From assembly GCA_043747295.1 (NCBI GenBank), contig JAYTPK010000168.1, positions 9,121-73,120 on the forward strand: a stretch of 64,000 nt of DNA, written 5' to 3'. The notes under the pieces are model-generated. The model saw only the letters and a program-made list of their open reading frames with translations, searched no databases and was not told where the DNA came from. This document shows positions 1 to 64,000 of the stretch, one piece after another (positions within the stretch are counted from its first letter, which is position 1; the number at the start of each line of letters is the position of its first letter). This DNA comes from Polaromonas sp. GTDB lineage: Bacteria > Pseudomonadota > Gammaproteobacteria > Burkholderiales > Burkholderiaceae_C. The translations under genes were made by a program, and so were the position numbers.

Positions 1-306
1 TGGTGCTGGGGATGCCACAGGTGACGCTGTTGTCACTGGACCACCTGCTACATCATTGACAGCGTTGGGGCTGCTAGCTCCTTGCAGGATTTTTGCTTTG
101 ACGTAGCTGAGCAAATCACCCGCACCTGATGCGGCTAACACGGGGGATGTAGTGGCAGGGTCAGGATCCACCACCGTCACAGGATTAACCACTGCAGGAC
201 TAGGTGATGCACCCCCGCCACCACATGCAGCAAGCCCTAAGCAGCACACCAGCACAGCAAGTATGGATGTAGTTTGCCTACCGGCATGGTTATCGTATGG
301 CAGCAT
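1..306 (-). CDS. lipoprotein, N-terminal part only (gene runs off window start)
   Basis: Minus-strand frame is open from ATG 304-306 to position 1. It is absent from the ORF track because it is open-ended. AAGGAG sits 7 nt upstream. N-terminus MLPYDNHAGRQTTSILAVLVCCLGLAACGGGG has a signal peptide and LAAC lipobox. Confidence 0.55.
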   Translation of the reverse strand, partial: MLPYDNHAGRQTTSILAVLVCCLGLAACGGGGASPSPAVVNPVTVVDPDPATTSPVLAASGAGDLLSYVKAKILQGASSPNAVNDVAGGPVTTASPVASPAP

Positions 307-348
307 AAAAACACTCCTTGGAATGAGGCTTGCAATGGGTTTGAAGTA

Positions 349-388
349 TTGACAAAAATCAATTTTGTGGGATAATATTCCACAAAAT
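349..388 (+). promoter_or_regulatory. sigma70-like promoter overlapped by a perfect 9-bp inverted repeat (candidate operator)
   Basis: TTGACA at 349-354, a 16-nt spacer, then GATAAT at 371-376. ATTTTGTGG (362-370) pairs with CCACAAAAT (380-388) across the -10 box. Confidence 0.4.
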
Positions 389-440
389 AGAATCCGTCAA
401 CTATTTTGCCCAAATTAAATTCCGATTGCTTGCTGCCTGC

Positions 441-1301
441 ATGTCCACCCGCTCGTCCATCGTTCTAGCTGCTGTGCTGCACCTGCTGAAACCGCTGGTG
501 CGCCTGATGCTGCGCCATGGCGTGGCCTACCCAAGCTTTGCTGCAGCACTCAAGCAGGTGTTTTTAGAGGCCGCGAAAGATGAACTTCAACAACAAGGCC
601 GCAGCCAAACCGACAGCGCCGTTAGCTTGTTGTCGGGGGTGCACCGGCGCGATGTGCGCACCCTGTCGAGTCCAAATGACGCGCCGCACCTAGCTGCCAA
701 CGCCCCTATGAACATGGCCACGCAGGTGGTAGCGCGCTGGCTTACGCACGACAACTATCTGTATGCCCAAGGTAACCCGCGCCCCTTGCAGCGCACCGAG
801 CCGCATGGTGGTTTTGACGGCTTAGTCGCCAGCATTAGCAGCGACATACGGCCGCGCGCCGTGCTGGACGAGCTGATCAGTTTAGGTATTGCCCAAGACA
901 CCCCCGAAGGCCTGAAATTATTAGAGCCCGGCCTGGTGCCCCGCCAAGGTTTTGAGGCCATGGCCACACTGCTGGGTGACAACGTGCGTGACCATATTGC
1001 AGCGGCCAGCAGCAATATCGACGGTAGTAATTTTTTAGAGCAAGCGATTTTTGTCGACCAAATCACCGAGCAGTCTGCACAGCACCTGCACGCCGTGTCG
1101 GCCAAGGCGTGGCGCACTGCATTTAAAACCGTGATGCAAGCGGCCTCACAGCGCTATGACCATGACCAAGCGCAGGCCTTGCCCAAGCAGCGTACCCACC
1201 GCATGCGCTTTGGTAGCTATTTCTACGCCAGTCCAACTACGGATGAGTCTGCAAAAAATGTGCCCGCACTGAAGACTGCACGTGCTAAAAAAAGCCCCTA
1301 A
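441..1301 (+). CDS. hypothetical protein (resembles DUF6502-type proteins)
   Basis: ORF 426..1301. The first ATG is at 441. N-terminal region LLKPLVRLMLRHGVAYPSFAAALKQVFLEAA is recalled as DUF6502-like. No catalytic motif recognised. Confidence 0.55.
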   Translation: MSTRSSIVLAAVLHLLKPLVRLMLRHGVAYPSFAAALKQVFLEAAKDELQQQGRSQTDSAVSLLSGVHRRDVRTLSSPNDAPHLAANAPMNMATQVVARWLTHDNYLYAQGNPRPLQRTEPHGGFDGLVASISSDIRPRAVLDELISLGIAQDTPEGLKLLEPGLVPRQGFEAMATLLGDNVRDHIAAASSNIDGSNFLEQAIFVDQITEQSAQHLHAVSAKAWRTAFKTVMQAASQRYDHDQAQALPKQRTHRMRFGSYFYASPTTDESAKNVPALKTARAKKSP

Positions 1302-1320
1302 AATCCACAACAGCCGCACC

Positions 1321-1872
1321 ATGAACCTAAGTCTTCGCCCCACTCTGGCCCTATTTGCAACAGCACTGCTTTGTGCTTTGCTGGCCGCAGGCTGCAGCCC
1401 AGGCACTGGCGGCACTGGCACAGGCCCCATTACCAGCAGCGGCACTGAGCTGCCAGGCACACCTGCAACTAATGCGCCCATTGGCACGCAGACACTGCCT
1501 GCGTCGCCTTCCAGTAATGGTGGCAGCGTCACTTACGTCAGCACGGCCACTGGGTCAGCCACGGTCACCGCGCTTTTGCAGGCAAGCAGCATTGTTATCA
1601 GCCAAGGCTGCGGCATCTTCAGCTACCAAGGCCAATGGGCTGTCGCCCTCGATGGCAGCATCACGGTACGCGGTCAATACACCATTGAAAACCTCAGCCC
1701 AACTGTGCCCGTGCCAACGCCGCAGGTAGCTACTGCTGTACTGCGAATATCGAATGCGGGAAACACAGCTACTGTGAATGTGGTGGACGCCGCGGGCAAC
1801 GAACTGATTGCACCCACAGTGCTGACCCGCAGTACGGCCTCGCCTGCGCCACCTAATTCTGCGGGCTGCTGA
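1321..1872 (+). CDS. lipoprotein, unknown function
   Basis: Internal ATG of ORF 1282..1872. MNLSLRPTLALFATALLCALLAAGC has a signal peptide and lipobox, followed by a Gly/Thr/Pro-rich linker. Confidence 0.6.
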   Translation: MNLSLRPTLALFATALLCALLAAGCSPGTGGTGTGPITSSGTELPGTPATNAPIGTQTLPASPSSNGGSVTYVSTATGSATVTALLQASSIVISQGCGIFSYQGQWAVALDGSITVRGQYTIENLSPTVPVPTPQVATAVLRISNAGNTATVNVVDAAGNELIAPTVLTRSTASPAPPNSAGC

Positions 1873-1880
1873 AACGCTCA

Positions 1881-1948
1881 CTATCAAATTAATAGCTGTC
1901 TAAGCAATGAATACTTGGACTACAAAGCTATTTAGCACCTAAAAGCGC
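1881..1948 (-). repeat. dispersed repeat family, copy 1 (intergenic)
   Basis: CTATCAAATTAATAGCTGTCTAAGCAATGAATACTTGGACTACAAAGCTATTTAGCACCTAAAAGCGC matches the reverse complement of the family core. Confidence 0.8.
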
Positions 1949-1958
1949 ACTCAACAGC

Positions 1959-2477
1959 TTAAAAAGTACCTACATAGTCCTTCTTACCCACATCCACGCC
2001 GTTATGCCGCAAAACGCTGTACGCCGTAGTGGTGTGAAAGAAAAAGTGTGGCAGTGCGTAGTTCAGCAAATACGACTGACCCGTAAAACGCTTTTCTTTT
2101 GGTGTACCCGCTTGCGTCACGATCTCGCGTGTGGCGGCTTGGTCAAACGCTGCCACGTCTAAGCTGGCCATAAATTTTATAACCGCTGCAATACGCTCTT
2201 GCAGTTGGTCAAACGTTAGTTCTGTGTCAGCCATCACAGGCACTTCTACACCGGCTAGGCGTGCGGCAGCGCCTTTGGCAAAATCGCAAGCTACTTGCAC
2301 TTGGCGCAGCAAACCAAACATGTCAGGAAACAACCGCGCCTGCAGATATGCGTTAGGGTCAATACTTTTAGCAGTGGCATGCGCCTGCGCCTTGGCTAGC
2401 ACGGCACTCAGACCGCCCAGCAGCTGGGTAAAAACTGGCACGCTGGCGGAATACATCATGTTGGAGGTGGTGGTCAT
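1959..2477 (-). CDS. DUF1993 domain protein
   Basis: 172 aa. MTTTSNMMYSASVPVFTQLLGGLSAVLAKAQAHA and the C-terminal FFFHTTTAYSVLRHNGVDVGKKDY are typical of DUF1993. Confidence 0.8.
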   Translation of the reverse strand: MTTTSNMMYSASVPVFTQLLGGLSAVLAKAQAHATAKSIDPNAYLQARLFPDMFGLLRQVQVACDFAKGAAARLAGVEVPVMADTELTFDQLQERIAAVIKFMASLDVAAFDQAATREIVTQAGTPKEKRFTGQSYLLNYALPHFFFHTTTAYSVLRHNGVDVGKKDYVGTF

Positions 2478-2650
2478 GAAAAGCTTTCTGTATGGATAAA
2501 AGTAGGCGTATGCTGTGCAAAACTAAGCTCGATTGTCGCCGGGATTGCAGCGCAGATACCAGCGTAACCAAAAAAGCCTTTGGCTTGCGCCACAATCTGA
2601 CCAGTTCATCTTAATTGCCTACTTCAAAGCTTCATCTCCAACACTGCCCC

Positions 2651-4015
2651 ATGGACCAACTGCAATCGCTGCTCAATAGTTTTTTTGCTTTCAAAGCCTA
2701 CGTGATGCTGCCCATCATCATCTTTGCTATCGCGCTGGCCGTGCGGTTGCCGCTGCAGCAGGCGCTGCACAGCAGTGTGTCGCTAGCTGCTGGCTTTGCT
2801 GGGGTGTTTATTGCATTTAACTTCTTCGTAGCCAATATCAGCCCTGCAGTGCAGCAGCTGTCTACGGTGCGGGGCTTAAGCTACCCGGTACTAGATGTGG
2901 GCTGGCCTCCGCTGGCGGCCATCACCTGGGCATCGCCACTGGCCATCATCTCGATACCGATGGTGCTGGTGCTAAACCTCACCATGCTGGCACTGGGCCT
3001 TACGCGCACGATCTACATTGATATTTGGAACTACTGGCACTTTGCCTTGCTGGGCGCATTGGTGATGACCAGCACAGGCAGCATGGCGCTGGGCTTGTCG
3101 GCCGTAGTGATTGTGGCGGTGTATTGCTTCAAAATGGCCGAATGGTCGGCACCTGATATTGAGCGTGAGATGGGCTTGAAAGGCATCTCAGCGTCACCTG
3201 TGTCCGTCAATGGCTTGGTGCCCTACATTGCTTGCATGGAGTGGTTGATTCAGCGCACACCACTTAAATCGGTGGGCTACTTTCCACAGCGCGATACTCA
3301 GCCTGGCCAAGAGCGTGCAGGCCTTAGTATCGTCAGCTTGCTTAGCGAGCCTATGGTGATGGGCCTGTGCATGGGTATCGCGCTAGCACTGGCTGCGGGC
3401 TATGGTGTGCAAGCTACGCTAGAGTTGGGCGTGCACATTGCAGCGGTGATGTTTATCTTGCCCCAGTGCGGGGGTTTAATCGGCAAAGCCATGATGCCCA
3501 TTACCAGCGCGTTGCGTGACCAAGTGACGCGCCGCTTTCCCAGCCGCACTAACCTCGTGGTGGCGCTGGACACCGGTTTTTTGATGGGCCACAGAGCCGT
3601 CATCATGACGGGGCTGATATTGATGGCCTTGGCCATTGTGATTGCGCTCATTTTGCCCGGCAACAAAGTGCTGCCACTGGGAGATTTGCCCAACCTGATC
3701 TCAGTCATGTCGCTGGCTGTGCTGATGCTGCGCGGCAATGTGCTGCATGCAGTGCTGACGGGTATCCCGGTGATCATCACATTTTTGCTGATTGCGTCTG
3801 ACATGGCACCGCTGTACACCAGCCTTGCACTTAAAACACCGTCATTTAACGCCCAAGGCTTGGGGCAAATTACCGCTTTCACCGACGGTGGGCACCAAGT
3901 GCGTTATGTGCTGTTTGCGCTGTACCAAGGCCAGTTGTGGGCTTGGCTGGCGCTGGTGGGGTTGGTAGCAGCCAGCGCGCTGGCTTGGCGCAGGTACGTT
4001 CGCGCAAGCGCTTAG
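2651..4015 (+). CDS. PTS galactitol-family EIIC-like permease (GatC homolog), orphan
   Basis: Multi-TM protein. LDVGWPPLAAITWAS and YIDIWNYWH match E. coli GatC segments (VDVGWPGSSPMTWAS, NVDIWNIWH). ATG at 2651 within ORF 2615..4015. Confidence 0.8.
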   Translation: MDQLQSLLNSFFAFKAYVMLPIIIFAIALAVRLPLQQALHSSVSLAAGFAGVFIAFNFFVANISPAVQQLSTVRGLSYPVLDVGWPPLAAITWASPLAIISIPMVLVLNLTMLALGLTRTIYIDIWNYWHFALLGALVMTSTGSMALGLSAVVIVAVYCFKMAEWSAPDIEREMGLKGISASPVSVNGLVPYIACMEWLIQRTPLKSVGYFPQRDTQPGQERAGLSIVSLLSEPMVMGLCMGIALALAAGYGVQATLELGVHIAAVMFILPQCGGLIGKAMMPITSALRDQVTRRFPSRTNLVVALDTGFLMGHRAVIMTGLILMALAIVIALILPGNKVLPLGDLPNLISVMSLAVLMLRGNVLHAVLTGIPVIITFLLIASDMAPLYTSLALKTPSFNAQGLGQITAFTDGGHQVRYVLFALYQGQLWAWLALVGLVAASALAWRRYVRASA

Positions 4016-4051
4016 ACCCTCGCGCCAGCACGTAATTTGTTTGCTGTTATC

Positions 4052-4081
4052 TTATTTACCGTTAACTTATTTGCCGTTGAT
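4052..4081. repeat. 15-nt tandem duplication spanning the FKBP gene stop codon
   Basis: TTATTTACCGTTAAC followed by TTATTTGCCGTTGAT (12/15 identical). The second unit holds the real stop and last 4 codons (INGK*). A weaker third unit may lie upstream. Confidence 0.6.
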
Positions 4082-4528
4082 GGCCAACAGTTCAACTTCA
4101 AAAAGCAGCGTAGCGTTAGGTGGAATCACACCCCCCGCACCGCGCGAGCCATAGGCAATAGCCGCTGGGCAAGTTAGCTTAGCCTTGCCGCCCACTTTCA
4201 TCATGCCCACGCCCTCGGTCCAGCATGGGATAACGCGGTTCAGCGGGAACTCGGTAGGTTCACCGCGCTTGTAGGAGCTGTCAAATTCTTTGCCATCGGG
4301 AAAAGTGCCTTTGTAATGCACTTTTACTTTATCGCTGGCTTCAGGGCTAGCGCCCTTGCCTTCGGTCAGGGCTAAATACACCAAGCCGCTTTTAGTCACC
4401 ACTGCGCCTTTTTCTTTGGCAGACGCGGCAGCCACGGCATCGGTTTGGGCCAAAGACACACTGCACACTGACAACAAAGCCACGGCCAAAGCTGATGACA
4501 ATCCAGTCGAATGGGTAGAAAAACGCAT
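4067..4528 (-). CDS. FKBP-type peptidyl-prolyl cis-trans isomerase, secreted
   Basis: Signal peptide MRFSTHSTGLSSALAVALLSVCSVSLAQ. FKBP motifs VHYKGTFPDGKEFDSSY and YGSRGAGGVIPPNATLLFEVELL. Confidence 0.9.
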   Translation of the reverse strand: MRFSTHSTGLSSALAVALLSVCSVSLAQTDAVAAASAKEKGAVVTKSGLVYLALTEGKGASPEASDKVKVHYKGTFPDGKEFDSSYKRGEPTEFPLNRVIPCWTEGVGMMKVGGKAKLTCPAAIAYGSRGAGGVIPPNATLLFEVELLAINGK

Positions 4529-4620
4529 AGGGAGTCCTTTAATAAAATGCAGGAAAGATTACATGCCAAATCTTATCAGGTGATGGGCTTGGCGGCAGCG
4601 TTGCTTGCGATCACAAGTGC

Positions 4621-5685
4621 TTAAGGTGAGCCCCAGCCTGTTAAACCACCCCAGCCTGTTACACGCTCCCACATGCCTTTTTTCTCTGGCTCGGCTGCGT
4701 AAAAAGCGTCTGCACGAATTTGGTTGCCCGGCGCACCGCGCATAGTGGCCAGGCTGACTACAGCATCCACCATCGGAGGCGGCCCGGCGGCATAAATGCG
4801 CGCGTTGTGCAGCGTTTGAAAGTCTTTGCCCACTGCCTCGTGCACCAAGCCTTGGCGGCTGTTGTCCACTTGCTGCTCTGAAAAAACGGGTATAAATTTA
4901 AAACCATACTCTTGCGCGCGGCTGCCCACGCGGTCGCTGGCATATAGGTCACGCTCGCCACGCACACCGTGGTACACATGAATCTGCTCTGGTGGCATGC
5001 CCGCATGTAACGCAGCGTTCAGCACCGACATCATGGGTGCCATGCCTGTGCCACCGGCCAGCAGCAGCAACGGGCCCTGACGCGCGCCCTCGGGGTCCTC
5101 CCAGTACGCCTCACCAAACGGGCCACGTACTTCTACGGTTTCACCGTTTTTCAACTGGTTGACAACATATTCACTGACCGCACCACCTGGCACGATGCGG
5201 ATATGAAACTCTAAATCGGCATCGCCCGGCTGGCTGGCCATGGAATAGCTGCGTACCGGCAGCTTGGCAAAGCGCAGTTTGGCAAATTGGCCTGGGTGAA
5301 AGGCCAATGACTGCCCAGGCGGCGGCGACAGGCGCAGCACCATCACATCATGCGCGGCGTGGCCCAAGTAGTTGACCTTAGTGAGCAGCTTGACCATGGG
5401 CATGGGCGTTGTAGCGGTAGACAGCCAACGTACTTTCACGTCGCTGACAACCCGCGCGCGACAGGCCAAAATAATATTGCGGCTACGCTCTTCGTCTGTC
5501 AACGCCTCAGGGCTGTAGGGGTCCATCTTGACCTCGCCGCTGAGTAGCTGGGTTTTGCAGCTGCCGCATTCACCCGTGCCGCAGCCATGCGGATATGGCA
5601 CGCCAGCGTCTAGCGATGCCTCCAGGATACGCAACTTGCGCGCCTCAATGGGCGCGGGCCACTGCTCAAGGTGAATCAGTGCCAT
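4621..5685 (-). CDS. 2Fe-2S ferredoxin fused to an FAD/NAD(P)-binding ferredoxin-reductase-type oxidoreductase
   Basis: N-terminal plant-type ferredoxin cysteines CGTGECGSCK...C. RSYSMAS FAD motif and LLLAGGTGMAPMMS NAD(P) motif. Trp-rich tail VTGWGG/LTGWGS arises from an 18-nt in-frame duplication (4627-4662). Confidence 0.85.
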   Translation of the reverse strand: MALIHLEQWPAPIEARKLRILEASLDAGVPYPHGCGTGECGSCKTQLLSGEVKMDPYSPEALTDEERSRNIILACRARVVSDVKVRWLSTATTPMPMVKLLTKVNYLGHAAHDVMVLRLSPPPGQSLAFHPGQFAKLRFAKLPVRSYSMASQPGDADLEFHIRIVPGGAVSEYVVNQLKNGETVEVRGPFGEAYWEDPEGARQGPLLLLAGGTGMAPMMSVLNAALHAGMPPEQIHVYHGVRGERDLYASDRVGSRAQEYGFKFIPVFSEQQVDNSRQGLVHEAVGKDFQTLHNARIYAAGPPPMVDAVVSLATMRGAPGNQIRADAFYAAEPEKKGMWERVTGWGGLTGWGSP

Positions 5686-5691
5686 GGTGTG

Positions 5692-7341
5692 TTACTGCAG
5701 TTTAATTTTCATGGGAATAGCGTGGCGGGTGTGACGCACTTGGTTATGGTCAAACACAGACACCCACATGTAGTTGCCCGTCGCAATAGGTTGGTCGTAT
5801 TTGGAACCCGTGTTCAACACGCGCGATGCCTCCAGGGTCCACCAGCCGTCCTTCCACTGCGCATGGGCACTCACGTCACCGCGGTCACCCATATGCGGGC
5901 CATCAATAATGGCCGATGGGATGACGGTGCCCACCGGAATAGCCGCATCTGCTTCTGCTGTAAAAGGCTGCAGGTCAGCGCGTGCCATCCAATACTTGCC
6001 ATCGTCGCTAGCGTTGGTGTCAGGGTTAAATTTACCCATCTCAGCTTGTTGAGCCGCTAGGTTTTTGGGCAGAAATTTGACCTTGACGTACGGGCTGTCT
6101 TTGATACGCTCAAAATTCTGATCGTAGCCACCACCAGTTTTCGGGTCTTGGGTATAACCGCCCGTATAGCGTCCGGGTTTTACATCCATCAGCGCGCCAA
6201 AGTAGTTGTCATCAAATTGGTTAAACGCCCCTGTGCGCACGCTCTTCCAGTGCCACACGTCGGCTAAGCTACCGTCCGTGGCAGCATGCAGACCCAAGCC
6301 GTTGGAGGGACCTGGCTTGTCCGCAAATGGCTTGGCACCCAAGCGCACGGTGTTGCCACCAGCAACGGGAGATTCGGCAATCATCACAGCAAACTTATCT
6401 TCGTAGAATTCGTTCTCGTCGTTGTTGTAGTAGTTGCTATGCAACAGCTTCCAGCCTTGGGCTGTTTTTTGCAGTGGAATATGTTTTTGGCTGCGCGTGG
6501 GGTCTTGCCACTTAAACAAGAAGTAGGCTTTGTTGCCATCGTGCAGTGCACGCACATACACAGGCACTTCGCCGCTTTTATCGGCCAGGTTAAAACCGCG
6601 CGACGTATGCACTTTGACTTCTGGTGCTTGCTGCCATATCGCGTCGTCACCTTTTCCATCGAGCACAGGCAAGGTAGTAGTTTTGATCACACTGAGTGTC
6701 ATCTGGGCAGTTTGATCCGCTACATAAGCCATAGCTGCACCGCCCAGGCCTGCAGCGGTTGCAAACACCGCACCCATGCCGTAGGCTAAGCGCGGGGTCA
6801 AAATTTTCAGCAGATGGCGAAAACCACCCAGCACCACATGGGCCACTACATGCAATCCCATGTAGACCACAAAACCCCAAGACAGCCACTGGTGCACAAG
6901 AATCAACGGGTCGGTGGGCAATAAGCCTGGAGAAAAGTACACCCAAGTACCTGTGAATGCTGCACCAGCCAGCAACACAAACGATACCCAGTAAATCAAG
7001 CGGTTAATGGCCTGCCAGCGGGTGGCGTGATCTGCACTTTTCAATGCCGACAGGCGCAGGGACAAACGCGCACCCAAACCCATGCGCCACAAAAAAACAA
7101 CATAAGCAATAACCAGTGCGGTCAGCACCGAGGCACTTACAAAGTGCCAGCGCAGCACGTTACCTTGAATCACCAGCACATCCAGCCATTTCAGCAAGCC
7201 CGTGCTGTCGGTCATGCTGGCAATGCGCCAGCCCGTGGACACGCTGGCCAGCAAGGCTATAACCAGACCCCAGTGGATTAACACGGTGGGAAGGTCAGAA
7301 GATTTTGAAGTGCGTTGTAGCAATGTTTTTGTTTGGTTCAT
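5692..7341 (-). CDS. membrane cytochrome b (b561/Ni-hydrogenase type) fused to a periplasmic EB_dh (ethylbenzene-dehydrogenase-like, DOMON-type) heme domain
   Basis: The N-terminal 210 aa carry about 5 TM helices with the HWGLV start typical of PF01292-type proteins. The C-terminal domain has LDGKGDDAIWQQAP, ALHDGNKAYFLFKWQD and DVWHWKSVRT, typical of EB_dh domains. It ends 6 nt upstream of the reductase gene. Confidence 0.75.
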   Translation of the reverse strand: MNQTKTLLQRTSKSSDLPTVLIHWGLVIALLASVSTGWRIASMTDSTGLLKWLDVLVIQGNVLRWHFVSASVLTALVIAYVVFLWRMGLGARLSLRLSALKSADHATRWQAINRLIYWVSFVLLAGAAFTGTWVYFSPGLLPTDPLILVHQWLSWGFVVYMGLHVVAHVVLGGFRHLLKILTPRLAYGMGAVFATAAGLGGAAMAYVADQTAQMTLSVIKTTTLPVLDGKGDDAIWQQAPEVKVHTSRGFNLADKSGEVPVYVRALHDGNKAYFLFKWQDPTRSQKHIPLQKTAQGWKLLHSNYYNNDENEFYEDKFAVMIAESPVAGGNTVRLGAKPFADKPGPSNGLGLHAATDGSLADVWHWKSVRTGAFNQFDDNYFGALMDVKPGRYTGGYTQDPKTGGGYDQNFERIKDSPYVKVKFLPKNLAAQQAEMGKFNPDTNASDDGKYWMARADLQPFTAEADAAIPVGTVIPSAIIDGPHMGDRGDVSAHAQWKDGWWTLEASRVLNTGSKYDQPIATGNYMWVSVFDHNQVRHTRHAIPMKIKLQ

Positions 7342-7557
7342 GGCGGTATAAATTTCTGTTTACTTACAAAAATGTTGTAGTTCGTGACCTTGAACCTCAA
7401 TAAAAACACATAAAGACACGAAATATACAACTGCAGTACTATATGCATATCATTGTCACTTCATTGTCAATACTCACCAATAACCCTGCAGAACATTAAG
7501 AATTAGAATACTTCAAGGTGTAAATGTGGTAATTTAGCGTCTAAAGAAGGAGTAAAT

Positions 7558-8703
7558 GTGAAAAATTACACAAAATTTGGGCGCTCGCTTGTCGCCTTAT
7601 TGCTTACAAGTAGTGTGCTTTGCAGCACAACAGCGCATGCCGAACCCGGCGTAGGTACGAACGAAATTGTTATCGGGCAAAGCATTGGTTTGCAAGGCGG
7701 CAAAGACGCTTTTGCTGTTGCAGTCAACCAAGGCGTTAAGCTGTACATAGACTCTGTCAATGCAGCAGGTGGTGTGTCGGGGCGCAAACTGATCATCAAA
7801 GCACTGGATGACGAAGGCAAAGGAGCCACAGCAGAGGCCAATGCCCGCAAACTGGTCGACGAAGGCGTATTTTTACTGTTTGGCTCTATTGGCGGTGGCC
7901 CAAGCACGGGGGTGATGAAGGTCGCTAACGAAAAACAAATCCCGTTCTTTGGCCCAATGGCTGGCTCGCCAGTGCTGCGCCGCCCACACCAAGCCATGGT
8001 GTTCCCGGTGCGCGCCGAGCACCGCGAGGAGTTTCGCAGCTTGTTAACTGCCGCTAAAAGCCTGGGTTTGACCAATGTGGCGTTTATGTACAGCGACTCT
8101 GAAGTTGGCAAGATGCACTTAGAAAATGTGAAGATTGCTACCAAAGATTTTGGCCAGCAGCTGGTGCTGCCTATCCCCGTAAAAGGCGACACCACCGATG
8201 CGCAGCTGGACGAGGCGGTAGCTGCCATGGAGAAAAACAAAGTCACCGTCCTGCTGCACAACGCACCTGGCAAGCTGTTTGCCAAAGTGGTGCAAAAAGC
8301 CAAAGCCAAAGGCTTGACGATTCAGTTCATGGGCGTGAATCAAGAGTCGTTTGAAATAGCCAAAATGCTTGGCAAAGATGCGGATGGCATTACGTTTGCC
8401 CAAGTGGTGCCCAGCCCATGGCAACGCAAACGCGAGCTGGCGCGTGAATACCAAGAGATGGCCAGCAAAGCAAAAATTGAGCTGAACTATGGCAGCTTGG
8501 AGGGTTTTATGACCGCCAAGGCACTGGTGATGGCGCTGCGGTCCACTGGCAAACAGCTTACCCGCACCAGCTTTGTCAAAACCGTGGAGCGCAGCGAGTT
8601 TGACCTGGGTGGGCTGATTGTTAAGTACACGCCAGGTGACCACCAGGGCTCCAAGTTTGTAGATTTATCACTGCGCTCACGTGATGGTATTTTTTTGCAT
8701 TGA
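7558..8703 (+). CDS. ABC transporter substrate-binding protein, Leu/Ile/Val-binding family, orphan
   Basis: GTG start 8 nt after AAGGAG. Signal peptide ends in AHA. EIVIGQSIGLQGG and the overall pattern fit type-I periplasmic binding proteins. No permease gene is adjacent. Confidence 0.8.
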   Translation: MKNYTKFGRSLVALLLTSSVLCSTTAHAEPGVGTNEIVIGQSIGLQGGKDAFAVAVNQGVKLYIDSVNAAGGVSGRKLIIKALDDEGKGATAEANARKLVDEGVFLLFGSIGGGPSTGVMKVANEKQIPFFGPMAGSPVLRRPHQAMVFPVRAEHREEFRSLLTAAKSLGLTNVAFMYSDSEVGKMHLENVKIATKDFGQQLVLPIPVKGDTTDAQLDEAVAAMEKNKVTVLLHNAPGKLFAKVVQKAKAKGLTIQFMGVNQESFEIAKMLGKDADGITFAQVVPSPWQRKRELAREYQEMASKAKIELNYGSLEGFMTAKALVMALRSTGKQLTRTSFVKTVERSEFDLGGLIVKYTPGDHQGSKFVDLSLRSRDGIFLH

Positions 8704-8788
8704 TAGTGTTTATAGCTATATGCTACTAATTTCATAGCTGCTTAAGTAGTAAATACTTGGACTACAGCCCATTTAGATAGGTAAAAGG
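8704..8788 (-). repeat. dispersed repeat family, copy 2 (intergenic, with internal partial duplication)
   Basis: ...TTTCATAGCTGCTTAAGTAGTAAATACTTGGACTACAGCCCATTTAGATAGGTAAAAGG. An extra ATAGCTATATGCTAC segment lies at the 5' side. Confidence 0.8.
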
Positions 8789-8815
8789 CTCCTGAACCGT
8801 AGTTCAGGAGCCTTT
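8784..8815. terminator. bidirectional hairpin terminator between convergent genes
   Basis: Perfect 14-bp stem AAAGGCTCCTGAAC / GTTCAGGAGCCTTT with loop CGTA, flanked by A and T runs. Confidence 0.6.
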
Positions 8816-8834
8816 AAACCATCGTAATCAGAGA

Positions 8835-9368
8835 TTAGCCGCGCAGCTTAGTGGCCACCTCAGCAACGCGCTTGCCATAAGCCTGCGCTGTGTCCAAATC
8901 GCCCTGCGGGATTTTGTCTGCTGGGTCGTTGGGGCCGCATTGCGCCATCACACCGCTGTAAGAGCCGATACGGTTAATGTTGCCGTCGCCCATCATAGGC
9001 TGGCCAACCCATACCATGCCTTGCTGCATGGACAGGGTGATGAAGTATTGCAGGGTAGACAACTTATCGCCGCTCAAGCCCGCAGACACTGTGAAGCCAC
9101 CGGCCACTTTGTCTTTCCAGGCGCTGCTAAACCACTTTTTGCTGCTGGCATCGGCAAACTTTTTAAACTGCCAGCTGGCCATACCCATGTAGGTGGGGCT
9201 ACCCATGATGATGCCATCTGCTGCATCCAACGTGGCCCATTGCGCGTCGGTGAGGTTGCCGTCTGCATCGATAGCGACCAGGTCTGCCCCTGCGCCTTTG
9301 GCTACAAATTCAGCCACACGCTGGGTGTGACCATAACCTGAGTGATAAACAACTGCTACTTTTGCCAT
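8835..9368 (-). CDS. flavodoxin-fold NAD(P)H:quinone oxidoreductase (WrbA-like)
   Basis: MAKVAVVYHSGYGHT start resembles WrbA/flavodoxin. ATG at 9368 follows AAAGGAGAA. The longer track ORF (to 9473) overlaps the upstream gene and is rejected. Confidence 0.8.
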   Translation of the reverse strand: MAKVAVVYHSGYGHTQRVAEFVAKGAGADLVAIDADGNLTDAQWATLDAADGIIMGSPTYMGMASWQFKKFADASSKKWFSSAWKDKVAGGFTVSAGLSGDKLSTLQYFITLSMQQGMVWVGQPMMGDGNINRIGSYSGVMAQCGPNDPADKIPQGDLDTAQAYGKRVAEVATKLRG

Positions 9369-9381
9369 GAGAAATTCTCCT

Positions 9382-9642
9382 TTATTTGGCGGTTTGGGGA
9401 TGAGGTGGCGCAGGCATCTGCACCGTAAGAGAGACAAGTTTTTGCACCAGCGGTCTAAAGGCAAATGCCACAAAAAACGCTACTGGAAAAGCCACTAACC
9501 AAGCTTGTAACCAGCGAACAAAGTAGCCCACAGCTAAGCCTGTGTTAACGGCGGTGATCATGCCACTCATCAACACGCTCATGGTGAGCGACATCCAAAA
9601 GGCTATGGCGATCGGGGTATATTTAGGATGTAATTTTTTCAT
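9382..9642 (-). CDS. DUF2798 membrane protein
   Basis: 86 aa with two TM segments. MKKLHPKYTPIAIAFWMSLTMSVLMSGMITAVNTG is typical of DUF2798. Confidence 0.75.
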   Translation of the reverse strand: MKKLHPKYTPIAIAFWMSLTMSVLMSGMITAVNTGLAVGYFVRWLQAWLVAFPVAFFVAFAFRPLVQKLVSLTVQMPAPPHPQTAK

Positions 9643-9661
9643 GGTTAATTTTCATGGTTAA
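9636..9661. repeat. 13-nt tandem duplication of a stop/start gene junction
   Basis: TTTTCATGGTTAA occurs twice. On the minus strand this is TTAACCATGAAAA twice. One unit carries the pirin stop and the other carries the DUF2798 ATG. Confidence 0.75.
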
Positions 9662-10545
9662 TTAATGGGTGAAAAGGATTCAAGATGCCCCATCTCGCCG
9701 CGTGCAAAGGCACGCCTGTAAGCCAAAATATCATCTGCCGAGTTGCCCGTGAACGGGCCACCTGAGTAGATTGGCTCTTTGATCGGCGTGCCGCTGAAAA
9801 ACACGCCACGCAATGCCTGTTTGCCTGCCTTGATGCGCGCCAAGCTCATGGCATATGCGTCAGACGCTTCAAAAATAATAGCGCTTTGTGCAATATCCGC
9901 CTGGACTTGCGCATCAAAACTGCCTGACCTAATAACAAAAAACGCGTTATCACCTGATTTAACAGGAATGTCCACCTGCGCTCCCGCTTGCAAAGTCACA
10001 TCGAGCAAGTTGACACGGGTAAGCCAGCGTGCATCTTGTCCAATCGGTGAGTAATGACCGCCCAACTCACCCGCCACCACGCGCAGGCTGCCACCTTCAA
10101 AGTCAACAACTGGCATGTCGGTGTGTTTGACTTTAAAAGCCACAGGCTCGGTGGATTTATGAACTCGACTCAGATTCACAAACACCTGCAAGCCCTGCTC
10201 AGTTTTACCCGCCTGCGCTGGTGTTTCTTCATGCATTGCGCCGCGCCCGGCTTGAAACCAATGCAAATCGCCAGGTTCAATCAAGCTGTGATCGCCCATC
10301 GAATCGCGGTTGACCGTGCCTGCCTCAGATTCAGGCAAGGTGAGCGAGACAGCGCTCATGCCTGCATGCGGATGTGGGCCAAACGGGTTAGAGCGCAGGG
10401 TATAGCTGTCAATGCCGATGAAGGGGTCGATCCAGCTTGCGTCCACACGCAACATATGCGCACCCGAGCTGGCATCAAAGCCGTGATAGGGCATGGCCAC
10501 GACGGCCTTGATGGTCAAGAGAGGATGAAGTTCTGCTCCGCACAT
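9658..10545 (-). CDS. pirin family protein (divergent copy)
   Basis: Cupin-type HPHAGMSAVSLTL and the C-terminal pirin domain are present. ATG at 10545 follows AAGGAA. The TTG at 10566 is less likely. Confidence 0.7.
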   Translation of the reverse strand: MCGAELHPLLTIKAVVAMPYHGFDASSGAHMLRVDASWIDPFIGIDSYTLRSNPFGPHPHAGMSAVSLTLPESEAGTVNRDSMGDHSLIEPGDLHWFQAGRGAMHEETPAQAGKTEQGLQVFVNLSRVHKSTEPVAFKVKHTDMPVVDFEGGSLRVVAGELGGHYSPIGQDARWLTRVNLLDVTLQAGAQVDIPVKSGDNAFFVIRSGSFDAQVQADIAQSAIIFEASDAYAMSLARIKAGKQALRGVFFSGTPIKEPIYSGGPFTGNSADDILAYRRAFARGEMGHLESFSPIN

Positions 10546-10569
10546 GGCGAGTTTCCTTTGAAACAACGG

Positions 10570-11271
10570 TTAAGCTGATAAATCAAACACGATGACTTCA
10601 GCGTCATGGCCACCCTGCAGCGCCAGCGTGTTCTCGCCCTCTAGCTTGGCAGCGTCGCCACCGGCCAGCTGTTGGCCGTTGACATTGAGCTGGCCACGCA
10701 CCAAGTGCACATAAGCTTTGCGTGCTGGATCGAGCGCAATTTGCGCCTGCTCTGCACCGTCAAACAGGCCTGCATACATCTTGGCATCGGCATGGATGGT
10801 GACGCTGCCTTGAACGCCATTGTTGCTGGCCACCAAGCGCAGCGCGCCGCGCTTCTCAGGCGTGGCAAAAGTTTTTTGCTCGTAGCCGGGTGCAATGCCA
10901 AACACGTTAGGCTGAATCCAGATTTGAAAGAAATGGGTTTCATGCTGCGGTGCGTGGTTAAACTCGCTGTGCAAAATGCCTGTGCCCGCACTCATGCGCT
11001 GCACGTCGCCCGGCGGTATGCTGGCGGCGTTGCCTACGTTGTCTTTGTGGCCTATAGAGCCGCTCAGCACATAGCTGATGATCTCCATATCTTTATGACC
11101 ATGGGTGCCAAAGCCAGTGCCAGGCGCAATGCGGTCTTCGTTGATCACGCGCAGGTTGCCCCAGCCCATATGCGCTGCGTCGTGGTAGCCCGCAAAGCTA
11201 AATGAATGGTAGCTTTTAAGCCAGCCGTGGTCGGCGTAGCCACGGTCTTGGGATTTGCGTAGGGTGATCAT
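10570..11271 (-). CDS. pirin family protein (YhhW/quercetinase-like)
   Basis: MITLRKSQDRGYADHGWLKSYHSFSFAGYHD, GFGTHGHKDMEIISYVL and GILHSEFN are classic pirin motifs. Confidence 0.9.
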   Translation of the reverse strand: MITLRKSQDRGYADHGWLKSYHSFSFAGYHDAAHMGWGNLRVINEDRIAPGTGFGTHGHKDMEIISYVLSGSIGHKDNVGNAASIPPGDVQRMSAGTGILHSEFNHAPQHETHFFQIWIQPNVFGIAPGYEQKTFATPEKRGALRLVASNNGVQGSVTIHADAKMYAGLFDGAEQAQIALDPARKAYVHLVRGQLNVNGQQLAGGDAAKLEGENTLALQGGHDAEVIVFDLSA

Positions 11272-11405
11272 GGTGCAGCCTTTCATTGAACAGCTCAGTT
11301 AAAGCAACTCATCACTGTATATGGCTAATATAAAGCCCTTATGTCATCAAATCAATTGCCTTTATTTGTTGATTAGATGCAAATTTTTTGAATATACTGC
11401 GGCTG

Positions 11406-12350
11406 ATGAATACTGCCGACCTAATTACCCCCGAAGCCCTGCGCATGCTACAGGCTGTAGCGCAAGAAGGCTCTCTGGCCGGTGCCGCGCGCAAGCTGGG
11501 CGTGGTGCCCAGCGCCCTGACCTACCGCGTGCGGCAAATAGAAGACGGCTTGGATGTGCTGCTATTTGACCGCAGCGCACGCAAAGCCGTGCTCACCGAT
11601 GCAGGCCAAGAGCTGCTGCGCGAGGCCCAGAGAATTTTGGGCCAACTAGACGCTGTGGCCCAGCGCGTTAAACGTGTGGCCACCGGCTGGGAGCCGCAGC
11701 TCACCATTGCCGTGGGTGGCCTGATTTCGCAGCGCACGGTGATGGAGTTGTGCGAGGCTTTTTTTGCGCTTGACCCGCCCACGCAGCTGAAAATTCGCAT
11801 AGAAAATTTATCAGGCGCTTGGGAGGCCGTAGAAAGCGGCTTGGCCGACCTTACTATTGGCAGCCTGGACGAGCCCAGCCAGTCTGCAGGCATGGTAAGC
11901 AAGCCGCTGGGCGATGTGCCCTTTGTGTTTGCCGTAGCGCCCCACCACGCTCTGGCCGCCCTGCCCGACCCTGTGAAAGACGACACCGTAGCCCAACACC
12001 GCGCCGTGGCCGTGGCCGACAGCGCGCGGCGCGGGCCCACCGTCACCGTGGGCTTATTGCCCGGTCAGCGAGTGTTAACGGTAGATAGCATGCAAGCCAA
12101 GCTGGATGCGCAACTGCGTGGTTTAGGCTGCGGCTTTTTACCGTTGTGCATGGCGCAACCGTATATCGACACGGGGCGCTTGGTAGTTAAACGCACCGCG
12201 CGCGCTTCACGGGTGGCTAAGCTCAGCTACGGCTGGCGCGCACCTGGGGCCAAGGCCCAGCTAGGCAAAGCGCTAGGCTGGTGGGCAGCGCAGCTGGGCA
12301 ATGCGCGCACACGCAATGCGTTGATGCATGTCCACGCAGCCCAAAATTAG
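11406..12350 (+). CDS. LysR family transcriptional regulator
   Basis: HTH region LRMLQAVAQEGSLAGAARKLGVVPSALTYRVRQIEDGL. Divergent from the pirin pair. Confidence 0.9.
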   Translation: MNTADLITPEALRMLQAVAQEGSLAGAARKLGVVPSALTYRVRQIEDGLDVLLFDRSARKAVLTDAGQELLREAQRILGQLDAVAQRVKRVATGWEPQLTIAVGGLISQRTVMELCEAFFALDPPTQLKIRIENLSGAWEAVESGLADLTIGSLDEPSQSAGMVSKPLGDVPFVFAVAPHHALAALPDPVKDDTVAQHRAVAVADSARRGPTVTVGLLPGQRVLTVDSMQAKLDAQLRGLGCGFLPLCMAQPYIDTGRLVVKRTARASRVAKLSYGWRAPGAKAQLGKALGWWAAQLGNARTRNALMHVHAAQN

Positions 12351-12377
12351 GCCTTTGTAAGCTAGGCCTTTGGAGAT
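12348..12377. repeat. 15-nt tandem duplication starting at the LysR stop codon
   Basis: TAGGCCTTTGTAAGC followed by TAGGCCTTTGGAGAT, then TAA. This gives three in-frame stops at 15-nt spacing. Confidence 0.6.
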
Positions 12378-12405
12378 TAAAACTAACCGATGCAATGTGA
12401 GTCAT

Positions 12406-15147
12406 CTAAGGCGTAACAGTATGCGCACCCAAGCCACTGGCATCGTCAATGGCAAAGCCGTCCCATTGCAGCGCGGGGTCAAACACACTGGCTGCAGCGT
12501 TGTCGCCAAACTTGACCGAAGGCTTGCGCCGCAAAGTGCGGTTTTGCGTGCTGATGTCTCCACTGACCCACGCTGCGCCGGGGTCAAACCCCACTTGACC
12601 AAAACGGTCAATCACCACACCTGATTTTTCTAGCGTAACAGCATCGTTCCCACTGAAGTTCGCGACTGATACTGTAAAGCTGCCAGTCGTTTTAAATAAT
12701 GCTGTGGCACCAGAGTTAACCAGTACTACCACCGCACCTGGTGCCAAAGTGTTCGTTAAGGTGTAGATATTGCTCACGGTGGTGGCGCCGTTGGTGTACA
12801 GCTTAGCGACATAGCTAGACAGATCGACCGTGGCCGTGGTGGGGTTGTAAATTTCTAGTGCTTTGTTATTGCTAGTACCTTCAATGTATTCACTGAAAAA
12901 CAGCTCAGGTGCACCAAGCGGCGTAGGTGGTGTAAAGGCTGCGGAGGTGATGGTCACCACTGCAGATTTGCTCACTGTTAGTCCAGCCGAATCTATCAAA
13001 GTGACCACCACGGTGTAGCTGCCTGCGGCTGCGTAGGTGTGGGTAACACCGCCTGCTGCGGTCAGCGTGCTGTTAACACTTGAGTCACCCCAGTTGATGG
13101 ACAAATCCGTCACCGTAGCTGCGCCGCCCGGCAATGCATCGGTGATGGTGATAGCCAGCGGGGTGCTGGCTATGCCTTTGCTGGGCACGTTGATGTTCAG
13201 CACGGGGACGTCTACTGCAGTATCGGCAGCTAGGGTGAGCGCTACCAACACAGGATCATGGTCAGAGGCACGGTACGGCGTGGCGGCGTAGCGGTCGTCG
13301 GTTTTAAACTCAGTGTTGTAGTCCAAAACTGTGGGCTCGTCGGCATTAATGTGCCACACACCTACGCCAGTGACCTGCGACTGTAAAGTGCTGCTAGCGT
13401 ACGCGTGGTCTAGCGCGCCTGTCTCACCGTTAAACACGTAGCTGTAGCGGTCGCTGGCAGGCAAGCGCTTAAGCAAGCTCTCATTGCCCGCAGCTTCTAG
13501 CGCTTTGGGTGGGTCTTCTAGCAAATAGCTGTTGATGTCGCCCATGATGAGCACATCGCTCTCACCGCCTGCTTGCAGCTTGGCTACAAAGCTGTTCAAC
13601 GCATTAGCTTGCGCAGTGCGCGCAAGGTTAAAGCAGCCTTGACCTACGTCGGGGTCAGTGGTGGTGGCAGGTGAGCCGCAGCCTTTGCTTTTAAAGTGGT
13701 TGACTACAAACCAAAAACTACCGTTGTTGGCCACCGATGCAAAACGCTGCGCCAGCGGTGGGCGGCCGCTGGGAGCCACGTAGTTGGCTAGGTCAGCGCC
13801 AGTGGGCAGCACCGTGCCACCAATGCGTTTGACTTTGGCGGGCTTGTACAGCATGTCCACTTTGATGACATCGGTGCCAAACTTGCCACTGTTAACCGCT
13901 GCGTAGGTGCCTGCGCCCAGCTTGGCGTTCAATGCAGCCACCAGGCTTTGGGTGGCTACGTCGTTGTTATTTTCAATTTCTTCTAGGCCCAACACATCAG
14001 CGTCCAGGCCAGCAATAGCTTCAACTATTTTGGCCTGCTGGCGGGTAAATTCGGCAGCAGTGTTAGCACCTCGGGCTAATGGGTTTTGCGACTGCAGGGT
14101 GGTGAAGTAATTGAGCACGTTAAAGCTAGATACTTTGATATCGCCGGTCAACACGGGCGGTGCAACAGGGCGCGGGTTGGCCTGCGTAAAAACGGGTGCT
14201 ACAGTAGTCTGCAAGCGGTAGGCACCAAAGCCTTGGCTCAGTATGCCGGTAAGTTTGGGTACTGTGTCGCCCACGCGGCGTGTACCAGCGCTGCCTGCAG
14301 CGCTAAAGTTGGGCGTGGGATTGGGGTTGGATGCGCTAGATCCATCGTCCAGCACTATGCGCTCTAGCCTGTTTTGCACAGACGTAGCGCTGGCGTTGCC
14401 ATTCGTTGGATTGAATTGGCGGCCATTCAGCGCTAACACCATCTCGCCAAATTGCCCTACGCGAAACGTCTCCACCACAGCCAGCGGTTGGCTAAATTCC
14501 ACCAGCATGCCCTCGTAGCGCTCCAGAGCATCGTCGCTGGCCAATGGCAGTGTGATCTGCTTGGGCGTAACTGCTACACCGCTGCCGCATATATTGACCG
14601 TGACAGTGCCTGCAAGCTGGGTAACAGTGCTGCCCACAGCGCCAAACTCAGCTACCTGGCCTTGCACTTGCACATAGTCACCCACCGTCATTTTGGCTAC
14701 GGTGGCAGTAGGTGCAAAAACAAAAATACCTTCTGACGTGAGCGGATCAGCATCGGGCACAGCCTGCTGCATGAAAAAGCCGTTCAGCTGAGTTTTAGTT
14801 TGGTTTTGAAACTCACCCACCACCACGCCACGCACGGTGACGGTTTGTGATATCAGCGCGCTCGTGGTGCTGGCACCCTGCACGGTGGTGATATCTGTCA
14901 GCGGCGCGCTGGCGCTGACTGAAGCGCTGCAAGTAGGCAAATTGGCCGCAGGTAGCGTAGAGGTAACCACAGGCATGGTGCTAGTGTTTACGGGTGTAGT
15001 TGCAGTGGTGCTTGGGGGTGTGGTACCGCCGGGCGGGTTAACAGGTGGGGCAGTATCGCTGCCGCCACACGCGGTTAGAAATGCAAGGATGAATGGTGTG
15101 CAAATAGCTAGCACGTGGCGTGTGATCCGCTGATTTTTTAAAGTCAT
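12406..15147 (-). CDS. ExeM/NucH family extracellular endonuclease lipoprotein (EEP nuclease with PKD-like and lamin-tail domains)
   Basis: LTAC lipobox. Endonuclease/exonuclease/phosphatase core (SFNVLNYF, GLEEIENN, ASDHDPV). C-terminal lamin-tail-like LFFSEYIEGTSNNKALEIYNP. Confidence 0.85.
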   Translation of the reverse strand: MTLKNQRITRHVLAICTPFILAFLTACGGSDTAPPVNPPGGTTPPSTTATTPVNTSTMPVVTSTLPAANLPTCSASVSASAPLTDITTVQGASTTSALISQTVTVRGVVVGEFQNQTKTQLNGFFMQQAVPDADPLTSEGIFVFAPTATVAKMTVGDYVQVQGQVAEFGAVGSTVTQLAGTVTVNICGSGVAVTPKQITLPLASDDALERYEGMLVEFSQPLAVVETFRVGQFGEMVLALNGRQFNPTNGNASATSVQNRLERIVLDDGSSASNPNPTPNFSAAGSAGTRRVGDTVPKLTGILSQGFGAYRLQTTVAPVFTQANPRPVAPPVLTGDIKVSSFNVLNYFTTLQSQNPLARGANTAAEFTRQQAKIVEAIAGLDADVLGLEEIENNNDVATQSLVAALNAKLGAGTYAAVNSGKFGTDVIKVDMLYKPAKVKRIGGTVLPTGADLANYVAPSGRPPLAQRFASVANNGSFWFVVNHFKSKGCGSPATTTDPDVGQGCFNLARTAQANALNSFVAKLQAGGESDVLIMGDINSYLLEDPPKALEAAGNESLLKRLPASDRYSYVFNGETGALDHAYASSTLQSQVTGVGVWHINADEPTVLDYNTEFKTDDRYAATPYRASDHDPVLVALTLAADTAVDVPVLNINVPSKGIASTPLAITITDALPGGAATVTDLSINWGDSSVNSTLTAAGGVTHTYAAAGSYTVVVTLIDSAGLTVSKSAVVTITSAAFTPPTPLGAPELFFSEYIEGTSNNKALEIYNPTTATVDLSSYVAKLYTNGATTVSNIYTLTNTLAPGAVVVLVNSGATALFKTTGSFTVSVANFSGNDAVTLEKSGVVIDRFGQVGFDPGAAWVSGDISTQNRTLRRKPSVKFGDNAAASVFDPALQWDGFAIDDASGLGAHTVTP

Positions 15148-15225
15148 AAAGGTCCCTGAACAATAGAGACTCTTTGTAAAGCAAGACTATGACCGAACTA
15201 TGACACGTAAATGTTAAAAATGTAT

Positions 15226-16260
15226 CTAGTTGTTCGATAGCCCGTAACTTAAATCCCGTGTTTTACCGCTAAACACGCGGTAGCTAAACACCGTGTAGCC
15301 CACTATCACCGGTAGCACTACCGCAGCACCGGCAAAGATAATGCGCAGCGCTTCGGGGGCACTGGCGGCTTGCCACACCGTCATGCGGCCCACCACCAGG
15401 TAGGGGAACAAGCTGTAGGCCAGACCATAAAACGCAAGACAAAAAATACCTACTGTGCTGGCAAACGGCACCCATTCGCCGTACGTGTTGCCAGACTGCA
15501 AGCGCACTGGCATGCGGCGCAGGCTACGTCCAGTGATAAAAAATAATAACCCCGTAGCCAGCGGAATAGGTGCGAGCAAAACAATGTAGGGCAATGCAAA
15601 CCATTTGTTAAAAATCTCTTGGCTCACCCACGGCGTAGCCAACGACACAGCCGCCACACCCAGCCCGGTTAACCACAAAGCTTCGCGTGCCCAGCGCACC
15701 GCCTGTAATTGCAGCGCACCTTCAGTTTTCATCACCAGCCAGCAGGCACCCAGCAGGCAGTAGCCCGCTACCAAACACACTGCAATCAGTGCGGCAAAAG
15801 CATAGGCGGCCCAGCTGGTTTCAAAACCTAAAATATAGCTGCCCAACATCCAGCCTTGCGACAGCGCAGCCAGCAGCGAGCCTGCATAAAACGCAGTATT
15901 CCACAACGATTTATGGTCATCGTGTGCTTTGGCGCGAAAGTCAAATGCTACGCCGCGCAGTATCAAACCCAGCAGCATGATGGCCACTGGCAAATACAGC
16001 GCCTGCAAAATCACGCCATGTGCTGCCGGAAAACAGGTCAGCAAAATACCCACGCCCAGAACCAGCCAAGTTTCGTTAGCGTCCCAAAACGGACCAATCG
16101 AGCTGACCATCACGTCTTTGTCTGACACCGAGGCGCGGCGCAGCAAAATGCCCACGCCCAGGTCATAACCGTCCAGCACTACATAGGCCAGCATGGCCAG
16201 GCCCATCACGCCCATGAAGATCACAGGCAACCAGTCGTTGAATGTCGTCAGGTTATGCAT
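15226..16260 (-). CDS. cydB: cytochrome bd-type ubiquinol oxidase subunit II
   Basis: MHNLTTFNDWLPVIFMGVMGLAMLAYVVLDGYDLGVG. ATG at 16260 overlaps the cydA stop (ATGCATAA). The longer track ORF is rejected. Confidence 0.9.
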   Translation of the reverse strand: MHNLTTFNDWLPVIFMGVMGLAMLAYVVLDGYDLGVGILLRRASVSDKDVMVSSIGPFWDANETWLVLGVGILLTCFPAAHGVILQALYLPVAIMLLGLILRGVAFDFRAKAHDDHKSLWNTAFYAGSLLAALSQGWMLGSYILGFETSWAAYAFAALIAVCLVAGYCLLGACWLVMKTEGALQLQAVRWAREALWLTGLGVAAVSLATPWVSQEIFNKWFALPYIVLLAPIPLATGLLFFITGRSLRRMPVRLQSGNTYGEWVPFASTVGIFCLAFYGLAYSLFPYLVVGRMTVWQAASAPEALRIIFAGAAVVLPVIVGYTVFSYRVFSGKTRDLSYGLSNN

Positions 16261-17629
16261 AACTGGCCCCTTGTGTTGCAGGTAAAGGTGTCGCGGCATA
16301 TGCAGGGCTACCAGCCTTGCGCGCCATGTGGAACACCACCGACACATACGCCACAAGCAATGCTAAGTACACCGTCAAATACATGGCCAAGGTACCCGCT
16401 AGCATGGGCGTAGGCACCGTGGCTGCGGCCTGCGAGGTGCTTAATATGCCGTAGACCAAATAGGGCTGACGGCCAATCTCGGTCACGTACCAGCCCGCTA
16501 GCGTGGCCACCCAGCCTGCAAACGTCATAGCCACCAGCGCGCGGGCCAGCCAAGGCTTAACCTCGCCTTGTTTTTTAAGCTGCCAAGCGCTTAGCCAGCC
16601 CACAGCCAGCATTAAAAGCCCCATACCCACCATCACCCTGAAGGCCCAAAACACAGGGGCCACTGGCGGGTGCTTGCCTTTGAAATCGTCTAGGCCTTTA
16701 ACCTCGCCGTCCAAGCTGTGGGTTAAATACAAGCTAGCCAGTTTGGGCATTGCGATTTCAAACTTGTTGCTGCGGGTGGCCTCATCGGGCAGTGCAAACA
16801 GCACAGCGCTAGCGCCCTTTTGCGTTTGCCAAATGCCCTCCATCGCAGCCAGCTTGGCGGGCTGGTGCTGTAGCGTGGCCAGGCCATGCAGGTCACCCAG
16901 CACGATCTGTAGGGGCAACACCACCGCCGCCATCACCACGCCCGTGCGCAGGGCCGACAGCACTGCGGGCACGCGGTCACCACGCAGCCAGCGGTAAGCG
17001 CTGATGCCTGCAATGACGAAAGCCACCGTGGCAAAACACGCTGTCATCATGTGGGCAAATTTGTAGGGGAACGAAGGGTTAAAGATAATGGCAAACCAGT
17101 CGGTGGCATACGCCACCATTGCGCCAGTTTGCGGGTCGGGCCGCATCTCAAAACCAGCAGGCGTTTGCATCCAAGAGTTCAGCGCCAATATCCAAAACGC
17201 TGACATGCTGGTGCCAAAAGCTACCAAAAATGTCGCTATGGTATGCACCCGGTTACTGACCCGCTGCATGCCAAACAGCATGATGCCTAAGAAAGTAGCC
17301 TCTAGGAAAAACGCCGTCATCACCTCATAAGCCAACAGGGGCCCAGCGATGTTGCCCACCGTCTTCATAAAGCCCGGCCAATTGGTACCAAACTGAAAAC
17401 TCATGGTGATGCCGCTGACCACACCCAAGGCAAATGTCAACGCAAACACCTTGACCCAAAAGCCGTAAGCGTCCATCCATTTAGCGTCTTTGGTGCTGTT
17501 AAATCGCAGCTTAAAAAACAGCAACACCCAGGCTAGCGCGATGGTGATGGTAGGAAACAAAATATGAAAACTGATGTTGGCTGCAAACTGAATGCGGTGC
17601 AAGATCAGCGGATCAAACGGTTCTGTCAT
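16253..17629 (-). CDS. cydA: cytochrome bd-type ubiquinol oxidase subunit I (short Q-loop, CIO-like)
   Basis: LHRIQFAANISFHILFPTITI and GWYVTEIGRQPY motifs. The 458-aa length implies the short Q-loop class. Confidence 0.9.
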   Translation of the reverse strand: MTEPFDPLILHRIQFAANISFHILFPTITIALAWVLLFFKLRFNSTKDAKWMDAYGFWVKVFALTFALGVVSGITMSFQFGTNWPGFMKTVGNIAGPLLAYEVMTAFFLEATFLGIMLFGMQRVSNRVHTIATFLVAFGTSMSAFWILALNSWMQTPAGFEMRPDPQTGAMVAYATDWFAIIFNPSFPYKFAHMMTACFATVAFVIAGISAYRWLRGDRVPAVLSALRTGVVMAAVVLPLQIVLGDLHGLATLQHQPAKLAAMEGIWQTQKGASAVLFALPDEATRSNKFEIAMPKLASLYLTHSLDGEVKGLDDFKGKHPPVAPVFWAFRVMVGMGLLMLAVGWLSAWQLKKQGEVKPWLARALVAMTFAGWVATLAGWYVTEIGRQPYLVYGILSTSQAAATVPTPMLAGTLAMYLTVYLALLVAYVSVVFHMARKAGSPAYAATPLPATQGASYA

Positions 17630-17650
17630 AGCTGTGCTCCTAAAGAAAAC

Positions 17651-18244
17651 TCAAAACTCTGCTGGCAACTGCAACCCCGTAGGCAATGGCTCTGCCTTAC
17701 GTCCACCCAAGCCCAGTTTTTCTTTGAACTCTAAAAACTTTTGCGCTTTAGCGCCTAGCTTCATCAGCTGGCGCAGCGTGTGCTCGTCTAGTTTTTGCAC
17801 ATCTGCCATCCAATCCGTGACCAGCTCGATCAGCTCATGCATATCGCCCATGCGCTTTTGCGCGAAGACGTCTTGCGGGTTGGTGGGCGCATGCAGCAGT
17901 GCATCGCGCAGCATGGTCAGCGTAGGGTCGATCTCGCGTTTACGCCGCTCGTCAGCCAAGGTCCGAAAAATGGCCCATACGTCCTCGGGTGCCGAGAAGT
18001 ACTCACGCCGATCGCCGGGTAAATGCTGCAGCCGCACCAGCCGCCACGAGTCCAGCTCTTTCAGCCCCATGCTAACGTTAGAGCGCGAGAAAGCTAGCGC
18101 CTCAGCTATCTCGTCTGCGTTAATCGGCTTTTCACTCACAAACAGCAGCGCATAGATTTGCCCCACGGTGCGGTTAATGCCCCAGCGGCTTCCCATCTCG
18201 CCAAAATGCAGAACAAAGCTTTGGGCTAACGGCGTGAGATTCAT
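17651..18244 (-). CDS. GbsR/MarR family transcriptional regulator
   Basis: HFGEMGSRWGINRTVGQIYALLFVSEKPINADEIAEALAFSRSNVSMGLKEL is typical of GbsR-type regulators. It lies upstream of cydAB on the same strand. Confidence 0.85.
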   Translation of the reverse strand: MNLTPLAQSFVLHFGEMGSRWGINRTVGQIYALLFVSEKPINADEIAEALAFSRSNVSMGLKELDSWRLVRLQHLPGDRREYFSAPEDVWAIFRTLADERRKREIDPTLTMLRDALLHAPTNPQDVFAQKRMGDMHELIELVTDWMADVQKLDEHTLRQLMKLGAKAQKFLEFKEKLGLGGRKAEPLPTGLQLPAEF

Positions 18245-18364
18245 GGAATTCCTTGGATTTCAATAATTACTGAAATTATAAGAAACTCAAAGAAATATAC
18301 AAGGGTTATTACTTATTACCTGCGCTGTCAGCAGGTGAATAGCCATGGTTGGGCTCGGTATTTA

Positions 18365-18448
18365 CTATCGATTTCATAGCTGTCTGAGTAATGAATACTT
18401 GGACTAACAGCATATTTTGTTGGTAAAAGTGCCGTTTTAGTGCTTTTT
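18365..18448 (-). repeat. dispersed repeat family, copy 3 (intergenic)
   Basis: CTATCGATTTCATAGCTGTCTGAGTAATGAATACTTGGACTAACAGCATATTTTGTTGGTAAAAGTGCCGTTTTAGTGCTTTTT. Confidence 0.8.
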
Positions 18449-18480
18449 GTGGTTCTTTGTATTGGGACGCGATCTGCTGC

Positions 18481-18541
18481 GGCGTGTGCCTTATGCCAAC
18501 CGGACCTGAGGCCCTTGATTGGTTGTCATAGGGCACACGCC
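18481..18541. other. long near-perfect hairpin in a 585-nt non-coding gap
   Basis: GGCGTGTGCCTTATGCCAACC pairs with GGTTGTCATAGGGCACACGCC (19 of 21 positions) around a 19-nt loop. Confidence 0.5.
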
Positions 18542-18829
18542 ACAGCAAATCGCTTGCACGAGGCTGGGGAACGGCGCGCATGTTTGCAGAGATTTTCTCA
18601 GCGATAGATCCCGCCGCCCGACCAAGGTAAACAACGAACCAATGCATTACCAATGGGTAAGCTCAGCAACAGCAACGCGCTATGAATAACCTCACGCTTC
18701 TTTAAGATCAAAGTGGAATCCTCAGCGCTGCGGGCATGCCGCGATAGGGTACGAGCGTCGTGGTCAGCTTTTGAATATCGGTCAACAGCTCAATGCTCAT
18801 ATGGCCCAAATTGCGTGTAGAGTCGTGGC

Positions 18830-19918
18830 ATGACTTCACGCACACCCCTCCGCCCCAAATCCTCACGCTCTAAAAACATTGCCATCATTGGCGCAGGCTT
18901 AGCCGGCATCACGGCGGCGCGCACACACATGCAGGCGGGCCATCAAGTAACGGTGTTTGAAAAAAGCCGCAGCGTGGGTGGGCGCATGTCTACCCGGCGT
19001 ACTGAGTTTGGTAGCTTTGACCATGGCGCGCAGTACTTTACCGTGCGCGATGCGCGCTTTCGCACTTTGATGCAGTGGGCGCTAGCCACAGCACCTGATG
19101 TAGCCCGCCCATGGGCTGCTAACGCGGTGCGCGTGCTAGACGAAAGCGGCCGCAAAGCTGCAGCTGCCCTACCCACCAGCGAACCTCATTGGGTGGGCCA
19201 ACCGGGCATGAATTCACTGGCCGTGCACTGCGCAGGCCCACTGGCCGATGCTGGCCGACTGATGCTCAATACCCGCATCCACCGCATTACCCACACAGCC
19301 GCTGGCTGGCACCTCAACGCTGTGGACGCCAACGACCTGGACGCTGTTTACGGCGGCTTTGACCAAGTGATATTGGCCCTGCCCAGCATGCAGGCGCGTG
19401 AGATGCTGGTCAACTCTGAGCACCACGAGGCCTGGGCCAGCGCGCTGGCCAAAGTGGTGGTAGCCCCCTGCTGGACGCTCATGCTGGCCTACCCCAGCGC
19501 TGTAACCGTAGCCCCGCGCGCAGCCGCTGTACCCCTTGGTCCCCAGTGGAGCGCAGCGCGCAGCACCCACCACCGCGTAGCCTGGCTGGCACGTGAATCG
19601 TCCAAGCCTGGCCGCGACACCATCGAGCGCTGGACCGTACAAGCCAGCGCCGACTGGAGCCGCGAACACTTAGAAGACGACGCTGCACGCGTGAAAGCCA
19701 AACTACTCAAAGCCTTTGCCGAAATCACCGGCATCCGCGCCGAACCCGACTATGCCGAAGTACACCGCTGGCGCTTTGCTAAAACCGAAACGCCGTTAGG
19801 TAAAAACTACCTGTGGGACGCCAAAACCGGCCTAGGTATCTGCGGCGACTGGTGCATAGGCCACCGCGTTGAAGACGCTTTTATCAGCGGGTTAGAGCTG
19901 GCACTGGCTACTAAATAA
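18830..19918 (+). CDS. NAD(P)/FAD-dependent oxidoreductase (renalase/amine-oxidase-like)
   Basis: Dinucleotide-binding [15 protein letters not shown], then [16 protein letters not shown] and FDHGAQYFT. Confidence 0.8.
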
Positions 19919-19928
19919 AGAACCTGGC

Positions 19929-20954
19929 TTGAGTGCCGCAGTCGAAGTGGCAAGCTTGCGAACCAGTTACGTCGGACGTTTTGCGCCCTCACCTACCGGG
20001 CCACTGCACGCAGGATCGCTGGTAGCGGCGCTGGCCAGCTGGCTTGATGCGCGTGCGCATGGCGGCCGCTGGCTAGTACGCATCGAAGACGTTGACACCC
20101 CCCGCTGCGTGCCCGGTGCTGACCACAATATGCTGCAGCAGCTAGCGCAGTGCGGTTTGGTCCCCGATGAGCCACCGGTGTACCAGTCGCAGCGCGGAGT
20201 ACATTACCAGGCCGCCCTAGACACTCTGAAACTGGCGCAATATGCCTACCCCTGCACTTGCTCGCGCAGTGATATTGAAGCCGTGTGGCAAGCCAGGGGC
20301 TTAGCCAAACCGCGCCATGGCGAGCTGATCTACCCGGGCACTTGTCGTCACAGTGCTGCGGCTGTTGATAACCTGCAACGTAGCCCTGCTTGGCGTTTTA
20401 AAACTGACTTTTCACAACAAAATCAGCCTGTAGTCCAAGTATCTGCTACTCAAGCAGCTATTAAAGATATAGCAAGCACACTTCAACCTTGCGCCGCAAT
20501 TGTAGATTGGACAGATCGCCGCTTGGGCCCGCAAACGCAATCGGTGGCCACCGCAGTGGGTGACTTTGTACTGCGCCGCGCTGACAGCCTGTGGGCGTAT
20601 CAGCTGGCTGTGGTGGTAGACGATGCGCTGCAAGGCGTTACCCACGTGGTGCGAGGTGAAGATTTAGCCGACAACACCGCACGGCAAATCTTGCTGCAGC
20701 ATGCGCTGGGCTACCCCACACCGCGGTACCTGCACACGCCACTGCAACTGGCAGCGGATGGACAAAAATTGTCTAAACAAAATGGTGCTCAGGCACTTCA
20801 ACTTGGCAGCACAGAGGCAGCGTCCAGCGCTTTAATACAGGCTGCAAAAGCACTAAAACTTAATCCAAATGGATACAGTTATGCCAATAAATCAAACTAT
20901 CTGGGACAATTGTTGCCTAATTTGTTGACACAATGGAAAACCATCTACTACTAA
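19929..20954 (+). CDS. gluQ: tRNA glutamyl-Q(34) synthetase
   Basis: [51 protein letters not shown] and KLSKQN match GluQRS. TTG start is uncertain. It carries an in-frame repeat-derived insert. Confidence 0.9.
20398..20477 (+). repeat. dispersed repeat family, copy 4, translated in frame inside gluQ
   Basis: AAAACTGACTTTTCACAACAAAATCAGCCTGTAGTCCAAGTATCTGCTACTCAAGCAGCTATTAAAGATATAGCAAGC encodes [26 protein letters not shown]. Confidence 0.75.
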
Positions 20955-21010
20955 AGTGAACACAACATTACAATGCTGGCACTGCCTAAGCAGTTATTTA
21001 AAACAGCCAA

Positions 21011-23497
21011 ATGAAACTACAACGCCGTCTAAGTCATCTACTCATTGTTTTTTTAGTAACAGGTGCACTATGGTCGACCTCAGCTTTTGCACAAACCTGC
21101 GCAGCACCAGGCAAAAACGGTCCCTGCAACGCTCTAACCGGCGTAGTTAACAGCTACCACGCAGGAGCAGCCGACACCACTGTGTCGGCTGGCGCTAGTC
21201 AAATCACACTAGCCTCTATTACGGGCCAACGAACTAGCAACCGCGCCTTGGAGATTGGCGACCAAGTGATAGTCATGCAAATGCAAGACTCTACAACGCC
21301 AGCCAATGCAGGCTTGCATGAATATGCCACGGTAATTGGCATTGCAGGAAACGTCATTACTTTAAACCGGGCTCTAACTAACGCCTATGCGCAGCAAGTC
21401 AACACCACGCCAACAGTGCGTACCTTTCAGGTGATCTACGTGCCCCAATGCTCCACGGCCACCATTGCGGCAGCCAGCACAGTGTCGGCAGACCGCTGGG
21501 ACATCAACGCCACAACGGGTGCAGGTACAGGTGGTGTCGTGGGCATCGACGTAGCGGGTAGTTTGGCGATTAACGGCACAATCACTGTAGCTGGAGCGGG
21601 TTTTCGCGGTGGGCCAGGCCGCAACGGCACAGGCAACCGCACAGGCGGGCTTTTCAGCGATGCTAACTATGCCTATGACTTAGCTGCCCCTAACGGTGCC
21701 ATCAAAGGTGAAGGTACTGGCGGCACGCCTTTACAGGTGTTCAATGGTACGGTAACCCCAGTCAGTTACGCAGCACTTATTGCCCAGGGGTACACCGCAG
21801 GATCAGGCGGTCAAGGCTCTATTGGCAATGCAGGAGGTGGCGGTAATGATGGCACCCCTGCGACAGGCAGCAACCAATTTAACAGCGGCGGCGGTGGCGG
21901 TGGTAATGGCGGCACGGGTGGCAAGGGCGGCTTTAGCTGGTCCGCGAGCAACGATGCTGGGGGTCGCGGAGGCAGTGTGGTCACAAACAACGCAACCCGT
22001 TTAGTACTGGGCGGCGGCGGCGGTGCTGGTAGCACTAACAACAACGGAAATGCAGATGCCATTACAGCATGGCCCCCCATAGTTAGCACAACCACGCGGC
22101 CGCTACCCACTGCAACGGGCACGGCCAACGGAGCCGACGGCCCCATCAGCTCCAGCGGTGCGTCCGGCGGAGGTGTGGTGTTGATACGTGCTGGCACACT
22201 GGCAGCTAGCACAGGCCGCGTGATTGCCGATGGTTATACGGCGCACAATAATTCTGGTGGCTCCGAGGCGGCTGGTGGTGGCGGTGCAGGCGGTAGTATT
22301 TTTATTAGCGCATTAAGCGGCAATGGCGCTGGCTTAACCCTGAGCGCTTCCGGTGGCGGCGGTGGCTACTCTAACTATTATGACCACGGGCCCGGCGGCG
22401 GCGGCGGCGGCGGCTATGTTGAAACTTCATTAAGCGCAGCGACTATTGCCGTGCTGGGTGGTACCAATGGCTACGACGGCTGTTGTGCAGGAGGAGCAGG
22501 CAACGGTAGTCCCAAAACCTACAACGCTGCACCAGGCGTGGGTGCAGTTAGCCTATTTCCGACAGGTATACCTACAGGTAACAGCGCTGGCGCGCAGTGT
22601 TTACCTGTTTTAACGGTGACTAAATCTACCACCACGCCTGTTCTTACACTGCCTAGCCAAACTACGGCCCAATATTTGATCACGGTGCGCAACGCGACGA
22701 CAGCGGGCACAGCTTACGGTGTGGCTCTGTCCGACGCATTGCCAGTACCCTTTGGCCTGCAAACGGTAACCCAATTGGGCACTACGACCATAAGCGGCAC
22801 GAGCACCACGGGCCCGAGCCCCACTACCCCAAACCAATCGGGCAGCACGCCCACTGCGGTGTTTGGTGTAGCAGGCAGTGCCAATAACCCCGCCACACCG
22901 TCGTTCACCATAGCACCCGGGGGTTCGGTCACATTGACTTTTATTGTCAACGTCAACACCACTACGCTAGCAACCTTTCAAAACAGCGCCAGCGCCACCT
23001 TTACCGATCCCACCCGCACCACGGGCGGCCCGGCCATAGGCTCAGCCACCATCAACCCAGCGGTATCCCCTGGCGGTACCTTCGCCAGTGGCGCAGCGGT
23101 GGGTGGCACTAACTACGCCAGCGGTTCATCTGCGGTAGATGACGTGCGGCTAGTAGCAACCACCACTCTCACAGTCACCAAAACAGACGGTACCGCCACG
23201 CTGATAGCTGGCAGCACCACAGCCTACACCGTGACCTTCAGCAACACAGGCGGTTTTGCGGCCAATAACGCCATCATTAAAGACATCCCTAGTGCAGGCC
23301 TTACCTGCACCACGGTGACCTGCGTTTCCACCACGGGCAGCGCCAGTTGCCCAGTAGGCCTTACATTGGGTACACCCACACCTGTGGCTAGCGTACCTAA
23401 TTTATTTAATACTACAGGCATCGCTATCACCACTTTCCCACCAGCCAGCAGTGTTAATTTAGTGGTGAGCTGCAATGTGACGGCCACTGGCCAATAA
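21011..23497 (+). CDS. secreted glycine-rich repeat protein with C-terminal DUF11-type repeat domains
   Basis: Signal peptide ends in SAFAQ. Central poly-Gly blocks (SGGGGGGNGGTGGKGG, GPGGGGGGGY). Two LTVTK... DUF11-like modules. No enzymatic motif recognised. Confidence 0.7.
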   Translation: MKLQRRLSHLLIVFLVTGALWSTSAFAQTCAAPGKNGPCNALTGVVNSYHAGAADTTVSAGASQITLASITGQRTSNRALEIGDQVIVMQMQDSTTPANAGLHEYATVIGIAGNVITLNRALTNAYAQQVNTTPTVRTFQVIYVPQCSTATIAAASTVSADRWDINATTGAGTGGVVGIDVAGSLAINGTITVAGAGFRGGPGRNGTGNRTGGLFSDANYAYDLAAPNGAIKGEGTGGTPLQVFNGTVTPVSYAALIAQGYTAGSGGQGSIGNAGGGGNDGTPATGSNQFNSGGGGGGNGGTGGKGGFSWSASNDAGGRGGSVVTNNATRLVLGGGGGAGSTNNNGNADAITAWPPIVSTTTRPLPTATGTANGADGPISSSGASGGGVVLIRAGTLAASTGRVIADGYTAHNNSGGSEAAGGGGAGGSIFISALSGNGAGLTLSASGGGGGYSNYYDHGPGGGGGGGYVETSLSAATIAVLGGTNGYDGCCAGGAGNGSPKTYNAAPGVGAVSLFPTGIPTGNSAGAQCLPVLTVTKSTTTPVLTLPSQTTAQYLITVRNATTAGTAYGVALSDALPVPFGLQTVTQLGTTTISGTSTTGPSPTTPNQSGSTPTAVFGVAGSANNPATPSFTIAPGGSVTLTFIVNVNTTTLATFQNSASATFTDPTRTTGGPAIGSATINPAVSPGGTFASGAAVGGTNYASGSSAVDDVRLVATTTLTVTKTDGTATLIAGSTTAYTVTFSNTGGFAANNAIIKDIPSAGLTCTTVTCVSTTGSASCPVGLTLGTPTPVASVPNLFNTTGIAITTFPPASSVNLVVSCNVTATGQ

Positions 23498-23577
23498 AAC
23501 ACGCCTCTGCAACACGATAGCGCTTGGCTAACCAAGCCAGCCAGCGCGTGCTCTGTGCCCTCTACAATCGAGGGCGT

Positions 23578-24399
23578 ATGAGCGATATTTCTCCCCTTCC
23601 CCCAGCCACTGTACCTGCAGCAGCAGACACCGCAGTACCCACCACCCCGCATCCCAAAGCCCGCCCCATTCGCAGCTTTGTGCTGCGCACCGGCCGCACC
23701 ACCGTAGGCCAAGCCAAAGCACTGGAGGATTTGGGCCCTCAATATTTGCTGCCGTATCAATCAAACGCTATAGATTTAATAGCTGTACAAGCAGTAAATA
23801 CTTGGACTACTGGCCAAAATGCTACTCAAACCATCCTAGAAATCGGTTTTGGCATGGGCGAAGCCACAGCACACATTGCCAAGCTGCTGCCGCAAGCTTT
23901 GTACTTGGCCTGTGAGGTGCATCCACCCGGTGTGGGCGCGTTGCTCAAGCGTATTGGTGATGAAGGCATTGGCAATATTCGCATCATTCAGCACGATGCC
24001 GTGCAAGTGCTAGAGCACATGCTGGCGCCAGACAGCCTAGACGCAGTGCACATTTTCTTCCCCGACCCTTGGCATAAAAAACGCCACAATAAACGCCGCT
24101 TGATCCAAGCGCCCTTGGTCAAATTGCTAGCCTCACGCATTAAGCCTGGCGGCTATATCCACTGCGCTACCGACTGGGAAAACTACGCCGAGCAAATCTT
24201 GCAAGTGCTGACCGATGAGCCGCTGCTCTCCAACACGGTGCCCGGCACACCAGCCACTGGCACCGCACCTGCTACTGGCTATGCACCCAAGCCGGATTAC
24301 CGACCGCTGACGAAATTTGAAAACAGGGGTATTAAGCTAGGCCACGGAGTATGGGATCTGGTGTTTAGACGCAACATGGCGCACAGTTCAGGTGCATAG
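23578..24399 (+). CDS. trmB: tRNA (guanine-N7)-methyltransferase
   Basis: ILEIGFGMGEATAHIA, FFPDPWHKKRHNKRRL and ATDWENYAE are TrmB motifs. ATG at 23578 within ORF 23524..24399. Confidence 0.9.
   Translation: MSDISPLPPATVPAAADTAVPTTPHPKARPIRSFVLRTGRTTVGQAKALEDLGPQYLLPYQSNAIDLIAVQAVNTWTTGQNATQTILEIGFGMGEATAHIAKLLPQALYLACEVHPPGVGALLKRIGDEGIGNIRIIQHDAVQVLEHMLAPDSLDAVHIFFPDPWHKKRHNKRRLIQAPLVKLLASRIKPGGYIHCATDWENYAEQILQVLTDEPLLSNTVPGTPATGTAPATGYAPKPDYRPLTKFENRGIKLGHGVWDLVFRRNMAHSSGA
23768..23827 (-). repeat. dispersed repeat family, copy 5, translated in frame inside trmB
   Basis: CTATAGATTTAATAGCTGTACAAGCAGTAAATACTTGGACTACTGGCCAAAATGCTACTC encodes AIDLIAVQAVNTWTTGQNAT. Confidence 0.75.
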
Positions 24400-24428
24400 C
24401 TAGATGCATAAGGCATTAAAATAACACC

Positions 24429-25346
24429 ATGCTTTACTTGAACAATCTCTTGTCCACTATCGCTGTGGGCATATTGATTGCGTCCATCATCGAGGCTTTC
24501 GTGTTGACCTGGCGCAAACCCGGCACCTACGACTGGGCTAGCATGGGTGTTTCGGTGTGCGACATGGTCATTCGCAACATACTGCGCTTTTTTCTACCGG
24601 CCACCTTTGTTATCACTGTTTCTGATTGGCTGTGGGAGCACCGCATCGCCACCATACCGCTGGACAATATTGCCAGCTTCTTTGTGCTGTTTATGGGCCA
24701 AGAGTTTTGCTATTACTGGTACCACCGCGCAGGCCACCGCGTGCGTTGGTTCTGGCTAAGCCACGGCATTCACCATTCGTCCAACACACTTAACCTAGCC
24801 GCCGCCTACCGCCTTAGCTGGACGGCAGGCTACACCGGCGTGATCTTATTTTTTATGCCTTTGGTGTGGCTAGGCTTTCCAGTCAAAGTGGTGTTGTCCT
24901 GCCTAGCGCTTAATTTGTTTTACCAGTTCTGGTTGCATGCAACTTGGGTTCCACGCCTAGGCTGGCTCGAAGGCATCATCAACACACCCTCATCGCACCG
25001 CGTGCACCACGCCAGTAATGTGCAGTACCTAGACGGCAACTACGGCGGAGTGTTGATCGTGTTTGACCGCATGTTTGGCACCTACATTCCCGAGAGCAAA
25101 GCCGTTGACATCACCTACGGCTGGGTCGAACCGATACGCACGCTCAACGTGTTCAAGCTGCAGGCCACGCCTTGGATACAGCTGTTTAACGACCTGCGCG
25201 CTGCACGCTCAGCGCACGAGGTAGTGGGGTTGCTGTGCAAGCCACCCGGTTGGCGTGCTGATGGTCTAGGCAACACGACAGACAATCTGCGCCACGGCAG
25301 CGTGCAAATCGCACCGTCAGTAGCCACGACAGTTACGGACAAATAA
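24429..25346 (+). CDS. sterol desaturase / fatty acid hydroxylase family membrane protein
   Basis: Histidine boxes HRAGH, HGIHH and HRVHH in a multi-TM protein. Confidence 0.85.
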   Translation: MLYLNNLLSTIAVGILIASIIEAFVLTWRKPGTYDWASMGVSVCDMVIRNILRFFLPATFVITVSDWLWEHRIATIPLDNIASFFVLFMGQEFCYYWYHRAGHRVRWFWLSHGIHHSSNTLNLAAAYRLSWTAGYTGVILFFMPLVWLGFPVKVVLSCLALNLFYQFWLHATWVPRLGWLEGIINTPSSHRVHHASNVQYLDGNYGGVLIVFDRMFGTYIPESKAVDITYGWVEPIRTLNVFKLQATPWIQLFNDLRAARSAHEVVGLLCKPPGWRADGLGNTTDNLRHGSVQIAPSVATTVTDK

Positions 25347-25388
25347 ACCGTAAGCTAGCGAATATCTCGCGCATGTGGTCCCATTGGC

Positions 25389-25730
25389 TTAGCGCCTGCG
25401 TGCGGGCTTGACGCTGTTGTCGTAGTACTCGGGTGCTTTCTTTTGCACCCACACTATAAAACTGCCGATCTCAGGGTGCGCCTGCAATGCGGGCCATGTA
25501 GCGAAGCCGCGTGCAAGTTCTTTCTCACTGAAGGTTGCATGAATTTTGCGGTGGCATATGCGGTGTACCGTGCTGGTGTCGCGCCCGCCTTGACTTTTGG
25601 GCACCAAGTGGTGCTCATCGACACTGCGCCCAGCCACCAATAATCTGCCACACAAGGGGCAGCTGCCCAAAGCCTGCGCAACATATTGCGGTGCTAAATC
25701 TGCGTTACGCAGACTACGTTTTGCAACCAT
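25389..25730 (-). CDS. small stand-alone HNH endonuclease
   Basis: CPLCG...DEHHLVPKSQGG...HRICHRKIH is the HNH/zinc-finger signature. 113 aa. Confidence 0.8.
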   Translation of the reverse strand: MVAKRSLRNADLAPQYVAQALGSCPLCGRLLVAGRSVDEHHLVPKSQGGRDTSTVHRICHRKIHATFSEKELARGFATWPALQAHPEIGSFIVWVQKKAPEYYDNSVKPARRR

Positions 25731-25773
25731 GGTTTAAAAAAATGAAATCAGACACTGCGGCTTCATGCAGACC

Positions 25774-25851
25774 AAAAAGTAGCACTTTTACCCATCATAT
25801 TGGCCTATAGTCCAAGTATTTATTGCTTATATAGCTATGCAATTAATAGCG
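25774..25851 (+). repeat. dispersed repeat family, copy 6 (abuts the alaS stop)
   Basis: AAAAAGTAGCACTTTTACCCATCATATTGGCCTATAGTCCAAGTATTTATTGCTTATATAGCTATGCAATTAATAGC. Confidence 0.85.
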
Positions 25852-25853
25852 CA

Positions 25854-28529
25854 TTAAATACGCTCGGTGACCCACGCTTGCACACTGGCCAGCGCCGCAG
25901 CCAGCTTGGCGGGCTCTGTGCCGCCGGCCATGGCCATGTCGGGCTTGCCGCCACCTTTGCCGCCCACTTGGCTGGCTACAAAATTGGCCAAATCACCAGC
26001 TTTCACTTTGCCAATGGTGTCAGCCGTTACGCCCGCAGCAATTTGCACTTTGTCGCCGTCCACGGCGGCCAAAACGATCACAGCGGTTTTCAGCTTGTCT
26101 TTCAGCTTGTCCATCGTGTCGCGCAGGGTTTTGGCCGCGTCAGCCCCCGAACCTACGCCCTCCAGCTTCACAGCCACCAGCTTGATGCCTTTGATGTCTG
26201 CAGCCCCTTCAGACAGCGAGTCGCCTTGGCTTGACGCCAGCTTGCCTTTGGCAGCGGACAGTTCTTTCTCCAGCGCCTTCATGTCAGCCTGCATTTGCGC
26301 AATGCGTGCTGACAGCTCGGCAGGCTGGGTTTTCAGGGCTGCGGCGGCGGTATTGACCGTGGCTTCTAGATTTTGCACGTACTCCACAGCGCCAATGCCG
26401 GTCACCGCTTCAATGCGGCGCACACCAGCGGCCACGCCGCTTTCGGCCACGATTTTGAACAGGCCAATATCACCCGTGCGCTGCACATGCGTACCGCCGC
26501 ACAGCTCTTTGGACGAGCCAATCGACAGCACACGCACCTCGTCGCCGTACTTCTCGCCAAACAGCATCATCGCGCCGGTTTTCTTAGCCTCTTCAATCGG
26601 CATGACCTGCGCGCTGGTGACCGCGTTGGCCAAAATTTCGGCGTTGACTTGGGTTTCAATTGCCACAATCTGCGCATCAGTCACTGGCGCATTGTGTGTA
26701 AAGTCAAAACGCGTGCGGTCTGCGGTCACCAAGCTGCCTTTTTGCTGCACATGGCTGCCTAACACTTCACTCAGGGCCTTGTGCATCAAATGGGTGGCGC
26801 TGTGGTTACGCACGGTGCGGTTACGCGCCTCGGCGTTAACCTTGGCCTTGATAGCATCGCCCACTTTGATGGTGCCACTGTGCATCTCGCCATGGTGGCC
26901 AAACACATCGGTTTTGATCTTTTGCGTGTCTAGTGCGGCAAAAATAGCGTCGCCCGTGCCAAATAGCAGGCCCTCGTCACCTGCTTGGCCGCCGCTTTCG
27001 GCATAAAACGGTGTCACATCTAACACCACAACACCTTGTTGACCTTTTGTAAGCTGCTGCACGGGTGCGCCATCGGCATATAAAGCCACCACTTTTGCCG
27101 CGCCCTCTAGCGTGGTGTATCCCGTAAATGTATTGGATTGGCCAGCGTAGTCTAGCGCTTTGTCCATCTTGAACTTGCCTGCAGCGCGGGCTTGGTTTTT
27201 TTGCTTTTCCATGGCGATGTTAAAGCCAGCTTCGTCCACACTCAGGTCACGCTCGCGGCATACGTCAGCGCTCAGGTCGAGCGGAAAACCATAGGTGTCG
27301 TGCAGCTTGAAAGCTACATCGCCCGGCAAGGTTTGCACTTTGGCTTTACCCGTGGCTGCGTCGTAGCCCAAAGCAGAATCTAAAATCTCCATGCCAGTGG
27401 CTAGCGTTTCAAAAAACCGCTCTTCTTCAACTTTTAAAACATCCATCACCCGCGCAGCGTCGCTCTTCAAACGCGGATACGCATCGCCCATCATGCGCAC
27501 CAGGTCGGGCACCAGCTTGTGGAAAAACGGAGTCTTTTTGCCCAGCTTGTAGCCGTGGCGAATGGCGCGGCGGATGATGCGGCGCTGCACGTAGCCGCGC
27601 CCTTCGTTGCTAGGCACCACGCCGTCGCTGACCAAAAACGCGGTAGCGCGGATGTGGTCTGCAATCACGCGCAGGCTTTTGTTGTTCAGGTCGGTCACGC
27701 CGGTTTCGCGGCCAGCGGCTTTGATCAGCTGGTCAAAAATGTCGATTTCGTAGTTGCTGTGAACATGTTGAAGAATGGCGGCAAGGCGCTCTAGGCCCAT
27801 ACCGGTATCAACGCAAGGCGCGGGCAGTTTGTTCAGCGAGCCATCGCTCTGCATGTCAAACTGCATGAACACGTGGTTCCAAATCTCGATAAAACGGTCG
27901 CCATCCTCACCCGGGCTGCCCGGTGGGCCACCGGGGATGTGCGGGCCGTGGTCATAAAAAATCTCGCTGCACGGGCCGCACGGCCCGGTGTCTGCCATCA
28001 TCCAAAAGTTATCGGACGCGTATTTTTTGCCTTTGTTGTCGCCAATGCGGATCACACGCTCTGGTGGCAGACCGATTTCTTTAGTCCAAATGTCATAAGC
28101 TTCGTCGTCGTCAATGTAAATCGTGGCCGTCAGCTTCTCAGGCGGCAGCTTGTAAACCTGGGTCAACAGCTCCCAGCCCCATTTGAGTGAGTCGCGCTTA
28201 AAGTAGTCACCAAAGCTCCAGTTGCCCAACATCTCAAAAAACGTGTGGTGGCGTGCGGTGTAGCCTACATTTTCTAGGTCGTTGTGTTTGCCGCCTGCGC
28301 GCAGGCAGGCCTGTACGCTGGCTGCGCGCACATACGAGCGCTTGTCAGCGCCCAAAAACACGTCTTTAAACTGCACCATGCCGCTGTTGGTAAACATCAG
28401 CGTGGGGTCGTTGCCAGGCACCAGTGGGCTGGATTCGACCACGGTATGGCCTTTGGTGGCGTAAAAATCGAGAAAAGACTTGCGAATGTCTGCGACGGAG
28501 AATTTGGGGGAAGAGCTAGCTTGTGTCAT
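25854..28529 (-). CDS. alaS: alanine--tRNA ligase
   Basis: [35 protein letters not shown] and the editing and C-Ala domains are present. 891 aa. Confidence 0.97.
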
Positions 28530-28595
28530 ATAGGGCTATTTTAAGGCCCTTCACACAGCTACTTAGCCCGTGCAGGGGCAATTAAACAGCGCACC

Positions 28596-30734
28596 TTAAA
28601 ATTTGCGGTGCTCTACCACTGGGTCATCAAATCTAGGCGCATTCTGGCCTTGCGGCGCAGCCAGGGGCAGCACCGCGCCGCTTGGGGCAAATAACGGCAA
28701 TGTCGACAATGGCGCTGGCACGCTGTGCCAAGCCCCTGTCTCGTAGCGTTTAGCCGTATAAAAATCAAACCAAGCTGCCGGCCCTTTGGGCAGATACACC
28801 TTGCGCATTAGCTCGCCTTGCTGCACCACGGGTGCTACCAGCAACGCGTCGCCCAGCATAAAGTCATCGCAGTCTGCGTAACACTGCTCATCGTCTGGGT
28901 AATTGAAAAACGTGGGCCGAATGATGGGCGCTTGGTGGCTGCTGGCGCGTTCAAACAAACTCCACAAATAGGGCATCAGCTGGTAGCGCAGGGTGATAGC
29001 GGCAATGACTTCTTTTTTAACCGAGGCATGCATCCAGGGCAGGTTAATCGTGCCATCGGTCTTCCAAGAGTTCATGACCATGCGCGGGTTCAGGCAGCAG
29101 GCTTGCACCCAGCGCAAAAACAGCTCTGGGTCAGGGCTTGGCCCGGCAAAGCCGCCCACATCGTGGCCTACGTTAAACATGCCCGACAGGCTCATTTGCA
29201 GGCCGGTGCGCAGGTTCCAGCGCAAGGTCTCCCAACTGGTGGTGTTGTCACCCGTCCAGGTTTGGGCATAGCGCTGAATACCGGGCATGCCACCGCGTGT
29301 GACGGTGTACACAGGCTCAGCAGGGTTGTGCGCAGCTTGGGCCTCAAAGGTAGCCCGCGTCATCAGCAGTGGGTGCAGCGGGCGGCTGCGTTGCATGGGC
29401 AAAGCCGTGCCAAAGCCGTGGCAACTGGCTTGGTCATCCATCACCGCGTATTCGTTGTTGTCGTTCCAGCCTACATCAATGCCGTAGTCCAGCACTTGGC
29501 GTTTGAGTGACTGCTGCCACCACGTCACCACGCTGGGCTGCGTAAAGTCTAGGTGCGAGCCTACGCCGTCCCAAAACTGCTCGACGATGGGCTGCCCTGT
29601 TAGCGCATTGCGTATAAAACCGCCCGATTGCTTGATCTCGCTATAGGCTGGGTGGTCGTCTAGCAAACACGGTTTGATATTGGCCACTAAGCGCAGACCG
29701 GCAGACTGAAACTGCGCATTAAGCTCTTTGGGCTGTGGGAATTTATCGTTGTTCCAAGTAAATACATAGCGCCGTTTACCGCGCGACGAATAGCCTGAAC
29801 CGTAGTGAAAAGAAGTTATTGGTACACTCTCAGCCATGCAGCGCGCTATAAACTGGCTTAACTGATTTTGCGCATCGCTGGCGTCAGCCAAGCCCATCGC
29901 AGTTTGGGCATAGCCTAATGACCAGCGCGGTGGCAAATGGGTGCCGCCAATCAAGCGCACATATTGGGCAATCACGTCGGCAGCGCTAGACCCGGTCATC
30001 ACGTAATAGTCTAGGTCGCCGTCATCAATGTCTACATAGCGGTAGGCATCGTGGTAGTTGTCGTGTTCGCAGCCTAGGTCAAACGTACACGCGGCCATCG
30101 TGTCGTAGTACATGCCCACCCAGTGGCCGCCGCTGGTGCGCGTGAGCACAAAAGGCCAGTGTTTGTACAGTGGGTCGCCCGACTGCGGGTCGTAGCCCAG
30201 TGCGTCCAGCGCCAGCGTGCGCAAGCGGCGGCCTTGTAAATTCAGCGGCCCGGTTTTGTCACCCAAGCCGTAGTAGCGCTCTGCCCTGTCGCGCTGCAGA
30301 TAGTGGCGTACAGCGCCTGTGCGCTCACTGCAAAAATACGCTGATGTAGCGCGGTCGCGCAGTAACGTATCGCCACTGGCGGTCTGCCAGCTGATGGTCA
30401 ATGGGTTGCAATTGACATGCACAGTCAGTTGCTGCGTTTTTAAAGTAATGCTGTTGTCGGTTTTTTGAATATCCAAGCTAGGTACATAAAAACCCGCAGT
30501 GTCATCACGCGCCCTGCCCTGCCAAGGCGTATCTTGTGTATGCTGCTTGCTGCCAGCAGATACTGGTGCAATAGCCCAAGTGCGCGGCTCTTTGTAGCCA
30601 TTGGCCTGGCGCAGTCGTACCCTGAATAATGTTTCACCCAAGGCCTCCACAGCAAATTGACTACCGTCTGGCAACTTTAATTGCACGCCATTGGCAGTTT
30701 GCGCTGCCGACTTGGCATGGCCTACAACTTTCAT
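28596..30734 (-). CDS. glycoside hydrolase family 31 (alpha-glucosidase/alpha-xylosidase-like)
   Basis: GVGWNDNNEY and QTWTGDNTTSWETLRWNL...GHDVGGF are GH31 catalytic-region motifs. Confidence 0.85.
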   Translation of the reverse strand: MKVVGHAKSAAQTANGVQLKLPDGSQFAVEALGETLFRVRLRQANGYKEPRTWAIAPVSAGSKQHTQDTPWQGRARDDTAGFYVPSLDIQKTDNSITLKTQQLTVHVNCNPLTISWQTASGDTLLRDRATSAYFCSERTGAVRHYLQRDRAERYYGLGDKTGPLNLQGRRLRTLALDALGYDPQSGDPLYKHWPFVLTRTSGGHWVGMYYDTMAACTFDLGCEHDNYHDAYRYVDIDDGDLDYYVMTGSSAADVIAQYVRLIGGTHLPPRWSLGYAQTAMGLADASDAQNQLSQFIARCMAESVPITSFHYGSGYSSRGKRRYVFTWNNDKFPQPKELNAQFQSAGLRLVANIKPCLLDDHPAYSEIKQSGGFIRNALTGQPIVEQFWDGVGSHLDFTQPSVVTWWQQSLKRQVLDYGIDVGWNDNNEYAVMDDQASCHGFGTALPMQRSRPLHPLLMTRATFEAQAAHNPAEPVYTVTRGGMPGIQRYAQTWTGDNTTSWETLRWNLRTGLQMSLSGMFNVGHDVGGFAGPSPDPELFLRWVQACCLNPRMVMNSWKTDGTINLPWMHASVKKEVIAAITLRYQLMPYLWSLFERASSHQAPIIRPTFFNYPDDEQCYADCDDFMLGDALLVAPVVQQGELMRKVYLPKGPAAWFDFYTAKRYETGAWHSVPAPLSTLPLFAPSGAVLPLAAPQGQNAPRFDDPVVEHRKF

Positions 30735-30757
30735 AGTTTATCCCTAAGCCTTACGCT

Positions 30758-31780
30758 TTAAATGCGCAAGCCGTCTTTATCAAAATAATGCAGATGCTCA
30801 GGTGGTGCCGTCACAAACACCTTGTCGCCGCGCTGCACACTGGTTTGCCCGTTAAGCACTAGCTCAAACACCGTATCCTCTGCACCCTGATGCACCACCA
30901 CGCCGTGCAGCAAGCTGGTGGAACCCAGTTGCTCAACCTGGGACACTGTAACAGTCAGGGCACCAGAAGCCGCGCTTTGTACCAATTGCGCATGCTCTGG
31001 CCTGATGCCTACGGAGTGTGTGCCTGCAGGCGAGTGCGGCACAGCAGCTGAGGGTACAAAATTCATACGCGGGCTGCCAATAAAGCCCGCAACAAAGGTG
31101 TTTTGCGGCCGGTTGTACAGCTCTAGCGGTGTGCCTACTTGCTCTATCACACCTGCGCGCAGCACCACAATTTTGTCAGCCATCGTCATAGCTTCTACTT
31201 GGTCATGCGTCACATAAATCATGGTGGCTTTCAGCCGTGCATGCAAGTCACGAATCTCCGAGCGCATGGACACGCGCAGCTCGGCGTCCAGGTTAGAAAG
31301 TGGCTCGTCAAACAAAAATAGTTTAGGCTCACGCACGATCGAGCGGCCAATAGCCACGCGCTGACGCTGGCCACCCGACAGCTGGGTAGGCTTGCGCTGC
31401 AGCAAGGCATCTAAGCGCAGCAAGGCGGCTGCAGCGTTCACCTTGGCGGCAATCACAGCAGCAGGCACCTTCATGTTTTCCAGACCAAAGGCCATGTTGT
31501 CGTACACCGTCATGTGCGGGTACAGCGCGTACGACTGAAACACCATAGCGCAACCTCGGTGCGCAGCAGACACCTCGTTGACAATGTTGCCATCAATCAA
31601 AATATCACCACCAGAAGGCGCATCTAAACCCGAGATGATGCGCAACAAGGTAGATTTACCGCAGCCTGATGGCCCAACAAATACGATAAATTCGCCATCT
31701 GCCACAGACAAATCCAAGCTGCGAATGATGGATGTTTTATCGTAGCTCTTTGATATATTTTTCAGTTCCAACGTGGCCAT
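30758..31780 (-). CDS. sugar ABC transporter ATP-binding protein (MalK/UgpC type)
   Basis: Walker A GPSGCGKST, signature LSGGQRQR and Walker B LFLFDEPLSNLD. Confidence 0.92.
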   Translation of the reverse strand: MATLELKNISKSYDKTSIIRSLDLSVADGEFIVFVGPSGCGKSTLLRIISGLDAPSGGDILIDGNIVNEVSAAHRGCAMVFQSYALYPHMTVYDNMAFGLENMKVPAAVIAAKVNAAAALLRLDALLQRKPTQLSGGQRQRVAIGRSIVREPKLFLFDEPLSNLDAELRVSMRSEIRDLHARLKATMIYVTHDQVEAMTMADKIVVLRAGVIEQVGTPLELYNRPQNTFVAGFIGSPRMNFVPSAAVPHSPAGTHSVGIRPEHAQLVQSAASGALTVTVSQVEQLGSTSLLHGVVVHQGAEDTVFELVLNGQTSVQRGDKVFVTAPPEHLHYFDKDGLRI

Positions 31781-31789
31781 ACCGTCCCT

Positions 31790-32857
31790 TTACTTCACGC
31801 CTGCGCCAGCTATGCCAGTGGTGATATATTTTTGTAAAAATGCAAATACCAAGCTCACAGGGATCAGCGTGATCACCGTCATGGCCAGCAAATAGTGCCA
31901 CTGGGTATTAAGCTCGCCTTGAAACGAATTAAGCGCCAGTTGCAATGTGAACTTTTCAGATTTGGACAACACAATCAAAGGCCATAAAAAATCGTTCCAG
32001 CGCCACATCACCGAGAAAATAGCCAGCACAGCCATGGCAGGCGCGGCCAACGGCAAAATAATCTTCCAGTAAATGCGCCATTCACTGGCATGGTCCATAC
32101 GGGCAGCTTCTAGCAGCTCATCAGGAATGGTCAGCATGTATTGGCGAAGCAAAAACACACCCGTAGGCGTGGCTACAGCAGGCAATATGACACCCCATAG
32201 GCTGTTGAGCAACCCCACGCTAGAGATAACCAAAAAAGCGGGCACTAAAATAATGGTGGGTGGAATCATCAACGTGGCAATGATCAAAATAAACACCGTC
32301 TTTTGCCCACGGAACTGGTACTTGGACAACGCAAACGCCGCCATTGAGTTAAACAGCAGTGTGATGATGGTAGCCACCACCGTGATGAACACACTGTTCC
32401 ACAAATAGGTACCAAAGCTGAATTTGCCAAACACCTCGGTGTAATTGCTCCAGGCAAACTGCATCTCATTGACTGGTGTGCGGTTTTTGATGTTGGTTTT
32501 GATCTCTACCGTGGGCTGCGCTGGGTCTACCAGCGTCGCCACTATACCCATGCGGCTCACCTGTGCCAGCTCGCGTGTAGCACCCGACTCGTCTTTGACG
32601 ATGTACAACGGCAAGGGTTTATCGTGACCACTCACAACCACCGTTTTTTGGCTGTAAGGCAAAAAGGTGGGCGGGAACTGTGCCAAGGCGCTTTCTGTTT
32701 TAAACGACGACATGACTAGCCACAGCACGGGGCCAAACATCATGAACAAGCCCGCCACCAGGTAAGCGTAGGTCACCCAATCAGTCCAGTCAAAATGCTG
32801 CCTGCCACGGGTTCGGGTTCGGGTTCGGGTTCGGGTTAAAAATTGAAGCACGCTCAT
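31790..32857 (-). CDS. carbohydrate ABC transporter permease
   Basis: Binding-protein-dependent permease with EAA-like loop DELLEAARMDHASEWRIYWKIILPLA. The ATG abuts the upstream stop. The N-terminus contains (TR)5. Confidence 0.88.
   Translation of the reverse strand: MSVLQFLTRTRTRTRTRGRQHFDWTDWVTYAYLVAGLFMMFGPVLWLVMSSFKTESALAQFPPTFLPYSQKTVVVSGHDKPLPLYIVKDESGATRELAQVSRMGIVATLVDPAQPTVEIKTNIKNRTPVNEMQFAWSNYTEVFGKFSFGTYLWNSVFITVVATIITLLFNSMAAFALSKYQFRGQKTVFILIIATLMIPPTIILVPAFLVISSVGLLNSLWGVILPAVATPTGVFLLRQYMLTIPDELLEAARMDHASEWRIYWKIILPLAAPAMAVLAIFSVMWRWNDFLWPLIVLSKSEKFTLQLALNSFQGELNTQWHYLLAMTVITLIPVSLVFAFLQKYITTGIAGAGVK
32808..32837. repeat. (CGGGTT)5 hexanucleotide microsatellite inside the permease 5' coding region
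   Basis: Five perfect tandem CGGGTT units encode TRTRTRTRTR at residues 8-17. Confidence 0.9.
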
Positions 32858-33859
32858 TTATTTGGCCTTTTTACCGGCATCGCTGGCGCGCGATACAAAC
32901 AGCTGCAGCAGCGTAAGCGCCATCAGGCCTACCGCCAAAATAAGCGAAGCTGCTGCCGCTAAACCGTACAAGTGGATCTGCTCAGCAAAACCAGTTTGGT
33001 AGATAAACTGCACAATAAACGTAGTGGCAGAGCCCGGCCCACCACCAGTCAACACAAACACTTCGTCAAAAATTTGTACTGCGCGAATCAAAGCCAGCAC
33101 GATGACCACAATCAGGTTAGGCATGAGCAATGGCAAGGTGATACGGCGAAGCACACGCCACGGGCTGGCAGCGTCCATCTCGGCAGCTTCGTACATGTCT
33201 TTAGGTATGGCCTGCAGCCCAGCCAGCAAGATGAGGGTGTAAAAACCCATGTGCGCCCAAATCGACACGAAGATCACCCAAAAGAAAGCCCAATTTTTAT
33301 CGGTCAACCAGTCTACTGGCATACCGCCTGCCGCCACCATACCTGCGTTGAACACGCCTTGGCTTTGCAGCAGCCATTTCCAGATCAAGGCCACCACTAC
33401 GGGTGACAACAAGACCGGATAGAAAAACACACCACGCCAAAAACCTCGGCCAATAATTTTGCGATTAAGCACCAGCGCGGTGACTAGTGAGAACAACACC
33501 ATCAGCACCACTTGGATAGCGCTGAACTTGGCAGTGTTAAAAATGGAGCGCCAAAAAATATCTTTGCGGCAGCTTTGAATATCAAAGTAGTTGCTGCATT
33601 CCAGCAAAATAGCAAAATTTTCTGCACCGGTATACGGCCGATCAAAAGGCATCAACTTTACGCCACCGGTGCTGGCGTAGATTAAGTTAATAAGAATCGG
33701 CAGGAAGGTAAAAACACCAAAAACGATCAAGTTGGGGGCAACAAACAGCCACCCAATACGCTTAACACCCAGCAGTTTTTGGCCCAGCTGAAAGACAGGC
33801 TCCAGCAAGTTAAAGCAAAAGCCTAAAAAGGCTGATATTGCAATTTGTAGTGTTTTCAC
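32858..33859 (-). CDS. carbohydrate ABC transporter permease
   Basis: Multi-TM protein with EAA loop DMYEAAEMDAASPWRVLRRITLPLL. Confidence 0.88.
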   Translation of the reverse strand: MKTLQIAISAFLGFCFNLLEPVFQLGQKLLGVKRIGWLFVAPNLIVFGVFTFLPILINLIYASTGGVKLMPFDRPYTGAENFAILLECSNYFDIQSCRKDIFWRSIFNTAKFSAIQVVLMVLFSLVTALVLNRKIIGRGFWRGVFFYPVLLSPVVVALIWKWLLQSQGVFNAGMVAAGGMPVDWLTDKNWAFFWVIFVSIWAHMGFYTLILLAGLQAIPKDMYEAAEMDAASPWRVLRRITLPLLMPNLIVVIVLALIRAVQIFDEVFVLTGGGPGSATTFIVQFIYQTGFAEQIHLYGLAAAASLILAVGLMALTLLQLFVSRASDAGKKAK

Positions 33860-33875
33860 AGCAATATGACAGCCT

Positions 33876-33904
33876 GCAGTTGCAGCACAAATGGCTGCAA
33901 CTGC
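33876..33904 (-). other. intercistronic hairpin between the binding-protein and permease genes
   Basis: Perfect 11-bp stem GCAGTTGCAGC / GCTGCAACTGC with a 7-nt loop, in the 60-nt gap after the SBP stop. Confidence 0.5.
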
Positions 33905-33919
33905 TGTGACCTTTCAGCT

Positions 33920-35194
33920 TTACCGTTGAGCTTGCTTGACTGCGTCAGCCATGTCTGTGGAGATCTTGGCCATCGCCTCATCGGTGCTCATTTCACCCAC
34001 AATGGCCTGCGTTACACGGGTCACAGTCGGCAGCATGATGGCGCGGTTGAACTTATAGCCTTGGAACAAGAATGCCTCGGTGGTCAGGCTGGCAACGCCA
34101 CCGCTGAACACGCCCAGCGCAGCGCGCATGGCAGGTGCAGCGCCTGGATAGCTCACGCCTTTTTTAGCCAAGCCTTGGTGCGCAGGGATGTTATTGGTTT
34201 TGCCAATGAACTCTGCATAGTTGGCCTCAGAGGCAATAAAGTCCATGAATGCGCCCACTTCTTTAGGTGACTTGCTGGTTTTGAGCGCTACCCAAGCAGC
34301 GCCACCTGGAATGCCTGAACATGCAGCTGGGCCGCAGGGGTTAGGTACAGCCACCCAGTCAAACTTGGTGCCTACGTCTTTTTGCAGGCGGTTGATTTGC
34401 CATGAGCCTGACAATACCATCGCTACACGGCCGTTGGTAAATTCGCCAACAGAATCAGCATACGTTGAGCCGCCCGAGCCGCCCCACACTTCTTTGAGCA
34501 TCGCGCCGTCTTTGTGCCAGCCTACAAATTTATTGACCGCAGTTTTGTAGCCGTTGTCCAAAATCAAGTTGCCTTGGGCATCAAAAATCTTAGCGCCATA
34601 GCTGATCGCTGGGCCTGCAAAGCGGTGGCCAGAGCGGTCCCACGCCATACCTGCGGTTAACTGGGTTGCCTTAGCTACTTTGCGAGTGGCTTCAACCCAC
34701 TCGTCCCACGTAGCTTTAGGGCCTGGCAGCTCGACCTTAGCTTGCTCAAACAGTGTTTTATTCACATAAGGGCCAGTCATGGTCAGCTGGGACATGAAGC
34801 CGTAAATACCTTTGTCGGTCGCGCTGGGGCGCAGCCAAGTTTGTGTCGCGCCAAAGTTAGCGTCCCAGTATTTGGTGTCTTTCACATGGGTGCTGATGTC
34901 CATGTAGTACTTGGACAAACCGCCCAAGTCAGTCACGCGCGCAATATCTGGGCCTTGGCCTGCGGCCAACTGCACTGGCAGCTGCTCCAAAATTGTTTTG
35001 TAGGGCACCACATCAATGATGACTTTGGTGCCAGCGTTAGCGGCTTCAAAGCGCTTAGCTTGCTCGGTCATTACGTCGCATTCCACACCGTCTTGGTAGC
35101 ACATCACGCGGATCTCGCCAGCAGATGCTAATGTGGGTGCCATCACAGCGATAAAAGTTGCGCATGCAACAGCAGAAAGAAGGGGTTTGTTCAT
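33920..35194 (-). CDS. sugar ABC transporter substrate-binding protein (family 1)
   Basis: MNKPLLSAVACATFIAVMAPTLASA signal peptide. Typical family-1 SBP length. ATG at 35194 within ORF 33920..35206. Confidence 0.85.
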   Translation of the reverse strand: MNKPLLSAVACATFIAVMAPTLASAGEIRVMCYQDGVECDVMTEQAKRFEAANAGTKVIIDVVPYKTILEQLPVQLAAGQGPDIARVTDLGGLSKYYMDISTHVKDTKYWDANFGATQTWLRPSATDKGIYGFMSQLTMTGPYVNKTLFEQAKVELPGPKATWDEWVEATRKVAKATQLTAGMAWDRSGHRFAGPAISYGAKIFDAQGNLILDNGYKTAVNKFVGWHKDGAMLKEVWGGSGGSTYADSVGEFTNGRVAMVLSGSWQINRLQKDVGTKFDWVAVPNPCGPAACSGIPGGAAWVALKTSKSPKEVGAFMDFIASEANYAEFIGKTNNIPAHQGLAKKGVSYPGAAPAMRAALGVFSGGVASLTTEAFLFQGYKFNRAIMLPTVTRVTQAIVGEMSTDEAMAKISTDMADAVKQAQR

Positions 35195-35291
35195 GAATTT
35201 CTCCAATGTAAATTAACTAATGCAGCATAGCCGAGCTGGTGGTATTTTGCGACAGGGTTTTTACGCAGATATATGGATACACGAGGGACGG

Positions 35292-35305
35292 GTCATCTAG
35301 ATGAC
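35292..35305. promoter_or_regulatory. perfect 14-bp palindrome upstream of the sugar ABC/GH31 operon (candidate operator)
   Basis: GTCATCTAGATGAC lies about 100 nt upstream of the SBP start. Confidence 0.3.
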
Positions 35306-35346
35306 AACTCATTTCTAGCGCACACATGGTGCTTGCCAAACCATGA

Positions 35347-36360
35347 TTATTGCGCGGTGATGCCTGCCGTTTTGATCACGCGGGTCCAGCGATCTTTTTC
35401 AGATTTGACAAACGCGCTGTAAGCCGCAGCACCCAAAGTGGGCACCACAAAACCTGTGGACTCTAGGCGCTGCTTGAGTTCAGCACTTTGAATGGCTTTG
35501 ACCATTTCAGCCTCCAGCTTGTCAACAATCGCTTTAGGGGTACCTTTGGGCAGCGACATGCCTGACCACGACAGCGCAGAAAAACCGGGGTAGCCAGACT
35601 CACTGACGGTGGGTACATCAGGGTACAGCGGGTTGCGCTGCGCGCTAGATACCGCCAGCGCGCGCAGTTTGCCCGCTTTAACGTGCTGCAAAGCGACGTC
35701 TTGGTTGATGAACATCATGGGGATTTGGCCGCCCAGCAGGTCGGTCATCATCGGGCCGCCGCCACGGTACGGTATGCCCACCATGAACAGACCTTTGCAA
35801 TCGGTTTTACCAGCTGGGCAGGCTGACACGGTTTGCTTGAGTAACTCCATCGCCATGTGGCCAGACGCTGCATGGGTGTAGCCGTAATTGAGCTTGCCTG
35901 GGTTGGCCTTGCCGTAGTCCACCAGTTCTTGCAGTGTTTTAAACGGCTGGCTGGGGTGCACCACCAGCACGTTAGGCCCTGAGTTAACTTGCGTGAGGTG
36001 GATAAAGTCGTTGTTAGAGTCGTACTTTAAATTGGCATCCAGCCCATGGGCTACGGCGTTTTGCCCTACCCCAGTTTGCACGATGGTGTAACCATCAGCG
36101 TTGGCCTTGGAGCCGCGCTCTGTGCCAATCACGCCACCTGCACCGCCCACGTTTTCAACCACAAAGGGCTGCTTCATCGACTTGGTCAACGCGTCGGCCA
36201 TCATGCGGGCCATCACATCGCTGGTGCCACCTGGCGGAAAAGGTACGATCACTTTAACGGCTTTAGTGGGGTAGTCAGCCTGCGCCAGTGCCACGCCAGA
36301 CACTATAAAAAGCATAGCTGCTTGAGCAATAAATACTTGGACTACACGGTTATTTAGCAT
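35347..36360 (-). CDS. Bug/TctC family tripartite tricarboxylate transporter substrate-binding protein
   Basis: Mature start DYPTKAVKVIVPFPPGGTSDV is the Bug-family hallmark. The N-terminal 16-20 codons lie inside a repeat copy. Confidence 0.88.
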   Translation of the reverse strand: MLNNRVVQVFIAQAAMLFIVSGVALAQADYPTKAVKVIVPFPPGGTSDVMARMMADALTKSMKQPFVVENVGGAGGVIGTERGSKANADGYTIVQTGVGQNAVAHGLDANLKYDSNNDFIHLTQVNSGPNVLVVHPSQPFKTLQELVDYGKANPGKLNYGYTHAASGHMAMELLKQTVSACPAGKTDCKGLFMVGIPYRGGGPMMTDLLGGQIPMMFINQDVALQHVKAGKLRALAVSSAQRNPLYPDVPTVSESGYPGFSALSWSGMSLPKGTPKAIVDKLEAEMVKAIQSAELKQRLESTGFVVPTLGAAAYSAFVKSEKDRWTRVIKTAGITAQ

Positions 36361-36372
36361 ATAAAGCCTTCA
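36303..36372 (-). repeat. dispersed repeat family, copy 7, supplies the start codon and signal-peptide N-region of tctC
   Basis: CTATAAAAAGCATAGCTGCTTGAGCAATAAATACTTGGACTACACGGTTATTTAGCATATAAAGCC. On the minus strand it reads MLNNRVVQVFIAQAAMLFIV. Confidence 0.8.
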
Positions 36373-36412
36373 TTAAATGGATAGAAATTTACGGGATAGT
36401 CTGCAAACTTTT

Positions 36413-37141
36413 TTAACGGCCCTGCGTTGTGCGCCAGGCTGCAAAGTCTGTTCGCGACTGCTCATCTGTCGGTGGATATAAACCCAAAATGCTGCGACCC
36501 TGCAGCACCTGGGCAGTCACAAAATCTTCAAACGCTGTCATCTCTACCGCCTCGGCGGCTATCTCATCAGCCATGTGCGCGGGGATAACAATCACGCCTT
36601 CTTTGTCGCCCACCATCACGTCTCCGGGCCACACGGCTACATCGCCACAGCCGATCGGCAGATTGATGTCTAGCGCTTGGTGCAAGGTTAAGTTAGTCGG
36701 CGCGCTGGGGCGCTGGTGGTAGCACGGAAAAGGTAATGCAGCAATCTCGGGCGAATCTCTAAACCCACCGTCGGTTACCGCGCCTGCGCAGCCGCGCACC
36801 ATCAGGCGTGTAATCAAAATAGAACCTGCTGACGCAGCGCGTGCATCTTTACGGCTGTCAAACACCATCACCGCGCCTGGGGGGCATTGCTCTACCGCCG
36901 CACGCTGGGGGTGTGTGCGGTCTTGAAACACGGTGATAGGGTTTAAATCTTCGCGTGCAGGAATGTAGCGCAGCGTAAACGCTGGGCCCACCATATTGGG
37001 TTGTTTGGCAGTCAGGTCGGTGTTAACCGGGCGCACGTCTTGAATAAACTGGTTGCGCAGCCCGCGCTTGAACAGCGCAGTACACAGCGTAGCGGTGCTG
37101 ACGGTTTTGAGCTTGTCACGGGTCGAGGTGCTTAAGGTCAT
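36413..37141 (-). CDS. RraA-like / class II pyruvate aldolase family protein (HMG/CHA aldolase-like)
   Basis: LKTVSTATLCTALFKRGL N-terminus and the GDVMVGDKEGVIVIP motif are typical of RraA/demethylmenaquinone-methyltransferase-like proteins. Confidence 0.75.
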   Translation of the reverse strand: MTLSTSTRDKLKTVSTATLCTALFKRGLRNQFIQDVRPVNTDLTAKQPNMVGPAFTLRYIPAREDLNPITVFQDRTHPQRAAVEQCPPGAVMVFDSRKDARAASAGSILITRLMVRGCAGAVTDGGFRDSPEIAALPFPCYHQRPSAPTNLTLHQALDINLPIGCGDVAVWPGDVMVGDKEGVIVIPAHMADEIAAEAVEMTAFEDFVTAQVLQGRSILGLYPPTDEQSRTDFAAWRTTQGR

Positions 37142-37188
37142 AGGCTTTTAGCTAAGTTAAAAAGTAGTGGTGGTCAATGATGCAATGG

Positions 37189-37911
37189 CTAGCGATCTAG
37201 CTGCCGGTCCAGCAAACGGTTGCGTGCTTGGTCGATGTGGTAGCGCATGGCAATGCCTGCACTGTCGGCGTCTGACACGCGAATGGCGTTGACAATGCGG
37301 TCATGCTCATCCAGCACACGGTCGCGCCGCTGGGCAGACGCAGCGCGCGTGAGCGACAGCGTCACATTCATGCTGCCTTTGTGTTTATCTGCCAGCTGGT
37401 CGAGTGTTTCCAGCAGCATGCTGTTGCCTGATGCCACGGCAATAGCGCGGTGAAATGCATAGTCGGCCTCTTGCGCCGCTTGGCCTTTGCCAAACACAGT
37501 TTTCAGCAAAATGGCGGCTTTTTCGATGGTGCGTAATTGCGCGTCCGTGCGCTGGCGCGCAGCCAAGCGCGCAGACAACTCTTCTATGGCCATGCGCAGC
37601 TCCAGGCTTTGCAGCACATCGTGCAATGTAAAAGTGCGCGTGAGTTCACCCAGCTTTTGCGACGGGCTACGCTGCACAAAGCTGCCCGAGCCTTGGCGCG
37701 AGATGACCACGCCATCACTTTGCAGCCTTTGCAAAGCCTCGCGCACTACAGGGCGTGAGACGTTAAACCGCTCGGCCAGTTGCGTCTCAGGCGGCAAACG
37801 ATCGCCCACAGCTACCGTACCGGCCATGATGTCGCCAAGTAGCTCGGTGTAGACGGTCTGCGACAAGCGCAGTCGGTCTACAGCCAAGGGTGACAGGTCA
37901 GCAGTGGGCAT
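37189..37911 (-). CDS. GntR family (FadR subfamily) transcriptional regulator
   Basis: HTH region LPPETQLAERFNVSRPVVREALQRLQSDGVV plus an all-helical FCD-type C-terminal domain. Confidence 0.9.
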   Translation of the reverse strand: MPTADLSPLAVDRLRLSQTVYTELLGDIMAGTVAVGDRLPPETQLAERFNVSRPVVREALQRLQSDGVVISRQGSGSFVQRSPSQKLGELTRTFTLHDVLQSLELRMAIEELSARLAARQRTDAQLRTIEKAAILLKTVFGKGQAAQEADYAFHRAIAVASGNSMLLETLDQLADKHKGSMNVTLSLTRAASAQRRDRVLDEHDRIVNAIRVSDADSAGIAMRYHIDQARNRLLDRQLDR

Positions 37912-37973
37912 GTTAATCAGCTAATGGCACGCTAAGTGGGAAGCTAGGGGGGAGCTAATGGGCAGATGAAAAC

Positions 37974-39734
37974 TTAATGGATTTCTGGCTCGCCAGCCGC
38001 TTTACCCGTAGCGTCTGCTTTGTAGTCAGTTTCTAAAAAGTCAAAGTCACAGCCCTTGTCGGCTTGCTGAATATGCTTTAAATACAGCGCCCCGTAGCCT
38101 CTGCTGAATTTGGGCATTGGCGGTATCCAAGCGCTGCGGCGCTTGGCCAATTCGGCATCGCTTACCGCCATGCTGATGCTGCGCGCTTCGATGTCTAGCG
38201 TGATCAAATCGCCATCTTGCACCAAGGCCAGCGGCCCGCCCACATGGCTCTCGGGCGTGACGTGCAGCACGCAGGCGCCGTAGCTGGTACCGCTCATGCG
38301 CGCATCGCTGATGCGCAGCATGTCGCGCACGCCTTCTTTGAGCAGCTTTTGCGGGATGGGCAGTTGCCCCCACTCCGGCATGCCGGGCGCGCCTTGTGGG
38401 CCTGCGCTTTGCAGCACTATCACGCTATCGGCCGTTACATCCAATTCCGGCGCGTCGATGCGGGCGTTCATGTCGTTGTAGTCTTTGAACACCACAGCTT
38501 TGCCAGTGTGTTTATAAAACTTCGCCTCCATCGCTGCCGGTTTGATAACAGCGCCACCGGGGGCAATGTTGCCGTACAGCACTGCCAAGCCATCTTTGGG
38601 CACCAGCGGGTTGCTCATAGGGCGAATCACGTCGTCGTTGTACACCTTGGCACCCGCGATGTTCTCGCCCAACGTGGTGCTCATGATGGTTTGGGCGCTG
38701 CCGTCTAGAAGCCCGCCGGTTTTCACGTCACCCAACTGCGTGAGCAGGGCACGCAGGCCACCCGCGTAGTAAAAATCCTCCATCAAAAACTTGCCGCTGG
38801 GCCGCAGGTTGGCCAGCACGGGCGTTTTGCGCGCCATAGCATCGAACTGGTCGATGTTCAGATCAATGCCCGCCCGCCGCGCCATCGCCACCAGGTGCAC
38901 GATGCTGTTGGTGCTGCCGCCCAACGCCAGTACGGTGGTAACAGCGTTGTCAAACGATGCCTTGGTGAGAATGTCGGACGGTTTGATGTCTTGCCACACC
39001 ATCTCGACAATGCGCTTACCAGTCAGCGTGGCCATCTGCGCGTGACGCGAGTCGGGCGCCGGAATACTGGCCGCACCGGGTAGAGTGAGGCCCAGTGCCT
39101 CTGCCGCACTGGTCAGCGTGCTGGCGGTGCCCATGGTCATGCAATGGCCCGGGCTGCGGGCAATGCCGTCTTCTACTTCTTGCCAATCTTGCTGCGTAAT
39201 GTTGCCCGCGCGCAGCTCAGCCCAGTACTTCCAGGTGTCCGAGCCGCTGCCAATCACGCCGCCTTTGTAGTCACCGCTGAGCATCGGGCCTGCGGGCATA
39301 AAGATGGTGGGCAGGTTCATGCTGATCGCACCCATGATGAGCGCGGGCGTGGTCTTGTCGCAGCCACCCATCAGTACTGCACCATCGGCCGGGTAGCTGC
39401 GCAATAGCTCTTCCGTCTCCATCGCCAGCAGGTTGCGGTACAGCATGGTGGTGGGCTTTTGCATCGGCTCACTTAAAGAGATAGCTGGCATCTCCACCGG
39501 AAACCCACCCGCCTGCCAAATGCCGCGCTTGATCTCTTCGACCCGCTGTTTGAAGTGGGTGTGGCAGGGGTTAATGTCGCTCCAGGTGTTGATGATGGCT
39601 ATCACCGGCTTGCCAGCGTAGTCACTGCGGTGGTAGCCCATTTGCGCGGTGCGTGAGCGGTGGCCAAAACTGCGCAGGTCTTGTACGCCGTACCAGCGGT
39701 GGCTGCGCAGTTCTTCAGGTTTTTTTCGGGTCAT
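37974..39734 (-). CDS. IlvD/Edd family sugar-acid dehydratase
   Basis: [25 protein letters not shown] and CMTMGTAST (Fe-S ligands) are IlvD/Edd motifs. ATG at 39734 within ORF 37974..39749. Confidence 0.88.
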
Positions 39735-39745
39735 GATTTTTAACT

Positions 39746-40660
39746 TCAAGTTGTGATGGCAAAAATAGGTTCGGGCAGGCCTTGCACGCCCGGGCGCAGC
39801 GCAAACACACCGCCCGCCAGCGGCTGGTCTGACAGGTCAATGCCTTCAGGCCGGATGGACGTGACAAACAGCGTGCGCATGTCGTCGCCACCAAAGGCGC
39901 ACATGGCGGGTTTTTTAACGGGCACGGCCAGCGACTGGTCTAACTTGCCTTGTGGTGTGAAGCGGTGTACCAAGCCTGCGTCGTTGCCGCAAATCCAGTA
40001 GCAGCCGTCGGCGTCCACCGCTGCGCCGTCTGGGCGGCCGGGCAGCGGGTGCATGTCCACAAATACGCGGCGGTTGGTAGGTGTGCCGGTTGCGGTGTCG
40101 TAGTCAAAAGCCCATACGGTTTGCACGCTGGGGTGTGAATCGCTCAGGTACATGGTGCGGCCATCAGGGCTGAAGGCTAGGCCGTTGGGCACTACCATGT
40201 GATCTACCAGCTGCCTTAAGTTACTATTATTTTCGTAGCTGGTTAAGCAGGGATTACCTTGTCCTACAGCCATATTGACCATCATGGTACCGGCCAAAAA
40301 CCGCCCTTGACGGTCGCAGCGGCCATCGTTAAAGCGCATGCCATGGGTGTTGTGTGGCGCAACAACTAGGCGCTTAACTTGCAAGTCACCACCCTGCCCT
40401 TGACCCGTGATAGGTGCAGGCGTGCGCAGATGGAAAATTCCACTCTCCATACCGGCAATCCAACCGCCCGCAGCATGCATGGCGATGCAGCCCAGCATCT
40501 CGGGCGCGGCCCAGCTTTGCACCTGCTCGCTACTGGCTTGCCATTGGTAGAGCTTTTTTTGCACAATGTCTACCCAGTACAGCGCTTTGTCTGCAGGGTG
40601 CCACACGGGGCTTTCGCCTACGCTGTTGCGGGCATCGACAATAAGTTCTGCGGTGCTCAT
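39746..40660 (-). CDS. SMP-30/gluconolactonase/LRE family lactonase
   Basis: [32 protein letters not shown] and [12 protein letters not shown] are beta-propeller lactonase motifs. Confidence 0.88.
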
Positions 40661-40673
40661 GATCTACGTGCTG

Positions 40674-41486
40674 TTAAAACGGCCCGGCCTTCACAAATCC
40701 ACCACCTTGATAGATTTTGGCCGGGTCTGCAGAATCCAGCGCAGGCACGCTTTCGAGCTTAGCGCGAAACGGCTCTGAGCTGTCTTGCGCCACAAAGCCT
40801 AAGTGCACAGCTTGGCTGTTGTCCCACCACACGTCGCGGTTATTGGACACACCATACACAATGGTGTGTCCCACATTGGGCGCAAACAGCGCGCAACGCA
40901 CCAGCTCGGTCAAGTCGCGGTAGCTTAGCCATGTGTGCAGCATGCGGCGGTCTTTAGGCTCAGGAAAAGACGAGCCTATGCGAATGCAAACCGTCTCTAC
41001 ACCAAAGCGATCAAAATAAAACCGCGACAAGTCTTCGCCATACGATTTAGACAAGCCGTAGTAACCATCAGGCCGCTTGGCGCAATCGGCACCAATCACA
41101 TCGCTTTGCTTATGAAACCCCACCACATGGTTAGAACTGGCAAAAACCACACGCTTAACACCGTGCAGGCGCGCAGCCTCGTACAGGTTAAACACACCTT
41201 TGATATTGGCTTCTAATATCTCTTCAAACGGCCGTTCGACCGAGACGCCACCCATATGCACAATAGCCTGCGCGCCCTGCACTAAGCGGTGCACAGCAGC
41301 CTTTTCTGCCAGGTCGCATACGGTGCATTCTTCATGTGCAGCCGCCTCACCCAAAGGCAATATGTCTGACAAGTGCAACACCTTGGCATAAGGTGCCAGT
41401 CGCTCACGCAGCACCTTGCCTAAACCACCTGCTGCACCTGTAAGCAGCAGCTTTGATAACGGTGTGGTGATCGGCGGGATTGGCAT
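40674..41486 (-). CDS. udh: uronate dehydrogenase-like NAD-dependent SDR
   Basis: LLLTGAAGGLGKVLRERLAP and VERPFEEILEANIKGVFNLYEAARLHGVKRVVFASSNHVVGF align closely with recalled Agrobacterium Udh (VEKPFEQILQGNIIGLYNLYEAARAHGQPRIVFASSNH). The gene symbol is tentative. Confidence 0.75.
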   Translation of the reverse strand: MPIPPITTPLSKLLLTGAAGGLGKVLRERLAPYAKVLHLSDILPLGEAAAHEECTVCDLAEKAAVHRLVQGAQAIVHMGGVSVERPFEEILEANIKGVFNLYEAARLHGVKRVVFASSNHVVGFHKQSDVIGADCAKRPDGYYGLSKSYGEDLSRFYFDRFGVETVCIRIGSSFPEPKDRRMLHTWLSYRDLTELVRCALFAPNVGHTIVYGVSNNRDVWWDNSQAVHLGFVAQDSSEPFRAKLESVPALDSADPAKIYQGGGFVKAGPF

Positions 41487-41529
41487 AAACAATTGCTTGG
41501 GACAAAATGTAGTTATTAAAAATTCTTAG

Positions 41530-41540
41530 TTGTAAGACAA
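41530..41540. promoter_or_regulatory. candidate GntR/FadR-type operator upstream of udh
   Basis: TTGTAAGACAA fits the GntR-family TnGT-N3-ACnA pattern, 44 nt upstream of the udh ATG. Confidence 0.3.
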
Positions 41541-41611
41541 ATTTTACTACCGGGAGGGAGCTTGTCTAGTCATTGATTACCCTTGTTTGGCAATCGTCAC
41601 ACTACAAAGAA

Positions 41612-41700
41612 CCAGTAAAAGCACTAAAACATCACTTTTATCAATGAAATATGCTTGTAGTCCAAGCATTTACTACTTAGACAGCTATGAAATTAATAGC
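41612..41700 (+). repeat. dispersed repeat family, copy 8, supplies the last codons and stop of ispF
   Basis: CAGTAAAAGCACTAAAACATCACTTTTATCAATGAAATATGCTTGTAGTCCAAGCATTTACTACTTAGACAGCTATGAAATTAATAGCAC. The ispF stop (CTA at 41685-87) lies in the CAGCTATGAAATT core. Confidence 0.8.
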
Positions 41701-42167
41701 ACTGCAGCTCTAGCCTCGATGCTCAAGCCCTCACCTACCGGCCCCATCTTCTCTGCAGTTTTAGCCTTTACATTCACTTGCGATACCGCCACCCCCAATG
41801 CAGCAGCAATACGCTCGCACATCGCCGGAATGTGCGTTGCCAGCTTAGGAGCCTGCGCGATGATGGTGCTGTCGACGTTGCCAATTTGGTAGCCTGCAGC
41901 CCGCACGCGCCGTGCGGCTTCAGTCAGCAAAGCAATTGAATCTGCACCTTTAAACTGCGCATCCGTATCAGGAAAGTGACGGCCAATATCACCCAAGGCC
42001 GCTGCACCCAGCAGTGCGTCGGTGATGGCGTGCAACAGCGCGTCAGCGTCTGAATGGCCTAGCAAACCTTTGTCGAAAGGGATGTGCACGCCGCCCAGTA
42101 TCAGCTTGCGACCAGGTACCAAGGCATGGGTGTCCCAGCCTTCGCCAATTCGAAATGGTGTGTTCAT
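41685..42167 (-). CDS. ispF: 2-C-methyl-D-erythritol 2,4-cyclodiphosphate synthase
   Basis: [26 protein letters not shown] and [19 protein letters not shown] are IspF motifs. Confidence 0.95.
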
Positions 42168-42895
42168 GCGGTGGTCTTTCTGCTTTGCAATATCGCCTGA
42201 GCCAGTGCAAAGTCTTCGGGGTAGGTAATTTTGAAATTGTGTGCGCTGCTAGGTACCAGCTTGGGCGCATGGCCCGCTAGCTCCATGGCGCTGGATTCGT
42301 CGGTAACTTGGCTACCCGCCGCGTTTAGCGCGTCCATTAAAGCGCCTATACGAAACATTTGTGGGGTGTGCGCCAGCCATTTGTCAGCGCGGCTGATGGT
42401 GGCGGCCACGCGGTCTGCGCTGGAAGATTTCAGGGTGTCGGGCAAAGGCAGCGCTAGCAGACCGCCCACTGGGTCGTGCTGGCAAGCATCTATCAAGGCA
42501 TTGATTTGTGCAGGCGTGACCAAGCAACGCGCTGCGTCATGCACCAGCGCCCAGTCTTGGGATTGCGCACCATGGCCTAGCAGATGGTTTAAACCATTCA
42601 ATACCGTAACAGCCCTTGTATCGCCTGCACAAGCTGCTATGAAATGTGCAGTACCCACACACTCGCTGAATAACGCATCATCAGTAGCGATCACAACCCA
42701 AGTTTGCACAATGCGGGGCACAGCGGCAAAAGCCGCCAAGGTATGTGCCACCATGGGCTGCCCAGCGATGCTTTGGTATTGCTTGGGTAACGTATTACTG
42801 CCCTGAGAAATAGCGCGTGTGCCAGTGCCGCCGCAGGGGATGAGCGCATAAAACTGGGGGGCGATTGGGGGGCTATTTTGGGGACTTAGGGGCAT
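42164..42895 (-). CDS. ispD: 2-C-methyl-D-erythritol 4-phosphate cytidylyltransferase
   Basis: [26 protein letters not shown] and the 4-nt overlap with ispF. Confidence 0.93.
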
Positions 42896-42961
42896 AGTTA
42901 TTCATATCTTAAGCGGGTATTCTAAAATCACAGCTTCACACCCCACTGCTTTGACTTTGGG

Positions 42962-45900
42962 GTGTTTTGTATTTGTGGTCAAAAAAACGTGGATTACCCC
43001 AAACTCTCCCCCGGCAAACGGCATACCCTGCCCCGCCCCATCAGCTCGGCTGATTCGCTGCTGTTATCCGAATTTGCTACGCGCGAGAAGGCAGCAGGGC
43101 GCATTACCGCTATCGTCACGGCCGACGCCACCGATGCGCAGCGCATCTTGGACGAGATGGTGTTTTTTGCGCCTGATTTGCAAACTGTGATGTTCCCTGA
43201 CTGGGAAACCCTGCCGTATGACACCTTCTCGCCGCACCAAGACCTGATCAGCGAACGCTTGGCCACGCTATGGCGTATTCACAGTCATAGTGGCCAACGC
43301 GACCCCAAAGACGCTGCCGATGTGGTGCTGATCCCAGCCACCACCGCGCTGTACCGCGTGGCACCGCCCAGCTTTTTAGCCGGCACCACCTTTCAGTTTA
43401 AGGTCAAACAAAAGCTTGACGAAGCCAAGTTGAAAGCACAGCTGACCCTGGCGGGCTACAACCACGTCACGCAAGTCGTCAGCCCGGGTGAATATGCCGT
43501 ACGCGGTGGGCTGATTGACCTGTTCCCCATGGGTAGCATGGTGCCTTACCGCGTAGATTTGTTTGACGACGAGGTCGATTCCATTCGCACCTTTGACCCC
43601 GACAGCCAACGCAGCCTGTACCCCGTGCCTGAAGTGCGCCTGCTGCCGGGCCGCGAGTTTCCGATGGACGACGCAGCGCGAGCCAAGTTTCGCAACCGCT
43701 GGCGCGAGTTGCTGGAAGGCGACCCGACCAAGAGCCGCATTTACAAAGACATTGGCAACGGCGTAGCTACCGCAGGCATTGAATATTATTTGCCACTGTT
43801 TTTTGACGATACGGCTACTGTGTTTGACTATCTGGGCAAAGAAGCTACCGTGGTCTTGCACGGAGATTTGGAACCCGCATTTGCGCATTTTTGGCAAGAC
43901 ACAAAAGAGCGTTACCGATTGGTGCGCGGCGACCCCGACCGACCTGCACTGGCACCTGAAGCTTTGTTTTTAAGCAGCGAGCAGTTCTACAGCATTGCCA
44001 ATACTTTTGGCCAGCTGGCCCTTAGGGCTACTGCGCAAGAAGCTACCGAATTTGTAGCGCAACCCTTGCCGCCCCTGGCTGCCCAGCGCGGCATGGAAGA
44101 GCCACTGTCGCTGCTCAAATCGCACATCGTGGGTACCAAACACCGCGTTTTGATCTTGGCCGAGAGCGACGGCAGGCGTGAGAGCTTGCTAGACTTTTTG
44201 CGCGCCAGCCATTTGGTGGTGCCGCTGTTTGATTCGCTGCTTGAGTTTCAAGCCAGCGATGAAAAATTTGGCATTACCACCGCTGCACTTGCCGCAGGCT
44301 TTGCCTGGACAGAAGGTGCCATTGATTTTATTACCGAGACCGAGCTTTTTGCCAGCGTAGGCGGTGGCCCACGCAGACGGCGTAAGCAAGAACAAGTGAG
44401 CGATGTTGAATCGCTCATCAAAGACTTAAGCGAGCTTAACGTGGGCGACCCCGTTGTGCACAGCCAGCACGGCATTGGCCGGTATCGCGGTTTGGTCAAC
44501 ATGGACGTAGGGCAAAAAATGCCCGATGGCTCGCCGACGCTGCAAGAGTTTTTGCTACTTGAATATGCAGGCGATGCCAAACTGTATGTGCCCGTGAGCC
44601 AACTGCATTTGATCAGCCGCTACACAGGTGTGTCAGCCGATGAAGCGCCCCTGCACCGCTTAGGCTCAGGCCAGTGGGAAAAAGCCAAACGCAAAGCCGC
44701 CGAGCAAGTGCGCGACAGCGCAGCCGAGCTGCTGAACATTTACGCACGCCGGGCAGCACGCCAAGGCCATGCATTCAAATTCTCGCCACAAGACTACGAA
44801 GCCTTTTCTAACGACTTTGGCTTTGAAGAAACTGCTGACCAGCGCGCCGCCATCCACGCCGTGATGCAAGACATGATTTCGCCGCGTCCGATGGACCGCC
44901 TAGTGTGTGGCGACGTAGGCTTTGGCAAAACCGAAGTCGCTTTGCGCGCCGCCTTCATGGCCGTGACGGGTGGCAAACAAGTGGCCATCCTAGCGCCCAC
45001 CACGCTGCTGGCCGAGCAGCACTTTGACACTTTGACAGACCGCTTTAGCAAATGGCCCGTCAAAATTATGGAGATGAGCCGCTTTCGTAGCGGCAAAGAA
45101 ATCACTGCCGCCATTAAAGGCTTGGCCGACGGCAGCGTAGACATTGTGGTGGGAACACACAAGCTGCTCAGCCCTTCAGTGAAATACAAAGACCTTGGCC
45201 TCTTAATTGTGGACGAAGAGCACCGCTTTGGCGTGCGCCACAAAGAGGCTATGAAAGCCCTGCGCGCCGAGGTGGACATCCTCACGCTGACGGCCACGCC
45301 CATCCCCCGCACGATGGGTATGGCGCTAGAAGGCCTGCGCGATTTAAGCGTCATCGCCACCGCGCCGCAGCGCCGCCTGGCTATCAAAACTTTTGTGCGC
45401 ACCGAAGGCACGGGCGTGATACGCGAGGCCGTGTTGCGCGAGCTAAAACGTGGTGGACAGGTCTACTTTTTGCACAACGAAGTCGAGACGATTGAAAACC
45501 GCCGCGCCAAGCTGGAAGAAATTCTGCCCGAAGCCCGCATTGCTGTGGCCCACGGCCAAATGCCTGAGCGCCAGCTAGAAAAGGTGATGAAAGACTTTAT
45601 CGCCCAGCGCTACAACCTGTTGCTGTGCTCCACGATTATCGAGACGGGTATTGACGTGCCCACGGCCAACACGATTGTGATGAGCCGTGCTGATAAGTTT
45701 GGCCTGGCCCAGCTGCACCAGCTGCGCGGCAGGGTGGGCCGCAGTCACCACCAAGCCTACGCCTACCTGATGGTGCCCGACGTAGAAGGCCTGACCAAAC
45801 AAGCCAGCCAGCGCATGGAAGCCATTGTGCAGATGGAAGAACTGGGCAGCGGCTTTTATTTAGCCATGCACGACTTAGAGATTCGCGGTGCAGGCGAAGT

Positions 45901-46498
45901 GCTGGGCGAGAACCAATCGGGCAATATGCTGGAAGTGGGCTTTCAGCTGTACAACGAAATGCTGGCCGAGGCTGTGCGCAGTCTCAAGGCCGGCCAAGAG
46001 CCCGATTTGCTGTCGCCACTGCACGTGACCACCGAGATCAATCTGCACGCGCCTGCCCTGCTGCCCAGCGACTATTGCGGCGATGTGCACCTGCGATTGA
46101 GTTTTTACAAAAAGCTGGCCACGGCAAAAACCACCGACAAAATCGACCAACTACTCGAAGAAATTGTCGACCGCTTTGGCAAGCTGCCGTCGCAGGCGCA
46201 AACCCTCATCGACGTGCACCGCCTGCGCGTCATTGCCAAGCCTTATGGCGTGACCAAGGTAGACGCAGCGCCCGGCATGATCACCATCAACTTCCAAAAA
46301 GACCCACCTATTGACAGCTTGGCCATCATCCATTTGATTCAAAAGAACAAACACATCAAACTGGCAGGCAACGACAAACTACGAATTGAGCGCGAGCTGC
46401 CAGATACCAAGGCGCGGGCGCAGATGGTGCGCGATGTGCTTAAAAGCTTGGGGCAACCTACTACGGCAGCCGCAAAACCCGAGGCACTAGCAACATAA
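42962..46498 (+). CDS. mfd: transcription-repair coupling factor
   Basis: UvrB-homology N-terminus, CarD-like DPVVHSQHGIGRY, helicase motifs LVCGDVGFGKTEVA / DEEHRFGV / QLHQLRGRVGRS, and a TRG region. The start could be GTG at 42989. Confidence 0.96.
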   Translation: MFCICGQKNVDYPKLSPGKRHTLPRPISSADSLLLSEFATREKAAGRITAIVTADATDAQRILDEMVFFAPDLQTVMFPDWETLPYDTFSPHQDLISERLATLWRIHSHSGQRDPKDAADVVLIPATTALYRVAPPSFLAGTTFQFKVKQKLDEAKLKAQLTLAGYNHVTQVVSPGEYAVRGGLIDLFPMGSMVPYRVDLFDDEVDSIRTFDPDSQRSLYPVPEVRLLPGREFPMDDAARAKFRNRWRELLEGDPTKSRIYKDIGNGVATAGIEYYLPLFFDDTATVFDYLGKEATVVLHGDLEPAFAHFWQDTKERYRLVRGDPDRPALAPEALFLSSEQFYSIANTFGQLALRATAQEATEFVAQPLPPLAAQRGMEEPLSLLKSHIVGTKHRVLILAESDGRRESLLDFLRASHLVVPLFDSLLEFQASDEKFGITTAALAAGFAWTEGAIDFITETELFASVGGGPRRRRKQEQVSDVESLIKDLSELNVGDPVVHSQHGIGRYRGLVNMDVGQKMPDGSPTLQEFLLLEYAGDAKLYVPVSQLHLISRYTGVSADEAPLHRLGSGQWEKAKRKAAEQVRDSAAELLNIYARRAARQGHAFKFSPQDYEAFSNDFGFEETADQRAAIHAVMQDMISPRPMDRLVCGDVGFGKTEVALRAAFMAVTGGKQVAILAPTTLLAEQHFDTLTDRFSKWPVKIMEMSRFRSGKEITAAIKGLADGSVDIVVGTHKLLSPSVKYKDLGLLIVDEEHRFGVRHKEAMKALRAEVDILTLTATPIPRTMGMALEGLRDLSVIATAPQRRLAIKTFVRTEGTGVIREAVLRELKRGGQVYFLHNEVETIENRRAKLEEILPEARIAVAHGQMPERQLEKVMKDFIAQRYNLLLCSTIIETGIDVPTANTIVMSRADKFGLAQLHQLRGRVGRSHHQAYAYLMVPDVEGLTKQASQRMEAIVQMEELGSGFYLAMHDLEIRGAGEVLGENQSGNMLEVGFQLYNEMLAEAVRSLKAGQEPDLLSPLHVTTEINLHAPALLPSDYCGDVHLRLSFYKKLATAKTTDKIDQLLEEIVDRFGKLPSQAQTLIDVHRLRVIAKPYGVTKVDAAPGMITINFQKDPPIDSLAIIHLIQKNKHIKLAGNDKLRIERELPDTKARAQMVRDVLKSLGQPTTAAAKPEALAT

Positions 46499-46546
46499 TT
46501 GCATGATACTTATTATTGTCCATGTAATTATTTTAGGAGCCTTGCC

Positions 46547-46813
46547 ATGGGCCAAGTCACAATTTACATGGACGACGATGCCATAGCCCGTGCTAAAGCT
46601 GCGGCTGCGGCGGCCAAACTGTCGCTTAGCAGCTGGCTGGCCAAGCTGGTGAAAGAGCAAACGCCCGAAGTAGACGCTAATGGCTGGCCATTGGGGTTTT
46701 TCGAAAGTATTGAGGCCAACAAGCACATTTGGGATGACTTTCCCAGCTTGGAAGAAATTCGTGCTGACATGGGCACAGACCTACCCAGAGAGAGCTTTCA
46801 ATGTATCTGCTAG
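46547..46813 (+). CDS. vapB: antitoxin, VapB-type (ribbon-helix-helix-like)
   Basis: ATG follows AGGAG. MGQVTIYMDDDAIARAKAAAAAAKLSLSSWLAKLV resembles RHH antitoxins. The 3' end overlaps the vapC ATG by 13 nt. Confidence 0.65.
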   Translation: MGQVTIYMDDDAIARAKAAAAAAKLSLSSWLAKLVKEQTPEVDANGWPLGFFESIEANKHIWDDFPSLEEIRADMGTDLPRESFQCIC

Positions 46814-47196
46814 ACAGCAACATTTTGATTTGTTGGCTCAAAGGACAAGGCAAAGTAACCCAGCAGCTGCAAAGCAAGTCGCCCCAGCACATCAAGATAC
46901 CAGCACCTGCTTTGTTTGAGCTGGAATAAGGCACTGCCAAATCACTAAAGCCGCAGCTACAACGTGAATTTATCGATGCGCTGGTGCTAAAGCTTGAAGT
47001 ACTTCCGCTGGACTACCCCAGCGCCGAAGCCGCTGGCTTATTGCGTAGCTCACTAGAAAGTAAAGGCAATTTGATAGGCTCCTACGATTTATTAATCGCA
47101 GGCATCGCCATAGCCCACAACCTGACAGCCATTACCCGCAACACCCGCGAGTTTGCACGCGTACCCGGCCTACGTGTAGAAAACTGGTACGACTGA
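46801..47196 (+). pseudogene. vapC: PIN-domain toxin VapC interrupted by one in-frame TAA at codon 43
   Basis: MYLLDSNILICWLKG...PAPALFELE-TAA(46927-29)-GTAKS...DLLIAGIAIAHNLTAITRNTREFARVPGLRVENW. Both halves are in one frame. The stop sits where VapC proteins have Tyr (ELEYGA). Confidence 0.8.
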
Positions 47197-47198
47197 GT

Positions 47199-47263
47199 CA
47201 TTTAGGTGCCAAATATGCCCGTAGTCCATGTATTCATTGCTCGAACAGCTATTAAATTGATAG
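47199..47263 (+). repeat. dispersed repeat family, copy 9 (intergenic)
   Basis: CATTTAGGTGCCAAATATGCCCGTAGTCCATGTATTCATTGCTCGAACAGCTATTAAATTGATAG. Confidence 0.75.
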
Positions 47264-47299
47264 AATCTAGCAAGCCATTAGAGGATCGAGCAGAGCAAC

Positions 47300-48184
47300 T
47301 TAATGCTTAGCAGGTAGCAGCTTTTGCACCAACGGGTGCAGCACTTTCTTTTGTGCACTGATGGCGTAGTAGTGCTCCTCAATGTCTTCACACAGGCCAA
47401 CGCGCTTCACGTCGAAGCTGTGCATCACGTCGGCCTCCACCATATGCGCAGCCGGGAAAATACCCATACCCGCTGCGCCAAAAGTTTTAAGCAACGCACT
47501 ATCTTCAAACTCGCCCACCACCCGCAGCTTAATACCTTGGCGTTCGCACCACTGGTCAATGCGGGTACGCACAGCGGCGTGGGTGGACGGCAGCAGCACA
47601 GGGAATTGGGCTAGCGAATGCGGAAAACCTTTTTTAGCCTGCGCACAAAGCTGCGCGGTGCCGTACCACGCTATGCATGATGAGCCTAGCGATTGGCTGT
47701 AGACCTTTAAGTTGGGGTTAGACGGTGCGGGTCGGTCGGCCAGCAGTACATCCAGCCGATGCAGTGCTAAGTCACCCAGCATGTCGTCAAAATCGTTTTC
47801 GCGGCATAACAAATGCAGGTGTGGCGTTTGCATGATGGGCTTCATCAGCATGCGCACAGCCAGCTTGGGCAAACCTTCAGATATACCCACGGCCAAGCGC
47901 ACGCTGGGTGCACCAATCGCATCGCTAATAGCCTTGGGCAACTGCTCGCCTAATTGAAAAATTTGCTCTGCTTGGCGCATGGTGGCCTGGCCAGCATCGG
48001 TCAGCACCAAGCCACGCCCTGCAGGTTTTAGCAAGGTGGTGCCCAGGTCACGCTCAAGCTCACGCACCTGCGCGCTGACAGTTTGCACTGCCATGTCCAG
48101 CTTGTCGGCTGCACGCGCCATGCCGCCTTCTTTGGCGACCACCCAAAAATAGTACAAGTGTTTGTAATTGAAATGCACGCTCAT
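47300..48184 (-). CDS. LysR family transcriptional regulator (NhaR-like)
   Basis: FNYKHLYYFWVVAKEGGMARAADKLDMAVQTVSAQVRELERDLG resembles the NhaR subgroup. Confidence 0.85.
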   Translation of the reverse strand: MSVHFNYKHLYYFWVVAKEGGMARAADKLDMAVQTVSAQVRELERDLGTTLLKPAGRGLVLTDAGQATMRQAEQIFQLGEQLPKAISDAIGAPSVRLAVGISEGLPKLAVRMLMKPIMQTPHLHLLCRENDFDDMLGDLALHRLDVLLADRPAPSNPNLKVYSQSLGSSCIAWYGTAQLCAQAKKGFPHSLAQFPVLLPSTHAAVRTRIDQWCERQGIKLRVVGEFEDSALLKTFGAAGMGIFPAAHMVEADVMHSFDVKRVGLCEDIEEHYYAISAQKKVLHPLVQKLLPAKH

Positions 48185-48385
48185 AGGGCTACTGCGGGTT
48201 GGTTTGGAGTTAAAGAATTATTAGATACTCAGTTTTTTACGATGCTTTATTCATTAATTATCTACTTTTTAAGAATTTTTAATCACCCTAAACTGCAATC
48301 TCCATTCGGCAGCGTCATCAGGGTTTTTTTAGTTTTGACGGCTGATTTATACATGTTGATTTTTTAACTGAGAAGGAATTTTTCA

Positions 48386-48694
48386 ATGAACTGTCCAATT
48401 TGCGCCAACACCGCCCTAATGATGACGAACCGACAAAATGTAGAGATTGACTATTGCCCGCAATGCCGTGGGGTATGGCTAGACCGAGGCGAGCTAGACA
48501 AGCTGATGGAGCTAGCGGTGGCCCAAGCCAATGTGGCCCCTGTGGCGCAAGCTGCCCCGGCAGGCTCTGTGCGCAGCCCAGCCACGATGCACAGCAATTA
48601 CAGCGACCGAGATTTTGAAGACTCTGACTACCGCGTAGCTGGCAACCAATATGGACGACGCAAAAAATCTTGGTTAAACGAGATTTTTGACTAG
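48386..48694 (+). CDS. TFIIB-type zinc-ribbon protein
   Basis: MNCPICANTALMMTNRQNVEIDYCPQCRGVWLDRGELDKL is the zf-TFIIB pattern (CxxC...CxxC). Confidence 0.8.
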   Translation: MNCPICANTALMMTNRQNVEIDYCPQCRGVWLDRGELDKLMELAVAQANVAPVAQAAPAGSVRSPATMHSNYSDRDFEDSDYRVAGNQYGRRKKSWLNEIFD

Positions 48695-48734
48695 ACTTGC
48701 ATTAGCAATCTAGCAATGCAGGCGTGCCGAGCAA

Positions 48735-48764
48735 TTAGTTGATCAGCACTTAGTTGATCAGCAC
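48735..48764. repeat. perfect 15-nt tandem duplication spanning a lipoprotein gene stop codon
   Basis: TTAGTTGATCAGCAC occurs twice, giving VLIN* VLIN* on the minus strand. Confidence 0.9.
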
Positions 48765-49247
48765 GATATTGATCTGCGCCTCTTGGCGGCGATCTTGCAG
48801 CGATGTGAGTATGAAAGACACCACCACAGGGCCAGCCGACGGGCCTTGGGCAAGGGTGTTGGCGGCATAGCGTGCGTTGTTAACTACGGCAGGCGATATG
48901 CTTACACCGTTGTAGAAAATAGCGGTGCCCACTGGGGCATCCACAATACGGCCACCCGCCACCACGGTCCAAGCTACTGGGCCAGATGCCGTAAGTTCAA
49001 AGTTGTTACCTACCGGAATATCTACATCTTGCTCCAGGCCCGGCAATAAATTAACGCCAGGAATAGCGTTGCCGTTCACACGCAGCGTCATGCTAAAGGC
49101 TGCAGGCTGCACCACAATCACAGGCGGTGGCTGCACCACCACGTCGCCAACAATTTCACCTTCTATGTAGCCGCCCCCGCCGCAACCGGCCAACACTGCG
49201 CTAGCGCAGATTAGCAAAGCGCCTACAATTTTAGTAACTACTTTCAT
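48750..49247 (-). CDS. lipoprotein, unknown function
   Basis: MKVVTKIVGALLICASAVLAGCGGGG has a signal peptide and LAGC lipobox. ATG at 49247 follows GGGAGA. Confidence 0.65.
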   Translation of the reverse strand: MKVVTKIVGALLICASAVLAGCGGGGYIEGEIVGDVVVQPPPVIVVQPAAFSMTLRVNGNAIPGVNLLPGLEQDVDIPVGNNFELTASGPVAWTVVAGGRIVDAPVGTAIFYNGVSISPAVVNNARYAANTLAQGPSAGPVVVSFILTSLQDRRQEAQINIVLIN

Positions 49248-49435
49248 AGCATGGCTCTCCCGTAAAATAACTGTACCTAGGCAGTTGACATACAACCGCC
49301 ATGACAGGTATTCAGCAACAACGCAGCGCAGCTAGCCGGCGTTGACTGCATGCCTGGCATGCCTACATGCTAGGCACTGTATTTACACTCCCTTTACATA
49401 TCGGTTCAGCCCGTATTTTTAACCTCAGCGCCTTT

Positions 49436-50149
49436 ATGTCTGCACACGAATACTCTCCCGGATTAGTTATTCAAAACTTTACTGCGCCATTGCAGTTAGC
49501 CCACTTTAAGTTGGCAGCATTTGATATGGACTCCACGCTGATTAACATCGAGTGCGTTGACGAGATAGCCGATGCAGCGGGTCGTAAAGCAGAAGTTGCG
49601 GCCATCACCGAGGCGGCCATGCGCGGCGAGATTACCGACTACAAAGACAGCCTGCGCCGCCGTGTAGCGCTGCTTAAAGGCGTTCCTGTTAGTGCGATGG
49701 AGCAGGTATACACGCAGCGCTTGCAGCTTAACCCTGGCGCACAGGTGTTGACGCAAGCTTTTAAAGCTGCGGGCATGAAGCTGCTTTTAGTGTCGGGTGG
49801 TTTCACGTTTTTTACGGATCGTATTCGTGATCGATTGCAGATCGACTGGGCGCGCTCTAACGTGCTGGAGATAGCCGATGGCCTACTGACAGGCCGCATG
49901 GTAGACCAGCCTTGGGGTGATATTTGTGACGGCGAACAAAAGCGCCTGACGCTGCTTCAGACATGCGCTGCCATGGGCATTGATGCATCGCAAACCATCG
50001 CAGTGGGTGATGGCGCAAACGATTTGCCCATGATGGGTGCGGCAGGTTTGTCAGTAGCCTTTCACGCTAAACCTGCAGTGCGTGCCAAAGCGATGGTGTC
50101 TATCAACACGGGTGGTTTAGACCGTGTTTTAGGGCTATTTACCAGCTAA
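49436..50149 (+). CDS. serB: phosphoserine phosphatase
   Basis: HAD motifs FDMDSTLI, LVSGGF and GDGANDLPM. ATG at 49436 within ORF 49367..50149. Confidence 0.88.
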   Translation: MSAHEYSPGLVIQNFTAPLQLAHFKLAAFDMDSTLINIECVDEIADAAGRKAEVAAITEAAMRGEITDYKDSLRRRVALLKGVPVSAMEQVYTQRLQLNPGAQVLTQAFKAAGMKLLLVSGGFTFFTDRIRDRLQIDWARSNVLEIADGLLTGRMVDQPWGDICDGEQKRLTLLQTCAAMGIDASQTIAVGDGANDLPMMGAAGLSVAFHAKPAVRAKAMVSINTGGLDRVLGLFTS

Positions 50150-50200
50150 ATCAGCCTGTAGTCCAAGTATTTATTACTTATATAGCTATTAAATTGATAG
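50140..50200 (+). repeat. dispersed repeat family, copy 10 (overlaps the serB stop)
   Basis: CCAGCTAAATCAGCCTGTAGTCCAAGTATTTATTACTTATATAGCTATTAAATTGATAG. Confidence 0.85.
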
Positions 50201-50207
50201 TGAAGCA

Positions 50208-51068
50208 TTACAAACCTAGCAACCTTACCGCGTTGCCTTTCAATATTCCCGGCATCACTTCAGGCTTAAACCCAGCTTCTTCAAAGTCTTTCATCCAACG
50301 CTCAGGCGTGATCAGCGGGAAGTCGCTGCCGAACAGCACCCGGTCTTTAAGCAGCGTGTTGGCGTAGTGCACCAGTTGCTTAGGAAAATACTTGGGGCTC
50401 CAGCCGCTCAGGTCAATCCACACATTGGGCTTGTGCGTTGCTACCGATAAAGCCTCGTCTTGCCACGGAAAACTCGGGTGCGCCATCACAATTTGCATGT
50501 CTGGAAAGCTAATCGCTACGTCGTCCAAATGCATGGGGTTGCTGTACTCTAGCCGCAGCCCACCACCACAGCGCATGCCGCTGCCAATGCCGCTGTGTCC
50601 AGTGTGAAAAATCGCTGGCAGTTTGTAGGCGTTGATCACCTCGTAGATCGGCCAAGCCATTTTGTCGTAGGGATGGTAGCCCTGTACAGTGGGGTGAAAC
50701 TTAAAGCCCTTCACGCCCTCTTGCGTAATCAAGCGCTCAGCCTCGCGTGCGCCTAGCTTGCCTTTGTGCGGGTCAATGCTGCCAAAGGCCATCATCATGT
50801 CGCTGTTCTCGCGCGCGGCCTGGGCTATTTCTTCGTTGGGTATGCGGCGACGGCCCATCTGCGCTTCGGCATCGACGGTAAACATCACTAGGCCGATTTT
50901 GCGTTCGCGATAATAGGCAATCGTCTCGGCAATGGTCGGGCGGCGGGCGTTTTTAAAGTACTTGTCGGCTGCGCGGTCATATTCTTCGCCATAGGCATCA
51001 AAAGGGTTCCAGCAGCTCACCTCGGCGTGGGTGTGGATGTCGATAGCGATCAGGTCTTGGTGGTTCAT
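50208..51068 (-). CDS. amidohydrolase family protein (amidohydrolase_2 / ACMSD-like)
   Basis: IAIDIHTHAE metal-binding start. FHTGHSG and MAHPSFPW are typical of amidohydrolase_2. Confidence 0.8.
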   Translation of the reverse strand: MNHQDLIAIDIHTHAEVSCWNPFDAYGEEYDRAADKYFKNARRPTIAETIAYYRERKIGLVMFTVDAEAQMGRRRIPNEEIAQAARENSDMMMAFGSIDPHKGKLGAREAERLITQEGVKGFKFHPTVQGYHPYDKMAWPIYEVINAYKLPAIFHTGHSGIGSGMRCGGGLRLEYSNPMHLDDVAISFPDMQIVMAHPSFPWQDEALSVATHKPNVWIDLSGWSPKYFPKQLVHYANTLLKDRVLFGSDFPLITPERWMKDFEEAGFKPEVMPGILKGNAVRLLGL

Positions 51069-51157
51069 GGCAGCAGGCGTTTAATAAAGCTAAAAAGTAT
51101 TGCGTAACAAATCTTCAGGTTCAGGGGTAACTACGGATGAGCATTTGCTAAGTTTCG

Positions 51158-51169
51158 ACTAAATTTAGT
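51158..51169. promoter_or_regulatory. perfect 12-bp palindrome in a divergent promoter region (candidate MarR operator)
   Basis: ACTAAATTTAGT lies between the amidohydrolase (-) and crotonase (+) genes. Confidence 0.3.
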
Positions 51170-51204
51170 TATTCAATATAACCTATATCAGTGATTTTCG
51201 CCAC

Positions 51205-51999
51205 ATGACTTTACCCACTACCGAAGCTAACACCCAAGATATTTCTGTCGACCAACAAGGCGCTGTCGCCATCATCACGCTGCGCCGTGCGCAAAAGCGC
51301 AATGCATTGAACGACGCGCTGGTGCTAGGCCTAGAGTACGCCTTTACGCACCTTGCTGCAGGTACACGCGCAGCAGTGATTGTGGGCGATGGCGACCATT
51401 TTTGTGCAGGCCTGGATTTAAGCGAGCTGCAAGAGCGCGGCACTATCGAAGGGCTGCACCACTCACGCATGTGGCACCGCGCTTTTAACGCCATAGAAAA
51501 AGGCTCAGTGCCTGTCGTAGCTGCACTGCACGGCGCAGTGGTAGGCGGCGGTATGGAGCTGGCCAGCAGCTGCCATATTCGCGTGGCCGATGAGACAGCG
51601 TTCTTTGCTTTTCCAGAGGGTACGCGCGGTATTTTTGTAGGTGGCGGCGGTTCAGTGCGCGCACCTAAGCTGATTGGCGAACACCGCATGCTGGACATGA
51701 TGCTGACTGGCCGTGTGTACAAAGCTGCTGAGGCTGTGCCCGTGGGCTTTGCGCAATATCTGGTGCCCACTGGCACTGCCAAGGCCAAAGCGATTGAATT
51801 GGCGCAAAAAATTGCCACCAACGCGCCTATGACCAACTACGCCCTGATGCACGCCCTGCCGCGCATTGCCGAGCAAACGGCAGACCACGGTTTTTTTACT
51901 GAGGCACTAATGGCGTCGATCACCGAGACTGCGCCTGAGGCGCAGCAACGTGTGAAGGACTTTTTAGAAGGCCGCGCGGCTAAGGTAAAGGCGGGTTAA
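51205..51999 (+). CDS. enoyl-CoA hydratase/isomerase (crotonase) family protein
   Basis: RRAQKRNAL, FCAGLDL and GAVVGGGMELASSCHIRVA are crotonase-fold motifs. Confidence 0.88.
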   Translation: MTLPTTEANTQDISVDQQGAVAIITLRRAQKRNALNDALVLGLEYAFTHLAAGTRAAVIVGDGDHFCAGLDLSELQERGTIEGLHHSRMWHRAFNAIEKGSVPVVAALHGAVVGGGMELASSCHIRVADETAFFAFPEGTRGIFVGGGGSVRAPKLIGEHRMLDMMLTGRVYKAAEAVPVGFAQYLVPTGTAKAKAIELAQKIATNAPMTNYALMHALPRIAEQTADHGFFTEALMASITETAPEAQQRVKDFLEGRAAKVKAG

Positions 52000-52011
52000 G
52001 ACGGGTTAAGG
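51992..52011. repeat. 10-nt tandem duplication spanning the crotonase stop codon
   Basis: CGGGTTAAGA followed by CGGGTTAAGG. The first unit holds TAA at 51997-99. Confidence 0.6.
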
Positions 52012-52046
52012 CAAAGCTTATCTAAGGGCGAAGAACTGATACCGGA

Positions 52047-52087
52047 CGCGAAGGGCGCGAAGGTTGCGAAGGTTGCGCGAAGGACGC
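52047..52087. repeat. GC-rich GCGAAGGTTGCG motif block related to the arms of the grpE-dnaK palindrome
   Basis: CGCGAAGGGCGCGAAGGTTGCGAAGGTTGCGCGAAGGACGC compared with the arm AGAGGGCGCAAAGGTTGCGCAAAGAGCGC at 60737-60767. Confidence 0.5.
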
Positions 52088-52107
52088 TAAAGGAATACCA
52101 AATTTTT

Positions 52108-53964
52108 ATGAGTGACATACCTGTTTATCGCGACTTTACTTTTGGCGTGACTCGCGCAGTGAAAACTGAGCGCGGAGGAAACACTTATTTGTCAGCCGAG
52201 CAGGCTTTGCAGGCTTATCCAGAACGCCTCACTGATCGCCTGCAGCACTGGGCGCACACCGCGCCTGAGCGCACTTGGATGGCGCGGCGCGATAGCACGG
52301 GCGTTTGGGTAAAAATCAGTTATGCCCAAGCTTGGGACAAAGCGCAGCGCATAGGCCAAGCCCTGCTTAATCGCGGGTTGGGCGTCGATAAACCCGTGGC
52401 CATCTTGAGCGAAAACAGCCTAGAACATGCCCTGTTGGCCATTGGCTGCATGACCGTGGGCGTGCCGTATTGCAGCGTATCCACTGCCTACAGCTTAATG
52501 AGCCAAGACTATGAAAAGCTGCGCCATGTACTGAGCACCATCACCCCGGGTTTGGTGTACGCCAGCGATTGGGCGCGCTACGGCAAAGCTATTGACGCTG
52601 TGCTGGGTGCTGACGTGGAAGTTGCTACAAATACCATAGCTACCCGAGCAATAAATACGTGGACTACCACCCTATTTGATGCACTTTTAAGCACAAATAC
52701 CACGCCCGCAGTCGCAGAGGCCATGCAGGCCACTGGCGGCGACACGATAGTGAAGTTTTTGTTCACCAGCGGCTCTACCAAGCTGCCCAAAGGCGTGGTC
52801 AACACCCAGCGCATGATTTGCGCTAACCAGCAGCAGATGGCGCAGTCCAAACCCAGCGTGTTTGACATTCCGCCCGTGCTGGTGGACTGGCCGCCCTGGA
52901 ACCACACCTTCGGCGGCAACCATGATTTCAACCTCGTGCTGTTCCATGGCGGCACGCTGTACATCAACGACGGCAAGCCCACGCCAGCTTTGATTGGCGA
53001 GACCATTCGCAACCTCACCGAGATTGCGCCCACGGTGTATTACGACGTACCGATTGGCTTTGAATATCTCGCCAACGCGATGAAGACTAACGCCGCGCTA
53101 CGTAAAAATTTACTCTCCAACCTGCGCATGTTTTTCTACGCGGGCGCAGCGCTGGCGCAGCCTATTTGGGACTCGCTGTATGAAACCCAAGAAAAAGAGC
53201 TGGGCTACCGCATTCCCATGACCACTGGCCTGGGCATGACCGAGAGCGCGCCGTTTGGCTTGTTTGTTACCAACACGCAAGTCAAGGCGGGCGACCTGGG
53301 CCTGCCCACGCCGGGCCTGGAGCTCAAGCTAGTGCCCAGTGGCGACAAATTGGAGGTGCGCTACCGTGGCCCTAACGTCACGCCCGGCTACTGGAAAAAC
53401 GAAGCCGCAACCCAAGAAAGTTTTGACGAAGAAGGCTTTTTTTGCACTGGCGATGCGGTCAAATGGATTGACGAGGCGGACATTCACCAAGGCCTGAAAT
53501 TTGATGGCCGCATAGCTGAAGACTTTAAGCTGTCCACCGGCACCTTCGTCAGCGTAGGGCCGCTGCGCGCCAAGGTCATTGCCGCTGGTGCGCCGCTGAT
53601 TCAAGATGTGGTGATTACTGGGCTGAATGAAAAAGAAGTCGGCGCGCTGATTATCTTAGCGCTAGGCCCCGCTAAAAAGTTTGCTGGCTTACCTGACAGC
53701 GCCACGATGAAACAAGTGGCTGAGCACGCCTGTATCCAACAAGCCATGGCAAACATGCTGACCACATTAGCCACTACTGCCACAGGTTCATCCAGCCGCA
53801 TTGCCCGCGCGGTGGTACTGACCGAGCCACCCCAGATCGACAAAGGTGAGATCACCGACAAAGGCAGCATCAACCAGCGCGCTGTGCTGACTGCTCGCGC
53901 TGCCTTGGTGCAAGCGCTGTATGCGGATACTGCGCCTCATTTGATCAAGCCTTCCCATGCTTGA
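52108..53964 (+). CDS. AMP-dependent acyl-CoA synthetase (feruloyl-CoA synthase-like)
   Basis: AMP-binding motif FLFTSGSTKLPKGV, plus GLGMTE and GDAVKWID. The overall layout resembles proteins annotated as feruloyl-CoA synthase. Confidence 0.8.
   Translation: MSDIPVYRDFTFGVTRAVKTERGGNTYLSAEQALQAYPERLTDRLQHWAHTAPERTWMARRDSTGVWVKISYAQAWDKAQRIGQALLNRGLGVDKPVAILSENSLEHALLAIGCMTVGVPYCSVSTAYSLMSQDYEKLRHVLSTITPGLVYASDWARYGKAIDAVLGADVEVATNTIATRAINTWTTTLFDALLSTNTTPAVAEAMQATGGDTIVKFLFTSGSTKLPKGVVNTQRMICANQQQMAQSKPSVFDIPPVLVDWPPWNHTFGGNHDFNLVLFHGGTLYINDGKPTPALIGETIRNLTEIAPTVYYDVPIGFEYLANAMKTNAALRKNLLSNLRMFFYAGAALAQPIWDSLYETQEKELGYRIPMTTGLGMTESAPFGLFVTNTQVKAGDLGLPTPGLELKLVPSGDKLEVRYRGPNVTPGYWKNEAATQESFDEEGFFCTGDAVKWIDEADIHQGLKFDGRIAEDFKLSTGTFVSVGPLRAKVIAAGAPLIQDVVITGLNEKEVGALIILALGPAKKFAGLPDSATMKQVAEHACIQQAMANMLTTLATTATGSSSRIARAVVLTEPPQIDKGEITDKGSINQRAVLTARAALVQALYADTAPHLIKPSHA
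52625..52692 (-). repeat. dispersed repeat family, copy 11, translated in frame inside the acyl-CoA synthetase gene
   Basis: CTACAAATACCATAGCTACCCGAGCAATAAATACGTGGACTACCACCCTATTTGATGCACTTTTAAGC encodes ATNTIATRAINTWTTTLFDALLS. Confidence 0.65.
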
Positions 53965-54059
53965 GCAACACCATTAACAAATACCACTCGCATCAACCTT
54001 GAGAGCTTTCTTAACACACCGCGTTCCATTGTCATCATCACTTTTACAGGAGACTCGCT

Positions 54060-55043
54060 ATGTCTAATCGCCGTCAATTTATCCAATCCAGCGCCGCTGC
54101 TGCCACGCTGGGCCTGGGCGCACTGCCCACATTCGCACAAACCCGCCCTGAGCTGCTGCGCATCATTGTGGGCTTTCCACCCGGCGGGACGACCGACGCT
54201 TTTGCGCGACGCGTGGGCGAGAAGCTGCGCGGTGTCTATGCCAACAACGTCGTCATCGACAACAAGCCCGGTGCAGGTGGCCAGGTAGGCGTGTTGACCC
54301 TTAAAGCCGCACCAGCTGATGGCGCCACCATGCTGTACACCCCTGCGTCCATGCTCACTATTTACCCGCACTCGTACAGCAAGCTGGGCTACAAACAAGA
54401 CGATGTCGCGCCCATCAGTATCGGCCACTCCACTGACCATGCATTTGCCGTGGGCCCAGCAGTGCCTGAGTCTGTCACCAACATCAAACTATTTATCGAA
54501 TGGGCCAAACAAAACCCCGGCAAAGCCAGCATTGGCAACCCCGGCGCAGGCTCTATGCCGCATTTGCTAGCGGGCCGTTTGGCCAGCATTGCTAATTTCC
54601 AAATTACCAACGTTCCATTTGCAGGGTCTGGCCCAGGTGTACCTCAGGTGTTAGGCGGCCAGATTGCAGGCATGTCGTCTCCACTGGGCGACTGGATGCA
54701 GCACATCAAAACGGGCCGCGCCCGCCTGCTGGCCACCTCGGGGCCAATACGTTCCACTTTCACGCCCGATGTTCCCACCTACAAAGAGCAAGGCTTTGAC
54801 GAGCTGGTAGTACGCGAATGGTTTGGTTTTTTTATGCCAGCAGGCGCCAGCCAAGCTGTCAAAGACCGCGCCTCTACATTGATTCGCGCCGCACTCATCC
54901 AGCCCGACGTGATCGCAGCCATGCAACCCTTAGCAGCACATGTCGAGCCCACCACCATCGCAGAGCACCAGCAGCGACTTAAAGACGACAGCGTGTTGGC
55001 TGGCAAATTGGTGCAGTCACTGGGCTTTAAAGCGGACTCCTAA
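54060..55043 (+). CDS. Bug/TctC family substrate-binding protein (Tat signal)
   Basis: MSNRRQFIQSSAAAATLGLGALPTFAQ twin-arginine signal, and LRIIVGFPPGGTTDAFAR as the Bug hallmark. Confidence 0.88.
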   Translation: MSNRRQFIQSSAAAATLGLGALPTFAQTRPELLRIIVGFPPGGTTDAFARRVGEKLRGVYANNVVIDNKPGAGGQVGVLTLKAAPADGATMLYTPASMLTIYPHSYSKLGYKQDDVAPISIGHSTDHAFAVGPAVPESVTNIKLFIEWAKQNPGKASIGNPGAGSMPHLLAGRLASIANFQITNVPFAGSGPGVPQVLGGQIAGMSSPLGDWMQHIKTGRARLLATSGPIRSTFTPDVPTYKEQGFDELVVREWFGFFMPAGASQAVKDRASTLIRAALIQPDVIAAMQPLAAHVEPTTIAEHQQRLKDDSVLAGKLVQSLGFKADS

Positions 55044-55137
55044 GCCTTCGCGCATGACCACGTGCTTGAGCTCACGCGCATGCGCATGCGCTCTCACAAT
55101 AGCCCGGCTGTAATCACACATAACTTTGGAGACTTCC

Positions 55138-56889
55138 ATGCAGCGACACATCACAAAGACTATCCTTCAAAGCGCTGCATGCATTGCAGGCATAGGTTTG
55201 CTCGCTGCCTGTAGCTCGATGTCCAGCAAGCAGCCTGTGGGTCAGCTCAAACCTGCCACGGGTGCCAGCTTGCAGCGCTGCGGCGAGCTGGCGGGTGGTT
55301 TTCAATTTAATCAAACCCGTATCGACACAGCGCTGCCAGTGGCTGCGGGCATGTCGTCTATGGCTAACCAACCTTTGCCAGCCCATTGCGAAGTCAAAGG
55401 CAAAATGTTTGAGCGCAAAGGCAGCGACGGGCGCGACTACGCCATTGCCTTTGAAATGCGCCTGCCCACCGCCTGGAACGGCCGCTTTTACTACCAAGGC
55501 AATGGTGGGCTAGACGGCAGCGTGCAGCCCGCGCTAGGTGCCCTAGGCGGTGGCCCGCTCACTGGCGCGCTGATGCAAGGCTTTGCAGTCATCAGCTCAG
55601 ACGCTGGCCACACAGGCGCGCAAACGCCCTACTTTGGCCTAGAACCACAAGCCCGGCTGGACTACGGCTACCAGGCCGTGGGCAAGCTCACCCCCATGGC
55701 CAAGGCCATGATTGCCAGCGCCTACGGCAAACAACCCGACCGCTCCTACATTGGCGGCTGCTCTAACGGTGGCCGCCACGCCATGGTGGCCGCTGCGCGG
55801 TACAGCGACCAGTTTGACGGCTACTTGATCGGTGCGCCCGGCTACCGCTTGCCCAACTCGGCTTTAGCGCAAATTTGGGGTGCTCAGCAATGGGCCAAGC
55901 TGGCCACACCCGGTGCCACCGTGAAGCACCCCATGATTCCCAACGCCACATTGGCTGATTTGGCCAGCGCGCTGACTGGACAAGAACGGCAAACCGTGGC
56001 CAACGCCATTCTTGATAAATGCGATGCACTAGACAGCGTGCGAGACGGCATGGTGCAGGCCACCCAGCAATGCCAAAGCACATTTAGCCTGCAGCGCGAC
56101 GTGCCCACCTGCAGCGCAGAACGCACTGGTAGCTGCCTGAGCGCTGCACAAAAAACCACTTTGGCCAGCGTAATGCAAGGCGGAAAAACCAAAGATGGTA
56201 AAACTGACCTTTACAGCAACTTTGCCTTTGACCCAGGCATCGCTGGCAGCAACTGGGCCACTTGGAAGTTTGTCAACTCTTTAGCTCTAGACCCCTTGGC
56301 GCTAGGTGCGGTGTTCAGCGTGCCACCGGGCCGAGTAGACCCGCTAACCGATGATATCGACGCGCGCCTAGCGCTGATGCAAGCTAAAAACAGCACTTAT
56401 GTGGAGTCTGGCTTTGACCACATGATGCCGCCATGGGGCAAAGCCAATAGCATCCGTGACTTGCGCGCACGCGGCGGCAAAATGCTGATGTACCACGGTG
56501 TCAGCGACCCTATCTTCTCCGCCGAGGACACACGCCGCTTCGTGGATAACTTGCAAATGTCGCATGACAACACAGCGGCTGACCACGTACGCTATTTCCC
56601 CGTACCCGGCATGAACCACTGCAGTGGCGGGCCAGCGGCAGACCAGTTTGACGCGCTCACGCCGCTGGTGCAGTGGGTGGAGTATGGCCAAGCCCCGCGC
56701 TCCATCATCGCCAGCGTGCGCGGCGCAGGGGTATTTGGCGGAGCAAACCCCGGCGGCGTCAATCTTGACTTACCTAAAGACTGGGCTGATAACCGCACCC
56801 GCCCCTTGTGCGCCTACCCCACAGTCGCCAAATTTCAAGGCACTGGCAGCACTGAAGACGCTAATAACTTTAAGTGCCAGCAGCCTTGA
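55138..56889 (+). CDS. tannase/feruloyl esterase family lipoprotein
   Basis: LLAACSS lipobox. GCSNGGRH nucleophile motif, FYYQGNGGLDG and C-terminal HCSGGPAADQFD are typical of tannase/feruloyl esterases. Confidence 0.85.
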   Translation: MQRHITKTILQSAACIAGIGLLAACSSMSSKQPVGQLKPATGASLQRCGELAGGFQFNQTRIDTALPVAAGMSSMANQPLPAHCEVKGKMFERKGSDGRDYAIAFEMRLPTAWNGRFYYQGNGGLDGSVQPALGALGGGPLTGALMQGFAVISSDAGHTGAQTPYFGLEPQARLDYGYQAVGKLTPMAKAMIASAYGKQPDRSYIGGCSNGGRHAMVAAARYSDQFDGYLIGAPGYRLPNSALAQIWGAQQWAKLATPGATVKHPMIPNATLADLASALTGQERQTVANAILDKCDALDSVRDGMVQATQQCQSTFSLQRDVPTCSAERTGSCLSAAQKTTLASVMQGGKTKDGKTDLYSNFAFDPGIAGSNWATWKFVNSLALDPLALGAVFSVPPGRVDPLTDDIDARLALMQAKNSTYVESGFDHMMPPWGKANSIRDLRARGGKMLMYHGVSDPIFSAEDTRRFVDNLQMSHDNTAADHVRYFPVPGMNHCSGGPAADQFDALTPLVQWVEYGQAPRSIIASVRGAGVFGGANPGGVNLDLPKDWADNRTRPLCAYPTVAKFQGTGSTEDANNFKCQQP

Positions 56890-56946
56890 GCTAATTTACA
56901 GCTCAGGCAGGTCAATCAACGCAAGCTTGCTGTACATTCTGTCGAT

Positions 56947-57525
56947 ATGCCCTCAGCCCGCGCCAACACGATCAGCAAAAAAGCCCCTGCGCCCAAAGCC
57001 AGCAAAGCGGCTACGGTTCTGGACACGAGGTTTTTAGAAAGCCTGATGGGCTATAACGCCCGGCGCGCTGCCTTGACCATCATTGACATGTTCTTTCAGC
57101 GCATGGCGGTGTATGACTTGCGGCCGGTGGATTTCTCGGTTTTATCGGTAATTGCCCATAACCCCGGCGTCACCTCGCGCCAGCTGTGCCAAACGCTGGG
57201 CATTTTGCCGCCCAATTTTGTGGCCATGCTGGCCAGCTTGCAAAAGCGCGAATTAGTGCAACGCCTGCCACACCCCAGCGACAAGCGCGCTATCGCCCTG
57301 CAATTGAGCCCTACCGGCAAAGCCATGATGCGCAAAGCCGAGCAAACTGTGCAAACATCAGAGCTTGACGCTACAGCCAGTCTGAGCACCGCTGAGCGCG
57401 ACACGCTTATGGCCTTACTGCAAAAAATTTATCTGCATAAATCACCCCCACCTACACCCCAAGTCCCCGCCCAATCTGCTGCACGGACAAGCCCGCGACC
57501 CAAAGCCCGGCCAACCGCGAAGTGA
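56947..57525 (+). CDS. MarR family transcriptional regulator
   Basis: Winged-helix region FSVLSVIAHNPGVTSRQLCQTLGILPPNFVAMLASLQKRELVQR...DKRA. Confidence 0.88.
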   Translation: MPSARANTISKKAPAPKASKAATVLDTRFLESLMGYNARRAALTIIDMFFQRMAVYDLRPVDFSVLSVIAHNPGVTSRQLCQTLGILPPNFVAMLASLQKRELVQRLPHPSDKRAIALQLSPTGKAMMRKAEQTVQTSELDATASLSTAERDTLMALLQKIYLHKSPPPTPQVPAQSAARTSPRPKARPTAK

Positions 57526-57602
57526 GCTCTTTATTGCGCCTCGCTGAGCCCCTTTTTATACGCTCAATAAGCCCCAAAGCTAGGCCCTAAGCGCCCCTGC
57601 GG

Positions 57603-57685
57603 TGCAAAAAGTGCAGCAAAAGAACCACAAAATTAGGGTTTGCGCCTAGTTTTGTTGCACAAGTAGCTATGATAGTTGTAGCATT
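57603..57685 (+). repeat. degenerate copy of the dispersed repeat family
   Basis: GCAAAAAGTGCAGCAAAAGAACCACAAAAT...CACAAGTAGCTATGATAGTTGTAGC keeps the flank and the AGCTAT..ATAG end. The GTAGTCCAAGTA core is lost. Confidence 0.35.
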
Positions 57686-57779
57686 TTTTGAAAAATGCGT
57701 TATATTTCAATCAGTTCGAGCCAAAAGCTCTTATTTCACATTACCCGCCAAAACAACTTATTCTTAGGAGAAGCCTCTC

Positions 57780-58091
57780 ATGAGCGCCAAGGACAATGCT
57801 GCTGTAAACCAACTGTTCGACTTGCTTGAGTCGCGCTTCGCCATCCGTGTTTTGTGGGCGCTCAAAGACGGCCACCCGCAAACCTTTCGCCTGCTACAAG
57901 ATAGCGTTGGCGGCATAACACCTAACACCTTGAACACCCGTTTAAAAGAAATGCGCGCTGCCGGTTTGATCACCCACGGTGACAACGGCTACGGCGTTAC
58001 CAGCAGCGGCGCTGACCTGCTGCGCCGTATGAACGAGATGAGCGCCTTTGCCACTAAGTGGACCAGCGCCCTCAAAGCCAAGAAGAAGTAA
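57780..58091 (+). CDS. HxlR-type winged-helix transcriptional regulator
   Basis: RFAIRVLWALKDGHPQTFRLLQDSVGGITPNTLNTRLKEMRAAGLI. 103 aa. AGGAGA RBS. Confidence 0.8.
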   Translation: MSAKDNAAVNQLFDLLESRFAIRVLWALKDGHPQTFRLLQDSVGGITPNTLNTRLKEMRAAGLITHGDNGYGVTSSGADLLRRMNEMSAFATKWTSALKAKKK

Positions 58092-58121
58092 GCTTCAAGG
58101 TTAGAATTACCTTTCGCCACT

Positions 58122-58148
58122 AAAGCAGCCGCTGAGGTTGCTTTTTTT
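58122..58148 (+). terminator. rho-independent terminator
   Basis: AAAGCAGCC-GCTGA-GGTTGCTTT stem-loop followed by a T7 run. Confidence 0.6.
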
Positions 58149-58149
58149 A

Positions 58150-58216
58150 TGCTTTTTCCAATCGAATAGCCTTGCAGTCCAAGTATTCATTACTTAAGCA
58201 GCTATCAAATTTATAG
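58150..58216 (+). repeat. dispersed repeat family, copy 12 (intergenic)
   Basis: ...GAATAGCCTTGCAGTCCAAGTATTCATTACTTAAGCAGCTATCAAATTTATAG. Confidence 0.8.
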
Positions 58217-58242
58217 TAAATTAACTTTAGAAAGACTCTGCC

Positions 58243-58602
58243 ATGTCCTCAATTACCACACCAAGCGGCTTGGAGTACACCGACACCCAAGTAGGCACCG
58301 GTGCCGCAGCTGTAGCGGGCCAACAAGTTAGCGTGCATTACACCGGCTGGTTGTTCAACGACGGCGTGCAAGGTGCTAAGTTTGACTCTAGCAAAGACCG
58401 TGGCCAACCGTTTGAGTTTGACTTGGGCGCAGGCATGGTCATCAAAGGCTGGGACGAAGGCGTAGCGGGCATGCAAGTAGGCGGTGCGCGTACCCTGGTC
58501 ATCCCGGCAGCCCTCGGGTACGGCGCACGCGGTGCGGGCGGCGTGATCCCGCCTAACGCAACGCTGAAGTTTGATGTCGAGCTGTTAGGCCTGCGCGGCT
58601 AA
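58243..58602 (+). CDS. FKBP-type peptidyl-prolyl cis-trans isomerase (cytoplasmic)
   Basis: VHYTGWLFNDGVQGAKFDSSKDRGQPFEFDLGAGMVIKGWDEG...YGARGAGGVIPPNATLKFDVELL. Confidence 0.92.
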   Translation: MSSITTPSGLEYTDTQVGTGAAAVAGQQVSVHYTGWLFNDGVQGAKFDSSKDRGQPFEFDLGAGMVIKGWDEGVAGMQVGGARTLVIPAALGYGARGAGGVIPPNATLKFDVELLGLRG

Positions 58603-58626
58603 TCTGGCAGCCCTTCATCGCAACCT

Positions 58627-58651
58627 AAGGCGCACCCGTTGCGCCTTTTTT
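58627..58651 (+). terminator. rho-independent terminator
   Basis: AAGGCGCA-CCCGT-TGCGCCTT followed by TTTT. Confidence 0.7.
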
Positions 58652-58665
58652 AATTCCAACTGCCC

Positions 58666-59829
58666 ATGAACTCTGCCGCACTATCGCTGCGCACTGCGCT
58701 GATTTTTGCCACCGCCATTGCCGTAGTCAATGGCTTTGGCCGCTTTGCCTATGCGCTGCTGCTGCCGGTGATGCGGCAAGATTTGAGCTGGGACTACGCG
58801 CTGTCGGGCTGGCTTAACACTGCCAACTCGCTGGGCTACGGCCTAGGGGCGTTGGCTGGCATGTGGCTGCTGTCGCGCTTTCGGCCAGCCACGTTGTTTG
58901 TCTGGGGTTTAGTGATTTGCGTACTTACGCTGCTAATGTGTGGCCTAACGCGAGAGCTCAGCTTGATGATGGTGTGGCGTTTTGCCAGCGGCGTGGGATC
59001 AGCCTGGGTGTTTGCCTGCGGCGGTGCGCTGGTGGCGGCCCACTACAGCCAAGACGGCGTCAAATCTGCCGCTGCCATTGCCATTTATTACGCCGGGGGT
59101 GGTTTGGGCATTGCTTTGTCGGGCCTGCTGCTCTGGCCTGTGTTGGGCTTGCAATGGAGCTGGGCATCGGGCTGGGTCGTTTTAGGCTTGGCAGGATTGG
59201 CCTTATCTTTGTGGCCCAGCAAATTGGCATTGCGCATTGGCGGTAGTACCAGCAGCGTGACTGGCGAGAACCTGCGCTGGCAGCATTACACGCCTATTTT
59301 GACGGCCTACTTTTTGTTTGGAGTGGGCTATATCGTCTACATGACTTTTGTTGTCGCCTGGTTGCGTGACATGCAGCTGGGAGCAGACGCAACCACGGCG
59401 GTATGGCTGGTCATGGGTTTAGCAGCCATCGCCTCGGGCTGGGTCTGGCGCGGCGTGATGACGCGCTGGTGGCCGATTCACACCTTTGCAGCGGCCTGCC
59501 TGTGCACTGCTGCTGGCACGGCACTGCCTATTGCGTCTAATAGCGTGTGGGTGTTGTTGGTGTCTGCCCTGCTGGTGGGTGGTTCGTTTTTTATGGTGCC
59601 GGGCGCCATGTTGGCCCTAGCCCGCAGCACACTGCCACCCAGTTTGTGGGCCAAAACCATGAATCTTTTTACATTTATCTTTGCGATTGGCCAAGGTGTA
59701 GGGCCTGTAGCAGCAGGCTGGATAGCCGACCATTACAGCCTGAACGCAGCTATGGCAGCAGGTGCAGCCACCTTGGTGCTAGCCGCTGGCCTGGCTCTAG
59801 TGCAAAAAAGAGGCTCTGGCGCTTTATAA
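58666..59829 (+). CDS. YbfB/YjiJ family MFS transporter
   Basis: 12-TM protein. AVVNGFGRFAYALLLPVMRQDLSWDY and LNTANSLGY resemble the YbfB/YjiJ subgroup. Confidence 0.8.
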   Translation: MNSAALSLRTALIFATAIAVVNGFGRFAYALLLPVMRQDLSWDYALSGWLNTANSLGYGLGALAGMWLLSRFRPATLFVWGLVICVLTLLMCGLTRELSLMMVWRFASGVGSAWVFACGGALVAAHYSQDGVKSAAAIAIYYAGGGLGIALSGLLLWPVLGLQWSWASGWVVLGLAGLALSLWPSKLALRIGGSTSSVTGENLRWQHYTPILTAYFLFGVGYIVYMTFVVAWLRDMQLGADATTAVWLVMGLAAIASGWVWRGVMTRWWPIHTFAAACLCTAAGTALPIASNSVWVLLVSALLVGGSFFMVPGAMLALARSTLPPSLWAKTMNLFTFIFAIGQGVGPVAAGWIADHYSLNAAMAAGAATLVLAAGLALVQKRGSGAL

Positions 59830-59902
59830 TCCTGCTCAAACAGCTACGGTTTTGCTAGCGGTCCATGTACCGCAATTTTTGCACTTTTGGGCTGTTTAAC
59901 CC

Positions 59903-59930
59903 CTTGAAACCCCCAAAAACGCACTCATTT
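59903..59930 (+). promoter_or_regulatory. sigma32-like heat-shock promoter for grpE
   Basis: CCCTTGAAA -35 (CTTGAAA at 59903-09), 13-nt spacer, then ACTCATTT against consensus CCCCATnT. Confidence 0.45.
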
Positions 59931-59981
59931 GTGCGGCAAGTTAATCTTTTAGCCTTAAATTTTTGCTACTAATTCCCGAAC

Positions 59982-60704
59982 ATGTCAGATCAACCCAAAC
60001 CCGATACCAACGCTAATTTAGGCGCTGATAATGCCGCGGCAAGCGCCGCCAAGGAAGCCGCCGACTTAGTGGGCCAAGACCTGGCCGCACATGCCAGAGA
60101 CTTGGCCGCGCGCGCTAATGACTTGGCCGCGCGTGGTAATGACTTGGCTGCGCGTGCCAAGGCCGCTGGCGTGCCCGCTGATGCCTCACCTGAAGAAATC
60201 GAAGCCGCCCTGGCGGCCAACGAGTCTGAGGCCGTTGATGAGCTGACCGTGGCGCTGGCCGAGGTAGCCACCCTCAAAGCCAAAGCGGCCGACCTGCAAG
60301 ACCAATACATGCGCGGCCAAGCCGAAGTACAAAACGCCCGCCGCCGTGCTGAAGACGAAGTGTCTAAAGCCCGCAAATTCGGCGTAGAAAGCTTTGCCGA
60401 AAGCCTGCTGCCAGTAGCTGATTCATTGATCGCAGGTCTGGCCATCAAAGATGCCACGATTGAGCAAATTCGCGAGGGCGCCGAGGCTACCTTGCGCCAG
60501 CTCACCAGCGCGCTAGAGCGCAACAAAGTCATGACGATTGACCCACCGGCTGGCGAGAAATTTGATGCCCACAAACACCAAGCCATCAGCATGGTGCCTT
60601 CTGAGCAAGAAGCCAACACCGTGGTGAGCGTGCTGCAAAAGGGCTACACCATAGCGGACCGCGTTCTGCGGCCTGCTTTGGTTACCGTTGCAGCGGCTAA
60701 GTAA
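59982..60704 (+). CDS. grpE: nucleotide exchange factor GrpE
   Basis: [41 protein letters not shown] and [14 protein letters not shown] are GrpE motifs. The N-terminus is long and repeat-bearing. Confidence 0.95.
60075..60158 (+). repeat. four tandem 21-nt (heptad) repeats in the grpE 5' coding region
   Basis: QDLAAHA / RDLAARA / NDLAARG / NDLAARA. The DNA units AATGACTTGGCCGCGCGTGGT are nearly identical. Confidence 0.85.
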
Positions 60705-60726
60705 TTTTTAAAGGTTTTTAAGACAT

Positions 60727-60913
60727 TTTTTGAACGCAGAGGGCGCAAAGGTTGCGCAAAGAGCGCAGAAGAAGACAAAGAAAATACAAAAAAAGAAAAC
60801 CAAAAAGTACAAACTTATTCAATTAAATTTACTAAATTTTCTCTTTTTTGTATTCTTTTTCTCCCTCTTTTCTGCGTTCTCTGCGCAACCTTCGCGACCT
60901 CTGCGTTCAAAAA
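60727..60913. repeat. 187-nt imperfect palindrome (about 75-nt arms, 37-nt AT-rich loop) between grpE and dnaK
   Basis: The left arm is TTTTTGAACGCAGAGGGCGCAAAGGTTGCGCAAAGAGCGCAGAAGAAGACAAAGAAAATACAAAAAAAGAAAA. The right arm, TTTTCTCTTTTTTGTATTC...TCTGCGCAACCTTCGCGACCTCTGCGTTCAAAAA, matches its reverse complement. Confidence 0.85.
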
Positions 60914-60925
60914 CTCTTAAAACCC

Positions 60926-60953
60926 CTTGCAATCCACCATCTCATCCACAAAT
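60926..60953 (+). promoter_or_regulatory. sigma32-like heat-shock promoter for dnaK
   Basis: CCCTTGCAA -35, 13-nt spacer, then CCACAAAT against consensus CCCCATnT. It lies just downstream of the palindrome. Confidence 0.35.
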
Positions 60954-60984
60954 ACATACCATTCAAAATTTAGGAGTAAAAATC

Positions 60985-62946
60985 ATGGGCAAAATCATTG
61001 GCATCGACCTAGGCACCACCAACAGTTGCGTTTCCATCATGGAAGGCAACGTCACCAAAGTCATTGAGAACTCAGAGGGCGCACGCACTACGCCGTCTAT
61101 CGTGGCTTACCAAGAGGACGGTGAAGTGCTAGTGGGCGCGTCGGCCAAGCGCCAAGCGGTGACTAACCCCAAGAACACGCTGTACGCGATCAAGCGTTTA
61201 ATCGGCCGCAAATTCACCGAAAAAGAAGTCCAAAAAGACATCGGCCTAATGCCCTACAGCATAGTCGCTGCCGACAACGGCGACGCATGGGTAGAAGTGC
61301 GCGGCAAGAAAATGTCGGCCCAGCAGGTGTCAGCTGATATCTTGCGCAAGATGAAGAAAACCGCCGAAGACTATCTAGGCGAGACCGTCACCGAGGCCGT
61401 GATTACCGTGCCCGCGTACTTTAACGACGCGCAGCGCCAAGCCACCAAAGACGCGGGCCGCATTGCGGGCCTGGACGTAAAGCGCATCATTAACGAGCCT
61501 ACTGCAGCCGCATTGGCTTTTGGCTTGGACAAAAACGAAAAAGGCGATCGCAAAATTGCCGTGTATGACTTGGGTGGCGGTACGTTTGACGTGTCAATCA
61601 TCGAGATTGCTGATGTCGACGGCGAAAAGCAGTTTGAAGTGTTATCCACCAACGGTGACACCTTTCTGGGCGGCGAAGATTTTGACCAGCGCGTCATCGA
61701 GTTCATCATCGCTGAGTTCAAAAAAGAGCAAGGCGTTGATTTGGGCAAAGACGTGCTGGCCTTGCAGCGCCTGAAAGAAGCCGCAGAAAAAGCCAAAATC
61801 GAGCTGTCCAGCAGCGTGTCTACTGACATCAACCTGCCCTACATCACAGCCGATGCGTCTGGCCCTAAACACCTGAGCATCAAAATGACCCGCGCCAAGC
61901 TGGAAAGTCTGGTCGAAGAACTGATTGAGCGCACCATTGCACCGTGCCGCACCGCCATTAAAGACGCTGGCGTGGCTGTGGGCGATATTCACGACGTGAT
62001 TTTGGTGGGCGGTATGACCCGCATGCCTAAAGTGCAAGAAAAGGTCAAAGAGTTCTTTGGCAAAGAAGCTCGCAAAGACGTGAACCCGGACGAAGCTGTG
62101 GCCGTAGGCGCTGCGATTCAAGGCCAGGTTTTGAGCGGCGACCGCAAAGACGTGCTGCTGCTCGACGTCACGCCACTGTCACTGGGTATCGAAACCCTGG
62201 GCGGCGTGATGACCAAGATGATCACCAAGAACACCACTATTCCAACGAAGTTTGCACAAACCTTCTCGACTGCTGACGACAACCAGCCCGCAGTAACCAT
62301 TAAGGTATACCAAGGCGAGCGCGAGATGGCCAGCGGCAACAAGTCACTCGGTGAGTTCAACCTAGAAGGCATCCCGCCATCAGCGCGCGGCACGCCACAG
62401 ATTGAAGTGTCGTTTGACATTGACGCCAACGGCATTTTGCACGTGGGTGCCAAAGACAAAGGCACTGGCAAAGAAAACAAAATCACCATCAAAGCCAACT
62501 CTGGTTTGTCTGAAGAAGAAATTCAAAAGATGGTGAAAGACGCTGAGCTGAACGCTGCCGACGACAAGAAAAAACTCGAACTCATCCAAGCGCGCAACAC
62601 AGCCGATGCACTGGTGCACAGCACCAAAAAAAGCATGACTGAGTATGCTGACAAGCTGGAACCCGCCGAGAAAGAAAAAATCGAAGCTGGCCTAAAAGAC
62701 TTGGAAGAAGCCATCAAAGGCGAAGACAAAGACGCCATCACGCAAAAGCAAGCCGCGCTGGAAATTTCAGCCCAAAAACTGGGCGAGAAAATGTACGCCG
62801 ACATGCAAGCCCAGCAAGCCGCTAATGCAGCCGCCACGGGTGCAGCAGGCGCGGATGCCGGTGCTGACGCAGAAGCAGCGGCTAAAGCCAAAGCCAAAGA
62901 CGACAACGTGGTGGACGCTGAAGTTAAGGAAGTTAAAAAGGGCTAA
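60985..62946 (+). CDS. dnaK: molecular chaperone DnaK
   Basis: [16 protein letters not shown] start after a GGAG RBS, plus [11 protein letters not shown] and [13 protein letters not shown]. The 85-codon upstream extension in the track ORF reads through the palindrome and is rejected. Confidence 0.98.
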
Positions 62947-62972
62947 GCCTTTCACCACCCAAACCAATCACG

Positions 62973-63015
62973 CGCCGCGCATGACTGATCACACCAGATC
63001 ATCATCGCGGCGTTT
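62973..63015 (+). terminator. imperfect hairpin between dnaK and dnaJ (attenuator/terminator candidate)
   Basis: CGCCGCG...CGCGGCG outer stem with GATCA inner pairing, followed by TTTGTG. Confidence 0.35.
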
Positions 63016-63037
63016 GTGCTAACTGAATATTGATAAA

Positions 63038-64000
63038 ATGGCCAAACGCGACTATTACGAATCACTGGGTGTGGCTAAAAACGCCTCGGACGAAGACATT
63101 AAAAAAGCTTATCGCAAGATGGCGATGAAGCACCACCCTGACCGCAACCAAGGCGATGCGGCTAAGGCAGCTGAGGTCAAGTTTAAAGAGTGCAAAGAAG
63201 CCTACGAAATGCTGTCGGACGGCAATAAGCGTGCAGCGTATGACCAGTACGGCCATGCGGGTGTAGACCCCAATCGCGGCGGCGGTGCGCATGGAGCAGA
63301 AGGTTTTGGTGGGTTTGCAGAAGCGTTTGGCGATATTTTTGGTGAAGCGTTTGGTGGCCGCGGCCGCCAGCAAGGTGGCGGGCGGCAAGTCTACCGTGGG
63401 GGCGATTTAAGCTACGCAATGGAAGTCACGCTAGAAGAAGCGGCCGTTGGCAAAGAAGCTCAAATCCGCATTCCTAGCTGGGACAATTGCACTACCTGCC
63501 AAGGCAGTGGTGCCAAGCCTGGTACCAAGCCCATTACCTGCACCACCTGTGCAGGCCATGGCCAGGTGCAGATGCGCCAAGGCTTTTTCAGCGTGCAGCA
63601 AACCTGCCCTACCTGCAAAGGCACTGGCAAACTCATCCCCGAGCCCTGCGTGGCCTGCCACGGCGTGGGCAAAACAAAGAACAACAAAACCCTCGAAGTC
63701 AAAATCCCAGCGGGCATTGACGACGGCATGCGCATTCGCAGCGCAGGCAATGGCGAGCCGGGCACTAACGGCGGGCCAGCGGGTGACTTATATATCGAGA
63801 TTCGCCTCAAGAAGCACGATATTTTTGAGCGCGATGGCGACGACTTGCACTGCCAAGTGCCAGTCAGCTTCCCCACCGCAGCCTTGGGCGGCGAGATCGA
63901 AGTACCCACGCTAGCGGGCAAGGCGGGCATCGACATCCCCGATGGCACCCAGCACGGCAAAACCTTCCGTTTGCGCGGCAAAGGTATCAAAGGTGTGCGT
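63038..64000 (+). CDS. dnaJ: molecular chaperone DnaJ, 3'-truncated by the window end
   Basis: Manual translation gives [37 protein letters not shown] (J domain, HPD), a G/F region, and CxxCxGxG zinc fingers ([32 protein letters not shown]). The frame is open to position 64000. Confidence 0.95.

Follow-up and report, generated by a model that had tools for sequence, protein, structure and literature searches.

To our knowledge, few clear and comparatively supported cases exist in which a dispersed bacterial repeat has become an essential part of a protein, and the published precedents, YPAL and RPE, are mostly in silico and drawn from single species. REP/REPIN sequences, with their RAYT, are short, abundant and mostly extragenic, often lie downstream of convergent genes, and are long-lived and vertically inherited; the DUS of Neisseriaceae and USS of Pasteurellaceae have cores of 9-12 nt, occur at about one per kb and form lineage dialects. 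A MITE of Polaromonas JS666 was reportedly described by Mattes et al. in 2008.

In Yersinia, the 168-bp palindromic YPAL / RU-2 MITE forms in-frame fusions with ORFs (Delihas 2007; PMC2229807). The repeat partly forms the predicted signal peptide of the exported protein YPO1552, and the fused ORF encodes a small protein without assigned function, whose conservation is limited to Y. pestis and Y. pseudotuberculosis (PMC2229807). Rickettsia palindromic elements (RPE) are palindromes of ~100-150 bp restricted to Rickettsia, with a large share of their copies in frame in unrelated genes, where they form internal surface loops tolerated as peptide inserts (Ogata et al. 2000, summarised in PMC10969869). 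BRE, a repeat of ~90 bp and 69% G+C that often forms tandem arrays (VNTR), has been reported in Bordetella and in Comamonadaceae, including Polaromonas JS666 with 29 copies (Hot et al. 2011, PMC3110155).

We describe here a repeat, one copy of which contains the start codon of a tctC/Bug gene in a 64-kb stretch of Polaromonas sp. DNA (the window, meaning the whole stretch analysed). No paper describing this repeat was found in a literature search.

A dispersed repeat family and its relation to known elements

The repeat is an AT-rich family of ~66 nt (G+C about one-third) with at least 13 copies within the window, about one per 5 kb, always solitary. A repeat search of the window yielded families D1-D3, whose 12 copies measure ~65-75 nt each and include both orientations. 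An alignment of 12 copies has 21 invariant columns, and identity between copies within the genome is 60-85%. Most copies are intergenic, and most have stop codons in what is the leader frame at tctC (TAA in CTTAAG); hydrophobic peptides are encoded by both strands of the repeat. Genic or intergenic class was assigned from ORF context, a GC3 filter for gene calling being too blunt, and on this basis five of the 13 copies in the window are intragenic. The copies, with coordinates, strand, context and evidence, are:

36300-36367, plus strand (antisense to tctC): copy in tctC; profile of the 11 others, alignment, families D2/D3
20404-20476, minus strand: in-frame copy inside gluQ; orientation and frame within the gene match those in tctC
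23765-23838, plus strand: in-frame copy inside a trmB-like gene; opposite reading frame, AIDLIAVQAVNTWTTGQN
52621-52683, plus strand: in-frame copy inside an acyl-CoA-synthetase-like ORF, ATNTIATRAINTWTTTLFD; profile search, window sequence only
40220-40276, plus strand: degenerate in-frame copy inside an SGL (gluconolactonase-like) gene; 17.2 bits
1878-1947, plus strand: intergenic copy between convergent ORFs; profile match, ORF context
8719-8793, plus strand: intergenic copy between convergent ORFs; profile match, ORF context
18361-18431, plus strand: intergenic copy; profile match, ORF context
25782-25853, minus strand: intergenic copy directly downstream of alaS; profile match, orthologous copies in relatives
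41635-41702, minus strand: copy that is intergenic or overlaps an ORF 3' end; profile match, ORF context
47194-47266, minus strand: intergenic copy downstream of a gene; profile match, ORF context
50130-50204, minus strand: copy between convergent genes, including the stop codon of ORF 49367-50149; profile match, ORF context
58150-58220, minus strand: intergenic copy; profile match, ORF context

Rfam 15 gave no match at gathering thresholds, and none on any repeat copy at E <= 1; matches to miRNA and snoRNA models were discarded as spurious, lying on an unrelated long hairpin at 60727-60913. RNAalifold, run on both strands, detected no compensatory changes and predicted no more than 3-9 pairs (-1.9 and -3.9 kcal/mol), and structure in the repeat is limited to a hairpin with a 5-bp stem and 7-nt loop (CTAT-N7-ATAG). 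The repeat was accordingly rejected as an sRNA or terminator, there being no conserved structure beyond this hairpin. Three candidates considered by eye were also set aside, namely a sigma-54 promoter (copies lack the GG-N10-GC spacing), a KOPS-like polar motif (copies are of mixed orientation) and a palindromic transcription factor site (the core is not palindromic). When examined as a possible MITE, the repeat showed no terminal inverted repeats, its ends (GCTAT.. and ..TAAAAG) being non-complementary and its only hairpin subterminal; no flanking direct repeats were visible in 12 copies, the boundaries of which are fuzzy.

In common with YPAL, the repeat is small and dispersed, and its open, hydrophobic frame is fused to that of a gene and forms part of a predicted signal peptide. 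Unlike YPAL, it is non-palindromic and of only ~66 nt, its host gene is well defined and under strong purifying selection, and the fusion extends across genera, recurs in several genes and in both orientations, and has constrained synonymous sites in the embedded copy. In-frame intragenic copies (5/13 in the window) are shared with RPE, from which the repeat differs in its length, its lack of palindromic character, its Polaromonas host and the absence of sequence similarity; moreover, the role in start codon and signal peptide seen here does not figure in that summary of RPE (PMC10969869). The window-type element begins with GTAG on one strand, as in REP/REPIN, but has no strong imperfect palindrome, has many intragenic copies, and occurs as solitary units with no inverted pairs; no RAYT gene was noticed among the ORFs of the 64-kb window, and GTAG is not conserved in the elements of other lineages, which have CTAG or TTAG. 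Intergenic and coding copies and lineage-specific variants at orthologous positions recall DUS and USS, an analogy of evolutionary pattern only, the unit here being ~66 nt at about one per 5 kb. As with BRE, the copies are small and mostly intergenic, some overlapping ORF ends or lying within ORFs; the present repeat departs from the BRE description in its length of ~66 nt, in a G+C content of about one-third and in its solitary occurrence throughout.

The repeat copy at the start of tctC

The features of the tctC locus, all on the minus strand, are:

35347-36360, minus strand: tctC/Bug gene, TTT-family periplasmic solute-binding protein, 337 aa; ORF, PF03401, structures, dN/dS
36358-36360, minus strand: ATG start codon inside the repeat copy; same start called independently in L081-L083 and kept in all orthologues
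36301-36360, minus strand: codons 1-20 (MLNNRVVQVFIAQAAMLFIV), repeat-encoded n-region and most of the h-region; ORF and profile match
36277-36300, minus strand: codons 21-28 (SGVALAQA), outside the repeat, last part of the h-region plus the AXA cleavage motifs; sequence, subfamily conservation
36367-36371, minus strand: GAAGG resembling a Shine-Dalgarno sequence at the outer repeat edge, 6 nt before the ATG; sequence
36370-36372, minus strand: in-frame TGA, 4 codons upstream of the ATG; sequence, ORF list
36413-37141, minus strand: RraA-like gene upstream of tctC; ORF, conserved DHAD-(GntR)-RraA-TctC synteny

A preliminary description had placed a repeat copy at 36303-36372, and this proves essentially right, because an nhmmer profile, built from the 11 other copies and excluding the tctC copy itself, matches 36300-36367 (49.4 bits, E 2.5e-13, profile positions 4-71). 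All 21 invariant family columns are present in the tctC copy, as are the hairpin CTAT-N7-ATAG and the core AATACTTGGACTAC; over 67 nt it agrees with the family consensus at 72%, and its 15-nt core is perfect. In the alignment, the ATG falls within the 3' portion of the repeat, and codons 1-20 fall within the profile match, much as had been proposed for the ATG and the first ~19-20 codons. The flank string in which the ATG had been located, TTATTTAGCATATAAAGCC (36350-36368), is unique in the window, exactly or with up to 3 mismatches, but aligns with the moderately conserved TATTTnnnnnnTAAAAG tail of the family. The peptide frame is also, as first noticed, that of the insert in gluQ.

PF03401 is annotated on all tctC homologues, and solved Bug/TctC structures (8hka, 2dvz, 2qpq, 2f5x) match residues ~27-336 with E values of 1e-49 to 1e-53; the alignment begins only at residue 27-33, and the PDB constructs start around SGVALAQA. 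By inspection, the leader has R5 in its n-region, a mean Kyte-Doolittle value of ~2.2 over V6-L25, and potential cleavage at ALA/Q or AQA/D(YP), within an AxAQxDYP motif conserved across the Bug subfamily. The repeat accounts for about two-thirds of the h-region, with 15 of ~20 residues (VVQVFIAQAAMLFIV); this region contains two Gln and is longer than average. No Tat signal was seen, the n-region MLNNR having a single Arg and no twin-arginine (S/T)RRxFLK motif. With its n-region charge, h-region and small -3/-1 residues, the leader looks like a Sec-type (SPase I) signal, as had been suggested, and M1 is the only start predicted to give a credible Sec leader.

The protein cannot begin further upstream, because the in-frame TGA closes the frame. 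At the position of GAAGG, L001 and L081 have AAAGG, likewise Shine-Dalgarno-like and 6-7 nt before M1, and the initiation region shows no structure (z = +1.2). A scan of 35900-37300 found no promoter- or terminator-like site in the 52-nt gap between RraA and tctC, and the two genes are therefore probably co-transcribed. A plus-strand TTGGAC-N17-TATAAA near tctC, picked by eye, fails the -10 rule of the promoter scan and is given no weight. Mature TctC, compared with its 94-95% orthologues, has dS values of 0.55-1.07 and dN/dS of 0.02-0.03; the gene is under strong purifying selection, and a pseudogene is therefore excluded.

Orthologues and the age of the arrangement

Twelve clusters of 94-100% orthologues keep the N-terminus M(L/S/F)N(N/S)RVVQVFIAQ(A/T)AMLFIV, and the same 337-aa TctC product is called independently on JGI contigs. 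In the 83-88% orthologues, LAL(C/Y)L replaces VVQVF. In all syntenic orthologues found, including L002 and L084 (83-88%) and those of P. glacialis and Rhodoferax-labelled MAGs (~70-75%), the N-terminus is homologous and element-like, though partly decayed (MxNKRLALxxIAQAAIxxIA), and its position and frame are unchanged. These orthologues share DHAD-RraA-TctC synteny, with GntR present in some arrangements [DHAD-(GntR)-RraA-TctC]. The 5' ends of 14 orthologues (L084, L002, L015, L012, L077, L020, L024, L007, L018, L017, L013, L039, L065, L053) give ungapped alignments with the element consensus at a constant offset, agreeing at 31-39 of 67 positions, whereas the controls, unrelated Bug leaders and the opposite strand, reach 21-31 of 67 at scattered offsets. 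The repeat profile matches orthologue 5' ends at the same coordinates (18.2 bits in L015), and GCAGCTAT-N7-ATAGC is already present in the 5' ends of the 83-88% and ~70-75% syntenic orthologues.

Other copies show the same persistence. Those in tctC, gluQ, trmB and SGL and downstream of alaS all occupy orthologous positions in one genome of the 85% group. Orthologous copies are found in L086 and L088 for trmB, in L081 and L086 for SGL, and in L081/L082 and L086 for the copy downstream of alaS. The gluQ "insert" is likewise old and shared with relatives, and gives no support for a recent replacement. No empty site was seen among relatives out to the JAN genome or, for gluQ and trmB, out to Variovorax and Rhodoferax, all of which have a copy or relic.

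Because all syntenic orthologues found already carry the element-like N-terminus, the exaptation is, on these comparisons, ancient, and older than the divergence of the syntenic orthologues found in Polaromonas and in Rhodoferax-like genomes. The preliminary description had suggested that the element may have replaced the native 5' end of tctC, and had pointed to orthologous tctC genes in relatives as a check; a recent replacement is not supported by the comparison, since orthologues down to ~70% have the element-like N-terminus throughout. Its proposal that the element was exapted as part of an export signal is supported by the retention of this N-terminus among orthologues of a gene with mature dN/dS of ~0.03. 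Since no empty site was found, the direction of change, from element to leader or from leader to element, cannot be polarised.

Constraint on the nucleotide sequence and lineage dialects

Codons 1-20 of tctC show 0-1 synonymous differences in ~13.5 synonymous sites when compared with L001 and L081, against a gene-wide ps of ~0.5. They form the lowest-ps window in tctC, and the SGL copy is the lowest-ps stretch of its own gene. Gene 5' ends are often constrained for translation, and windows as low occur in ~14 of ~237 non-overlapping 20-codon windows of 12 neighbouring genes. WIN, L001 and L081, which are ~87% identical overall, share an invariant run of 51 nt; it is only the third longest such run in the 6.8-kb three-way alignment, and is therefore treated as suggestive, not decisive.

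A lineage-specific core, TTGGACTAC, occupies old orthologous copies of the window lineage (tctC, gluQ, trmB), and it is invariant in window copies and across species in intergenic copies with unalignable flanks, which argues for purifying selection on the core itself. Other lineages have dialects of their own, GCCGGCTAC, GGGCTAA and GGGTTA, the latter two being the cores of L084 and JAN, respectively, each matched by the tctC copy of its lineage. In an NJ tree, L084 and L002 are successive outgroups that share YTAGCCCTT at tctC, as do L015 and L020, whereas WIN has GTAGTCCAAG. The second codon of the gluQ copy is GCC in Variovorax, R. saidenbachensis and Polaromonas L090, and in trmB the ACGCCGCCTAC of Variovorax resembles the JAN copy more than the window copy. 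These distinct dialects suggest concerted evolution of the copies, as read by parsimony over short blocks with a crude motif classification in a handful of genomes, mostly MAGs. Homogenisation would not be universal, since the SGL copy is without the window-type core; the four orthologous in-gene copies of the JAN genome also differ from one another. The leader stretch of tctC thus seems to be under two constraints, one from signal-peptide coding and one from a maintained repeat nucleotide sequence.

Discussion

We favour, with a probability of about 0.7, an account in which an ancient exapted repeat provides the start and leader of tctC and the nucleotide sequence of this copy has been maintained in the window lineage. 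An old, AT-rich repeat of Polaromonas and related Comamonadaceae, ~66 nt long, spans the RraA-tctC junction, antisense to its own plus orientation. In the tctC frame it encodes the ATG, the charged MLNNR of the n-region and 15 of the ~20 residues in the h-region of what would be a Sec-type leader of 26-28 aa. Gene DNA outside the repeat contributes SGVALA/QA/DYP and the mature TTT-family solute-binding domain. Transcription would be shared with the dehydratase, GntR and RraA genes, and translation would start from the GAAGG Shine-Dalgarno sequence at the repeat edge, the AT-rich repeat keeping the initiation region unstructured. The repeat-derived leader would have been inherited vertically since before the orthologue split, the sequence of the copy being preserved by selection on a putative cis function, by conversion between copies, or by both.

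A recently mobile repeat that entered the 5' end of tctC in the window lineage, replacing the start of an unrelated native leader, could explain both the closeness of the window copy to the family consensus and the LAL(C/Y)L of the 83-88% orthologues where the window has VVQVF. That reading is largely refuted and now quite improbable: the 83-88% and ~70-75% syntenic orthologues share the element-like 5' end with its offset and frame, five copies recur at the orthologous sites of a genome from the 85% group, and no TIR, TSD or presence/absence polymorphism was seen. Nor is a copy identity of only 60-85% the signature of recent transposition, and the near-perfect consensus match in the window lineage looks like concerted evolution or maintenance instead of fresh insertion. 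It is also quite improbable that the start is mis-annotated, with translation beginning downstream, or that the gene is decaying or its protein not exported, with the repeat reduced to 5' UTR or junk. An in-frame ATG does occur at codon 16, and gene callers misplace starts beside these repeats, as in an L084 paralogue called 26 codons short; however, M16 is not a credible start, because the 83-88% orthologues, among them L002 and L084, have Ile at this residue, as does L086, no Shine-Dalgarno sequence precedes it, and its leader would be an uncharged 13 aa. GAAGG or AAAGG stands instead before M1; every orthologue keeps the frame from M1 open and conserved, nonsynonymous changes in it are rare, and the mature dN/dS rules out a pseudogene.

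The lack of an empty site leaves room for the reverse direction, in which the family arose from a mobilised Bug 5' end (RBS, start and leader) and the tctC leader is its source or sibling; the element-like leaders of several Bug genes and of one further exported protein, and the hydrophobic peptides of both element strands, would fit such an origin. We nevertheless consider it very unlikely, given that most copies are intergenic with stop codons in the leader frame, that in-frame copies lie in both orientations inside the cytoplasmic enzymes gluQ, trmB, SGL and acyl-CoA synthetase, and that most Bug homologues have unrelated classic leaders; use of the element in both orientations among Bug leaders is, moreover, hard to derive from one coding source. 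A different objection concerns only the maintenance of the copy: the window lineage may simply have retained an ancestral element under selection while others decayed, with no concerted evolution or re-homogenisation. Core invariance in window copies and in cross-species intergenic copies with unalignable flanks would be expected, and the mutual differences among JAN's four orthologous in-gene copies are as decay predicts. Simple retention is nonetheless unlikely, as successive outgroups share the non-window state at tctC (YTAGCCCTT in L084, L002, L015 and L020), the gluQ GCC codon and the JAN-like trmB variant of Variovorax point the same way, and other lineages have internally consistent cores matched by their own tctC copies.

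The account of an ancient exapted repeat may be extended, tentatively and with more doubt than confidence, to a functional cis-element family of Comamonadaceae whose dialects are tracked by copies including those within ORFs, through co-evolution with a putative trans-acting factor or directed conversion. Hydrophobic peptides from both strands could then have repeatedly seeded signal peptides of periplasmic binding proteins, and the tctC leader would be dual-use, at once an export signal and a DNA or RNA site. Element-derived leaders do recur in other Bug genes, in both orientations, and an element-like leader is found in another exported protein.

Co-option of a dispersed, selfish-looking repeat as working protein sequence is well supported here, because the arrangement is old, conserved and recurrent in related genes. 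A repeat-derived leader in a strongly constrained gene, spread across genera, paralogues and both orientations, offers a natural system for studying the origin of signal peptides. The frozen synonymous sites and the lineage-specific cores at orthologous positions suggest sequence-specific function and concerted evolution in the family; if this is true, the homogenisation of dispersed short bacterial repeats and the constraints on overlapping codes become testable. On the practical side, the case also flags systematic mis-calls of start codons beside these repeats, the L084 paralogue having lost its leader in annotation.

The tctC start lies within a repeat copy

The tctC gene, which encodes a periplasmic solute-binding protein of the Bug type, begins inside a member of a dispersed repeat family. 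Its ATG occupies 36358-36360 on the minus strand, preceded four codons further 5' by an in-frame TGA (36370-36372). A profile constructed only from the 11 other copies, with the tctC copy left out to avoid circularity, matched 36300-36367 at 49.4 bits in nhmmer (E 2.5e-13; profile positions 4-71); because this match spans both the ATG and codons 1-20 (MLNNRVVQVFIAQAAMLFIV), both reside in a true family member, as the preliminary description had claimed. Its further observation, that the gluQ copy shares its frame with that in tctC, is borne out by translation of the gluQ copy, which shares the orientation too.

tctC and the other genes with in-frame repeat copies
35347..36360, minus strand: tctC/Bug gene, 337 aa
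20404-20476: in-frame copy in gluQ (19929..20954, plus strand)
23765-23838: in-frame copy in a trmB-like gene
40220-40276: degenerate in-frame copy in an SGL/gluconolactonase-like gene
52621-52683: in-frame copy in an acyl-CoA-synthetase-like gene

A repeat search of the window grouped 12 copies, ~65-75 nt long and lying in either orientation, into families D1-D3, and 13 copies are recognisable in the 64 kb. The consensus (GCTATnAATTTCATAGCTGTnTAAGCAATAAATACTTGGACTACAGGCCTATTTGGTnGnTAAAAG) is AT-rich against a window of 55% G+C, and 21 columns are invariant in the alignment of the 12 copies (CTA, ATAGCT, AG, A, AT, C and TGGACT). No conserved secondary structure other than a CTAT-N7-ATAG hairpin was found in the repeat, inspection of its copies revealed neither terminal inverted repeats nor target duplications, and no Rfam family matches it, even at E <= 1. 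The majority of copies lie directly 3' of genes, frequently between convergent genes; five, including that at the tctC N-terminus, occur in frame within ORFs, and the intragenic copies present a hydrophobic open frame on each strand (VVQVxAxQAA(I/M)xxIA versus AIxxIAxxAxNTWTT). Two copies (18365-18469 and 41595-41699) have an extra ~35-nt extension past the core (105 nt, 84% identity; pair I1), which suggests a longer subfamily or composite element. Another (50130-50204) overlaps the 3' end of a 260-aa ORF (49367..50149, plus strand), taking in the stop codon and the ~6 codons before it, so that this C-terminus may also be repeat-supplied.

Probable use of the repeat-encoded N-terminus

Judged from its sequence, M1 is the only start predicted to yield a plausible leader, with a single Arg in the n-region, an h-region of 20 residues (mean hydropathy ~2.2) and ALA-QA-DYP, which is found before the mature domain across this Bug subfamily; alignments with solved Bug/TctC structures begin only at residue 27-33. 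GAAGG lies 6 nt 5' of the ATG, with AAAGG at that site in close relatives. The alternative start, M16, was rejected: it lacks a Shine-Dalgarno sequence, would leave an uncharged 13-residue leader, and has its position occupied by Ile in orthologues of 83-88% identity. Independent gene calls chose the M1 start, and the whole element-encoded N-terminus is retained in 12 protein clusters (94-100% identity) from independent metagenomes. The gene is functional, since its mature part shows dN/dS of 0.02-0.03 (dS 0.55-1.07) against the related loci L001 and L081. The features of the M1 leader, its conservation and this ratio together support the proposal that the repeat was exapted into a plausible export leader, and export of the product is predicted.

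No promoter- or terminator-like site was found in the 52-nt gap between tctC and the upstream RraA-like gene, and conservation of the order DHAD-(GntR)-RraA-TctC in relatives makes co-transcription with the upstream genes likely. Compared with shuffled sequence, the initiation region tends, if anything, towards less structure (z = +1.2). Elsewhere in the protein, an insertion of ~11 residues (~183-193), which includes two cysteines (..SACPAGKTDCKG..), sets it apart from solved Bug structures and shows up as a gap when aligned with the PDB entries.

Similar arrangements occur in other exported proteins. In L084, a locus from a related genome, a second, distantly related Bug gene starts within another repeat copy in the same orientation (1824-1900; MLFNANNRSLAQQTIARAATYLVAFVMLIGWQNQAHAQA); the JGI call for this gene (1902..2840) begins 26 codons too late, without the leader. 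The Bug leader MKQKWMKLISTSATILIALSAINASAQ in two further loci (L066, 6037-6085; L075, 4575-4623) includes a segment resembling the element but running in the opposite orientation, and this segment matches the intergenic copy of its own genome at ~64% identity, GCAATAAAT included; a further exported protein likewise contains an opposite-orientation stretch (L037, 7287-7335; L042, 7289; L009, 7308). It thus appears that the repeat family is readily turned into signal peptide, and its exaptation would be recurrent.

Age of the exaptation

The preliminary description had also envisaged that the repeat replaced the native 5' end of tctC. As a recent event this is not supported, since syntenic orthologues down to ~70% identity are element-like at the same offset. 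The host is a Polaromonas, and in this protein its closest genome records show 95% and 83% identity. Orthologues at 83-88% (L002, L084, L086) carry the N-terminus MxNKRLAL(C/Y)LIAQAAIxxIA, and the same pattern appears at ~66-75% in syntenic or related genes of P. glacialis, other Polaromonas and Rhodoferax-labelled MAGs. Their 5' ends align with the element consensus gaplessly and at a constant offset (31-39 of 67 positions identical), whereas for the controls, Bug leaders of unrelated type and the opposite strand, the count is 21-31 and the offsets scatter; the repeat profile matches the orthologue 5' ends at identical coordinates (18.2 bits in L015), and many keep GCAGCTAT-N7-ATAGCA with its rare ATA codon. 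No syntenic orthologue with an "empty" RraA-tctC junction was found, so that whatever the element replaced, if anything, is not visible.

Other copies are similarly placed in relatives. We rejected the view of the gluQ insert as lineage-specific, since nearly every GluQRS homologue in the Comamonadaceae, at 61-80% identity and with Variovorax and Rhodoferax saidenbachensis among them, has a ~20-aa element-derived segment at this position, in variants that differ by lineage (VVQV, LAQQ, (L/I)AG(V/I), VAPV). GCA_031367325.1 (L086/L087, of the 85% group) has copies at the window-orthologous SGL, tctC 5' end, alaS-downstream, trmB and gluQ positions, and the trmB copy is also in place in a Variovorax locus (L088). 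These comparisons argue that exaptation of the tctC leader is old.

Lineage-specific cores and probable concerted change

All copies in the window, and in its relatives at 87% ANI, carry (A)ATACTTGGACTAC, including the old orthologous ones at tctC, gluQ, trmB and downstream of alaS. A motif scan of 1.04 Mb of fetched loci found each core variant nearly confined to its own genome group.

Core variants of the repeat by lineage
TTGGACTAC: window, L001, L081-83, L091
ACGCYGGCTAC: L037/L042/L009/L066/L075 group
GGGCTAA/G: L084/L002/L015
GGGTTA: L086/L087
GCCGGC: Variovorax (L088)

The core of the tctC copy goes with that of its genome. The window has TTGGACTAC in family and tctC copy alike; the family core and tctC copy read TTGGGCTAA and AAGGGCTAA in L084, and TTGGGTTAC and AAGGGTTAA in L086. 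A neighbor-joining tree of the mature protein gives (L084,(L002,(WIN,(L001,L081)))), where WIN is the window; YTAGCCCTT is common to L084, L002 and remoter genes at the site where the window has GTAGTCCAAG, and the gluQ and trmB outgroups likewise share states differing from the window's. By parsimony, these shared outgroup states imply, with moderate confidence, that several ancient copies changed in the same direction in the window lineage, a concerted evolution that could reflect either conversion among the copies or selection favouring a shifted recognition motif. It would predate the WIN/L081 split, because copy-specific differences are common to both. Confidence is held at that level by the small sample and by the SGL copy, which has not switched to the window-type core.

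Nucleotide-level constraint

Among WIN, L001 and L081 (~87% identical overall), the element part of tctC contains a 51-nt invariant run, the third longest in 6.8 kb; the longest (33920-33979 and 31773-31846; 61 and 74 nt) lie at ABC-transporter 3' ends, at gene junctions. Codons 1-20 show 0-1 synonymous differences per ~13.5 synonymous sites, against a gene-wide ps of ~0.5. When ps was scanned in 4,747 20-codon windows from 12 genes, the minima of tctC (0.076) and the SGL gene (0.082) fell on their element windows, both within the ~14 lowest non-overlapping windows. The intergenic copy downstream of alaS (25782..25853) keeps its core between unalignable flanks. Such constraint is suggestive of a sequence-specific function besides coding, and is not conclusive, since 5' coding regions are frequently constrained.

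Relation to known systems

Assignment of the repeat to the REP/REPIN or MITE classes was rejected, since neither a stable imperfect palindrome nor terminal inverted repeats were found in it, and no published description of it was found in the literature, one Polaromonas MITE paper lying outside the comparison. The lineage "dialects" of its core appear analogous to those of DNA uptake sequences. The nearest precedent for a repeat-formed leader is Yersinia YPAL/RU-2, in which a MITE contributes part of a predicted signal peptide (Delihas; PMC2229807). Rickettsia palindromic elements, the classic in-frame intragenic repeats (PMC10969869), behave alike within genes, but none of their sequence or structural hallmarks is found in the window element; the BRE of beta-proteobacteria differ in length, composition and tandem organisation (PMC3110155). 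The probable concerted evolution and possible dual constraint of the repeat add a twist that deserves follow-up.

Two other structures were noted in the window. A long hairpin at 60727-60913 (44-nt arms, 91% complementary, 99-nt spacer) is an element of a different kind, with spurious sub-threshold Rfam matches to miRNA and snoRNA precursors, and an inverted pair of 101 nt (4069-4169 and 58503-58603; I2) shows 72% complementarity across 54 kb.

Follow-up and report, generated by a model that had tools for sequence, protein, structure and literature searches.

What is the long palindrome that separates grpE from dnaK, does it act on the dnaK transcript from its place just upstream of the promoter, and is it peculiar to this locus at all? 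A sequence-only reading of the window (the whole 64,000-nucleotide stretch of DNA that was analysed) had drawn attention to the palindrome and had offered several explanations: an RNase III processing site, a strong terminator or insulator that uncouples the two genes, or a MITE with very long terminal inverted repeats. We examined the structure of the locus, its copies elsewhere in the genome, and its counterparts in related genomes.

A long hairpin fills the grpE-dnaK spacer

The grpE gene (59982-60704, forward strand, 240 aa) ends with a TAA stop at 60702-60704, and dnaK (60985-62946, forward strand) has its true start at ATG 60985, preceded by an AGGAG ribosome-binding site at 60972-60976. 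Between them lies a palindrome with a left arm of 77 nt that is 74% purine, a right arm of 72 nt that is 75% pyrimidine, and a loop of 38 nt with an A+T content of 84%. A repeat finder resolves the palindrome into 44-nt outer arms with 91% complementarity (60727-60770 and 60870-60913) and 20-nt inner arms with 85% complementarity (60774-60793 and 60844-60863), and the complementarity continues outward into 60710-60724 and 60914-60928. The 281-nt spacer folds into one long hairpin on either strand, at -95.3 kcal/mol on the forward strand (z -11.8) and -115.6 kcal/mol on the reverse strand (z -11.6), and none of 200 shuffled spacers folds as well. Folded alone, 60727-60913 reaches -85 kcal/mol with 65 inter-arm pairs. 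On both strands, T6 lies before the stem and A5 after it.

Read from left to right, the element begins with an outer flank, AAAGGTTTTTAAGAC (60710-60724), which is the complement of 60914-60928, and a left core arm (60726-60770) that opens with TTTTTTGAAC and continues with four CGC-punctuated purine units, CGCAGAGGG CGCAAAGGTTG CGCAAAGAG CGCAGAAG, whose CGC triplets are spaced 9-11-9. The A-rich left inner arm (60767-60803) consists of GAAAATACAAAA- or GAAAACCAAAA-type units and has a copy-specific length; the central AT-rich loop (60804-60841) contains TTTACTAAATTTTC; and the T-rich right inner arm (60842-60873) is built of TTTTGTATTC units. The right core arm (60870-60913) is the reverse complement of the left one, and the outer right flank, CTCTTAAAACCCCTT (60914-60928), overlaps the start of a -35 box. 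This box is part of a putative sigma32-like dnaK promoter, assigned by consensus (60926-60954, forward strand: CTTGCAA at 60926-60932, a 13-nt spacer, and CCACAAATA at 60946-60954), which adjoins the element downstream, is conserved in the genus, and is present in outgroups that lack the element.

An open reading frame beginning at TTG 60730 would add 85 residues to the N-terminus of DnaK. Because stop codons are impossible in purine-only or pyrimidine-only tracts, this extension is an artefact; a coding reading of the element as a whole was likewise rejected, as its open frames follow from composition and the number of units varies between copies. The description given by the sequence-only reading is thus borne out: the purine-rich and pyrimidine-rich arms around an AT-rich loop, their place between the grpE stop and a sigma32-like promoter, and the spurious nature of the 85-aa extension all hold, and the fold that it proposed as a check yields a single long hairpin (z about -12 on either strand). 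As a separate feature of the locus, the N-terminal region of grpE (window 60085-60165) contains 3-4 tandem 21-nt repeats that encode DLAARAN, DLAARGN and DLAARAK heptads.

The palindrome belongs to a dispersed repeat family

BLAST of the element against its own Polaromonas-like genome (3.8 Mb in 349 contigs) returned 92 matches in about 50 intervals, which resolve into 32 full elements of 160-350 nt; several further elements are cut by contig ends, and the total comes to about 35-40 copies, with 71 occurrences of the arm pattern. The other genomic copies that the sequence-only reading had suggested looking for are therefore present. All 32 full copies lie between genes, and most have a co-directional neighbour at 10-60 nt on each side. 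In every copy the arm starts with a highly conserved core, TTTTTTGAACGCAGAGGGCGCGAAGGTTTCGC, followed by further CGC-punctuated purine units, a variable number of GAATACCAAAA-type units, and a copy-specific AT-rich centre. The palindrome at grpE-dnaK is a gene-less ('foldback') copy of this dispersed family, the arms of which are inverted arrays of ~9-nt CGC-punctuated purine units; the stretch at 60726-60770 is the part common to all copies.

The closest paralogue of the grpE-dnaK copy lies at C280:3758-3949, with 81% identity in the opposite orientation, and its inner part scores 39 against a paralogue mean of 19, a likeness that suggests recent duplication or conversion between the two. A search of Rfam returned sub-threshold matches to plant miRNA hairpin models only, which are generic long-hairpin look-alikes, and BRE, considered as an identity for the element, is a different repeat of ~90 bp. 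The family accounts both for spurious N-terminal extensions such as the 85-aa 'DnaK' one and for assembly breaks at these repeats.

One copy carries a GxxExxY gene in the trp operon

In each genome one element bears a gene, and all other copies are gene-less. In the genome of the window this element (C12:4204-4759) has a 400-nt centre that holds the sole PF13366 match (C12:4307-4654), flanked by the same core arm as that found at grpE-dnaK. The encoded protein scores 137.5 bits against TIGR04256, 'GxxExxY protein' (cut-off 35), and matches TIGR04256 and PF13366 only, which sets it apart from GIY-YIG proteins. Across the genus, the gene is present as a single copy in 17 of 19 genomes, invariably between trpE and trpG and on the strand of these two genes (G001, G014 and G009 among others), while the two genomes with no PF13366 match are just 88-89% complete. 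The ATG of the GxxExxY gene and the stop of trpE overlap (GAATGA), and the left arm is contained in the GxxExxY ORF, which gene callers render as 164 aa with an N-terminal tail ...LNAEDAKDSQRTQKE....

Assignment by Pfam and NCBIfam, together with a putative catalytic motif E66, D106, E116 and K118 (E...D...ExK) that is invariant in 28 homologues, places the protein in the PD-(D/E)XK superfamily as a predicted nuclease. A PDB sequence search with the protein found no relative, and an AlphaFold model built from 28 close homologues reached a pLDDT of 44, too poor for use. The function of PF13366 is listed as unknown (PMC3424549), and a full-text literature search on GxxExxY, PF13366 and TIGR04256 found no paper connecting the family with repeats. 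PF13366 / GxxExxY is a large family with members in both bacteria and archaea. The trp locus offers a testable link between this family and a repeat.

Gene and repeat co-occur across genomes

All 18 other genomes of the genus contain the repeat family, whereas a search of six other genera of the bacterial family found it in none. We also sampled the bacterial family evenly, with 121 genomes from 120 genera. Seven of these have PF13366, once each, and every time inverted arrays of 31-55 nt with the same design frame the gene. Five of the seven lie outside the genus; in four of them the gene is at trpE-trpG and in one between urease genes, and all five genomes hold multiple copies of the arm that flanks their gene, arranged as close inverted pairs (41, at least 74, 6, 40 and at least 74 arm matches, the value of 6 coming from the fragmentary G061). 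A generic arm pattern, CGCRRAGRNCGCNRARRWTNCGC, is found in 5/7 gene-positive genomes (71, 97, 77, 101 and 2 occurrences) versus 0/114 gene-negative ones (Fisher p = 1e-7), although such p-values overstate the case because related genomes are not independent, and gene-negative genomes could hold variant arms invisible to this pattern. The remaining two gene-positive genomes have variant arms, which are multi-copy too. A first, degenerate pattern run against all species genomes was too loose in those of high GC content; it did show paired inverted matches.

At the level of the order, the PF13366 gene is found in 42/251 genomes. Inverted arrays of 8-9 nt units lie directly at the gene ends in at least 20 of 30 PF13366 loci (AACCGCGGAGGCGCAGAGGCGCAGAG and ACCACAGAGACACAGAGGCACAGAG are examples), with scores of 38-74 compared to 14-25 for control flanks, and five genomes, from four further families, hold multiple copies of their gene's arm. 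The pattern is that of a single-copy gene framed by a genome-filling repeat, with strict co-occurrence in the 121-genome sample. Leaving mechanism aside, we are fairly confident in the identity of the grpE-dnaK element and in its link to the GxxExxY gene.

Copies persist at fixed sites

In five outgroup genera the grpE-dnaK spacer is 84-160 nt long and keeps the sigma32 promoter without any palindrome, in agreement with the earlier view of the palindrome as an inserted element. Of 18 species of the genus, 16-17 have the element here; the insertion is old and has become fixed in the genus, immediately upstream of an intact sigma32 promoter. The only species without it, G012 (L046), has a spacer of 105 nt in which the promoter is kept, together with AAGGTTTTTGAAAAACTCT, a 13-nt mini-palindrome that matches the outer stem base of A-type copies (see below). 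This remnant looks like the footprint of a central deletion, that is, of loss, a point beyond what the dnaK tree can prove.

We used flanking sequence to locate six other sites of the window's genome in five species. Of 27 assessable combinations of site and genome, 26 contain an insert of comparable size, and the one empty site is that of G009 at the C280 locus. Retention is therefore not special to dnaK, as six unrelated sites are equally retained, and such occupancy (26/27) in species that share 80-91% dnaK identity gives no hint of recent movement.

Arms are rewritten in place

Although the sites are shared, the arms that occupy them are specific to each genome. At grpE-dnaK three arm types can be distinguished, A (GAACGCAGAGG...), B (GGACGCGAAGG...) and C (GGACGCAGAGG..CGCAAAAG), along with more AT-rich variants, and in every arm variant the CGC triplets are invariant at 9-11-9 spacing. 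Genome-wide counts of A/B/C arms are 58/4/2 in the genome of the window (G000), 0/68/0 in G007 and 10/0/92 in G010, and the grpE-dnaK copy is nearly always of its own genome's dominant type. The six other orthologous sites follow the same rule, with B arms in G007 and G009 and A arms in G014. A genome's arm type is usually also the type that flanks its GxxExxY gene: the arm core at the dnaK site differs from the gene-flanking arms of its own genome at 5.0 of 39 positions, and from those of other genomes at 9.0 (permutation p = 5e-5). The sister species G001 and G016, joined with 100/100 support in the dnaK tree, show this most clearly, as their dnaK-site loops align over ~108 nt while their arms read CGCAGAGG and CGCGAAGG, respectively, on both sides, each like the flanks of the species' own GxxExxY gene.

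The interiors of the copies carry a different record. In its inner part, the G000 copy shows a specific likeness to the copies of G007 (score 37) and G004 (35.5) versus a paralogue mean of 19. A 14-mer in its loop is unique in the genome; TTTACTAAATTTTC in this loop, which occurs nowhere else there, is found in the orthologous copy in G007. In G014 (L036), the corresponding sequence aligns with window 60767-60873 at a score of 52 when reverse-complemented versus 16.5 when direct, so the interior, comprising inner arms and loop, is inverted in that species, which implies recombination between the two outer arms. The two arms also change together: among 13 orthologous copies 90.5% of arm cells pair, and both sides have changed in 28/48 pairs, a number reached by none of 500 shuffles and compared with 6-14 for slid controls.

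Taken together, orthologous sites and interiors, genome-specific arms, and the flipped interior argue for homogenisation in place and not for fresh insertion. Copies are fixed at orthologous sites and their outer arms are rewritten to the type of their own genome, a case of concerted evolution, while the interior can invert between the arms and the element can be lost by central deletion. As the dnaK tree is too poorly resolved to serve as a species tree, we claim neither the direction nor the number of arm-type switches.

Arm populations can also outlive or mismatch the resident gene, as seen in G003, G012 and G016. G003 has C-type copies and D-type gene flanks, and 26-40 A-type arms occur in G016 and G012, which lack the protein clade found with such arms in G000, G014, G017, G004 and G005; in G016, 40 A-type arms exist beside a gene flanked by GGCCGCGAAGG-type arms. 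These mismatched arms may be relic populations or may reflect relaxed specificity. About 40 sites shared across species, each with genome-specific arms, make up a natural experiment of rare clarity, in which the genus separates spread by jumping from homogenisation in place, a point relevant to REP-like elements generally.

Explanations for the element at dnaK

The palindrome might have been co-opted as an RNA device, in which a ~65-bp hairpin in grpE read-through transcripts acts as an RNase III site, a stabiliser of the 3' end of grpE mRNA or a transcriptional insulator and uncouples grpE from the sigma32-driven dnaK transcript, a role compatible with an origin in the repeat family. A long, stable duplex is predicted, placed precisely between the stop of grpE and the promoter of dnaK and kept there in nearly all species of the genus, and most copies of the family lie between co-directional genes and so are probably transcribed. 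There is precedent as well in Correia elements, which RNase III cuts, and in REP and ERIC elements, which stabilise the mRNA upstream of them. However, retention is just as high at the six unrelated sites, and the species that lost the element kept its promoter. Complementarity in relatives is no argument for an RNA role at dnaK because every copy shows it, and the covariation of the arms is explained by both arms tracking the genome-wide consensus. Of 22 copies between co-directional genes, 17, the grpE-dnaK copy included, form the more stable fold on the antisense strand (binomial p = 0.017, mean gap 5.4 kcal/mol), which has G-U pairs where the sense strand has A-C mismatches. This antisense-biased folding argues against selection for an mRNA hairpin. 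The strong terminator put forward in the sequence-only reading finds no counterpart at all, as a promoter and terminator scan returned 0 sites and the U-run lies before the stem instead of after it, unlike the GC-rich stem followed by a U-tract of an intrinsic terminator. Nothing singles out grpE-dnaK, where the promoter is intact and one species does without the element, and we regard an RNA device as quite unlikely. A classical MITE, namely a deletion derivative of an insertion sequence that is moved in trans by a conventional transposase acting on long terminal inverted repeats, comes nearest among the earlier proposals, in that the expected further copies exist. They are short, non-coding, intergenic and multi-copy with long inverted termini (32 copies, core arms ~45 nt), and one longer element that shares these termini bears a gene. 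This gene, however, is PF13366 and no known transposase, and the two Y1 (IS200/RAYT-like) genes of the genome have unrelated flanking repeats. Target-site duplications were found neither at the flanks of the 32 copies nor in filled-versus-empty comparisons at C280 (G009 empty) and grpE-dnaK (G012), where flank divergence limits resolution; with 26/27 sites occupied there is almost no insertion polymorphism of the kind that recent movement would leave, and arm types change in place. With no target duplication and no transposase, the element is not a classical MITE, an origin that we consider very improbable. The other genomic copies point instead to a nuclease-linked repeat system and away from a dnaK-specific device.

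For this nuclease-linked system we tentatively propose, with somewhat less than even confidence, that the GxxExxY protein recognises the arm arrays and that cutting or binding there provokes conversion from other copies. Recombinational repair from those copies would amount to ectopic gene conversion, which would keep the roughly 70-100 arms per genome homogeneous and would allow arms and protein to change in parallel. Loss of the gene from full elements would have given rise to the gene-less copies. A stronger version, in which GxxExxY proteins are site-specific nucleases that cut the arrays framing their own genes at dozens of fixed sites and so drive ectopic gene conversion, is more doubtful. 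If true, it would describe a homing-like process without transposition, whereby dispersed palindromes are rewritten whenever the nuclease and its flanks change, and it would provide both a new mode of repeat-family persistence in bacteria and a function for a large uncharacterised protein family. The GxxExxY gene could, on the other hand, be a conserved passenger of one copy. It is also conceivable, if unlikely, that the arrays are bound or cleaved by a domesticated GxxExxY protein that serves the cell, for example in the control of recombination or transformation (as in Ssn/NTS) or in chromosome organisation, with homogeneity maintained by selection at each site. The gene is indeed single-copy, vertically kept and translationally coupled within the trp operon in at least five genera, the sites persist for long periods, every variant keeps its CGC units in helical phase at 9-11-9, and Ssn/NTS offers a published precedent (PMC11893778). 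Yet each switch of arm type would require at least eight coordinated substitutions at dozens of sites, which is implausible by point mutation under selection, and arm populations unmatched to the resident gene persist in G003, G012 and G016. The element at dnaK is most likely a tolerated passenger, and any effect on grpE read-through transcripts would be a by-product.

Comparison with known systems

Like the Correia elements of Neisseria and the ERIC MITEs of enterobacteria, the copies described here are short non-coding palindromic repeats of intergenic regions that are probably co-transcribed with their neighbours and could form long RNA hairpins. They differ in having no sequence or Rfam relation to these elements, no TA or other target duplication, no IS parent, and no observed insertion polymorphism. 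A further parallel is found in the intervening sequences of 23S rRNA, where genes for the PF05635 'S23p' four-helix bundle lie within inverted repeats that form a long stem in the transcript; here too a small gene of unknown role is enclosed by inverted repeats, although protein family and host site differ. The single PF05635 gene of the window's genome (C62:22340-22830) is itself framed by inverted arrays of short units (ACAGGTTACAGG / CCTGTACCCTG...CCTGTACCCTG). Dispersed gene-less copies of its flank were not found in that genome, and the gene was rejected as a member of the hairpin family, its flanks being single-copy.

REPIN-RAYT systems combine REP doublets with a REP-associated tyrosine transposase (PMC3116915, PMC3337134, bioRxiv 10.1101/2021.07.10.451892). 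The present system resembles them in its single-copy, vertically inherited gene flanked by an inverted repeat that populates the genome as hairpin doublets, in the co-occurrence of gene and repeat, and in repeats that are intergenic and lineage-specific with long-lived positions. In contrast to REPIN-RAYT, the enzyme is assigned to PD-(D/E)XK (PF13366) and not to the HUH Y1 transposases, and the arms are tandem CGCRRAGG-type units of ~9 nt at 9-11-9 spacing with no GTAG or CGTC tag, whereas a REP is a 20-40 nt hairpin with a tetranucleotide tag (GTAG). The elements are also longer (190-350 nt), the left arm lies inside the ORF, and the arm type is rewritten at orthologous sites. A RAYT was rejected as the parent of the family: the two PF01797 matches, on C331 and C100, are flanked by GGGTCAGGTCTCCC... 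and GGGGTCAGATCAAATTT and not by this hairpin family. With unrelated repeats beside both Y1 genes, the hairpin system does not qualify as a RAYT system. These two Y1_Tnp (RAYT-like) genes (C100:7044-7921 and C331:1285-2240; 240 and 299 aa) are each framed by an inverted repeat of their own. Of the associated sequences, GGGGTCAGATCAAATTT occurs ~8-17 times in the genome and may be a small separate REP-like family, and GGGTCAGGTCTCCCATTTCCC occurs 3 times.

The Ssn / NTS-SRM systems consist of GIY-YIG site-specific ssDNA nucleases framed by the repeats that they cut (PMC11893778). Common to both is a small nuclease-family gene flanked on both sides by a many-copy hairpin repeat, in an association that extends across phyla with specificities that vary by lineage (PMC11893778). 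The nuclease superfamily and the design of the repeat differ. A literature search found no paper describing this hairpin-repeat / GxxExxY system. The system works like REPIN-RAYT and Ssn/NTS while departing from the defining features of both, and the present case contributes the strict co-occurrence count, the conserved master copy in the trp operon with its arm inside the ORF, and the site-by-site evidence that arms are rewritten in place.
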